This document shows, piece by piece, positions 1 through 64,000 of a stretch of 64,000 nucleotides of DNA (position 1 is its first letter; each line of letters begins with the position of its first letter). The stretch is from Eledone cirrhosa (Eukaryota): NCBI GenBank assembly GCA_964016885.1, contig OZ024741.1, positions 88,164,001 to 88,228,000 on the forward strand, read 5' to 3'. The notes beneath the pieces are model-generated. The model ran no database searches. It worked only from the letters and a program-made list of their open reading frames with translations, and was not told the DNA's origin. Made by a program: the position numbers and the translations under genes.

Positions 1-620
1 ATATGACATCCTCTCCAGTATTGGTGATCTACACAAGAAACACACCTAGCACAGGCTGTAAAGTGGTTGGTGATGGGAAGGGCATCTAGTCAAAGCTTCC
101 CAAACAAAGGGTTGGGAAGAGCCTTCAGATGTGTCAAGGACATGGCAACCTTAGTGTTGGTGATCTACATGATAAATGCACCCAGTACATGCTGTAAATT
201 GGTTGGTGATAGAAAGCACATCCAATCATAGAAAACTTGCTGAACAAAAGGTTGGGAGGACCCTCCAGTTATATCAAAGACATGACAACCTCCCTAGTGT
301 TGGTGATCTACATGATAAAGGCACCCAGTACACGCTGTAAAGTAGTTGATGTTAGGAAAGGCATCCAACTGTAGTGCTTGCCAAACAAAAGGTTGGGAAG
401 ATCCTCTAGTTATGTCACTGACATAACCTCTTTAGTGTTGCTGCCATGATAAAATGCATTTGGTAGAACGCCAAACTGTAATTAGTGAAATGTGAACCTC
501 CAGCTTGTCTGGGAGATCAGTGGCCCCCACTTCAGTACAGACTCGGTTTGTGAAGACCCCATCCAACTCTTAGTAGCAGGGAAAGTGGGCGTTAAATGAT
601 GATGATGATGATGATGATGA
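1..620 (+). repeat. Tandem repeat of about 139 bp (3+ units) from a SINE/RTE-type tail, ending in (GAT)n
   Basis: Units start at about 3, 142, 281 and 419; terminal gggcgttaaatgatgatg; a single-unit homologue lies at about 18163-18380. Confidence 0.85.
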
Positions 621-1067
621 TTGTGGTGGTGATGGGATTGCATGTTACTTTTTCTTATTAAAATGAGTAAATAGATATATTGCAGCATATTAAAGATTAC
701 TGTGTATACTTGAATATAAGCTGAGGAATATTTAACCAAAAAATGGATGGTACATGGGGTCGGGGATTTGGCTTATATTCAAGTCATTATTTTGATGATT
801 TTCACCAACTCCAAATTCTATGTAAATAGGGTTTGGATTTTTACCCATTTCTCATAAAGGGTCAACTTATATTTGAGTATATACAGTAATTTTGTTTTTA
901 ACTATAAATTATTACAGTCGGATAACCTTGCTGCTGACCACTCAACCACATACTAGAAGTGGTACTTGTTTTTGTCACAGTACAATGTGAATATAGTCCC
1001 CAACACCTTAACTCCGGTCCATTGTCTTTTATAAATTTTTGGCTATTACATTTAGAGGAAGAGGGTT

Positions 1068-1348
1068 GATTTGGCAGAGTCTTTAGAGAATTGGATATTT
1101 GTTCCAGGTCTCTGAGTTCAAATCCTGACAAGATCCATTTTGCTTTTCATTCTTTTGGGATCTGTAAAGTACCAATCCAGTACTTGTACAGCCCTTTTTC
1201 CTTCCAGTTGTCACATCCTGAATGTATCATTAGATCAAAGGAGTGGGTTGTAGAGGGTGTCTGTGTCTGCTTGCATAGGTATCTAAAACTCTTAACAAAA
1301 GCATGGTACATACTACCAAGTCATACTTGATTATATGTGGTGGCTGTA
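1068..1348 (+). mobile_element. SINE with family-A head and a distinct tail (copies at about 44060-44358 and 58905-59196)
   Basis: Shared tail gtcacatcctg..atctaaaac(c/t)ctta..gcatggtacat(a/g)ctaccaagt in three places. Confidence 0.75.
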
Positions 1349-1710
1349 CTTTTTACATTTAGAGGACAAATGTCTCAGACAATTATTTTCAATAATTCTT
1401 TCTAACATTGGCACAAGGCCAGCAATTTTGGGGAAGAAGAAAGTTAATTATATTGATCTCAGTACTCTGAACTGGTACTTTATCTTGACTCTGGAAGGAT
1501 GAAAACCAGATTTTCCCTTGGTGGGATTGAACTCAACATAGAAAGTTGTAACTAAATGCCACAAAGCATTTTATCTGATGCTCTACTAATACTGCCAATC
1601 CACTGCTCTAATCATTTTTGAGAATAAAAATTAATCATTACAGTTATGTTGAATTATTGTTTCATTAATTTATTTTGCATTTCCTTTTCTTTGTTTTAAT
1701 TTTTTTCTAG

Positions 1711-1805
1711 TTATCTACATTCCTGTGACCCACCTATTATCCATGGTAACCTCACCTGTGATACTATTTTCATCCAACACAATGGACTGGTCAAGATTGG
1801 TTCAG
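1711..1805 (+). CDS. NRBP1: Internal coding exon (95 nt, phase 2 to phase 1) of nuclear receptor-binding protein (NRBP/Madm) pseudokinase
   Basis: Acceptor ttttttctag at 1701-1710 and donor CAG|gtaaac at 1806. Translation (S)[31 protein letters not shown] matches the diagnostic NRBP degenerate catalytic loop ([10 protein letters not shown]) and KIGS in place of DFG. Confidence 0.96.
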
Positions 1806-2699
1806 GTAAACATAGTAAACAACATTCAAATATTTATACCATAACCACCTGTTTCCTACATGTGTGCCTGTGTATGTATGTTTCATATACATATATTATA
1901 TTCCTTCATCACTCTGTGTGTTACCTTTTTCTTTTTCAAACATTTAGTTTAGTTTTCATTCCCTTCTGTTAATCATGTTTTAAATCTAGTTATTTTTTAA
2001 TGTCTCAAGCAATGTTGATTTCACTTTTTTTTTTCAAAACATGAACATTTTATTTGCAATCATTGGTATAAAATTCCTGTGTGGGGATTTTTACAAAACT
2101 ATTATACTTTTCATCTCCCAACTCTTAATCAATATATTTCATGGGATATATTTGGTTAGGGCAAGGACTTCATTTTTTTAAACAGTAATCTTTGTCAAAT
2201 TAGAGGGTCATTTTAAGTCATCATCTCCAAAGTATTTATTAACTCTAAGCTTATCAGTTCAGATTCATTCATATGTTTTTACTATCAATTTCAATATTAC
2301 ACTCCAACACAGACATAGTTAACCTTTAACTGACCTGCTCATTGGTGAATAAATAAGGGGATCTGAAATGTTCTAAGCTAAGGGATAAACTTTAATTCTT
2401 ACACCATACAAATTAATATCCCTTGTAAAGCCTACAGAAGTTCAACTCTTTTCTTAGATGTCTGTTCATTCATTTATGAGGAATCATATAATCTATTTAT
2501 GATAGCAGTAGATAGATATCATACATAAAAGTTTATGTACTGATCAGTTGATTTTCTATATACACAAAGGAAAGAATAGGCATTGTTGATTTCAGTGGCC
2601 TATTTTAGAAGGTCACCATTTAGACATAAGACATCTGATTCAGGATTCCAAAATTAGTTATTCAGAGAATCTTAGCATTCTCTATTGCTGTATAATGGA

Positions 2700-3045
2700 G
2701 TCTGTGGACTGATTAAGAAATTCATTTCACAATCATTAGGTCCTGGGTTCAATCCCACTGTGTTGCATTGTGGGCAAGTGTCATTTACCATAGCCTCTGG
2801 TTAACCCAAACCTTATAAGTGAAATTGGATAAACGGAAACTTTGGAATCCCATTGGATGAACTGTATCTTTAATTCTAAGTGCCAGCCTTGTCATACACT
2901 GTCATGCTGAATCTCCTTAAGAATAGATTAAGAATACATGTTCCTGGTGAATGCTCAGTCACTTTCACGTTCATTTCATGAGCAAGCTGCTTCGTTGATC
3001 AAACAAATGGGACACTCATTGTTAAAGCTGGCATAGATCCATTCC
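2700..3045 (+). mobile_element. tRNA-derived SINE family C (copies at about 4820-4980-, 9640-9770-, 11220-11545+, 24030-24360+, 28355-28510-, 51740-52045+)
   Basis: gggttcaatcccactg B box; gggcaagtgtc..ctatagcc..ccttgtgagtgaaatt..gatggaaactg body shared among copies. Confidence 0.85.
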
Positions 3046-4501
3046 ATGATGTTAGTATTGAATTCTTTAGTAAAGAATCTTTGCTAATTTCTGTTATTGA
3101 TATGAAATTGCTCATTTTGAAATAATGTATGTGCTGTAATAATAGTCTAACCCATTTGATTACTCATTTGAATTACTGGTTTCACAAAATTAAAAGTATC
3201 CTATTATAAAATTTCTTACCTGATGAATTATCAAAATTAAAGCCACTCATGAAACAGCTATAACACTACATGCATGCATATATACTCATCCTTCTACAAT
3301 CAATTTTATGTTCACTCAAGCACACAGTTGTAGACACACCTCTATGCACATATGCAACAAACTACTCTATAGATTAAAGGAGTGTAGATATGTTTACAGA
3401 CAGTGTTTGTAAATAAATGTTAAGGGATATTATAGTAAACCACTTCTTAGAACAGACAAAAGAATGGTTAGGAGTTCAGTTATTATCATTATTTATCTAC
3501 ATATAACCTAATGTGGTATGTGTTATTTAATAGTATGTATGTTGTATATTCTGAAAACAGCGGTTAAAAGGGTTTGAAGTTTTAATGTGGCTGACTATTT
3601 GTGGCATAGGTCAGTGTATGCAAGAGACATATATCTGCTATGGAAACATGTGAGATATGAGTGGCTATTGTTGGACGAATGAAATATCTAGTGGAGAAGG
3701 TTGAATATGGTAAGATCAAGACACATGAGATGACTGGTTAAATTATATTTTGGAACATTGGAAGATGGAGTTGTTAGTTGGGTCACAGTTACCTGTGGAC
3801 CACTACTAACTTAATCATTTTAGCAGAGAGAGATGACTGGAGATGTAGGGCTCGGAGAGATTTGAAATGAAGTAATTATATCAGACTTGGACGTTGACAA
3901 TTCATAAGGTATTGAGAACAAGGTAATCTAAATAATACATTTTTGAGATGTGAGCATTTCAGTTTGATGATGAAGAGTTCCAGTTCAAAGTTGAATATCT
4001 GTAGTTTATAAATACTTGAAACTATACTGTACCATACACAAGCATCCAACTAATATCAGTGTAAAAAGACAGGCATTAACTGATGATGATAATGAGGGTG
4101 ATGGTTTTCTTTTTTTTTAAAATGCCGTAAATAATTTGTTTTCACTATACATTTCAAGACACTGTTGTGTGTATGTAGGAGAGAGAGAGAGAGAGAGAGA
4201 GATAATGTGGGTGTGAGAGTGAACAGGAATGGTTATAAAGTTTTTAATAATATATAATCACTTTTTAGTACATACATAGCTAAATTGGATTTATTTCCTT
4301 TTTGGCATTCATTATTTTAGGAAATCATCTCTCTCTCTCTCTCTCTCCTTTAGTGAATGGAAGAATTCCTCTCTATTCTACCAAATAAACCAATAAATAA
4401 ATTACTGACCAATTACTATCAGTGCTAATGTTTCTGAAGCTTTTAAATTATTCCAGACCAAATAGCTAGCCAAAAGTGCCTGTCTCTACTACTTTTTTCA
4501 G

Positions 4502-4517
4502 CTACAAGACTCGTTAA
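4502..4517 (+). CDS. Candidate 16-nt microexon (phase 1 to 2; ATRLV)
   Basis: tgcctgtctctactacttttttcag|CTACAAGACTCGTTAA|gtaaat. Confidence 0.25.
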
Positions 4518-5352
4518 GTAAATGATTGTACACAGTTTTTTTTTTTTTCTTTTTTTTGCTGCCCCTCCCACCCAAGAAGTGTTTGGAAACTTGTATGAAA
4601 TATGTTAATTATTGTTGTTGGGGATGTTTTAATTATTATTAGTTTAACATTTAGTATTGTTTTTGGTTGATTACAGAATCATTAGACTATATGGAAAATT
4701 GCCTTGCAGTATTTAGTTTTATCCCTTTACAAACTGTTCAAATCCTATTGAGATCGGCTTAGCCTTTCATCCTTCTAAGGAAAATGTCAATAATATATGT
4801 CCTATATATTACACACACACATGGGCTTCAGTACAGTTTCTATCTACCAAGTTCCAAGAAGACCTTGGTCAGCCTGAAGCAGTGGTAGACAATGCTTGAC
4901 TAAGGTGCCATGCAGTGGAATCAAACTCGGAACCCTGTGATTGTGAAGCTAATTCCTTAACCCCATAGTCATGCCTGTACCCATAGCCATGATGTTCAGT
5001 GTGAACTTCTGCAATCTAGTGGTTGAGAGAAAAACATCAGACGGCTATGTTGAGCATCAAAGGTGTGATTTTTGGAAAAAAGGGTTAGCTAAATGATATT
5101 TGGATCATCGGAATAATGGACTGAAAAGTGACATAAATAAAATGTTGTTATTCTACAGTTATTATTATTATTATTTTAAGCCCATTTTTACATGCTGGCA
5201 TTTTATGTTAACTCTTTGAGTGTCAGTGGTATTTTTTTATATTTTACTGCTCCAGATTAGGATGACGCATTTCAGCATTTAAAAAAATTTTTCTTTTTAA
5301 TAACACAAAAGTTAAATCAAATTTGCTCTATTTTCTTTGTCTAGACTTATGT

Positions 5353-5454
5353 TTAACTCTTCTTTGCTTTGAGTGCCAAAAATGTACTGGTATGTTTTTG
5401 GAACTCTTTCAGTGCCAAAAGCATGTCAGTACATATTTGGCACTCAGTGAGTTA
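5353..5454. mobile_element. Small palindromic TTAA-flanked MITE
   Basis: 35-bp arms gagtgccaaaaatgtactggtatgtttttggaact / agtgccaaaagcatgtcagtacatatttggcactc. Confidence 0.7.
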
Positions 5455-6187
5455 AGCAGATATATTTTTAAAAAAGTAAGGAACGTTCAATACAGGAGAT
5501 AAAACCAGTTTCAAACCTCATTTACACACTCTGACATGTAAGATTTAAGTTCTTCGCACATCCATGGATACAAAACCTTGGATACATCATCAGTGTTCTA
5601 TCTTGGAGTCACTGGATGTTTCAGGTCTTACATTAAACACCCTCATTCAGGTGACTCAATCAAGGTTGATCAAGCCTCAGTCAGTGTCCAATTGGCATAC
5701 ATACTACTGAATTCACCAGTCACTTCTCTTCAGCCATAGCCATCTAGATGCCCTGTCTGCTGATTATATGTAGAATATTGGAAATCTATATTCCGGCCAA
5801 TTTGTTTTCTAGTTTTTATAATACTGTTGTGATAAGCACCATCTCGATAAACTGAGTACATATATAGCCAAACACATGATGCTTACATGGTCATTCAATT
5901 GTCTAAAATAACAATCAAATCTTCAAATCACACACTACTGCCTTGAAAAGTTAAGGACATATTAGATAATGTAGTTCTAGATATATTACATTTGCAAAAA
6001 ATACATTATAGTCATGGCTAGCACACCTTCAATTATAGGTCTACCTGGATCAGGGCTGACCTGAAATTAAACAAATACAAGTGGATCCATACTGTAGTGT
6101 TTGTCACTAAGAAAATACATAAATTTCAAAGCTCTCTATTGCCTAACCTCTATCAGTATCAGGTTTGATGTTTGTATTAAAAATTAC

Positions 6188-6620
6188 TGGTGGATTGGCA
6201 GTATCGGTAGAGGGTCGGACGCCATGCTTTCCAGCATAGTTACGTCCCTTTACGATCTGAGTTCAAATCCCGCCGAGGTTGACTTTGCCTTTCATCCTTA
6301 CGGGGTCGATAAAATAAAGTACCAGTAATGCACTGGGTAATTGCTGGCCTTGTGCCTAAAGTAGAAACAATTATTATTAGTGTCATTAAAAAAGCAATGA
6401 ATTGGCAGTATCAGTAGTGTCAGACAACATGCTTTGCAGCATATAGTTGCATCGATTTATGTTCTGAGATCAAATCCCACTGAGCTAACTTTGCCTTTCA
6501 TCCTTACGGAGGGTCAATAAAATAAAGTGCCAGTAACGCACTGGGGTCGATTTAATTGACTTTCCTCTCCCCAACATTGCTGGCCGTGTGCCTATAGTAG
6601 AAATCATTATTATTATTATT
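6188..6620 (+). mobile_element. Two tandem copies of tRNA-derived SINE family A. Dozens more copies occur on both strands, e.g. 1401-1600(-), 14190-14400(+), 16465-16665(-), 16885-17075(-), 32418-32625(+), 32990-33170(+), 54769-54980(+).
   Basis: A-box-like TGGCAGTATCGGTAG, B-box GAGTTCAAATCC, conserved body tttgcctttcatccttacggggtcgataaaataaagtaccag (Meta/MESC-like domain, from memory), (ATT)n tail. Confidence 0.9.
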
Positions 6621-7550
6621 ATTAAAACGGAAATAGTAGAGTAACAGCATGTATACTTTACTGTATTTAGTTTCGCATTCTGAGTTCAAATCCTTTATAG
6701 TTTGGTTGACTTTGTTTTTTATGTCACTATGGTCAGTAAAATAAGTTCCAGTTATGTACTGGGTCAGTTGTTATTTAGGACTAGGTAGGTGGTTACTGAT
6801 CATGTGGTTCTATGATGATAAGATATGATTTCAAGGTGATTTAGCTGTTATTTCCTGCAGGTTGAGCGACTATACAATCTCCTTTTTTTTTCCAAAGTAA
6901 TCCAGTAAACCTTCCTTGAATAATCATGACTGCCCAACATGCTATCTCCATTTTAATCCTAGTAGTTTGTCTGTTGAGGAGGATTTGACTAAGACCAAGT
7001 GACCATGTTGCAGTTGTCTCATTGGTTCACATATCAGAGAACTCAGCAGATGATGAACTAATTGTGGTCAAAACAGAGACAAAGCCTTGCCGAAAATTAC
7101 TATGTGAAGGCATGTGGCCTAGTGGTAAGGGTGTTGGACTTATGATCATAATGTCATGGATTCAATTCTTGGACTTGGTTTGTTGTGTTCTTGAGCAAAA
7201 CACTTCATCTCATGTTGCTCCAGTATACTCAGCTGAAAATGAGTATCAGCAATAGTTGGGGGTTTAACCCTGCTGCCCTGTCCAGGAGGTAGTCTTGTAC
7301 TCTGTCACTTAATGCTATGGAAACCAGGATAAACACTAGCCTAAAACGTTTTAAAATGACCAAGTCTAAATATGTAGGCTTTGGAGGAAGAAGGCAGAGA
7401 GCCACATATACGATGGTGATACTGAATCTTTATCTGAGTGAAGCTGAGTACATCCATTATTGGAATCTTGACCCTTGATTTTTGAGGTCATGGTTCAAAG
7501 GATTGAGCATGATACTTAACTGTACTTGTCAGAAATTTTGTTTTTTTTAA

Positions 7551-7788
7551 CTCTTAGCATCTTGTAAATATCTAAAAACAGGTTTGTTAATTCAAATGTT
7601 TATAATATTTTTTTTTATTAGTGGACAGATTGTGAAAATTTGCAGTATTAGAGTATCTTCACTAAGTAGGCAGATCATTGGGAGAATTTGCAGTAAACTA
7701 AAGATTTTAATTTTCAATGTCAGTGCTGTTTTGTACTTTTCAAGAATGACTTGGTAATGTGGTTTCATGTGTTACAGGATGTTAAGAG
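7551..7788. mobile_element. TTAA MITE family 3 (copies also at about 30581-30795 and 52098-52262)
   Basis: ttaa-CTCTTAGCATCTTGTAA / TTACAGGATGTTAAGAG-ttaa. Confidence 0.78.
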
Positions 7789-9396
7789 TTAATCCAGTTG
7801 TGGGCTTACTGAAGTCAATGATGATTTTCATGTCTTAAGGGGTTTTAAGTGGTCATTAATAACAATATGGGAAAATATATCATTGGTTAAACTTCATTCC
7901 CCGTGATATCAATAGAGTTGTGTGTGCACATGTGTCCGAACATGTTGGACCTCTTTTAGTGCCAATGACGAATTTTCCACTTGTTCAATCAATGAAACTG
8001 ACTGTCCATGAAATTACTATGTAAATGGCTGAGCATTCCACAGGTACATGCACACTTAACATAATCTCAGGGAGATTCAACATGACATGGTATGTGACCA
8101 GGCTGGCTCTTCAAATTACAGGTACAACTAATTTTAGCCAGTTGAGTGGGCTAGGGTAACATGAAATAAAGTGTCTTGCTTAATGAAACAATGTGACACT
8201 GGAAATTGAACTCATGATGTTCAGATCATGAGCTGAACACCCTAACCACTAAGTCATGTGCCTTTCACTTGTTTTTTCTAGGAATTGAATTATCGTAAGA
8301 TCTAACCTACAGTTATATGGATTATGTTTAACAGACATCAGTTAGCTTGTAACCCATGTCAAGAAAAAATAGCACATGTAAACATTATGTGTACACACAC
8401 ACACACGCATGCTCATATATTTAGTGAAGTTTTGGAATTTCTCCAAATACTATTGTTGTTGTTGTCTTTGTTTGTTTGAATATCTTTTGGTATTGTTGAC
8501 AAAGTATTGTTTGGTTTTTGTTTCCAAGTGTAATATTAATATAAATATCACCTACTTTGTAAATACCTGAACAAATTTAGCTAGAGACCTTGCAAATATC
8601 ACAGACTACAAGAAACATTATGGTAAACACATGTTTGCTATTGTTATAAATAAACAAATGGGCCAGAACATGTAGGAAGAAGTAGAAACTCTGTGAATCA
8701 CTCCTTATACTTCTTGATTGGCAATGGAGATTATTGCATCAGCTTGTGTGTAGATATTTTTCTTGAGTATTTTAATCCTTTTGGTACCAACCATCTGAAA
8801 CTGCTCGTTTTTCTACGATATGTTTGTTTAATGATTATATTTATATAAAAACCTTCCATCAAAATTAATGTAAGAACCTTTGTTATGTTCCAAAGACCAG
8901 CTTAATGCTTTAAGAATTATTGCTATACTTTATTCAATTAGACAAGGATTACTTTATCTTGATACCAAACCACCTCTGATTTAATGATACAAAGTTGTAT
9001 ATTCAAAAGTGTTTATATTTATATGAAAACCTCTGATCATAATTTTATGTAAGAACTTTTGTTAAGCTATGTTCTGAACACCAGCTTACTAATGATTCAG
9101 GTCTGGAGGAGATGGATTAGGAAATCTTTAGAGATGAAGTGAGGAAGGGCTGCTGACATAACTACTAGGTAGTGTGCAGGTGTGATCTGAGCTATGTTGG
9201 AAGACATAGCATTATGTTATAGCTGCATAGGAAAACCATGGTTGACGAGGGAGGGGGTGACTGTCACCTGTGACAGTCCATAAATCATGATTTTCAACAT
9301 CGCTGGCATAGGTTGACATACTCTTTGAGGTTGTATCCTATCACCAAATGTTATGTTAATGTGAAGATATATGCACACACGCACACAAATATATAG

Positions 9397-9559
9397 TTAT
9401 ACTTTGGGAGGATCGTGCTGCCAATAAAAACACAAGCACCTGTTGGATTTTGTTTCAATTTATTATAAACTCCCAGCGACTAGAAGTTTATAATAAATTG
9501 AAGTGAAATTCAACAGGTGCTTGTGTTTTTATTGGCAGCATGACCACCCAAAGTATAAC
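9397..9559. repeat. Long near-perfect inverted repeat (arms of about 80 bp, 3-nt loop)
   Basis: gttatactttggg...ttataaact / agtttataa...cccaaagtataac. Confidence 0.95.
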
Positions 9560-10056
9560 AATATGTTTCAACACACATTTTCAGATAAGAAATCTTGCAA
9601 AACAAATACAAAAACTAAGTGTGCATGTGTGTGACAGGCTTCTGCACAGTTTCCATCTACCAAATGCACTCACAAGACATTTGCCAAAGGTACCACACAA
9701 TGGAATTGAAACAAACCCAAAGCCATGTGATTACAAAGCAAACCTTTTAACCACATGGCCATGTCTGCACCTGTATTAAAATTCAATAAACCTATTTTAA
9801 ATGCCTGTAATGTTGAAATAGCTGAACTCCTTGATCTCCTATTGTTTTCCATCTGGGACACCATGGCAGTGACAACAAAAACTTTTTATACCAACATTTA
9901 GTTGTGTTGTTACTACTGTATATTACTGTCTTTCACTATTGTAAGGTTGTTTTCTTAGAGCTTAGTTAGCTGTTGGCTATGATCTAAAGTACTCTTTGTG
10001 GTCCCCCCTTCCCCCTTTATTCCCCCATTCCCTCCCCTTTATCTCCCCCATATCCC

Positions 10057-10194
<138 letters not shown>

Positions 10195-10864
10195 GTATGT
10201 ATTTTAGTTTCCTTTTCAACTCCTGCAAGTATTCTGAAAGTCATGTTTTCTCTCTGTACTTTGTACAATATTATTTTACTTTTGCGTGTGTGTGTGTGAG
10301 AGAGAGAGAGATAGGAATGGAGTCTGTAACCAGCAACAACAACAACAAACAGCAATTAAACTTATCTAGAGTCTAGAAAAATAGCTGTTAGTAAGTCGTT
10401 ATTCTGTTATAGTGCAACAAGTGGTTGCACGTAGCAGCATTGGTATATCTAAGCAACTGGTTGTGACCTATCTCTGTGGAGGTGTTGAGTGAAGCAGTGC
10501 AGCACTGATATAGTATGCAGAGTTGCTGTTTTCTTTTTGTAACAGATAAGTCCTGTTATCTTTGTAACCTTATCAATTAATAACAGAGAAACTTCGTGTC
10601 TAAAGCTGATGATAATAGTTGGAACTTTCAATATCATATATATATGTATACGTGTGTGTGTGTGTATATATATATACACACGCACACGTGTATATGTGTG
10701 TATCTATTTAAAATGCGAATTAATCCTTTTCCATTCCTATATGAGTGGGGGTAAAGTTATTAACAAATATTTACATGTTATCAAGTTACTAAGTAAAATA
10801 TAAGATAGCGTGTAAGGTCCTAAAGAACAATTTGTTTGTTTATTTTAATCCTTCTTAATTCCAG

Positions 10865-10891
10865 TGATATTCATCTCATTATCATCATCAG
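10865..10891 (+). CDS. Candidate 27-nt frame-preserving microexon (VIFISLSSS); alternative donor after 10984 gives a 120-nt open exon
   Basis: ttttaatccttcttaattccag|TGATATTCATCTCATTATCATCATCAG|gtatca; alternative donor GAG|gtaatg. Confidence 0.25.
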
Positions 10892-11690
10892 GTATCATCT
10901 ACCCTCAACAGGTTGAATACCATGGATCGCTCTATAGTTTACTACAAGTTTACTCATGGTGGGTTTCCAGTCTTTTCCATGGAGGTAATGTTCAGATGTG
11001 TTCTCTCAATATAAAGAACCAGAACAAATACTGCAAGGTATCTTATCCTGCATTCTAACAGTGCCACTAATCCGCCCCTCAAGACTGCTGCTTTATTTAT
11101 CAACATTGAAGAGATAAAAAGCAAAGTCAACCATGGCAGGATTTAAATTCAGAATGCAGACATTTTGTCCGACACCGCCAATTTGACACCTTCCTATTAA
11201 TATTATTGAAAACTTGTGGGCACAACAAGTCCAAATGATTAAGGAGTTCACTTTGCAGTCATTAGATCCCAGGTTTAATTTCTCTGTGTGGCATCTGGGG
11301 CAAGTGCCATTTACCATAGCCTGGGTTCACCTATGCCTTGTGAGTGAAATTGGGTAGATGGAAACTGTACCTGTAATTCAAAGGAGCGTCCTTGTCATTC
11401 TGTCATGCTGAATCTCACTGAGAATTATGTTAACAGTGCATGTGTCTGTGGAATGCTCAGCCACTTGCATATTAATTTTACAAGTGGGCTTTTCTGTTGG
11501 TCAAACAACTGAAACATTCATTATTTAAACTGATGGAAGTTCATTCCACTGAAAACATAATGAAATATGTAAATTCCAATTGGTTAATGCCCCTCTAGAG
11601 ATATAGAAATTTGTGAATAAATATTCACAAATTTTGTTCAAATTGTGTCTGTGTTGTAAATAAAAGAGAGTATTAATGTAGGTTGTAGAG

Positions 11691-11879
11691 TCAGAATTCT
11701 CTCACCTCTTTCTATTTAAACTGGCTGTAACTGGCCACTCATGCTGACGTTTAGGTATTGTTCTCAAAATAAATATCAAAATTTTATAGATTCGATATTA
11801 TGTGAGATAATTATGTTAGATAAAGCCTTTGCCATGAAAATACAGTAATGTGTATAGAGTAATGTAAATGCTAAAAGGC
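11691..11879. mobile_element. piggyBac-type MITE family 1, left end missing
   Basis: cagaattctctcacctct...gtaatgtaaatgctaaaagg homologous to the other copies. Confidence 0.8.
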
Positions 11880-12119
11880 TAAATTGAATTTTTGTCACTT
11901 TCACAAAATAATACTTAAAAACCAGTCAGTGAAAATGATACGCACACAAAAGCAAACTTCAATGTATATAAAACCAACTTAGAATACTCCACACCAGCCT
12001 CCTCAGAATAGGGGGTGGTGCCTGAAAGTTGCAGTGGCATAAAACTTGATCTGTGAAGTAAAGAGAAAAACTTAGTTTCAATAAACTTTATTTGTATGTG
12101 CATGCATGTGTATATTATC

Positions 12120-12565
12120 ATTATCATCACCATGTTACATCTATTTTCTATGCATATATGGATTAGATGGGTTGTTATGTTCTAACGTTAGACAGGTTAG
12201 GACACCATGTCTTATTCCTATGTTCAGTTTTTTTAATTTAGTTTCTATGGCTGAATGCCCTTTGTAATGCCAACCACTTAATAGTGTGTATTGGGTGCAT
12301 TTTATCATGGCGCCAACACTGCCACCTTACAGGTTGAACTGGCTGCTTTTTATCATGGCACTAGCATTACCACTTTACAGGGTAGACTGGGCACTTTTTA
12401 TCATAATAATAATAATAATGAAATATTGTGTACAGTGCTCAGGTGCACTACAACATCATGGCACCAGCACTACCATATCACAGGGTAGACTTGGTAATTT
12501 TTATTGTAGCACCAGCACTACCACTTTGTAGAGTAAGCTGGGTGCATTTTATTGTGGCACCAACA
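12120..12565 (-). mobile_element. RTE-tailed SINE with internal tandem repeats of about 40 bp (forward copy at about 19475-19870)
   Basis: Repeated gggtgcattttatcatggcaccagcactaccac units. Confidence 0.75.
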
Positions 12566-12818
12566 TGTGCGTGCGTGGTTATCAAGAATATCTCCCTGTA
12601 TCAAAAACTAAATATAATTATATCTTGTTATTAAGCACATTCTGTTTCTTAAATCCTCTTACTACTATGTGTATGTGTGTGCATGTTTGTAAACAGTGTT
12701 TACTTGCATAGGTTACTAGTTAAAAGCAGACAGTTTGCATTTATGCTTTGGAAAAAAAAAGCCACTCCTTCCCTCCTTTCCCCCATAATCTTAATCCTAC
12801 ACTTCTCCTTTTTCACAG

Positions 12819-12854
12819 ATACTGGAATTTTATATCCGCTGAGCTCTGAAACTG
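12819..12854 (+). CDS. Candidate 36-nt frame-preserving cassette exon (DTGILYPLSSET)
   Basis: cttaatcctacacttctcctttttcacag|ATACTGG...GAAACTG|gtatca. Phase 1-1 and open in the NRBP frame, in unique sequence. Confidence 0.45.
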
Positions 12855-15584
12855 GTATCACAATATTGCTCAATATTTTCAGTCACCCCACCCACCTCTT
12901 TCTTTCAGTCTAGCTTCCTCTCACTGTAGTATATAACTCCATCACTGCTGCTAATTAAACTTCTTTTTCTAACTTGCCTGAATGAATCCAGTCTTGCCTT
13001 TCTTTTTCTTTTCTTTCCATTTATTTTCATTATCAGTAAGTGAGCTATAGATATTGGCATGGATAATAAAGAGTACCAGATAATAAAATGCCTTGTGGTA
13101 TTTAGTTACCTACTTTCATGTTTTAGAGCCCAAATCCCACTCCCATTGAGGTTTAGTTTGAATTTCATCTTTTCAAAGTCAATTAAAATAATTACCAGTC
13201 ATGAACTGGAGTCTATTTAATTGACTATACTCCCATAAAAAATTATCCAACTTTTAGCCTGGCTAAAATTTATTATTAATAATAATATTTCTTTCTAGCA
13301 TTGACACAAGGCCAGCAATTTGGGGGAAGGGGAAAATTGATTATATCAACCCCAGTATTTAATAGGTACTTTATTTTACCAACCTTGGAAGGATGAAAAT
13401 CAATGTCAGAAACAATAGAGTGAAATTACCTTATATTTAGTTAAGCTCAGGGGTCAGTTAGGGAAGTACTTGACAAGTATTTATTTATCTCTAAAATTGC
13501 TGGCCTTATGCCTCAATTAGAAACCATTATTAACAAAGGTAGTGTTGGTGAGTGTCCAAAAAGTTCATTATGTGACCATGGGGTTCAGAATTCGATCTCA
13601 TTACATAACAATTTGAGCAAAGTGTGCTTGACAATAACCTAAACCTGTAAGTGAGATTGAGTAGATGGAAACTGAGAAAGCCCAGTAGACGGATTGTACC
13701 TGTAATTCAAATGTACAGCCTTATCACATTGTGTCACACTATTTTTGTCTGAGAATTATTTAAAGGATATTTATGTCTGTACAATACTCAGCCACATGCG
13801 TGTTAATTAGGCTGTATTTATTCTGCTTCTGTGCTTTCTGAGTTGAAAACCTACCTCTTGTCAATGGAAAAATGATGACATGATAGGACTAAGAAAGCTT
13901 CTATGACATGCAACCCTATAGGAGTTTAGCTAGTTTCATAGGAGTGTGCCATAACAACAACCAGACAGTACTTAAGTATCAGCTTTGCCTGTTGATCTCC
14001 TGAATAACTCTCAAGCACATCTCAAATTGACCTTATGTCCAACCAAAAGAAATCTTCATTATTAATATTAAGGGCGGTGGATTGGCAGTATCAGTATCAG
14101 TAGAGGGTTGGAAACCATGCTTTGCAGCATAGTTACAGCCCTTGCCATTCTGAGTTCAAATCCCCCTGAGGTTAACAATTATTAATATGAGATTGGCAGA
14201 ATTGGTGAAATGTTGGATGAAATGCCATTACTGTATTTGTTCTGGCTTTTTACATTCTGACTTCAAATCCTGCTGGGTTCAACTTTGCCTTTCATCCTTC
14301 CATAGTTGATAAAATAAAGTACCAATTGAGTATTGAGGTTGATTTAATTGACTTATCCCTTCCCATAAATTGCTGAACCTGTGCCTAAATTAGAAAATAT
14401 CATTATAAATATTATTTAACTACTTTGTTATTTAGTTTAATTTCTTTACACTCCCACCAGACTTTTGCCTTTCATACAAACCTGTCATCCGACTTCGGGT
14501 TGGGTAGGCTTTGGTATGTGGGTAGGTTTCAGTGCCTGAGTGAGGACACTCAAATTCAAAGTAATTCCAAGGTGGGGTTTTGGAATAAGCATATCACTGT
14601 AATTTTGTCTAAATCTGTGGGTGTACTATTTAAAAGTCTGAAGGCAGTTCTCAAACCCACCCATCCACATATACACACCCAATGGCAGCCTTGCTTTCAT
14701 ATTCCATGGTTCAAGAAAAGAACATTACTATAGTTGATTCAGTCAAAACTTACCCCCATGCTGAACCAATACTGCCTTGTTGCAACATCTCTCTCTAAAT
14801 TCTGAGTTCTAGTTACACTAAGGGCAACTCAGTAATATACTGAATGAGAGTTGTTTAAATCAGTTGTACCCCAGCTGTCTACCTCCTATGTGGCTTAGTA
14901 TTAATATATAACATCACCATCACCATGGCCATTAATTTTTCTAATTAAAAGTATCAACAATAATTGTTATTATTAGAGCCAGCAGGGCTGTGGATTGCCA
15001 GAGTCGTTAGTGTAGGAGAAATGGTTAGCAACATTTGTTTCAGCTCATTATGCTCTGAATTCAAAGAATTATTAGAGCAAGTGAACACACTGGATTAGCA
15101 AGAGGATCAGACAATTGCTTAACAGCATTTGTTCCGGGTCGTTATGAGCTGAGTTTAAATCTCGCAGATGTCAATTTTGTCTTTCATCCTTCTGAAGTTG
15201 ATAAAATAAACTACTAGTAAAGTACTGGAGTTAGTATTGCCTTCCTCTTACCCTCAAAATTGCTGGCTTTGTACCTAAATTAGTAACCATTCATATTATT
15301 ATTTAAAAACAAATTTCATCTCTTAACATGTCATTTTCCCCACCTTTTTTAAATAACATTGTCTATTTTTGCATGTTTTCTGTCTCCTTTTTATGAATAG
15401 AAACTGTCAAAATGTGGAATATTCTGTTGTTGTTTTTTTCATCATTCTAACTCTTCCTCGTCCTCTTTTTCCCCTCTATTTTCTATTAACTCTCCACCTA
15501 ACCAATAACCAACCATAATTTGTATACTTTGTCTTACTCCTCCATTTTTCCTTCACCCCTGCTGCTGCCACTACCATTGCTGAT

Positions 15585-16260
15585 GCTTCCTATCTCTCTC
15601 TCACTCATTTTCTTTCTCTCATTCTCTCTTTCGCTTCCTATCTCTCTCACTTCCTATCTCTCTCACTTTCTCCTATCTCTCTCACTTTCTCTTTCTCTTA
15701 TCTCTCTCACTTTCTCTTTCTCTTATCTCTTTCACTTTCTCATTCTCTTCCTATCTCTCTCACTCTCTTTCTCTTCCTATCGCTCTCTCTTTTTATCTCT
15801 TTCTCTTCCTATCTCTCTCTCTCTTTCTCTCTTTCTCTTCCTATCTCTCTCTCTCTTTCTCTCTTTCTCTTCCTATCTCTCTCACTCTCTTTCCCTTCCT
15901 ATCTCTCTCTCTCACTCTCTATCTCTTTCTCACTCTCTTTCTCTTCCTATCTCTCTCACTCTCTTTCTCTTCCTATCTCTCACTCTTTTTCTTCCTATCT
16001 CTCTCTCACTCTCTTTCTCTTCCTCTCTCTTTCTCTTTCTCTTCCTATCTCTTTCTCTTTCTCTTCCTATCTCTCTCGCTCACTCTCTTTCTCTTCCTAT
16101 CTCTCTCTCTCACTCTCTTTCTCTTCCTATCTCGCTCACTCTCTTTCTCTTCCTATCTCGCTCACTCTCTTTCTCTTCCTATCTCTCTCACTCTCTTTCT
16201 CTTCCTATCTCTCTCACTCTCTTTCTCTTCCTATCTCTATTTTATTTCCTTCTCTTCCTC
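15585..16260. repeat. Pyrimidine-rich minisatellite (unit approximately ctctttctcttcctatctctctca)
   Basis: Recurring cttcctatctctct unit. Confidence 0.95.
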
Positions 16261-19200
16261 TGAAACAATATCCATAATCTACTAATTATCATTCTAACAG
16301 TGGCACAAGGCCCTACATTTTGGAGGAGTGTGCAGTTGATTAATTCAATCTCGCTATTATATTACTGATACTTATTTTATTGAGCTAAACAATGAAAGAT
16401 TACAGGCAAAGCTAATCCTAACAGGCATGGAATTCAGAATGTAAAAGGTTCAAATAATAATGATTTCTAATTTAGGCACATGGACAGCAATTTTTGGTGC
16501 AGGGAAAGTTGATTATATCGACCCTGGTACTTTACTGGTACTTTATTTTATTGACCCCAGAATGATGAAAGACAAAGTTGACCATGGCAGTATTTGAACT
16601 CAGATTTTGAAAGTTCATAACTAAATGTTTTAAAGTATTTTATCCAATGTTCTAATGACTCTGCCAGGTTCAAATAATAATAATAATAATAATAATTTCT
16701 TAAGTATAGTGCCCAGTTTGTTTGTCTTTTTTTAAAAAATGAGATGTTATAGTCTATTGCATTAACCTTAGGGTGTTACTGGTGCTTATTTTAACAGTTT
16801 TAAAAGAATGGAAAACAAATTAGAGACTCTAACAGGAGTCAAACTCAACCGAGAGGGATGAAACAAAATAATGTATTTTTAATTTTTAGGCACATGACCA
16901 GCAAATTAGGGGAAGGGAAAGTTGATTATATTGACCCCAGTACTTGACTGGTACTTTATTTTATAGACCTCAGGAGGATGAAAGGCAAAGTTGACCATGG
17001 CTGGTTTTGAAACTAGAGTGTAGAGGTTTGTAACAATGCATTCCATCTTATGCACTTGTAATTCTGTCAATCCACTGTCTTAGATGAAACAAAATATTAT
17101 AAAGCATTTAGATAAGCATTCAACTGTTTTCTACCAATCATCTTGGAACAACAATTATTTTTAATTATATTAGTTGATTGTCAGGATCAATAAAACATAC
17201 CTTACAGTACTTAGTTACGACCCATTTCAAATTCGGTGATGGTCAACTTCACCTTTCATCCTTCCAGAGGTTGGTAAAATGAAGGACCAGTCAAATACTT
17301 GGAATAATGTAATTGACTTTCCCTATAAAAATAATTTTTTAGATTATGCCAAAATTAGAAACCAGTATTAATTACAACATTAGTGTAAGGGAAGGAGGGT
17401 GTAGTTGATTGGGTGAACTCCAGTTCATGATTGCTACTTATTTTCTTGATCTTAGAATGATGAAACTAAATACTGAGATGTTTAGACATTGGTACTTTTG
17501 CTTTTGTACCATCTTTGGAAGGACTAAAATTTGGTAAAATAAGATTAGAAATCAGAACAAAATGGGAAATAATTATAATAATTTCTAATTTTGGTACAAG
17601 ACTAATAATTTTGGCAGAAGGGGAAAGTCAATTAAATCAACTCCAGTACTTAACTGGTACTTTATTTTATCAACTCTAAAAGAATTATATGCAAAGTTGG
17701 CCTCAGCTGGACGTGAATTCAAAATGTGAAGGATTGTAATTTAATGCTGCAAAGATTTTCTACTCAACACTCTTCAGATCTGACAAGTCAATTCCTTCTA
17801 AAGAGAGAGAAAGAAAGAATCAACCCCAGTGCTTGACTGATACATTTTTTTTATCAGTCTCAAAAGAATGAAAAGCAAAGTTGACCACAGTGGGACTTGA
17901 ACTCAGAGAGCTGAAATAGATACTGCAAAGTATTCTATCTAACATTATAATGCCTCTGCCAATTTGTTGCCTCAGCAATCCTTCTGTTGAACCTTAAATT
18001 CCTAAAATTTTACAATTTTCTGTTTTTAATCAGATTTTTTTATGACAGAGGTTTATTTGATATTTGCAGTAGAACACAAGGGGTGATTGTGGGGAGTTTT
18101 CTTGTTCCTTTTTTTAATTTTTTTAATTTTTTATTTTCATTATATTTGCTTTCAGCTAAGATTTGCCAAAGGGTTGGGTGTACCCTTCAGTTGTGTCAAA
18201 GACATGACAACCTCCCTAGTGTTAGTGTCATGATAAAATGTAATCTTAGAGTGTAAGCGAGATGCAGGACCCCAGCCCATCTCAGCGGTCAGTAGTGCTG
18301 CTTCAGTACTAACTCAGTCTATGAAGATCCATCTAACCCTTACTAGCAGACAAAAACAGGCATTAAATAATGATGATGAACACACCACTGTAATAATAAT
18401 AATAGTTTCTAATTTAGGCAAAAGGTGGGAAAAGGGAAAGTCAATTATATCAATCCCAGTACATTGGTTCTAATTTAGACACAAGGTCAATAATTTGAGG
18501 AGTTCTAAATTAATTAATGTGATGCTTGTACTTGACTGGCACTTTATTTTATCAGCCTTGGAAGGATGAAAGGCAAAGTTGGCCTCAGCATAATTTGAAC
18601 TCAGATGTATAGCACTTATAATACTAATAATTCTTCTTCATCTTAGGCCAATAAATGAAATTATTATTATTATTATTATTATTATTATCATTCATTTATT
18701 TTTGTCCACTGGGACCAAAAACATTGAAGACAATACAATAAATAGGGATAGTCTGGATTTAGATATAGAGTGTAGGCAGAGAAAGAAAATAGGTTTCAAA
18801 TAACAGTAAATTTATAACAGAATTCCCCAACAGAGGGGAGGACCACTCAGGGGTAATTAAGGATGTTCACAGATCTGAAATCACCCTGATCACAAGGGCA
18901 CCATAGGTAAGTGCCCCTCTCCTCTCTATTCTCTCCAGCCTACAGGTACATACTGAGTGTGGACCCATTCACTCAGGCTCTTGTCATTATATTCACTCAC
19001 CTTTTAATGAAAAATGATGATAATGATGGAACGTGTGTATTTTCAGACACACGTACTCTGTGTTGCCCTGTAATTATGCTGTCTTAGTTTTTACCAATGA
19101 AATAATCGAAACACCTTTATTTTTATTTATGATTTTCTTTTTTTCCGTAACAAATGATGTGGATCTATCCATAATGGAATAGTAGTGAGTCACTTTCTCT

Positions 19201-19436
19201 TTTTCCACTTCATCTCTAGTTATATGTTTCCAGCATGGTGTGTTTTGATGGGTGTATGAAAAGATTGGAAAGATGTGTGAAACTCAGTGGAATAATAATA
19301 GGACAAAGTATGTTCTAAAGAGGAGAGGTAGAGCTATTTGGGAAAAATGAAACGACAGGTTTCATATTTAATCCAAATATTGAATATTCCACACATAATT
19401 TTGCTTTATTTTCATCAGATCAAACACACACACACC

Positions 19437-19476
<40 letters not shown>

Positions 19477-21719
19477 TGGTGCCATGATTAAATATACCTA
19501 GCCCATACTATAAAGTGGTTGTGCTGGTGGCATAAAAAAATGAACCCAGTTTACATTGTAAAGTGGTTGTGTTGGTGTTAGGATAAAATGCACCCTGTTC
19601 ATGCTGTAAAATGCTAGTGCTAGTGTCACGATAAAATGCATTACAATACGCACTATGAAGTGGTTGACATTAGAAATAACATCCAGCTGTAGAAACCATG
19701 CTAAAATAAAACATGACCAAGACATGGTCTTCTGACCTGTCTAGTCTCGAAACTAGATAGCTTATCCAACCCATACCAGCATGGAAAACAGACTTAAAAT
19801 GGTGGTGCAACAAATGAAGTGAGGCTGTACTGGAAAAAACTCATCCAACACATGAAAGCATGGAAAAAGAGGATAACAGGATAATGCTAATTATATATAT
19901 GTAAAAGTAACATGTAAAAGAGGGAGAACTCAATATTTATAATAAAATCTTAAGTAGATTTTTTTTCATAGTCTTACATGACCATGATGTTTCAATGAAA
20001 TGTGTGTTTGCTAAGTATTAGCAAAGGGTGTCTTCTTTAAGCTTCATCAGCGAGGAAGTATTGAAGTACTGTAAATTCAGTTTATAAGTACCAGTAAGGA
20101 GGGAAGAGAAGGTTATAGAAGTTGAGGGGAGGGAGAGGAATGAAGTTAAGAGGAAGGGGAGATTGACAAAGCAGAGAGAGTGAAGGTGGTAGAGAAGAAG
20201 ATAAGATGAATTGAATTAAAGGGCAAGATTGAAGGACTGTTTGGGAGAAAGAAATAAGCAGTGAAAGAAAGATTGGAAGGGATGCCTGGTGAAATAAGGG
20301 AGTATATATGAAATTTAGGGAGGGTTAAGCAAGAAATTGGCAAAGGTGCAGAGCTCAAGTTAGTGATTACTTCTCACAACAACCATCCCATATTTCTCCC
20401 TCACACTCCTTGTGTTTTTAATGTGGAACCATATTCTGAATGGAAAGTAAATTGCTCTATCAAACTTCCCCCAACAGCATTATTGATACTAAAACCATGT
20501 GGTTGTTCTGTAAACTTCTTTACAACCACACAGTCAGGACTGCACCTATTTTTCTTCAAAACCATTTAAAAAAATTATTTTGTCAGAAAGCCAGTTATCT
20601 AACTCCATTGATACCAAGCCGCCCCAGGTTTTATGATATAAAACTGCTTGTTTTAAAGTATCTATATTTATATAAAAACCCTCCATCATAATTTTATGTA
20701 AACACCTTTGTTGAGCTATGTTGCAAATTCTTTGAAAATTTTAGGTAGTGCCTGTTATTAGAAATATGGTAATGAAAGGGTTAAAATACCCAGAAATGCA
20801 ACTAGTAATTAGTTGAAGGAAAATTTTTCCATTTAATTTGAAAATTACTGTTAAAAGGACACAGAACTACATCAGGTAATAGACATTGGAGCTGGGGTAG
20901 GGTTCTGAAGTAAGGGTGCTGTAGCCAATATATATAACAGAACAGAATTTGTAAAAATTAGGGAATGAAGTAGAAACGGTTCTTGATTATATATACATTA
21001 ATTTCCAAGTTAACTAATGTTTTTTATTTCTTGGATTGTTTTAATTATTGTAATAAGAGTTATTATCTATGGCATTTAGATCAGTACTATTGGAGGGCAT
21101 TTGCTTGTTAAATTGAGAAGTTAGTGTGACAGGCACTATTCAGTAATAATTACTTGTACTAAGGGATTAGTCTTGCTTCAGAATTAGCATTTTTTAAACT
21201 TTAGTGACTCTAAAGCTGCTCATGACATTCATTGAACAGTTTTTAAAAAGAATTATAATACAAAGTTTAAAAGATCAACACCATATTGCTAATGTATCTC
21301 AATTATATTTTATTCCCTAAAACAATTAAGTTGCTAATTTCAACATGTGTGTGTGTTCACTCTCAGTTTGCCATATTTTTAATTCTCTCTCTTTAAGTAT
21401 AATTTGATACCAATGAGTTAGAGGCAGAAGTAAACAGCTTTCGAATGATTTAACTACATATATCAAGACTGCTGCTATATCAGTCCACAAATACTTTAAG
21501 AATTATTGTTATATTTTGTATTCAATTAGACAAGGATTACTTTATTTTAATCCTTTTGATACCAAACCCTTCTATATCTGTGATACAAAGCTATTGATTC
21601 TAAAGTGTTTATATTTATATAAAAACCTCTCATGTTCCATGTTCCCAACACCAACTTAATAATGAGAAAGTACTAAATCCCTCAAGTTCTTGACTAATTT
21701 CAGAATTATTTTCAAAAAA

Positions 21720-22670
21720 TGTGGCTCAGCATTTTGAGATCGGCTCTAATCACCTCTACCAAGGTTGTTCTAGGTCCTCCTCTATTGCAGCTCCCTTCCG
21801 TGGTATACCTGGCATTTCTTCATCCAGTGTTCCTCATCCATATGCATCACAATCCCATACTAGCACAGTCTTCTCTCTTGCAAAATACATCTGATTTCTC
21901 TTATACTCAGTTTTTCTTCTCTTGGTTCATTTTTGCCCAGTCATTCATGCACACTAACATTACACATCCAACAGAGCGTGCTCACTTCATTTCTCTCCAG
22001 CTTCTGTATATCATCAGTATTTACCACTCATGTCTCACTGCCAGGCAACATCACACTTTTTGAGCAGGCATCATGTAATCTATCTGTCACTCATAGAGAA
22101 AATCCCTTTGTTGTCAACAAAGATAGGAGCTCTCGAAACTTTTTCCAGCCTATTCTTAATGTAGCAACTATGCTTTCAGAGCAGCCCCCCTCAACTGCTA
22201 ATGAAGTCACCTAAGTAACATAAACTGCCAACTTCTATGGTACCTTCTTGAGATTGGGAAAAAAGGTTTATTTCACTACTACTCTTACTACATACTATTC
22301 CTGTGTAACTGCCACATGCAAAGTCTATCCTTTGTGTTTGTCTACAGTGCCCATTACACTTTGTATACTCATTCTTTACATTGCATACAGTTCCTACCTA
22401 CTCCTTTTCTACATAGTGATCACAGCTACATCCCTGATGGGATTAAAGTTTCGTCCCTTTTCCTACTTACTAAAACTTGTCCTTTACTAGGTTTACTCTG
22501 AATCCTTTTGATTCTAAGTTCTGTTTCCATTACAGGAAATTTTTCTCAAGTTCTCAAAAATTCAGCTATAAGAACCAGGTTATTAACATACAGAAGTTCC
22601 CAACAATCTGTCCACTTTTTTCCATCTACTTTACCCAATGCTCTCAAGACTTCTTTATAGTGATTCACAT
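21720..22670 (-). mobile_element. RTE-clade LINE 3' fragment (degenerate RT C-terminus)
   Basis: Minus-strand RLx*YGIV (RLRWYGHV-like) and EGSCNRGGPRTTLVEVIRADLK. Confidence 0.8.
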
Positions 22671-23040
22671 AATATCATAGTCATTTCACCCAATTCAAAT
22701 TTTAAAGAAATTAACATTCTTAGCATAGTTGTTGAAATTGTTATATCTAAAACAAACAAGTAACTAGTATATTGACGTGCAGACACATACATAGTTATGC
22801 ATATTCTTATTATACATGTATATAAGTATATATACATGTTTTGTTCATGAACTTACATTGGTTGAAGTGTGTGTGTGTGTGTAATTGCATTTAAACAACA
22901 CTGTTGCATATGAATTAGAAAACCTAAATTTAGAAAAAAATATTTGTAATTTCATATAATCTTGTTCTTGAAATTTTTAGATTCGCTAAATTATGAATCA
23001 GAAAATTATTTTTTTCTAAGATTTCCTTTTATTTGCACAG

Positions 23041-23065
23041 CTCTAAATAGAGCGTTTAGACAGAA
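23041..23065 (+). CDS. Candidate 25-nt microexon (phase 1 to 2; ALNRAFRQ)
   Basis: atttccttttatttgcacag|CTCTAAATAGAGCGTTTAGACAGAA|gtatgt. UGC lies next to the acceptor, and there is a tandem alternative donor 4 nt downstream. Confidence 0.45.
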
Positions 23066-25020
23066 GTATGTATGTTCTATTGGATCTTACCGGTGTGAAT
23101 TTGTGTGAGAAAAGAAATGAGATATGATAATATCTGTACATAGTGTTGAGAGAGAGAAGTGTTTTCCTGTAATTTGTGATTTACTGTAGTAGGCCAAACC
23201 AAAATGTAGGATAGTTTTATTTAATGTAAGAAAAGAAGTTAAAATGCAGTAAGAACAGCTGTAACCATTTGTATGGGGGGGGGGGGGGGGAGCATGAGCC
23301 AGGCGTAATCTGAGCTATCAGATCTCAGAATGTCACAACTCTTTGGACCATGCCAAAGTGGGAAAAGGACATGATGATGATAACATTCTCTTTTTCCCTC
23401 TCTTTTAGAGGTATTTTTCTTTTAAATGGATGTTTTCAAAAGCTATATGTATTGTGATTGTTATATATATATATAAGGAAGTTCATTGCCCCGGTAGTTG
23501 GTACTGTTGAAGCTAAAGAATGTTTATTGACCTGAACAAGTGATTGAATTCCACATAACCCTCAGAACTTTATATATTGATTAGAGAATTATCACAGTTC
23601 CTTTGAAGAAACTTACAAGATAACAAGCTGAAACTGCAGGGTTCACAATCAGATTTTTACTTCAGTATACCCACTCTGTATCTCATCATGCATCAAGTAC
23701 TATTCTGATTTGTAATTTTGTTCTGTCTTCACACTGCAGACACTTCATATATATCTGTGTGTATCTGTGTGTGTGTGTGTGAATAATTAAGAAAACAGAA
23801 TGTTATTTTTTGAATTTTTTATATTTCAATGAATTACACAACTTGCCATGATGCATATTTCTGGATATGTCAGTTCGTCAATTATGCAAAGCATGTTTGC
23901 TAGACAAGCCTTCTTCAGATGACAAAATAAAAATAAAATAATCTATGTCTGTGTGTATTGAGAGTATTGTCATCTTACTTTTTATAGAACTTGGTGTTAT
24001 TCCTTACATATAGATGGCTGCATGGACACAGCATGACTGAATGGTTAAAGAGTTTGCTTTACAATCATTAGGTACCAGGTTCGATCCCACTGCGTTGTAT
24101 CTTGGGCAAGTATCATCATTTACCATAAGCTATGCCTTATTATTGAAATGGGGTAGGTGGGCTTCCATCTACCCAATTTCACTTACAAGGCATGAAAGCC
24201 TGACAGATTGACTGTACCTGTAATTCAATGGGCTAGCCTTGTCACACACTGTGTCATGCTGAATCTTCCTAAAAATTACGTTCATTTTACATTAATCTTG
24301 AACAAGCTGATCCATTAATTGAACAACTGAAGCACTTATTAAAATCAATGGAGATGCATTTCAGATAACTAATGAATGTAATTCTTTAATTATGCTTCTC
24401 ACTTTTGAAACAAAACAAATGATTTAATTATTCTCAAAACAAAAGCTACTGTTGAAAAGACAATAATGCAAGGAAGAAATCTTAGTTTCCATAATGAACA
24501 TTGAAATACATTATCTCATTCACTGTGTGCTTATTAATTCAGTCTTCAGACAAAATCAAACATGCTTTTAACACTTTACATTGCAGTAGTATCAAATACA
24601 CCCAAAGTTAAACAGCTGGGGTAGATCTTGCTTCATACATTTAACTACTTACTTTTCCTTTATCTCACTTCATCTAATTAAGAAACGGTTCATTATAGTA
24701 GTAGTTATAATTGTAGTAGTAGAAATAGCAGTAATAGTTGTTGCTGCGGACATTTTTCTGATGTTGAAATGGTTAAGGAGTTGAACGCTAGGTGGCTTTT
24801 GGGATAGCAGGAAATTGCAGTATGTTTAACTCATCAAAAAGAAATTTGGCTAATTGAAATTCTTTTCCAAAATTGACTAATTAGTAATTTTTTCTTATAC
24901 ATAAATATACATAACACACACACACACACACACACAACACACAACACACAACACACAACACACATTTTACGTTTATGTATTTAGCAAGATTCTTGATGTG
25001 TAATCATGTGTTGAAACCGA

Positions 25021-25316
25021 TATTGTTATATTTGGGAATGGTCATGTTGTCAATAGAAAGAAACACACACACGATATCATTTTCACTTTATCATTATTAC
25101 TCATTCTTCATTCATTTGTCGAAGTTCTTTCTGGTCTTAAACTTTTACTCCGAGATTGAGTAGAAGTTTAAGATCAGAAAAAAGAGGAGACATAGAATGT
25201 ATGACGAAAGAACTTCGACAAATGAATGAATAACGAGCAATAAAGGTAAAGTGAAAATTATGTAGTGCGCGTGTTTCTTTCTATTGGCAATGACCATCCT
25301 CAAAAATAATAATATT
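25021..25316. repeat. Foldback of about 300 bp with an asymmetric bulge
   Basis: Outer arms (ttcattcatttgtcgaagttctttc / gaaagaacttcgacaaatgaatgaa) and inner stem ctggtcttaaacttttactc / gagtagaagtttaagatcag. Confidence 0.92.
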
Positions 25317-25609
25317 ATGTGTGTGTGTGAAGGCATGTGAATTTGTTGTTTGAGTATTTGGCTCATGATCGTCAAATCATGAGTTTGATTCCTGGCAGTG
25401 CATTGTCATTAGGCAAGACATTTTATTTCATTTTGCTTCAGTACACTCAACTAAAAAAATTTGTTGCATGTTAATTTCACAAGGCTGGTGTTCTATTATT
25501 CGAACAGCTGGAACATTCGTCATCGGAACTGGTGAAGGTTGAACTACAACATATAAATATATACATATATATATGTATACAAACATATACACGCAAACAC
25601 ATACACACA

Positions 25610-26239
25610 TACAAGTTCTGTTAAAAATGTATCGCATGCAACTCTATTTTTCATGGGGGAAGTAATGATGCTAGGGAAACAAATATGTGCACAGTGGAGC
25701 TGCTAACATTCATGTATATGCATGGTTTTTGGCGAACTCACTGTATGTGTCAGTTATTGCCAGGCAACCAGTGTGTGAGGTACTGTACTACTTACATATC
25801 ACATTTTCATTTTGCCTAACACTGCCAACAAAGATCCTGAGTTCCTGAATAGTGAAATAACTGGAGATGAGCTATGAGTCTACAGGTACAATCTGGAAAC
25901 CAAAGTTCAGTTATCACAGTGGCTCAAAAAGCTATGTCAGGTGCAGAGCAAAATCAAGGTGATGCTGACTGTTTCTTCAACTACCAAGTCATTATGCATC
26001 ACGAATATGCACCAGGACAAACAGCTCCTTTGAGAGTCATGAAGATATATGATCTGCAAGAATGGAGCTAAGAGCCATTTCTGAAGACGCATTCCAGACA
26101 TGCTTCAAATAGTGGAAGGATCACTAGACTAAGTGTGCAGAGCCACACTTGGAAGGGGATTAGCAGTCAAACTCCATCAAATATCTAGTCTTTTATTCCC
26201 AGCCAGCCTAAGGCCAAATACTTTTACGACAACCTTATA
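25610..26239 (+). mobile_element. Internally deleted mariner element
   Basis: Degenerate ITGDEx(W)VYxYxxETK and KVMLTVFFNYQ..HHEY..GQT motifs, C-terminal AFQxCFxxWK..W.KC..EGD, TA at both ends and weak TIRs. Confidence 0.8.
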
Positions 26240-26974
26240 CACACACGCACATTTTGCTGCATTATTAGGATGTCTATAATAAGGAATACAAAACTTTATC
26301 TTCATTCTTATCATTTTTGCAAGATTCTCACTCATAAAAAAAAAATCATACGTCTGTGATCATTGTCTATCATGTCATCATTGATTGTTGTAACCACCAC
26401 CTAAAGTATTGCTTAAATGAAAGTCGATTTCTTTCATTTTGGATTGAAGACATTGCATTTTAAAATAATTTACTCCATAAAAATATAATTAATAGAATAC
26501 TTGCCACTTGGCTTGTCAAATTTTTTCTCAAAGAATGGTTCCTCTGGTCTGATCTGTCTAATGAATAAACAAAAAGAAGAGAAGCTGTAATCTCTCCATA
26601 TTGAATTAATCTGAGTAAATCTTATTGCCTTTCAGGGTATATATGTGTGTGTTTCTGTATGTGTGTATATATATATATATAATGTTATGTGAAGCTGTTG
26701 GGGTGTTCAGCTCAATCATAAGGTCATGAGTATGAATCTCAGCAGTTTGTTGTGACCTTGAGCAAAAACACTTTATTTCACTAAGCTGGCAAAAAAGAGT
26801 TGTACCGGAAATACAAAGGACCAGCCTTGTCACATGCTATGTCTGAGATCTACAATCAGGTGTCGGGGAATGCTCAGCTACTTGCACATAAATTTTCAAA
26901 CTGACTGTTCCATTGATTGAACAATTGGAATATTTGTCACAACCATGAGAGGTCCAACAGATATTTTATTTTTT

Positions 26975-28193
26975 TAGAGTGTTCGGATAGTAATTGTGTT
27001 TTTCCATCACTATGAAATACGAATCAACCAATCGAGCCAAAGTCAAATGGGCCAGAACTGTTTAAAATAATTCAATACATCATCTCTTCTATCCAGTAGT
27101 GTGTCATTCATAGTTATTTTGGTAATTAACCCCATTACTTATTGTATGAGTTTCAAAAGAACAGTATCACTACAGAAGCAATGAAAAACATTTGTGAAGT
27201 GTATCCGCAGTAAAAGCTCGTACATGTCTGCTGTGGTTTAAAAGATTTAAAGATGGTGATTGTGACATTTCTGACAAGTTTCACTCTGGAAGACAACCCA
27301 CTCTGAATGATCACCTTTTCACTGAGATTATTGTATCAAATCCACATCAAAGCACCATAGATTTGGTACATAAATCTAATGTCATGTTCAACTATCCATG
27401 AACATCTCAAGCAAATTGGGAAAACATGCAAAGAGGAAATTTGGGTTCCACATGAGTTACACTTGAGAACTAAACACAACGTTCCAACATCTGCAGCATC
27501 CTTCTAACCAGGAATAACCACCTACCATTCTTGCAGCACATTGTTACAGGTGATGAAAAAGGGGTTTTCATCACAACAGAAAATAAAAAAAAACAATGGT
27601 TATCACGTAATGAGAGGCCAGTACCCAAAATCAGAACTCCATCCACAAACATTCTTGCTCTGTGTTTGGTGGAACATGAAAGATATTGTCCATTACGAGC
27701 TATTGGAACATGGAAGGACCATCAATGGAGATGTCTATTGTCAACAACTTGATCATGTAAATGAAAAGTTACATTGAAAGTGGCCTGCTTTTGTAAACAA
27801 AGGTGTTATTCTCCAGCATGACAATGCACGACCACACTCTGCAAAACAAAACCAAGAAAAAGAGATCATTAAGATGGGAATTTCTTCCACATCCTCCATA
27901 CTCACCTGACTTAGCACCTACAGATTTCTATCTGTTCCAATTACTAGAACATTATATAAGAGGCAAAACATTCAGAAACAGAGAGGAAGTTGAAAACAGT
28001 CTTTCAGACATTTTTTCAGGAAAAGAAATAGGTTTATTTGAATGCAACATCAAAAAGTTGCCTTCCCGTTGGGCTGCAGTCATTGAAAACAATGGAGATT
28101 ACATTCTTGATGAAAATTATTCAGATGTACATAGTTTATATTCCTTTTTATATCCTTTCTGGATAAAACACAATTACTTTTTGAACACACATA
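26975..28193 (+). mobile_element. Near full-length defective mariner (DD34D) DNA transposon, about 1.2 kb
   Basis: Imperfect TIRs of about 30 bp (gtgttcggatagtaattgtgtttttcca / tggataaaacacaattactttttgaacac). Frameshifted transposase motifs WVPHEL, IVTGDEK, HDNARPH and HPPYSPDLAPTDFYLF. Confidence 0.95.
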
Positions 28194-28714
28194 GTAAACA
28201 ATAGCATTAGAGAACAGGGAATGTCTGTGCGACTTGGTACTGAATAAATGCCACAAGTTATTTTTGTCCTAAAGCGCCAGTTTATAGATTTTCTTGCTGA
28301 TGTTTTATATCTTTAGCTGATATACGTTAGTAGAATAACACACACATACACACGATGGGCTTTTGCAAAGACTCAATCTACCAAATTCCACTCATGAGAT
28401 TTTGGTAATCCCAAGGCTATGGTAAAAAGTATATACTCAACATGGCACAGTGGGCTCAAACTCATAACCACATTGCTGCAAGGTGAACTTCTTAACCATA
28501 CAGCTGTGTATACGCACATATATATATATATATATATTGAAATATATCTATAAAAATGGAAAATAATTCTTTGAAACATTGAATATATGGCAATAATGCA
28601 CTTTACCAAGTTTCTGAATATGTGAGTTTTGTTTTATACTCTCCAAGTGTATAAAAACTGTTTAAATCTGATAATATTTACACATAACATATGTGCTCAA
28701 TTGTATAATATTAA

Positions 28715-28953
28715 CCCTTTTTTATACCAAACTGCTTGAAACCATCCATGGTTCTATAATATAAAACCATTTATATTTATCTAAAACCATTCCATCATAA
28801 TTTTATGTAAGAACCTTTAAGATTTGTTCCTAACACCAACTTAATAAAGCGAAAGTTATTTATATTACTAAATCTCTCCAAATTCTGGATTATCTACAAA
28901 ATACTTGAAAATCATTTGCAGTGTCTTTCATTAGAAATATGGTAATGAAAGGG
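28715..28953. mobile_element. piggyBac-type MITE family 2 (further copies at about 20601-20780, 40801-41051 and 62985-63285; partial at about 8772, 8960, 21548 and 58100)
   Basis: ttaa-CCCTTT..TACCA / TGGTAATGAAAGGG-ttaa; shared internal ccatcataattttatgtaagaac. Confidence 0.82.
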
Positions 28954-29404
28954 TTAATTTCAATCTGAACTTTGTGAAAAAGCTTTCTTTCAAGAAGAGT
29001 AGATGGCCTGGTGTGATGGTATATCATTGAAAATTGTACAACTTAGAAGGCTAATTCCACTAGAAAAAAGATAAAACATCACACCTTGCCATTCCTCCAT
29101 CTTGTAAATTCAAGTTTTTATGTTTATGTATGTATTGAGAGAGGGAGAGTTAGTGTCTGTATGTGTATGTTTATAGTTTGCTGGATATCTGCTTCAGTGA
29201 TTTAGGTTTTAACCCTGAACCTGATATGATTCATGAGATGCAATGAATCTTCTAAAATGTCCACAGCCTTGTACCAAAACTAAAATATATTGAAATATAT
29301 ATATTTTACTTCCTGTCGTCCAATCAACCATGAATGTTTGGGTGACTTCATCTTCTATTTTTCTTTTTCTTTTTTTTTTCTTTTTTTTTTCTTCCTGTTT
29401 TGAG

Positions 29405-29473
29405 GGTTCTTCTCCAGATTCTTGTTGGTTGACTTCATGGTTACATGGGACTCATGTGAAGAGCGAGAAAAGG
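29405..29473 (+). CDS. Candidate 69-nt (GAG acceptor) or 56-nt (CAG acceptor, start 29418) exon
   Basis: About 50-nt pyrimidine tract at 29351-29400; donor AGG|gtattt; both versions are open from phase 1. Confidence 0.25.
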
Positions 29474-29773
29474 GTATTTATATGTTTTTCTCTTCAGGAC
29501 ATGTCCATTTACCTACCAGCAACCACCTTACATGTCACTTTATAGTTTTGTTGTGCTATTTATTTATTTATTCTTGCTTTGTTGCTTCCCTTTTGTCACT
29601 CCAGCAGAATGTGATACCTTATTTTGTTTTCTTTCTTAGCATTGCATTGCTATGATGACATTGCATAGTGTCCGGGAGACAGAAACCATCACAACCACTT
29701 ATATACCACCACCTTTTCTTTTTAAAAATATTTTTTCTCTGGCAGGTTTGTTGTGGGAGATTATAAAGCTAAT

Positions 29774-30085
29774 ATCAGAGAGGCAGATTAAATGTTTTGC
29801 AGTATTTAGTCTCAGTTTAAATTCATCATAGTTAGCTTTGCTTTTAATCATTCCAGAGTTGATAAAATGATTACCCTTAAATTATTGGCGTTAATTTAAT
29901 CAACTCATCTTTATGATAGAAATTACTTAGTGGACATCAGAGAGGCAGATTAAATGTTTTGCAGTATTTAGTCTGTTTAAATTCATCATAGTCAGCTTTG
30001 CTTTTAATCATTCCAGAGTTGATAAAATGATTACCCTTAAATTATTGGCGTTAATTTAATCAACTCATCTTTATGATAGAAATTA
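29774..30085. repeat. Recent tandem duplication of about 150 bp of an old SINE-A copy
   Basis: 29774-29925 and 29936-30085 are nearly identical, separated by cttagtggac. Confidence 0.93.
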
Positions 30086-30160
30086 TTGGCATAGGTGATG
30101 GATTGGCAGAATTGTTAGAATTGGACAAATATTTTTGCAGTATTTAATTACGGCCCTTAA

Positions 30161-30378
30161 CCCTTTGGCATTTAAACCGGTCATATCCGGCCAGAATTCT
30201 CTCACCGCTTTCTATTCAAACCGGCCATAACCAGCCCCTCATATTAACATTAAGGCATTGTTCTTAAAATAATTATCAAAATTCTATAGGTTCGATATCA
30301 TGTGAAATAATTTTATGAGATAAAGTGCTTACCATGAAAATACAATAGTAAATATAGAGTAATGTAAATGCTAAAGGG
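30161..30378. mobile_element. piggyBac-type MITE family 1 (TTAA TSD), nested in a SINE
   Basis: ttaa-CCCTTTGGCATTTA...TAAATGCTAAAGGG-ttaa. Confidence 0.88.
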
Positions 30379-31197
30379 TTAATCTTATGAATTCAAATTC
30401 TGCCACAGTTAAATTTGTCTTTCAAGTTTTCAGGATTAATCATATTAAATACCAGTCAACTACTGGGAATGATATAATCAAATTTTTCCTCTCCAAATTC
30501 CTGGCCTTAAATTAGGAACCAATGTTATTATGTGTCAATTGTTATGTTGTTCGATTACACCTTGCAGTATTACTCTTTTAACTTAACGTCCTGTATTGCA
30601 TAAAATTACATTGGTAAAATATTCTTAAAGTGTATAAAATAGCACTGTGATTGCATCATGTTAAAAATTTAAGTCATTTGTCAAATACTGCAAATGTTTT
30701 CAATGATCTGTTAGCCAGTAAAGATATGATAAACATTTGAACTAACAAACTTGTTTTTAGATATTTTCTGCTAAATCATTGCAGAATGTTAAGAGTTAAA
30801 GAAATCATATCTTGGGTATGACTGTCAATAAACTTGAAAAATAAGGAATTTTTCCTCCTCACAACTAATTTTATTGCCATATTGAAAAGCATTTAGTTAT
30901 TTCAAAAGAATGAACATCCAGAAGTTTAAGAATGTTATAAGGAAAATAGCAAACAAATGTTTTTCTTTGTATAAAAGGAATTTGAATGTATGCTTTTAAC
31001 ATGTTTTAATACAGAAGTATAAAACATTCTTGATTTGCAATATTGACTAATCTGTAGATGATATTGATAAATTACTTGATGATGGGTAGTTTTGGTAAAA
31101 ATTGACCAAGTTACCCTACCACAACATTATGGGGAATAAAATATTTTTCTTCAGAAATTATATATATGTGATGCCCCAGTATAGCTACAGTCCATAG

Positions 31198-31230
<33 letters not shown>

Positions 31231-34200
31231 TGTGTGTACTCTTTCTCTCTCAGCTAGTGACCTAAAGAGTCAAACCTTACTGTTATATAATATGCAATTG
31301 AGAACAGCTTTGAACCTGATCACTGGAAAAGGCGTGTAATGAAATAAACCTATTAAACTGATATATAGCTCTCTCTCTCTCCTCTTTATACACATATATA
31401 TATAACTATATATATATATATCATTTCATTTCATTTTACGTCCGCTTTTTCCCTGCTTGCAAGGGTGGGACAGGAACTGATTCTGGCTTGATTTCTACAG
31501 CTGGATGCCCTTCCTAACACCAACCTCATTTACAGTGAGTGCTGGGTGCTTTTTTGCCGTGGCACCTCCACGACCACTTTGCAGTGGAATGATAGGGAAC
31601 CCAGTCCCTATCATCTCATTTCTACAGCTGAGTAAACTGGAGCAATGTGAAATAAAGTGTCTTGCTCAAGGAAACAACACATCACCCGGTCTGAGAATTG
31701 AACTCACAACTTTTCGATTGCAAGCCCAATGCTCTAACCACTAAGCCATGTGCCTCCATATAATTATACACACACACACATATATATATGTGTGTGTATA
31801 ATTATCTCTCCCCCCTCTCTTTTCTCTTTTTGTCCTCTCTTTCTTCCTATTTCCTGAATCTCCTGTCGTTTCTCCTCCCCCCTCTCTTCTCTTCACTGTC
31901 TGACCAAAGTCAAGGACTTTAAGACACCAACCCTCAGCTTCTGTATGCAGTCTCCATCTCTGGGCATCATCATGAAAATCACTGAAACGATCATATTTGT
32001 AACAAGAGAGAGAGAAGACAATAGTATGGACTTGACAAAAATCATGTCAGTACTTTTCTGAAGAACTCGGTTTAAAGCAACAATGTAAAACAATGACTGG
32101 TTCATGTAGAAAGTGGTGTAAATAACAGTAGTAAAGAGAAGAGCTTGGCAGGGCAGAATACCAAAGCTGGCAGGATATATGAATATAGTATAACATCAAG
32201 ACTAGAATAATTAGGTCAGTAGGTTTCAATCATTAACTTCTTAATTCCTCATACCAACTGATCAAACTCTTCTATATCATAGTTGACTTTATCACCTTCA
32301 AGTAGATTTGATTGACCATTCCCTCCCCCATCCCCTAAATTACTGGCATTGTTAAATTGAAACCATTAATTAAATAAAGAAATCATTATTATTATTATTA
32401 TTATCATATTTGAGGGCAGTGGATTGGCAGTATCAATAGAACATCACACAACATGCTTCGCAGCATAGTTATGACCCTCTATGTTCTGAGTTCAAATCCT
32501 GACATGGTTAGCTTTGCCTTTCATCCTTACAGGGTTAAAATAAAGCACCAGTAATCACTGGGGTCGATTTAATTGATTTCCCCCTCCCCACAAATTGCTG
32601 GCTTTGTGCCTAAAGTAGAAACAATTATTATCATCATCATTAAATTGATCAGCCTTGAAAAATGACCTAGGTGACTGGCTGCTAATAATGTGTATATGTG
32701 GTAGGTGGGGCATTAGATTAAAGTTACTAGTATTTGATTAGTAATTATATTTTATTAATCCTGAAAGGACAAAATGCCAAGTTAACCTCGGCAAGGTTTG
32801 AAACCAGAACATAGAGGGATGTAACTAAAATGCTTTACAATATTTAGTTACAGCTCTCTATCTTCTGGTTTCAAATCTCACCAAGATCAACTCTGCTTTT
32901 CGTTCTTACAGGATCAGTAAAATATAATACTAATCAAGTACTGGGGTCAATTTAATCAACCCCTGCACTCATTTACATTGTTATTATTAGCAGTATCGGT
33001 AGAGCGTTGGATGCCATGCTTTGCAGCAATTGAGTTATGACCCTTTACGGTCTGAGTTCAAATCTCGCCATGGTTAACTTTGCCTTTCATCCTTAGAGGG
33101 TTGATAAAATAAAGTACCAGTAATGCACTGGGGTGATTGCTGGCCTTGTGCCAAAAGTAGAAACACTTATTATTAGCCAGTTTTCAAGGTTGATCAGTTT
33201 GAATTGCACCATATTTGAAAAAAAGTGGTACTTCAAGGTTGGTTCTGGTGTGTGTGTAGGGGTGAAGGAGGGGGGGGGGTACCTTGCTATCACAGTGAAA
33301 TATCAACACATATTCCACAGTGGACTATATGACTTAAAAACAACAAATATAAGAATTCAAAAAAAAGGGACAAAAAAAAAAATCAAACAAACAATCTGTT
33401 TATTTTATGAGATTCCGTGTCTTATTTTTGAAATATTTTTCAATATGAACATTTTAACTTATGACGCATTGAAAAATTTGAAATTTGAAAATATAGTTGC
33501 CAAAAGGCAATCTCTAGGGGTAGTTTACCTGATTTATTCAATTATTATTTGTAGTTATTTGAATTGTGGCAACTATATTTTCAATATCTTTGTTATGATC
33601 TAAATACTAGTCTCTGTTGCTATTCTACAGCATTATGACACTTGCTATCTTCCTCATCACAGCTTTCAGCCACTCTCTTTCTTTCTCATATTCTCTCCTC
33701 TCCCTTTATTTTATCCTCTATTTTTACTGTTTTCAAACACACCTCCCTTTCTCTCACTTCTGCCTCACACTCTCTCTTTCTCTCCACATTTTATCATTTT
33801 CTTTTCTTATATCCTTTCTTATCTTCTATCACACACATACTCTTACTCTCTGTTATTCTGTCTACCATTTTCGCCATCATAATTATCATTAATGCTGTTA
33901 TCGTCATTGTCATCATTATCATCATTCAGAACCCTATAATCTCTGCTACATAATCTCACATCTGATATACTGCTGCTACCGCCATATAATTTTATTCCTG
34001 TTCGGTGAATCTCAGTAATTTCACCAACAGCCTTATCTTATCTTTATTTCATTACAGTAAAGAGTTTATTTTTACTTTATTTAATTAATGCCTTGCCATG
34101 TTCTGGCTTTTATATTTCCTCTTTGAAATGGTCACTTCTTTCTGTTGCTATCTTCTTTTACTTAGCTCAAGAAAATGAAAGAAACAAAACAACAAAAAAT

Positions 34201-34484
34201 GGTCACTTTCTTCATCCTATTATTCTTCTTGTTCTAATAATAAAAATAATAATTATTGTTTGTAAATATTTCAGCAAGGTTTCCAAACACTGTTGTAGTT
34301 TAACTTAGTCTATTTTAATAAGTTGCTTAATAATGTTAATTTGGCTTTATTTTTGTTTTATTGCAATTGTAATGATGATGATGGTAGTGATAACAATGCT
34401 TCAGTTTGGCTCACATACACATTTTCAATGTGGTGATATTTTTTTCTTCTTGTTATTGGTTTTTATATTATATTTTCTCTTCAG

Positions 34485-34497
34485 TGATATATCTCAG
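34485..34497 (+). CDS. Candidate 13-nt microexon
   Basis: tattttctcttcag|TGATATATCTCAG|gtagga. Confidence 0.35.
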
Positions 34498-34691
34498 GTA
34501 GGATGGTATTTTTATTACTTTGGAGTAAGAGTTGTCCAAAAAACAAACAGTTTTTTTTTTTTTTTTACAATTTGGTGCCATGCTACCATCTGCTTAATTC
34601 TTAGCATCTTGTAATGATTTAGCAAGCGATATCTGAAAATGGGTTTATTAATTGAAATATTTATGGTATTTATATTATCTTCAATTTTTAA

Positions 34692-34899
34692 CCCTTTAGC
34701 ATTTAAACCAGCCATATCCGGCCAGAATCTCTCATCTCTTTGGCCATAATTGGCCACTCATACTGACGTTAGGTATTGTTCTCAAAATGAATAACATCAA
34801 AATCTCGTAGATTTGATATTAAGTGAGATAATTATGTAAGATAAAGCTTTTACCACAAAAATACAATAGTATATATAGAGTAATGTAAATGCTAAAGGG
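34692..34899. mobile_element. piggyBac-type MITE family 1
   Basis: ttaa-CCCTTTAGCATTTA...TAAATGCTAAAGGG-ttaa with perfect 14-bp TIRs. Confidence 0.9.
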
Positions 34900-37800
34900 T
34901 TAAAGTAATGCAGCCATAATACTGTTTTCACTTTTAAGTATGTTTTGGTAATGTAAACCATTACCTGGTCATTAGGTGCTTTTAATGGAGTTCATTCCAT
35001 TACAATGATTCCAACCAGATTTTCAGATAGATCTCCATTCATATTTCCCCTCCAAGTTAAATATTGACCTGTAGGTCTTTCTTCATGATTGGCATCAGCC
35101 ACGTCAGTTTCACCAATCCGAAGAACCCACTTCTAATATAATTAACTGGAATTCGTGTTAGTATCGATTTGTACTTTACAACCAAGTTGAACAATGTAAA
35201 GAAACCAATGTTTTTATCAATGGCTGTTGGAAGATTTGATAGCTTCACCTAGATAATTCCAATTGGTGCTAGATAGAAATGTATGACATGTTCAGTGTTG
35301 TCACATTTTTCTAAATAACTACCTTTATGAAACCAGTGTGAAGGTATGTGGCCTAGTGGTTAGGATGTTGGACTTAGATTCGTAATACCATGGGTTCAAA
35401 TCTTGCTCTTGTATACTCAACTGAAAATGAGTGCCAATAGTAGAGAGGGTTAGTTAACCTTGCAACGAACTAGTGTCCTATCCAGGAAGGAGTCTTATAC
35501 TTTCAGTTGCTTAACACCAATGAAACCAGGATAAGCACTGACCTGATAAGCCTCGAGGCTTGAGGTTGGGGAAAATGAAACCAGTGGTTGCCCTTCAATG
35601 AGAAATTTAGAGTCATATAACAATTTCCAAGTACCTTTCTGAAATTTAGCATTGATTTACTAATTAACTGTATTTTGTTGTCTTTTTCTTTTTAATTCAT
35701 TTTCAATTATATACCTCTCAATGGTCAAAGATTTAGTGAGCTAATTACAAACTCAAAAGAAAAATCTGGAATCAACTAGCCTCAAAGTAAACCTAGCTAA
35801 GACTAAAATTTTAGTTTGCTTGGTAGAAGACAGGACTACTGTCTTCAAGAGGCCAACTGATAAAAAAAGTAAACCTCATATGTGCTATATGCACAGGAGT
35901 ATTTAGCAGTAGGTGTACATGTGAAATAATCTTATCTTTCAAATACTTGGAAAGCTTCTCCCACCCAGTTCCTCTAGGTGAAGTTGAGAGTTTTTGTTAC
36001 CTTCATAGCCTAATTAGTAGTAGAGATGAGTGTTCCAAAATCATAGTTGCCAGAGTAAAGGACATGCTGGAAAAAGTTTGGTGAGTTATTAATTTTGTTG
36101 GCAGCAATTGGTTTCTCTTTCAGAATGAAAAACAGATTGTATGATGATTGGGTACAAAGTGCAATGTTATATTGTAAAGAAATGTAGGTCTTGAATGCAG
36201 TTTTGCAAAGGTTCAAAAGAAATGAATCAAGCATGTTTTGCTAGGTCTGTAATGCTAGTGAGCATTCAAAGCAGAGTATAAATGATCTAAGACAGAAAAT
36301 AGATATGCAAGGAATTGGATGTAATATGCAAATGAAAGAACTTTGGTGGTATGAATATATGATACATGAAGTATGTTAGTTGTATAAAAAAAAAGTGCCA
36401 AGCCCTCCAAATAAATAAAGCTTGTAGAAGAGAGATTAGGGAAGACATGGGATGAAGTGTTGAAGACTCATCTGAACCTCACAAAGGACTGCAAGATGAG
36501 GCAAAACACTACTAGAGAAAACCCACTCAGGCATGAAAATATAGATGTAAAAAATTGAGGTGATTGAGATTGGGATGTAAAATGTCTACATTTGGATCTC
36601 TTTCAACCATTATGTTCATATTAAATTTCCATTTGTTGCTCTCCCCTTCTTTTTTATGCTCTCTTGTCGGTTACTTACTCCTCTCCTATCAATGTACCTC
36701 CCTGCTATCACTCTATCTCCAATCACACTACTCATTCAAAAAGGGTTGGCATCACATTGGATTTGTTTATATTCAATATCCATTTACTTTATTGCTCTCT
36801 CTCTCTCTCTCTCTCTGGTTCTCTTCTATAACCCTCCCAAACACATTGCCTCTCTGCAATTTCTTGACCAACAAACATCATATAGCTGTCTCTCAATCTC
36901 TCTTTTCTGTCATCATCTTGCTCCTGTGACACTGGTTCTATTCTTTGACTTTTCTATCACCTTCTTACTCTGGCTTTCCTCTCACCCAGTTGTATGTGAA
37001 TGAAAGGGACAAATGTACGAAGACACAGGAGCAAGGCACCCCTCTGGTGAACAAACAAATAGAGATACTGTAAGGTAGATAGAGCTCTTTAGTCTGCTGG
37101 GTACACCACAACCTCTCTTGTGCTGGTGTCAATAAAATGCACTGAGTACACTTCATACAGTGGCTAGTGTTGGTGAGCAATCCATTGCATGTACTGTCAA
37201 TTAGACTGAGTTTATTTTATATTAATTCACTGCTGTTATTCTGCATTCACAGACCACATCTCACTTTCATACTGTTGACATACATCTCTTGTAATCTACC
37301 TCCTTCCTCTCTCATCATAGCTATCGCTTATACCTCTCTCTGTATATGTCTATACATGTTTATACATAGATATGTATTTTCTCACACACTAACTGAATTA
37401 TTTAATTACTAATAATCTGTTGATGTTAGTATTACATGTGACTGTGGTTGTTGTTTTTGCTGTTATATAGCCACAGCTTAGGTCTGCTCAAACATTCTTA
37501 TATTCAAAAAGATAGTCAGGATTCTTGCTGTGATTCTCTTCTTTTTGTATATCTAGGACTGCATTGTCCAATGTGCCCTTCCTTTTTTAAGATGGCAACA
37601 TGTGATTTAAGGGCTGCTAATTTTTAGCAGGTTTAACAATCATGTGGCAGCTCCTTCATTTGGCTTGTTGGGTTGAATTTATGCTGTTGATAATGATAGC
37701 ATTTGTGTCCATCAAATGGTAGTGGTGGTATTTTTGGTAGAGATTATTTCACTGCTAATTTCTCTTACATAGTCCCTTAATTGTGTACCTTATATATATA

Positions 37801-37920
37801 TATAGTAATAATAATAATAATAAATTTGAAGACTAAAATCTAAAGAGGGCTCGATAAGGATAAATATATATCAAATATATAAGAACCGTAGAGCAAATAT
37901 TTATTAAAATAACAGATTAA

Positions 37921-37971
37921 AGTTTAAGCAAAGAATCGCTGCTTTCACCCTTAACGGGATCTTCTGAAACT
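37921..37971 (-). ncRNA. Type I hammerhead ribozyme fold in the Penelope pseudo-LTR
   Basis: Minus strand AGTTT-CAGAAGA-TCCC-GTTAA-GGGT-GAAA-GCAG-CGATTCT-TTGC-T-T-AAACT: stems I, II and III all pair; the core is a U4A variant of CUGANGA. Confidence 0.7.
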
Positions 37972-38061
37972 AACAAAGTCAATCTGTAAACGCAGAAGTG
38001 GATATTTCAAAAAACGTTGCAACCGGAGGAAGACAGGAAGACGATACTTTGGTTCATGGAA

Positions 38062-38320
38062 ACGTTCCCTGGCAAAGAACAGGAAAAAACGAATATAATA
38101 CGTCATTAATAGGAGCGGTGAAAAACAATTACACGCAAAGACAGAACCACGTTTATGGTATAAAAGAAGTCGTAGACTAATGTTCTCTTAGGTGGTTCAT
38201 AGAGACGTTCTCTGGCAATGAACGGAAAAAACGAAGATAATACGTCACATGTGGAGCGTGGAGAACAATTGCACGCAAAGACAAAACCACGTAAATGGTA
38301 TAGCAGAAGTCGTAGACTAA
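38062..38320. repeat. Two diverged direct copies of a unit of about 118 bp in the Penelope 3' region
   Basis: acgttc(c/t)ctggcaa...agaagtcgtagactaa at 38062-38180 and 38205-38320. Confidence 0.9.
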
Positions 38321-40011
38321 AATTCTAACTAGGAGACCAAATGATTCTCCGCTTCAGAGTTAAGAATAAAGTAAATAAAATACAATACAGAGGTAATTGA
38401 TATTAAATAAATACATACACGCATCCAAATACGTACATACACAGGCATACGCGAAAACACTCGCCATAGGTATACAAACCACGCACATATAAATATGTGT
38501 GTGTGTGCGTGTATACAAATAAATAAGTAATTAAATAAAAGTATATAAATAAATAAATACGTATATAACAAGCGCACACATACCTACATGTAAATACACA
38601 AATATTCGGAGACGTACGTCAACCAAAACATGAAGTACACATATACACACACCCAACATACGTACGAACCCGCATACTCACACAGACGCAAAACTCCCGT
38701 ATACACATAACCGAAAGCATATGTACCAGAATATATAAAAATATACGCCATAACATATACAATCAAGTATACGTACGAGAAAGTATACGTACCTTCACAA
38801 AACATACAGGTAATATATACTTCCCTATGCAAATAAGTAATGGTATCAAGATAACATATACTTAGCTACCACATCAATACGTAAAATATCTGCGTATAGA
38901 TCGTACTAACCATACAGGAAAGTTTTGTGCAATTTATGTTTACAAGCCAAAATTGCCTCAGATTTTTTGTTTAAGATGTGGTCTGTGGCGTAGAGTATTT
39001 CCAGGGCCTCAGCGGCGCAGAGGTCACACGGTCTTTTATCTCCGTTATACGATCTAGCCCTAGCTAGGATCTCCCAGTGTAACTTATATTGGGTGTGGTT
39101 GTCTTTTAGACTCCAGATATAAGCTGAAAGTGACGTCATATTCCTTCTTAGAGGGTAACAAAACAAATGGGTATGCATGTAAAGACCCTGCTTGAATCTA
39201 TTGGCGGTTAACCCTATGTAGGCCCTACGGGACGTGGGTGTTTCAACCTTACATTTGTAGACAATGTTACTAGAGAGGCATTTCCTGGATAGGGGGCAGT
39301 CAACCCGATTCCTACAATTACAGTTAGTACTAACTACAGGGTTGCACGTGTTCCTACGGCTAAGTAGTTTAGCTAAATTTGAAGCTGTGATGTTATGTGC
39401 AAGGTTAGGAGTCGTAGAGTAAGAAATTTTAATAGTATTTCTATTAAAAATTTTACTATATTTATGTGTAGGAGGGAAAATGCTTCGTAATAAGGGATAG
39501 AAAGATCTTAGCTAATGGTGTGGCCGCCGCCATATTATATAGTGGGTTATACCATATAATGCGACGGGATCTATTTCTTCTAGGCCTATTCTCGTACTCT
39601 GTATATGCTACCTTATCGACAAATCCACTCCGAGCAAGAGCTTCATTGTAATAAGTGGAATGGTCGTTGAAAATATGCTCGTTAGTAGATAGACGGGAAA
39701 GCCTCAATGAAACGTTTCTTACCAGGTTCTTGGTTATGCTGGCAGGGTGGTGGAATGCTAACTTATGTAATTAAGCGTATCATTCGGCTTTCTATACGGG
39801 TAATACAAGCCATTCGATAAATTGAGGGTAACGTCGAGGTAATTAACGACCGAGAGGTTGGCCTCAACCTGTATAGAGAGGTTGAAGCCTTTAAAGAAGG
39901 CTGTGAGTTCTTTTCTGAATCTGTCGCAAGCACGAGGGCCGCACTTAATCTGTTATTTTAATAAATATATATATGCGTGTGTGTTGTTGAATCTCTCTCG
40001 TTTCCGATGAC

Positions 40012-40277
40012 CAGTGGTCTCCAACTTTTTTTATACCATGGACCAGCTTCATGTCAGATAATCTTTCTGCGGACCGGTAGTTGCACATATGTGTTATTTA
40101 AGTGAATTTAGATAAAAAGAGCAATATGTTAAAGAAGATGAATATTGAATATTTAAACAAATCTTTTTAAATTAAAATCCAATATTCAATTTATCTATTA
40201 TATAATTTTAAACAAGTTAATTATTTCTTTGTGGCCTGGTAGCAAATGATCTGCGGACCGGTGGTTTGGGACCTCTG
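40012..40277. mobile_element. hAT (Charlie-like) MITE nested in a SINE
   Basis: TIR cagtggtctccaac / gtttgggacctctg, subterminal gcggaccgg motifs, right flank ctctag; the 8-bp TSD is not preserved. Confidence 0.75.
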
Positions 40278-41209
40278 CTCTAGTTGATTCAATCAATCGA
40301 ATTACTTGCTTGTAAAAATAACATGTAAGTGGCTTAGCATTCCACTAAGAGATTCAGTGTAATGTGTTACAAAACCAGTTCCTTGAATTACATGTACAAC
40401 TCATTTTTGTCAGCGGAGTTGATGGAAGCAATATGAAGTAAAGTGCCTGGTTGAAGGACACAGTGTGTCAGCATTCCTGGAATAAAACTCACAACCTTAT
40501 GATTGTGAGCCCAGCACCCTTGCCACAGAGTCACATGCCTTCACATTTATTAGTGGAGGTTAGGTCAAGCCCTGTAAACATCATCTCTCAGTTGAATAAC
40601 AGACTGGCATGGTAGTTTAGCTTTGGTAACTAGATAAGATCTCAAGTTTTAAACAAGGCATATAGTTGAAAAGGTAGTAGTCAGATACAAGTCCAACATT
40701 TAAAAGGCTAAAGATTGGCCACTACAACTATTCATAATAATCTCTTATTTTTTACAAGACATCTTTTGTGGGTTTGCTAGTTGTAGTCAGTTGAATTAAA
40801 CCCTTTTAATACTGACTCTACTCAGACAACTTCTGCTTCTTTGTCGATACAAAAACCTTTACTTTTAAAGTGTTCATGTTTATTAAACCATTCTATCAGA
40901 CTTTTATATAAGAACTGTTTAACTTATCTTCCATACATCACTTTAATATACTAATTGACAAAAATGTTTACTAAATGCTTCAAATACTCAATTGTTTTTT
41001 TAAGAATTATTTAAATAACTAGGCAGTGTATTTCGTTAAAATATAGGAGGGTTAATTCCACTAATTAAGGCTTACATATACCATACTTTGTTATATTAAA
41101 AAAGGTAATGGTTTTGTATCAGGAAGGGGATCCGACCCTAGAAAAACTGCCTTAAAAAATGTCTTGTCTAACCCATGCAAGCATGGAAAAAGCAGATATG
41201 AAAAATAAA

Positions 41210-41240
<31 letters not shown>

Positions 41241-41259
41241 CACGCACACATACACACAT

Positions 41260-41298
<39 letters not shown>

Positions 41299-42609
41299 TA
41301 GATAGGCAGATAGAAAGAAATGGCAACTTGGAAAGCTGTAATGTGTGTTTTATAATTAATATGTATTTTTATGCATATATGTGCATAATACACTGGAGAT
41401 ATTTAAGTTTGCAGTGTTCTGTTTAGAGAATGATTCTATTTATATATTAAGCAGTAGTTTTGTTTTTATATTTTGATTGAGCTATATAAATAGCTGAATA
41501 ACTTTACCAAAGCATTTTATGTTGAAAAATAATTTTTGACAAGATACATGCTTTGTTAATTTTGTGTGTTGTGTATGTTGTCTGTGCATATGAGAGAGTA
41601 CTATCAAAATATTGTCAATTTTTTAGAACCCCGAGGGTATTGAGGTAGTGACTTGGCAGAGTAATTAGAACATTGGATAGAATGCTTTCTATTCTGGCTC
41701 CCTGCACTTTAAATCCCAACAAGGTCAACTTTGCCTTTCATGCTTTAAGTTTCATTAAAAAAAGAAAAAGCCATACCAGTCCAGTACTGGTTTTGATTCT
41801 TCCTCTATCTCTCTTCTTTTTGAAGAAACAGGCTGTATTCAAACTAGGAGAGGTGATGTGCTCTACTTGGTTTAAAATGCCCAAGAAATGCTGTATGTCA
41901 CTATAACTCCACCAGGAGTAACAGGTTCATCCATACATACATAGGGGTCATTGAACTAGACACTGCCTTTCATAATTTTTCTAATGTTTTTCTTCAGAAT
42001 TTTCTATATCTTTCTGAATTCACTATTCATTAATTATTTTTACTTTACCATTTTGACTAGATGCTTAATTTTTGTTGTTTAGCCTTAGGTCAGCCCTGAT
42101 CAAACAGATCTACAGTTATGTGCTTTTCAGCTGCAACCATGTAATCATTTTTTTTTCTTTTTTTTTAGGGGAAGGGGTTCATATAGTGTATCTAGGATTA
42201 TGTTATCCAATGTTTCCCTCATTTTTTGAGACACTAGGATGCCCCAGTTACTGAATTTGACAGAATATCCCCTAAACTCATGATATGCTGTGTGTGTGTG
42301 ATTCTAATCATTGCTTGAACCATTCTCCTCTGATAAAATCAAACAAAAGTTGTTTTTAACCATATATTTCTGCATTGTCATCATTATGCAAATCCTTTGT
42401 GGTAGACTAAGATATTCCTTGGTAATGGTTGAACAAGTTTTCAATTTATCAGTCGCCATTTGTAGTATTTGTGTATGTATATAGTTGATGTGTGTACGTG
42501 TGTGTTATTAAATCATTATAAAAATGATCAAACTGGATCACAGTTGTGTTTTCAATATAACATATTTGCAAGAAAAGCTGTTCCCTACTAATACAAATAT
42601 ATACATATA

Positions 42610-42618
<9 letters not shown>

Positions 42619-42682
<64 letters not shown>

Positions 42683-42693
42683 ACACACCCACA

Positions 42694-42771
<78 letters not shown>
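42619..42771. repeat. (CA)n microsatellite
   Basis: CA run of about 150 bp. Confidence 0.99.
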
Positions 42772-42773
<2 letters not shown>

Positions 42774-42820
42774 AGCCAAACTTAAGGCCCGTTTACTTTC
42801 AGTACTTGCTTTTATTTCAG

Positions 42821-42840
42821 CTCTGGTGACATCTGTCATG
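42821..42840 (+). CDS. Candidate 20-nt microexon (phase 2 to 1 reading SGDICH)
   Basis: tacttgcttttatttcag|CTCTGGTGACATCTGTCATG|gtatcc; UGC upstream. Confidence 0.3.
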
Positions 42841-43499
42841 GTATCCTGTGGGATTATCCATTTATTCAGAACTGGTGGGTTTTTAATGGGTCTGCTTTCG
42901 GAAAAAAAAAATTCTTGCATTAAATTTTTCCTCTTTGTTTATATTTCTTCCACATTGAAACAATTTTTTAAAAATACCCTGGCACCAGTTTTTATTATTT
43001 TTCCTCCACATTTATTTCATATATATGTATATGTATATGTACATATGTATGTATACACATGCATATATATATATAAACATACATACACACACATATGTAT
43101 GTGTGTAATTATTTTTTAAATTCTGGCTGCTCTTTATACATTTCCTTCTGAAAGATGAAGTTGATATCATATTGTGCTGTTGTGGCATTCATGCCTCCAT
43201 GTCACACATATCTTGCTTTTTTCTAACTTGCTTCTGGTTATGAACCTGATACAGGTTTTTTAGTGCTGCAGTCAGACCATGCCTCCCACTCTGCATTGTT
43301 AACTTTGTTTGCTTTCACCGAATATTTCCCTAACCCCAAAAATATTTTTCATGTATTGTGTGTGAATGTGAGTATATATATATACCATCATTGTCATCAT
43401 CATTATCATACTTCTGCATTCCATGTTGGTATGGATTGGACAGGTCAGAAACACCTCATATTTGCCATGGTTTCTACAGCTGGTTGCCCTTCCTCTGTT

Positions 43500-43543
<44 letters not shown>

Positions 43544-44861
43544 TATATATATACTTTTAGTCATATGCCAATGTTGAAGTGCATTTTTCAAACACCCACT
43601 TAATTTACAACCAGCAAAACGTACACATGCACACACACGTACACACACACTATTTGTTTAATCTGTGGGTTTGCCAGTTAGAATTTTCAGAATACTTCAA
43701 TTTTATCTGTGAGCATTTCTTGAAATTTTCTCCAACACAAAACAAATATTCAATGACTCAAATTTAAAAAAAGAGGTGGAAGAAATGGAAATTGGGGTGG
43801 GGGTAGCTTGACACTCTTTGCTGGATCATGCATCACAGCTGTACTCCGCAGACAAGATGGTGAAAGTATTCCTGTGGAGAGCAGTCAATGATACCTGTTG
43901 CACCAGCCATTCCATCTCATGTAGCTCATTTGTCAAGTGAGATGCCCTCTCCTCTATTTGCCATAGGAAATGACAGTCCAAGGTCTGAGGACACAGGAGT
44001 TAATTAGTTAATGATTGGTACATTATAGAACAGAATATTAAGATCTAGATAATTGATTTAGCCATCATTAGAACCTTGGACAGGTTGTTACGGTCTGTGG
44101 CTAGACGAGTCAGGACCTCTGTATTCTGAGTTCACAAATCCTGCCGAGATCCATATTACCTTCTTTTCATGGTCAATAAAGTACCAGCCTAGTGCTGGTA
44201 CAGCTCTCTCTCTCCTTCTAGATATCACATACAGGATGTTCCATTGGGTCAAAGAGGGGAGGGTATCTATCTACTCGTGACTGTATGAGCATCTAAAACC
44301 CTTAGCGAAAGCATGGTACATGCTACCAAGTTACACTCAATTGTGAGTGACAGCTGTAGTATTAAATTGTACATTGTGACCCCTTATATGGTGTGATACT
44401 TTTGTGAGCATCTTTTTACCACTGTGGCTCTCCTCAGGTTAACACATAGACAAGTGTTTTATGACCATTTTCTTTGCTATAGCTGGGGTTAGCTTTGTGG
44501 GTCTCATCACAGGCTTTTTGAAGCAATGTTTTATAGTTGGATGCCCTTCCTGGTGCTAACACTTTTAATCACCTTTTATGGCATACAGGGATACAGTGTA
44601 CATATTCTAAACTAGATACACATACAAGATAATTTGCATAGGTATTAACCAAAAGTAAGATATTTAAAATATTTATGTTTTTGTATTTGTAATAAATATA
44701 ATAGATAAAAATGATATTGTTACACTATGATAATGAAGAGAGGGGGCATAATTTCAAGAAAAATCAGAACATTTCCAATTGAGCTATATTTTCACTATAC
44801 AAGTTAAATACTTAAATCATTATATAAAAATAGGTTATAAACATTCACTTTTTATTCATTC

Positions 44862-44921
<60 letters not shown>

Positions 44922-45037
44922 TATTGAGAGTATTGTGGGTGTTTCAAAGAGAGGTTGCACATTTTAAATTATATCAATTGATTACAAGATATCATTTACT
45001 ATATAGTGTTTCAGTGAATTTTGGTCCTTTGTGTGTA

Positions 45038-45076
<39 letters not shown>

Positions 45077-45089
45077 ATCATCTCATTAT

Positions 45090-45233
45090 CATCACAGAAC
45101 AAAACCACTGCCTAAGGTTTCAAGGCCCAATATTGACCATATCTCTAGATTGTAAAAAGGATCAAAATCATTCTGGAGATATGATCAATATTGGGTCCTG
45201 AAACTTTAGGTGGCGCTTTCGTTCTGTGTATGA
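45090..45233. repeat. Inverted repeat with arms of about 60 bp
   Basis: cacagaac..cctaaggtttcaaggcccaatattgaccatatctc / gagatatgatcaatattgggtcctgaaactttagg..gttctgtg. Confidence 0.92.
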
Positions 45234-45549
45234 CCATCAATAAATAATATATATCAGCTCTCATCCCTGATTGTGCACTGTTTTCCTTTTTCCTTTTTCA
45301 CACCTATGGATATTTTATATATATATATATATAGAGAGAGAGATAGATAGATATTATCCCTAGAAGAGTAAAGAATAATTTGTCTGATCTTTCAATATGC
45401 TGCTGCTCTTGTGTTGTAGTAGTAGTAGTGACTCTGATATTTCTTCCTTTCCTTCCCCCTCTCTCTATTTCTCTATCTCTTTGCAAATGGGTGAGTAACT
45501 GCACCTTATATAGCATGGCTGCTTCTATGCTTCTCTTTTGGTGCTACAG

Positions 45550-45572
45550 CAATTCTTTAATATTTGTTGGCT
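45550..45572 (+). CDS. Candidate 23-nt microexon (phase 2 to 1 reading NSLIFVG)
   Basis: gctgcttctatgcttctcttttggtgctacag|CAATTCTTTAATATTTGTTGGCT|gtatga; three UGC motifs in the acceptor region. Confidence 0.3.
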
Positions 45573-46211
45573 GTATGAGAGCATCTGGAATATTTGGAGT
45601 AGGAGGGACTGGGCCAGTGGCTGTAAAACCCAAGGAACCCAACCTTGAATTCACATAACATTGTGATTTTTTACATTTAGTTGTGTGTATATATGTGTGT
45701 TTGAAACAACATGGCTAATTGCATTTTTGCATCTTTTGCTTTGTCTAAGTCTCACATAGCTTAATTCTACATGAAAATACATGCAACATACACACATAAA
45801 TGCATTCAGTAGCATTTGTTACAACTGTCTGTATCTTAAAAGCACTCAGCATGTCATAGGAGACATACCTGAATGTCCCTTCTTTTGTTTGTTTGTTTTA
45901 TTTATTTTCTCTTCTTCTCTGCTATTGAAAGGTGTGACATGGTACTTGTGTCATATTAATTCCCCCTTTCTATTTTCTAGTGTTTCAATTGTATTTCATT
46001 AAATATTTAACAAGAGGAGCTATTAAAGACAGCATGTATATTGTCATCATCATTTTATGTCCATTTTCCATGCTGGCATAAGTTGCTTGGGTCATCATGG
46101 TCCAAGAATTGATGGATCCTCTATGTTCCAGTAGAAAAATACTGTACTTACTTGGCATCAACTGTGTATATGTTTGTGAGACAGAGAGAACATGCATGCC
46201 ACACTATGACA

Positions 46212-46833
46212 TTCTCTCTCTCCCTTTCTCCTCTTTCCTTCTCTCTCCCTCCCCTTCCTCTTTCCTTCTCTCTCCCTCCCCTTCCTCTTTCCTTCTCTCT
46301 CCCTCCCCTTCCTCTTTCCTTCTCTCTCCCTCCCCTTTTTCCTTCTCTCTCCCTCCCCTTTCTCTTTCCTTCTCTCTCCCTCCCCTTTCTCTTTCCTTCT
46401 CTCTCCCTCCCTTTCTCTTTCCTTCTCTCTCCCTCCCCTTCCTATTTCCTTCTCTATCCCCCCTTCCTCTTTCCTTCTCTCTCCCTCCCCTTCCTCTTTC
46501 CTTCTCTCTCTCTCTCCCCTTTCTCTTTCCTTCTCTCCCCTTTCTCTTTCCTTCTCTCCCCTTTCTCTTTCCTTCTCTCCCCTTTCGCTTTCCTTCTCTC
46601 CCCTTTCTCTTTCCTTCTCTCCCCTTTCTCTTTCCTTCTCTCTCTCCCCTTTCTCTTTCCTTCTCTCTCTCCCCTTTCTCTTTCCTTCTCTCTCTCCCCT
46701 TTTTCTTTCCTTCTCTCTCTCCCCTTTTTCTTTCCTTCTCTCACTCCCCTTTTTCTTTCCTTCTCTCACTCCCCTTTTTCTTTCCTTCTCTCACTCCCCT
46801 TTTTCTTTCCTTCTCTCACTCCCCTTTTTCTTT

Positions 46834-46889
<56 letters not shown>

Positions 46890-46900
46890 ACCTCTTCTCT
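46212..46900. repeat. Polypyrimidine minisatellite (unit approximately ctctttccttctctctccctcccc) ending in (CT)n
   Basis: Almost purine-free tract of about 690 bp. Confidence 0.97.
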
Positions 46901-48779
46901 TCTCTCCACCCTCAAAACAATTTGACAATATTTGTTCGTGGAAAATATTTGCTAATATCTTTAAAAGTATTGATATAACAACAACAATATCAACACCAAT
47001 GATTATGAAGATGTTTATATTACTGGCAGAAATTGTTTACATATACACCCCATCCTAATATTTTACTTTTAAACTATAGGACCTTTACAACATAATTATT
47101 AATTAATGTAATTTAGATGTAGTAAATAATTATTCACCCATACAACAATCTGTGTGTGTGTCCACTTCTGTTTGTGCATGTGTATGTCCCTCTGTCTGTG
47201 CCTCTGTCTCTGTGTGTACAGTAAAAATGTGTGGCTTAGTGATTAAGGTGCTGGGCTCATGGTTGTAAGGTTGTGAGTTCAGTTCCCAGTTCACTCAGCT
47301 GGCAAAAATAAGTTGTACTTGTAATTCAAAAGGCCAGCCTTGTCACACAATGTGTATTACTGAATATTCCTGAGAACTATGTTATGGGTGCATGTATCTG
47401 TGGAATGTTCAACCACTAACTCATTAATTTCACATGCAGGCTGTTCCAGTGATTGAATCAACTGGAATACTCATCGTCAGACAAGATATCCAACAATGTG
47501 TGTGTGTGTGTGTGTGTGTGTGTCTGTGTGTGTTGCCCACAGACATTCTACTCAAGCTTCTGAGATAAACATTTCCTCTGTGGTATTCCTGGCCATCCAC
47601 TGCTGGTCAGGAATATGGTTGCCAAGGTTACTAATTAATTATTATTAAAATCTGTAAATAATTCCTACTTATCTATATTTCTCCATATATCTTTCCTGTT
47701 ATCATCTCAGTGATCACCTAATCACCATGACCATCATCACAATCACCCTAATCACCATGACCATCATCACAATCACCCTAATCATCATTACCATTACCAT
47801 AACCACCACCATCTTCATCACCACTTTTACCATAATCACTCACTGCTACAGCCATCATCACCATCTTTAAATTTAAAAGCTGAATCAGTTTGTTCAGTAT
47901 CTAATGTCAGCTTCTAACCAGGTGGGTTTGTTGTTTAATTATATTAAACGAAGATGATGATGATGATGATGATGATTAATCACTGTTTATGGTGGAGTCT
48001 AATATTTCACTATAATTTCCTCCTCCTCCACCTACCACCAGTGTCCTGTTACCTTACAATAATAATAATAATACACTCAATATTCCTGTTTATTCAACAT
48101 GTACAAGGGTTTTTTTTAAAGACACAGTAGTGATGTTAAGAGAACAGTTGGGTGGATTGAATGCATTTGGGCAATGATGCTATACAGTTAGCTGGTTCAG
48201 AGGAGTAGTATGTGTAGTAGCAGAAGAAAGGAGAGAAAGATAACACATTAATGGCTTTGGTGGTTTAGTTCAGTGAAAGTTTGTTAATCAATCAGATGGA
48301 CGTTTTTTATGTGATCTAAAATATTTGTATTGTAGTTGTGGCCAATGTTTCTTTTTTAGTCTAAGATCAACCCTCATTAAGTAGGCCTATGATCAAAAAC
48401 ATTCTAGTTATGACCATCCTGTCTGGGTTTTTTAGGTAAGTGTATCCATGACCAGATTATTCAATGTGTCCTTTCCTACTCTGATATGGCAAAATCCAAG
48501 GAAATTTGGCTGTTACTTTTAGCCAGTCAAATGGCCACAGATTCTCTTGATGGCTTGTATCTTTGTGTGTATGTATAGCAGCTGGAATTTTAGCTGTTAA
48601 ATAATGATAAAACTATAATTTTACTGAATTAATCAACAGAGGGGATGTTTTCTGTAGCCTTTTCAAGCCCTTCCCTACTTCCTGCTTCAATTATGATTAT
48701 TTTATCACATTAATCTCACCAATCTACAAATGCTTACAGGGTTCATGCATGCTTTCTCTCCAATATTACTGGAATGTAG

Positions 48780-50340
48780 ACATAGTTAGGAATAGGTGTC
48801 CAGAGTTACGCAGTCTTAGGAAAGTGAGTCTAGTTGGGAGCTGTAGAGGTTATTCATGAGGTGAGTAAAATAGAAATTAGTGTAGTATCAGTGCAGAAGA
48901 CAAAATGAGAACCTATATCATTGGAAAAACTTGTGGTTAATGTATGAAATCTTGACTGTCAAACATATTTTCTTCAATGTGTTTGCACGGAAAATATCAA
49001 CCGATGCTAATCAAGAGAATTTCAACTTCAGCTAATTGGCTACACAAACTATTATTTGTGATATGCATGGTTGACTTAGAATGCATAAACAAGGTCCCAA
49101 TTACTGGAAATAGAATGTGTTGTTAGCACACAGTCTACTGCCACTAGATTGGCAAATTTTTTAAGTGGCAATTGACAGGAGCAGTAGAAAAAACCCATTG
49201 AAGGGTCACTCTGAAGAAGGCGATTTAAGTAAAATCAATAGGATTTAGCAAAGAAGTAGATTAGACAGCAATCTAATGAACAAACCAATAGAAATGTCAC
49301 AACCAATATACTAGCAACATAAATGGTCAAAGACCATTTCCATTGCTGTGAAATATAAAGGTTGCATAATCAGAGCTAAAGCATGTGTTCTTAGACACGA
49401 GGGTAAGAAAGTTGTTCCATGGGTCTGGGTGGTAGAGGTGTAACATTGCAATAAAACCACATTCAATTTTTGATAGACCTGGATTGTTGCATGCTACTTG
49501 ATTTCAAGCAAATGTCTGCTGCTTTCAAACAGCACTTTGTTCAACTGTTTGGGGCAAACAGCAATAATGATCTGGAGACCATTGCAAAATTTAGTGCCTA
49601 CCTCTCAGTTGTGGCAAACAGTGGGAAACACTGTGAAAAGCAATAACAGCAGCTGGGATATGATTGGCAGTAAGTGATTCTACCAGTGGTAAATCTCTTG
49701 ACTTAGAAGATCTGCTCTTCGAACTTTATGTACATATGTCCAGACTTGTCTTGATAAATATTCCCTGAGCCAGAAAGTGGTGATGCTGCTGATGAGAGAT
49801 ACAAACAAGGGCATAGATAATTTCTGGTTGATAATTCTGCTGAATGCAGAGTTTGAGGTTTTGGCCAAGGTGTTATCAAAGAAGTTGGCTCTAGTCAATA
49901 TTTTAGTCAGCAATGTATAGGCCTGGTTGATCTTGAGCAGTGACTTCAGTTCACTGATTGGGGTAAATGATGACTTATCAAAACCCTTTTTGAATCACCT
50001 ACCCAGTCAATTTTTTGTATATACTAACTCTCAAGCCAATTTTGCAGAAACGGTGGGTTTTAAGAGTGCAATTGGGATGTGAAAAGCTGTGGACACAACT
50101 GAAAGGACTAAAGACAGGCACTTACCTCTATAGCCTTCATCAAATTTTTTCAAGTTTCACTTGGAGAGGAAGATGAGGAGGTTGAGATAGTTGCTGTTTT
50201 CCTTATTATATTTGTTAAAAGGTGGGCAAGTGTCAAGAATGTCCTGCTCTGGGAAATACAACTGGGAGATGGTTTCAGAGTAATCGTGGATCTGTGAGGT
50301 TCCTTGATTTACTCTGCTTGGCAATCTTCCTTTTGGTACA
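48780..50340 (-). mobile_element. Highly degenerate LINE-like relic
   Basis: Less AT-rich non-SINE block; minus-strand FTPIS...YTLLTKILTR resembles the RT motif RPISLL..YKILTKIL. Confidence 0.35.
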
Positions 50341-51343
50341 TCATCATACTTTTATTTGATTTCAATTTGTACACCCACAGTTCTTGTAATGTATCCCTGT
50401 AATATCCACTCATTCATCATCCTTGGGCTAATAATAAATAATTTTTTTATCGTTATCATCATCGTTATTATCATCATTATTGTTATCATTATTATTATTT
50501 TTATTGTGCGTTCTCACTGCATTACCAAGCACAGTTCTGTGTGCCTTGGGGATGTGCAATGTTATTTCTATTGTATTATTATTATTATTATCAGAATTGT
50601 TTGTGTCAAACAAACTGCCTTACCATATTTCTTCCAGGTCTTTAAATTTCAAGTTAAAACCTCACTGTGATGAACTTTGCCTGTAATTCTTCCATGGTCA
50701 ATAAAATATAGGACCAGTTAAATACTAGAGTTGATTTAATCAACTAATGCTGCTCTTAACCCAATAAAATTCTGGTCTTGTACCTATATTAAAAATAATT
50801 ATTACTATTTAAAATTAGAAACCATTATTACTATATTTTTAATTTTATAGATAGGACCAGCTAACAATATTGCTTATAGGGAAAACACATTTTAATATAT
50901 GTTTTATTTATTTTGTTTCTTTATTTTCTCTATATTTATTTTCCTTTTTATTCAGTAAAATTTCCCAATAACAACTACCATACCTCTATATTACAAAAAT
51001 AGCACCACCACCATATGATGTAATGCTAGCATCTAGCATGTTACTTAGCATGCTTCAAATGCTTGTCTCATGTTTCTGCTATAATAATGCTTTGCTCACC
51101 TCTCTTTTGACTTGTTTCTTTTTGTAGTTTTTTTTTTAATTTAATTTAAACTGTTTCCTCTCTATAATTAATATTTGTATATGTGCACACTTTTGTTTTA
51201 TAATTTTATAATTTTTATTGTTTATTGTGTTTGTTGTTTATGTGTTTCTTTGTAAAAAAATAAATAATGAATATCGAAAAAATAAGTAAAATCAGCTTTG
51301 AGCTTGGCAGACGAAATGAACTCATTCTCTTTCCCCCCTACAG

Positions 51344-51364
51344 GATCTTTCTTCGAGAGAATGT
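51344..51364 (+). CDS. Candidate 21-nt frame-preserving microexon (GSFFERM in phase 1)
   Basis: gaactcattctctttccccccta-cag|GATCTTTCTTCGAGAGAATGT|gtaagt: branch-like ACTCAT, strong pyrimidine tract and consensus donor. Confidence 0.6.
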
Positions 51365-53242
51365 GTAAGTATGACCCCTTTTGTTAGGGGAAATATTGGG
51401 TTGTTTTGCAAAAGCAGAAACTGACAGAGGGAGAGAATGAAACACAAACATTTCAAAAAGCTGAGAGAAAGTATATTTATATATCAAACCTGACCTATTA
51501 GCTGATCCTCAGATGAAACCAATGAAACATTATTTCCATTGGTCTTTTCAAAACTATGTTAAACTATGTTCCTTTCTCTGTATCACATTGGCTTCACCCA
51601 AAATACAAAGTCTTAGGCCTCTTCTGGAACTGTTCAAAGCATTTTGGCTCTACCTAAAGAGAAATTATACTATTTACTTTTTAGTTGTCCCTATAAGATT
51701 TATAAATGTATAAAATTATTTCATTAACATTTTTATGGATGGGACATGGCCAAAAGCCTGAAGTTTGCTTCACAATTATGAGGATCCTTGTTCAGTCCCA
51801 CTACATGGCATCTTAGCCAAATGTCTTTTGCTATAGTCTTGGGCTGACCCAAGCCTTGTGAGTGAAATTCAGTGGACATAAACAGATGGACTGTATCTTT
51901 AATTTAAAGGTTCAGCCTTGTTACACATTGTCATGTTGAAACTCCCTGAGAATTACATTGACATATCTATGAAATACTCATATTGGCTATTCCATTGACC
52001 AAACAACTGGAGCACTCATCATTGAAACCAACAAAGCTCCATTTATTCTTAATGTAGCTTAGTTTACTCACACACACACACACACATGCAAACTTAACTC
52101 TTAACATCCTGTAATGATTTAGCAGAAAAAACTGCTTATAGTAAAAAATTACAGTATTAGATTAAAGACTTTAATTTGTAATGTAATGCTGTCATAGTGC
52201 TGTTTTCTACTTTTCAAGAAAGTTTCACTAAAGCAGTTTCATGGAGTACAGGATGTTAAAAATTAAATTATAGAGAAAGCCCTACTAACCTTGCTAGAAT
52301 ATTGGCTCCAAGTAAAGCTATCTAGCCTGTCAAAATTATCAATAAACTATCCACATAAATTATATTTTCATCTGTGATAGTTTCTTTCATCTCAGTTGTA
52401 GCATATCTCACAGTGTTGTTTGAATGACACACTACTTACCTGCTCTGTACATTGGCTGAGAGGTTTGTATGATGTCTTCAGACAAATGCTTAATGGTATT
52501 TGTTCTAGCTCTTTACATTCTGAGTTCAAATCCCACCAAGGTCAACCTTGCCTTTCATCCTTCCAGGGTCAGTAAAATATAGTGTCAGTTAAGTACTGGG
52601 GTTGATATAATCAATTTTCCCCTTTTCCTAAACTGCTGACCAATGTGAGAAAGAATTAGAAAAATAGACCAACTGCACATACAAACATTATCACATTTGA
52701 TGACTTGTTGAGCAACATTTAGTAATGGATAATGCTTGCTTAATTTTACTAATATAAATGAATTACTAAATTATTCACACATACACTCACACACACATAC
52801 ATTGGTGAATTAATTACTTAACTAACTTTTCGTGTTTTTTTAAATTAAGGGTTGCTTAGAATATTAAATATATTTTTGCACTTAGGGCAGGGATTAATCC
52901 ATTCAACTAGAATTTTATATATCAGTTTAGAATAGGTACACCATATCCCTACATGTTGTAAGTAGCAACTAAAGGGTTGGTATCAAGCAATGTAAAACAT
53001 TGTCTCAAAATGTCTCCTCCAACCCATGCCAACATGGAAAAGTTGACATAAAAACAATGATGATGATGGATAATTTGCATAAGGGTACGGTTATTTTTAA
53101 TAGCTCTATACTCTTGTAGGCAAAAACCATTCTGTTTTGAAGCAAACTGTGTTATGTGCTTTGCTTAGGTACTGTAGTAACACATGACCACCTATCTAAA
53201 TTCAGTGATACCGCAGTCTTAATCCTGTTTTTACACACACAC

Positions 53243-53578
53243 TGGCTTAGTGGTTAGTGTCGGGCTTACAATCGTGAGATTGTGAGTTTGATTCTCGAAT
53301 CAGGCTTTGCGTTGTGTTTTTGAGCAAGACACTTTATTTCACGTTACTCCAATTCACTCAGCTGTAGAAATGAGTTACGATGTCACTGGTGCCAAGCTGT
53401 ATTGACCTTTGCCTTTCCTTTGGACAATATCAGTGACGTGGAGTGGAGAGACTGGTATGCAGGAGCGACTGGTGGTCTTTCACAAAACAATCTTGCCCAG
53501 ACTTGTGCCTCGGAGGGAACTTTCTAGGTGTAAATCCCATGGTCATCCATGACCAAATGAGGTCTTTACCCTTACCCT
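53243..53578 (+). mobile_element. tRNA-derived CORE-type SINE family B (related copies at about 7105-7345+, 7950-8268-, 26690-26955+, 31600-31760-, 40280-40525-, 47228-47490+, 60290-60525+)
   Basis: tggcttagtggttag A box, gagtttgattctc B box, CORE-like ttgtgtttttgagcaagacactttatttcac. Confidence 0.85.
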
Positions 53579-53623
53579 TTATATATTTATTTATTTATTT
53601 ATTTATATATATATATATATATA

Positions 53624-54497
53624 CAGGGTGCAGACAATATTTGTTCGCAAGATTACTGTCTAGGAAAAAATAACACAGTAGTTTTATTTTTTAAGATTTA
53701 TTTATCAAACTTGGGTCAGTTTGTCTTCATGACTTGTTCTTTCGATCTCACTCGATAAACCCGCCATTGGCTTTGATGACGGCCTCAAGGCGGCTTCAGA
53801 ACCGGCTACAGGCCTTCATCACTGTCCCCTGATTTAGGCCCCTAAAGGCACTTGTGATCCTGGCCTTCAGATCGTCTTTCGTATTGCAGCTAGATCTGTT
53901 GGTGTCTCATTCCACTGTGCCCCACACAAAGAAGTCGAGCTGGGAGGCCAGATGTCAAGTGAAGTGTGGTCGACAAAGTTCTCTGACAGCCAGGCTTGGG
54001 TCTTTCGGCTGGTATGGCAGGGCGTTGAGTCTTGCTGCCACACGTACGGCTTACCTGTAGCTACCTGGTCGATCCAGGGCTTTACTACCTCGCTCAGAAC
54101 TCGGATGTAGCCATCAGTGTTCAGCTTGAGGCCCTCAGGGAAGAACTCGGGCGTTCTGAAGGCATCAGATCGTCGATCATGTGTTTTCCTCTCTGATGTT
54201 GCTTTGTAGTCGAATCCTGAATCTTCCAATTCCTTTCTGACCTTTTCCACCATTCTCCTGCTGACGCTGAGAAAGTCTGAAATTTCCTTATTTGTCCTCC
54301 CGGCGCAGATTCCAAGAAGAACTCCGTGTCTCTTCCACAAATTTGGAGGTTCAAAATTATTCATAATCAATTATTCTGAAAATAAATAATGGAAATATAG
54401 TCACTATTTTTATGAAGACAAGAGTGACAACGAAAGTAAAAAAAATTTGCATAAAATTAGCAGTTGAAAATTGCGAACAAATATCATCCACACCCTG
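53624..54497 (-). mobile_element. Internally deleted Tc1/mariner-superfamily element (maT/DD37D-like)
   Basis: TIRs cagggtgcagacaatatttgttcgcaa / ttgcgaacaaatatcatccacaccctg flanked by TA in (TA)n. ORF 53867-54370 has an HTH-like N-terminus fused to YVWQQDSTPCHTSRKTQAWL..WPPSS. Confidence 0.92.
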
Positions 54498-55849
54498 TAT
54501 ATATATATATGTGTGTGTGTCTGTACACACATAATATTAATTATATATTGTAATATAAAATATGTATTTCAACATATAATTAATATTGTTTCTGTAATAT
54601 TCTTGAAGTATTCTCTGGAATGGATTTTATTCACATCTTACTTCCATTGAGATCTTTACAAAACAATGAAATTGAGATGTTTTTGTTTGATTTATGTTCA
54701 GTTCTCATTTACAAAAAGAAGTGTTTGGTCTCATACTCAATTGTTATTATTGTAGTAACAACAATAAAGTGGATTGGCAGAATCGGTAGAGTGGCAAACA
54801 CTATGCTTCGCAACATAGTTACGGCCCTTTACATTATGTGGTCAAATCCCACTGAAGTTAGCTTTGCTTTTCATCCTTATGGGGTCGATAAAATAAAGCA
54901 CCAGTAATGCACTGGGTTCAATTTAATCGACTTTCCCCTCTTCTAAAATCATTGGCCTTGTGCCTAAATCAGAGACCATTATTGTAGTAGTAACTCACCT
55001 CTCTTGCTAAAGCTGGGGTTAGGCTTGCAGGCCTCATGACAAGCTTCTCCAGTGTTATCTAACCTCTGCACCCCACCCCCCAGTGTCTAACATAATTTTA
55101 TATGAAAACCATATCTTAGCAATGAAATGATTAATGTTTTTAATAAATCCCTGAAAATTCATCATTAATTAATTTGTGCCTAAAGTAGAAACAATTAATT
55201 AATTGAAATAGAAAGTGTTTCATTAGAAATACAGTCTTAAAAGTGTTAAACAATATTGAATATCTCTGTATGATGATGTTTTTAGTTTATTGATTTTGAG
55301 ATCTGTTATAGCCATTAGTGAAAGTGGATAGCATTGAAAGATGAATACTATTGTGGGGCCCCTGCAGCAATAGTAAAGGTGGTGGTAGCATTGGCAGCAA
55401 CAGTGAATATGATTAATAATAATATTGGTGATTTATTTCTTTGGCACAGTCTGTCAAAGTGTATGAGTAGGCATGGCTGTGTAGTTAAATTCACATTAGA
55501 ACAACATGGTTTGGGGTTTAATTCCACTGCATCGCATCTTTAGCAAGTGTATATACACACACACACACTTGCATACACACATATATACACTCGCACACAC
55601 ACGTGGTCAATGCACAGGAGCAGTAGGCAGCAAGTGCTCACAGGAAACAAGCTCTACCTAATTCTTAGGTTTCTGAGAAGCAGTTGACAGCTTCTGTTAC
55701 CTGGGTGACTAAATTAGCAGTGGAGGTGGGTGTTCCAAATGAACAGTAGCCAGAGTGAGAATGGGATGGGGGAAGTTCAGGGAGCTACTGTCGCTGCTAG
55801 CTACAAAAGGTTTTTCTCTAAAAAAGAAGGGCAGCTTGTATGATTTGTG

Positions 55850-56110
55850 TATACCAACAGCAATGATGCATTGTAGTGAGACCTGGACACTGTGTGCTTA
55901 GCTTACATGCTCTGATGGATGTGTAATAGTAATATAAATGAACTGAGAGAGAAACTGGGAATAAGAGGGATTAGATGCAGAGTGCAGGAGAGGAGATTAC
56001 AGTAGTATGGACATGTGATGCATACAAAAGGGTGCATGGCACTCAAAGTTGATGGAAGCTATGGAAGAGAAAAATGTAAAGAAGCTTGAGATGAGGTGAT
56101 AAAAACTGAC
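55850..56110 (+). mobile_element. RTE-clade LINE 3' fragment
   Basis: L*WMCN..LREKLGIRGIRCRVQERRL..YGHV. Confidence 0.75.
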
Positions 56111-56792
56111 CTCACACAATTGCAACTCTGAAAAGCGATTGCACAGAATCGAAATCTCTGATGTTAGATCTGCAGAAGACCCACCTTCCCATCCATGTGC
56201 ATGGGATGAATCAAACATCTAGTGGTCTCTATTATGCACCACTTCTCCCCCTCCTCCTTCCATACACCTGCCATGTTTTAACACTCCAACCTTTACTCAT
56301 GTCTCAAAATTCAACACTTCACCAGCTAAGTACTTTTTCAATTCCCACCCTACATCCACCCCCCACTTTCAACATTTGATGCACTTCTCTTGACCAACCC
56401 ATGTATACAAGGATGGAAAGATGAACACCTCCAACAATGCTGCTGAAATGGCTAAAAGCTCTTAATCTACCCTGTAAGGTAGTCATGCTAGTGACACAAC
56501 AGTAGCCCGTAGTTCACCATGTAAGACATTCATGTTGGTGTCATAACAAAAGAGCACCTAGCCCTCCATGCAAGTTGATTGTGTAGTTCAGCGTGACACA
56601 ATGTGTGAAGCATACTCTGTCAGATACCATTTAGAAAACCCCGATGTGGAGTGCTTAAGATGGAACACACCATAGATATTTGTGCAGAAGCTCATCTAGT
56701 ATGCATATGTATATTTGCATGTTTTCACAGTGAATGTTTGGGCAGCAGTTCAAAACCCGAAGTTTAATGGAACAAGTACCTCCCTTTCTTGA

Positions 56793-56988
56793 CCTTTTAG
56801 CATTTAAACCGGCCGTATCTGGTCAGAATTCTCTCACCTCTTTCTGTTCAAACCAGCCGTAACTGGCCACTCATACTGATGTTAAGGTATTGTTTTCAAA
56901 ATAAATATCAAAATTCGATATTATGTGAGATAAAGCCTTTACTGCGAAAATACAATAATAAATATAGAGTAATGCAAATGCTAAAGGG
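56793..56988. mobile_element. piggyBac-type MITE family 1
   Basis: Same internal sequence as 30161 and 34692, with degenerate TSD. Confidence 0.85.
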
Positions 56989-57644
56989 CTAAATAAGTAT
57001 AAGTCGGCATCAAGAAGGGTATCTGTTTGTAGAATACTACCTCAAAAAATACACACATGGAAAAGTGGAAGTAAAATGAGGATGATGGTAGTGATTTAAG
57101 AAATAGTGTTGGTATTGGTATGTGTGTTGGAATGGTAATGGTGATAGAGGTGTTTGATAAGACATTATCTGTCATAGTGTCTATCAATCCCCCCTCTCTC
57201 TCCCTTTCCATTATTTAATTCCTTCTTTCTTTACGATTTTCCTACATCTGATACACACCACACTCACACACACCTCTCTCAAAGGAACAGGAAACATAAG
57301 CTATTACAAGCTAATCTCACTCTGTAATAACTAATCTAGGTTTGTCATGCTAAATAACAAGAGGCTTCTCATTTCTTCTTCATCACTACCACCACCAAGA
57401 ACAACAACAGAAACTATAAAACTACTAATAGTTTGTTATGCTTAGTCAATTGTATTGTCACATGACACTTTATGCTTTCATAATCTATCTGCAATGTTTC
57501 AAACTGCTCCCAGAGCTGCCTTTTTTTCCTTTTTAAATATAAGATGCCCACCTTTGCTGATGCTACCCTTCCACCAACATCTATAACATTTATAACTCTT
57601 TTTGTTTAGAACTGTGCCCTTCCCTTATTTTTGTATTTATATAG

Positions 57645-57647
57645 AAA
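57645..57647 (+). CDS. Candidate 3-nt microexon AAA
   Basis: tgtgcccttcccttatttttgtatttatatag|AAA|gtatgt. Confidence 0.25.
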
Positions 57648-60592
57648 GTATGTTAGCAAATATACTTTCAATATTCAGATTTGCTTAACGCTTTGTAAAA
57701 CAATTATTTATATATATATGTATATACACACATATGTATTATACTTTTGTTCTTATATATTAATATTACAATGTAGTGATGGTTGTAGTCATAGTAGTAG
57801 TAGTGTTAACATTATTAAACAATCACTTTATTTCAAGAATATATATAATTTGTCTGGTATGAAATATTTTTAAAATGTATAAATTTTCTTCAAAAAAATA
57901 ACATTGACAAAGAAATGAAAAGTGTATGGAAAATTTGTCTGAATTTGTCCTTTATTTGCATTTTGGTACAGACTTGTTTGAGTGTGTGCATGTATAATAC
58001 ATTATTTGGAATGTAAATTTGAAGATTCTTGTGTGTCTGTGTGTATGTATAATACATAATTGGAATGCAAACTTGAAGACTCATTGGAATATATATAAAA
58101 TCTTCATTGATACCAAACCCTTCTGATATCAAACGATCTGAGATTACCTTTAGTTCTGTGATACAAAATTGTTTATTTTAAGTGTTGATTTTTATTTAAA
58201 TACCTGCCATCGTAATTTTAAGTAAAAATCTTTAAGTTCTGCTCCAAACACCAGCTTAAGAAGAACGTGATATTACTAAATACTTCAAAAATTCTTGATT
58301 ATTTGAAAATTATATGTAGTACCCATGCTAGCGTGGAAGATGGACGTTAAACGAAGATGATGATGATGAGTGTTTTCTATTAGAAGAGCTATATTTTAGC
58401 TCACTTCATCTGTTGCTGACTCTCTATCAATATCTTGCTGTATTTATTTCTGTAAACTGTCTAGAACTGTTTGTAATGTAAAGAACTCATCTACAAATCA
58501 CCACATACAAATTTTTTTTTCTTTTTGCTATTGTTTAACAACTGAGAAAGAGTTCAGTATATGTGGAGTAGATTTATTTGTACAAAACTGATAGTTCATT
58601 TAGTTACTACTCAGTTTCTCACAGGGAGTGAATCACTAATGTGTGTGTGTGGTACAATGAAATACTAGTGTTGGTACCAAATCAAGCACTCTATGCACAT
58701 GCAGAGTGTATATAATAGGAAAAACAAGACATCCTCGTTTTTTCTATTTTATATATATAATGACAAAATTGCCAACAAATATGATTAAAAAAATGAACAT
58801 AGAAAAGTACAGGAATGGAGATGGTTAAATGAGTCAGGATCATAGAAGTATTTGACAACATGAAGGTGGTAACATAAACAACAGAAAAAATGTTTGTGCT
58901 CACCAGCTGTTGAATGAGACTTGCAAAGTTTCAACCTTTTTTCTGCATTATGAATTCAAATCCTACCTAGGTTCACTTTGCCTTTCTTCCTTTCAAGGTC
59001 AATAAAGAAGGTACCTGCCGAGTGCTGGTGTAGTTCACTCTCATTCCAGCTGTCACATCCTGGATGTTCCACTGGATAAAAGTGGGAGTGTCATGAGGTT
59101 ATCTGTGTCTACACAAGACTTCATGGGCACCTAAAACCCTTAGCAAAAATATGGTGCATGCTACCAAGTCATACTTGATTATGAGTGACAGCTGTAGATT
59201 TTTAGTACATATATAAGTAATCTAATGTGTCTGGTGAACCGCTCTCCAATAAATATTCACAGGGACATCCTGAGAATACAACTTTTGTCTCAGACCTTCT
59301 CAAGTGTTGATATATCATTTTCTCCATTTAATGTCTGTTTTCCATGCTTGCACGTGTTAGACAGGCTGTGAAATAAATGGTTGAAGAACAAGAATCACTG
59401 TTAGAAACGATAGTGTTGATATGACATAAATTATTCACATTAGTTGAAGAAGACACATCACAATCAGATTTACATTAGTATGTACTCATATTTATGCCTT
59501 CAGCAACATGACCGGACATGACTCGAGAGCTGTTAATGGAGCTGCTGTGCAGTTGCTCAACTTGATGGAAATAGTAACCAAATCTTCCTGAAATCATACC
59601 ATAGGGGAGAAACAGAAAGAGTTGGATCGGCTAATGTCTGAGGCATGAGGTATTCCAGATTACAAAACAGTACACTAAAGAAAACCATAATGTTGGAGAG
59701 AAGTGCATATGGAATAATAGCAACATATTCTTATTGACACTGAAATGAAGTGCTGTGTCAGTATGGAAAAGGCAATGAATATGATGACAATAATTATGAG
59801 ATGTATGAGAAAGGAAGGGATACATTTATACCTATATGTATAAATATATGTGTAAAAAGTTTCATATTTTAATGTTAGTTGCATTGAGTATGGTGCATGT
59901 TGTGTTCTTTTTTCTAAAATGTTCATGTTCTATAATCCAGTTGCATTTAGTTTATATAACTTTGTGTGCAGTTTCTTAATATTTTGTTTTGGGTGTTTGT
60001 TGTAGCTAGTATGCTAATATAAGAAGGAAAAAAAGGAAAGGTGCCAATCATCAGATCAGGCCAGTGAAACACTGTTTCCATTGGTATTTCCATAGCTGAT
60101 AATATTTGCTGGTTGCAATACCTGGCAGAAGGAGCAACATGAAATAAAGTATTTTGTAAGAACACAACCCACTGCCCGGTCTAATGCCCTAACCACTAAG
60201 CCATGCACCTTCACATACTATAAAACAAAAATTAAATATCTCCCCACCACCAAATCGTGTGGTAATGAGCTTGTTTCCCCAGTGGCATGTTGTGTCCATG
60301 AACAAGTCACTTTATTTCACATTGTTGCAGTTAACTTAGTTGTCAAAAAAATTAGATGTACCTGTAATTTGAAAGGCCAGCCATGTCACACATTGCATCA
60401 CATTGAATCTCTGAGCACTACATTAAAAGTGCATATGTCTGTGGCATGCTCAGCCACATGCACAATCATTTCACAAGCAGGCTGTTCCATTGTCTGAACA
60501 ACTAGAACACTTGTAGTGGTCCAGCTTGCACATATATATATATATATACACACACACACACGCACACACAAACATACACACATACATACATG

Positions 60593-61119
60593 ATGGCTGC
60601 CCCCTCGTTATCAAGTATGGCCATTGCATGATATACCATTATTAATCATTATTAATTAATTCTATCATGCAATGCCGTGCATGAAGATATTTTTTAAAGT
60701 GAGGAAAGACTGTGCACTGAACCAATCCCACTCTCTGAGCGACAGTAGCTATAACCCGAAAAGAAGAAAAGATCAACATCATCGGTAACTACTGAGCCGC
60801 AGGTTTTATATCAGAGTTATCCCAGTTTCCTGAGAGACCTTCTCCTAGAAGAATGCCCTGACAAAGGCTAGAGGTCCTTCACTCCCAGTGGTTTAACCGC
60901 ACGGTACATGTGTATATACATATTTACACACTTTTGGATGGCCGTTGACTCTTATGAGTTCTGCCCTTTGCAGGTTTTGTTTTTTGTCCTGCAGGGTGTC
61001 CAAAATCACCCTCCTCACTAAGTAAACTTGGTGGGGTTGCCGGTTTAGTCGCCGACGACCCGACCATGCGACAGGTTGTACTGGGTTACATGTTACCAGT
61101 AGCACTCAAGTGACCCGAC
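60593..61119 (-). mobile_element. GC/CpG-rich retroelement fragment, probably an RTE 5' region, bounded by (CATA)n
   Basis: Composition shift with retained CpGs, inserted between catacata repeats; family assignment is inferred. Confidence 0.45.
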
Positions 61120-61463
61120 ATACATACATACATACATACAATTCCAGATAACAAAAGACAAATACAGATGCAGTTGCAGAAAATCTTATTAGTTTCACAT
61201 TTGCTGTATCCTACTTTTTAGAATAGGTACACTGTATCTTTACATTTTGTAAGAGGTGACTAAAAGGATTGTCATTCGGCTGTGAAACACTACCACAAAA
61301 ATCTTATCCAACCCATGCCAGCATGAAAAATGGGAATAAAATAAAGATTGAGACCTAGTCAGTTTTTACCACTAGTTGTTTTTTAAAGTTACTTATATTC
61401 TTGTATTCTCATAAAAACACTCCTTCCATATATGCGCGCACACACACATACACACATACACAC

Positions 61464-61574
61464 ATGTATATATACTCACACATACCCAGACACACATGTG
61501 CATAGACACACACACACACACAGATGTATATATACTCACACATACCCAGACACACATGTGCATAGACACACACA
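61464..61574. repeat. 60-bp-period tandem duplication in low-complexity DNA
   Basis: atgtatatatactcacacatacccagacacacatgtgcatagacacaca occurs twice. Confidence 0.9.
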
Positions 61575-62229
61575 TACATATAACTGATTATAGGAGCATT
61601 CCATATGTAGTTACAGTATTTCTATTATGGTGCGACTTTTTACATTTGATACTGCACCCACTATTTTTATCAACCACTTGGTCTACAAGATTCGTATTCT
61701 CCATAATGTCCTTTTAGTGTTTAATTTCAGAACATACAAACTTCAGCTTGTTTATTTATAACTGTTAGATTTTCAGGCCAACATCATCGAGTGAAGTAGG
61801 GGGTGGAGGAGAGCAAATGTGTGTTTGTGAAAGAGAGAGAGAGAGATAAGTTGAATGTGACCAGGTTTCGATTTTAGCTTCTAGATTTTTTATTTATATT
61901 TGTTTCTTTCTTGTATTGCTAATATTTTGAGAAAAACCTGAAATATCTCGCATTCCCATTTTCTTTTCTCGTATCAGTCTGTTTTGATCATTTTAAAGAT
62001 ATCTCTTTCACCTCTCCCTTCTCTCTCTCTCTCTTTTCAATGGAGCAGATGATAGATAAGACTTAATGCCATACTCATTACTTATTTATTTCTGTGTTCT
62101 TGTACGTAAATATTTAGTTCATGAATGTTTGAAGTAAATAAACTCAAACTTTCAAACAAGAACTATTGAGTTTTTAGGACATTTGACTTTTAAATCTAAA
62201 AATAGCTAACATTTTTGAGGAAAACTGTT

Positions 62230-62248
62230 ACACACACGCACGCGCACG

Positions 62249-62336
<88 letters not shown>

Positions 62337-62351
62337 GAGGGGGGGGGGGGG
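62230..62351. repeat. (CA)n microsatellite followed by poly-G
   Basis: Seen directly. Confidence 0.97.
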
Positions 62352-62398
62352 TAACCACAATAAGTGAAGTACTCAATACATTAGTAAAGTATATACAG

Positions 62399-62488
62399 AA
62401 TTTAATATAGAAATGGCTTCAATAGGACTAATGATTTCTTAAAAATGAAACCGTTCTAGTCCTGTAGAAGCCATTTCTATATTAAATT
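62399..62488. repeat. Inverted repeat with arms of about 32 bp
   Basis: aatttaatatagaaatggcttc..ggacta / tagtcc..gaagccatttctatattaaatt. Confidence 0.9.
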
Positions 62489-62489
62489 T

Positions 62490-62520
<31 letters not shown>

Positions 62521-62797
62521 CTTTTTCAATTCTATTGATGAAAAAATACTCTAAAAAGAATAAACAACTTTGAAAATGTCTATTTTATTGGAGTCTTCTT
62601 CCCTGTATTTATTCCCCTATAAAATTGTTGTTTCATTAGAAACAGTTTCATGTTATATAAACAATCTTGTTGTATCACCTATTACTGGTTTGCATTCCAA
62701 ACATTTGATTTAAAACTAGAGGAAAAAAGTATTTAATAATAATTCTGAAAAATTATATTTATTTACTTATTTTAATTTTATGTTTTCTTTGTAACAG

Positions 62798-62836
62798 CTG
62801 TGCCTGGAGAATTAAATACTAGTTCACATTCATTAA
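62798..62836 (+). CDS. Candidate 39-nt frame-preserving exon (xVPGELNTSSHSL)
   Basis: tttatgttttctttgtaacag|CTGTGCC...TCATTAA|gtaatt; alternative donor CCA|gtatga after 62853. Confidence 0.3.
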
Positions 62837-64000
62837 GTAATTTTTATTTTCCAGTATGATATCAAATTGAGTGTTTCCTGTTGCTGCTAATGAAAACAAA
62901 CCATCTGGGATAAGTGGGAACTCCACAATGTGCTCTCCCACACACCTTTCTGTTAAGAAAATATAATCTGGAACTGTTCTTTAACCCTTTTGATACGAAA
63001 GCAGCTCTGGTTTTACAATACTAAGCTGTTTATTTTAAAATGAAAACATCATCAACATCATTGTTATTTTTTTTTTTTAAATGGATATAAAAATGACGAC
63101 GATGATGAGGATGATGTTCACATTGATCTAAAATCCTACTATAATTTTATGTAAGAACATTTAAACTATGTTCCAAACACCAACTTAATAATGAGACAGT
63201 TATATTTCCCTCAAATACTTGATTATTTTCAGAATGATTTGAAAATCAGGCATTGTATTTCAATAGAAATATTGTAACGAAAGGGTTAATGTTTAATTAA
63301 CCATTTCCCTGTTTCATATGTGCATATCTCCACCTTCTTTTCTGCCACAGTCTATGGTTGTTATATATTCAGCTACAGTGATCTTCTAGAGAAGCTAATC
63401 CAGCCAAATAAATTGTTACAGCTTATTACATATGCTTGAATATGCACACACACAGACATGTATTTTTCCTATTTTATACTTGTTTTGGCATTATATGTAT
63501 TAAATATACAAGTTGTGTGTGTGTAAATTTAAGATAAATTTAATGTAGGTGGAACTACAGTTTATAAACCTCACTTTGAAAAACATTCTTATTCTCTTTG
63601 TACACAAAAAAACCCCCCAGATATTTCCTTTGCATGTTTCACCGTTAGTTGACCACCTATCAGAAAATTTCCTTTATTCTTCTGTCTACAAGAGAGTTAT
63701 AGTCAAACACTATATTAAACATAAGCTAGGAATTAACTAAACTAGCTTATCTAATTTGCATAATGTGCAATAATTGACTGTGTAATTAATTAAACTGTAT
63801 GTATATCTGTATTAAGTTTATCCTAGTTTTCTTTTCTAATATAAGTTGTACCGTACTTAAATATTTATTATATATAAATATATTTGTGAGTGTGTCTTTT
63901 TGTCTAAAATCCTTTAATGTATCTGGTCTACTTAATCTTGTAGATGTGATATATAATACTGACACTGTGTAAAAGTGTGTTTCCATTTGGATTGATCTAT

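Follow-up and report, generated by a model that had tools for sequence, protein, structure and literature searches.

The 64,000-nucleotide stretch of Eledone cirrhosa DNA analysed here (the window) lies within a plus-strand gene that its sequence identifies as the octopus NRBP/Madm pseudokinase gene. An exon scan of the window and 200 kb on each side placed the exons of this gene between about -75600 and about 94000 in window coordinates. The largest scored exon has a single match in the 3.0-Gb genome and is 100% and 99% identical to the nuclear receptor-binding proteins of Octopus bimaculoides and O. sinensis, respectively; an O. sinensis isoform is, in turn, 61% identical to mammalian NRBP1. 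The encoded protein has the features of the NRBP/Madm class, namely, a WNK-like kinase domain without HRD and DFG (HGN replaces HRD, and GSV/GSG replaces DLG) and a CCT-like domain at the carboxy terminus. No solved NRBP structure was among the matches of the kinase segment. NRBP is a kinase-like scaffold, the mammalian form of which activates the WNK kinases of salt balance, and the WNK-SPAK pathway sets ion balance and, in neurons, chloride. Just upstream of NRBP is a minus-strand gene that we take to be a PP2C-type phosphatase; the next neighbours are presumably an EB1-like gene on the far side of the phosphatase and, downstream of NRBP, a gene with ankyrin repeats.

Within the window, an upstream exon matching the WNK kinase segment that ends in KIG is separated from the next constitutive exon by a 62-kb intron (Table 1). 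The intron carries four phase 1-1 cassettes of 36, 69, 54 and 21 nt (A to D), the last of which is the microexon studied here. The order of A, B and C in the window is the same as in the Octopus isoforms. Other 3-6 nt candidates flanked by AG and GT were also seen in the intron (57645-57647, 13037-13039 and 7558-7563), none of them in the listed isoforms. Decayed open reading frames of mobile elements are located at 27797-28204, 53867-54370 and 38906-39770; two look like mariner/Tc1 transposases and one like a Penelope-type element. The gene also has a second 21-nt exon (GHSKKKQ, phase 0), located some 13.5 kb before the window begins; Octopus isoforms contain it, but the mammalian NRBP1 used for comparison does not.

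Table 1. Positions of the cassette exons, splice signals and flanking exons of the NRBP intron, in window coordinates.
Feature	Position	Strand	Description	Basis
Constitutive upstream NRBP exon	1711..1805	+	ends in phase 1 (KIGS+G)	skipping contig links it straight to the downstream exon
NRBP intron with four cassettes	1806..64000, ending 27 bases past the window end (64027)	+		skipping contig joins the flanking exons
Cassette A	12819..12854	+	36 nt, DTGILYPLSSET	RefSeq isoform annotation only
Cassette B	29405..29473	+	69 nt, GFFSRFLLVDFMVTWDSCEEREK, GAG acceptor	RefSeq isoform annotation only
Cassette C	42821..42874	+	54 nt, ALVTSVMVSCGIIHLFRT	RefSeq isoform annotation only
3' splice region of D	51320..51343	+	candidate branch A, pyrimidine tract, CAG	acceptor position agrees with a contig loose end
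Cassette microexon D	51344..51364	+	21 nt, phase 1-1, encodes GSFFERM	contig, RefSeq isoforms, frame
5' splice site of D	51365..51370	+	GTAAGT	sequence; contig exits the exon here
Constitutive downstream exon	starts 28 bases past the window end (28-111 beyond)	+	starts TT GCT CCA (APD)	

D is an internal exon within the 3-27 nt range of microexons, has AG and GT borders, is spliced, is both included and skipped, and keeps the reading frame. A preliminary description of the window had proposed it as a 21-nt microexon open in all three frames, and both statements held: a contig splices D to the next exon and RefSeq isoforms of two Octopus species contain it. The frame in use is phase 1, which introduces no stop; the readings DLSSREC and IFLREN were rejected because the flanking exons fix the phase. 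The last T of D turns the junction codon from V into F, the skipped form reading KIGS-V-APD and the included form KIGS-GSFFERMF-APD.

The splice signals of D make it the top acceptor-donor pair of the whole window when scored with a crude weight matrix. The donor, previously described as perfect, is so on the intron side, but the exon ends in a non-consensus TGT and the matrix score is 0.7 bits. The branch-like ACTCAT (51320-51325), with a putative branch A at 51324 (-20 from the exon), fits the loose yUnAy pattern, but a strict YTRAY is absent within 175 nt upstream. The reported 20-nt pyrimidine tract (51321-51340) is there, with C or T at 18 of its 20 positions, and leads into the CAG acceptor (51341-51343); the AG-free zone before the exon spans 31 nt and the 60 nt upstream contain no UGC/TGC. 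The retention of CpGs in a CpG-poor region (observed/expected ratio of 0.8 versus 0.25 for the window) reflects two CpGs in 60 nt and has no weight. The claim that some 700 bp around D are free of transposable elements gained indirect support, as positions 51250-51450 match the genome once and nearly all 16-mers of 50900-51800 are unique within 464 kb. A search pattern shaped on D itself found one site on the plus strand of the window and none on the minus strand, and recovered at least one site in 5 of 100 block shuffles; hence, the sequence alone provides only modest evidence for the exon. About 60-85 nt upstream of D, an AATAAA followed by an A-run (51258-51285) could be what is left of the tail of an old retroelement, or else a poly(A) signal within the intron. 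The 3' half of D (51355-51363) is also complementary to its own pyrimidine tract (51323-51331), forming a potential stem of 9 bp with the acceptor in its loop, with weak statistics (z of -1.16 on 131 nt and of -2.07 on a hand-picked 57 nt).

Transcript contigs were drawn from one run (X4; 88 million letters) of the same organism, made from another sample of the same study. We take X4 as RNA because its contigs contain exon-exon joints, one with GT..AG ends, and have almost no intron cover outside repeats. The main contig opens with the downstream exon, from its first base on. Among the 6 of 12 loose ends that were listed, two contig ends enter this exon: the first carries the terminal part of the KIGS exon and the second one G followed by the whole 21-nt D. 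Thus, inclusion and skipping forms both exist, the contigs reporting presence rather than levels. The preliminary description had proposed a junction k-mer as a check. This k-mer corresponds to the join of the KIGS exon with D, and it was matched at the protein level in O. sinensis isoform X10, but the contig retained only one upstream base.

RefSeq XP models are predictions, and in these GSFFERMF is present in 9 of the 22 named Octopus isoforms, 5 from O. bimaculoides (XP_014780127.1 and XP_014780133.1, for example) and 4 from O. sinensis (for example, XP_029642071.1 and XP_029642068.1). D occurs in them alone or after A, B or C. Cassettes A (5 isoforms) and B (8 isoforms) are never together in the 22, suggesting from the isoform sequences that they may be mutually exclusive. 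It had been anticipated that stop codons would limit the combinations of D with a 23-nt and a 3-nt candidate. This was not borne out, for the partners of D in the isoforms are the 36-, 69- and 54-nt cassettes, all of which are phase 1, and no listed combination therefore gives a stop. The AAA site at 57645-57647, used by no listed isoform, may be that 3-nt candidate. The comparison covered 36 proteins listed from four cephalopod clusters (15 of the 23 members of one cluster were listed), 35 of which span the site. Cross-species conservation, another check proposed earlier, was found in part: the D peptide of this genome recurs unchanged in the two named Octopus species, but the exon is in none of the 13 site-spanning cuttlefish, Argonauta and other proteins of these clusters, and a region-restricted protein search (28 matches) returned no new carrier. 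Cassette A, by contrast, differs among this genome and the two named species (SSET versus SSEN), and an A-like insert is present in cuttlefish. That D is a genuine exon is practically certain. It is also already known from publicly available gene models for two species of octopus, and our finding is for this reason a confirmation and not a discovery.

All four cassettes add their residues where the activation segment begins, after KIG (DLG in WNK) and upstream of the HVKT threonine. This residue corresponds to human Thr232 and is kept in octopus, 11 residues past the junction residue. PMC12266122, which describes the 535-residue form, reports that NRBP1 has none of the motifs DFG, HRD and VAIK, that it activates WNK4 in vitro and that WNK1 phosphorylates it on Thr232; in the models of that study, NRBP1 forms dimers with itself and with WNK1 via the pseudokinase domain. 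A link between NRBP, WNK and TSC22D is also supported by 10.1101/2024.02.13.579840, in the available text of which we found no mention of the D exon. AlphaFold2 models of two O. sinensis isoforms, one including D and one skipping it, place, at low confidence, a helix at residues 202-206, formed by FFERM when the exon is included and by PDAIH when it is skipped; with D, PDAIH moves to 209-213, again at low confidence. The pLDDT of block 201-210 is 49 with D and 60 without it, and residues 206-222 fall below 50 with D. The hydrophobic moment of D (0.64) is attained by 3.7% of random 8-mers. By eye, the CCT-binding patterns RFxV and RxFxV fit neither D nor the vertebrate insert described below.

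Optional inserts are found at the same protein position in other animals. The 8-residue insert VFHRIFAN is present in 14 of 119 vertebrate NRBP1 matches (96 have no insert, 8 have other text and 1 is unmatched); further inserts of this type are found in mammals and sharks, and rays have a second cassette. The NRBP2 paralogue has VWHRIFSN-type inserts as well as skipped forms. Among invertebrates, inserts were identified in a clam (ESNLERLFG), a mussel (GFAKTFT and a 16-residue cassette), snails (four short inserts), one tick and one further case, and were absent from the listed insect, annelid, brachiopod and hemichordate proteins, mostly represented by one isoform each. From the first six columns of the vertebrate insert we built a profile and scored with it the 13 of 15 inserts that were long enough. 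With a core chosen post hoc and an offset of 2, D scored p 0.002 (about 0.026 after 13 tests), followed by the clam insert (0.018-0.025), which aligns with D without a shift; the other 11 were above 0.05. In the literature within reach, which left out most subscription papers and several supplements, we found no description of the octopus exon or of the shared insert site. Three supplementary files of PMC9699675 gave no NRBP match, and the portions of the PMC13281805 supplements that were available held unrelated rows only.

Taken together, D is very probably an alternatively spliced, frame-keeping microexon of NRBP with a predicted short amphipathic helix that likely tunes the contact of NRBP with WNK kinases or with another NRBP. 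In the models, inclusion of D would add this helix at the start of the activation segment. FFERM would then form the helix that follows the KIG strand and, with low confidence, push the PDAIH helix and the HVKT threonine seven residues on. The swap of helices may tune the NRBP-WNK or NRBP-NRBP contact, a step we hold somewhat below even odds, and the same tentative standing applies to the proposal that it alters NRBP-driven activation of WNK. Displacement of the HVKT threonine may not matter, because, in the available text of PMC12266122, the Thr232Ala variant still rescues SPAK/OXSR1 phosphorylation in human cells.

The reading of D as a chance splice-like motif of the intron that is never used could draw on the shuffles that reproduce such a site and on the weak exonic bases of the donor. 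It is refuted by the junction contig and by the RefSeq isoforms in two species, and retains hardly any probability. Another reading accepts D as real but holds it to be near-neutral: an insert restricted to Octopus and included at a low level, which the flexible loop of a dead kinase would tolerate. The many unrelated inserts at the NRBP site across animals, the low confidence of the loop in both AlphaFold2 models and the absence of D from the listed cuttlefish, Argonauta and other proteins are consistent with such tolerance. Against it, the D peptide is identical in the genome and two named species, where cassette A varies, D was assembled as its own contig in X4, and similar cores are found in clam and vertebrates. 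We regard near-neutrality as rather improbable and favor the tuning role of the microexon.

The origin of the exon is a separate matter. D could be the orthologue of the 24-nt exon of vertebrate NRBP1 and NRBP2, that is, an ancestral bilaterian microexon with a hydrophobic-x-R-hydrophobic-F core and shifted splice sites that was kept in vertebrates and some molluscs. The shared protein position, the resemblance of FFERMF and the clam ESNLERLFG to the vertebrate core, the final F of D, which requires that the exon end in a T against the consensus, and the insert in both vertebrate paralogues and in sharks all point this way. In intermediate lineages, the protein lists offer the clam and mussel inserts alone as weak candidates for such an exon. 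However, the core is offset by two residues and the exon is 21 rather than 24 nt, so both exon ends would have had to shift; the motif was picked after the match had been noticed; and the insert is absent from the listed insect, annelid, brachiopod and hemichordate proteins, mostly one isoform each. Moreover, 11 of the 13 scored inserts do not reach p < 0.05 for resemblance to the vertebrate core, which argues that the intron readily gains unrelated exons. According to a 2026 preprint on convergent exons, recurrent gain is the rule and far outnumbers conservation, the APBB and MADD microexons being the only ones it names as ancestral (10.64898/2026.09.05.749416). We consider orthology unlikely; recurrent gain at a permissive intron is more likely than one exon shared with vertebrates. 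Quite unlikely too is the wider proposal that the GSFFERMF, ESNLERLFG and VFHRIFAN/VWHRIFSN exons all go back to a single microexon in the last common ancestor of bilaterians, a splice switch that swapped the first helix of the activation segment and so set neuronal WNK output, the octopus array being a later expansion. Were D ancestral, it would be one of very few microexons shared across the bilaterians. A single NRBP position at which octopus has four optional inserts, mussel and rays have two each, and clam, snails, tick and the two vertebrate paralogues have theirs is a pattern that we did not find in print, and a splice switch at the NRBP activation segment would give a direct, testable handle on the WNK pathway.

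At the protein level, the NRBP isoforms of Octopus in RefSeq are identical to the exon described here in peptide, position and cassette order. The VFHRIFAN and VWHRIFSN inserts of vertebrate NRBP1 and NRBP2 resemble D in their position after KIGS, the coexistence of included and skipped forms and a similar F-x-R-x-F core, but differ in length (24 versus 21 nt) and in the placement of the core, which is two residues off; in addition, the 62-kb intron of octopus houses three further cassettes. A 24-nt mouse Nrbp1 exon (MmuEX0032302), which from its length presumably encodes VFHRIFAN, is assigned to the Neural control group, outside the eMIC targets, in the available table S2 of PMC8797185. By analogy to this mouse exon, there is about an even chance that inclusion of D is neural-biased. 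D further shares with the neural microexons controlled by eMIC (SRRM3/4, Srrm234) its length, frame keeping, long UC-rich tract and 31-nt AG-free zone, and differs from them in lacking a UGC near the acceptor and a strong CUAAY branch point (eMIC features from the available part of PMC8797185). The NRBP site as a whole, with its distinct short inserts at one position in octopus, clam, mussel, snails, tick and vertebrates, is reminiscent of the type I convergent exons, defined in the accessible text of 10.64898/2026.09.05.749416 as exons that are independent of one another yet lie in a common coding region of orthologues; the main text available from that study, which includes O. bimaculoides, does not name NRBP, and the likeness to its type I class is in the arrangement of the inserts.
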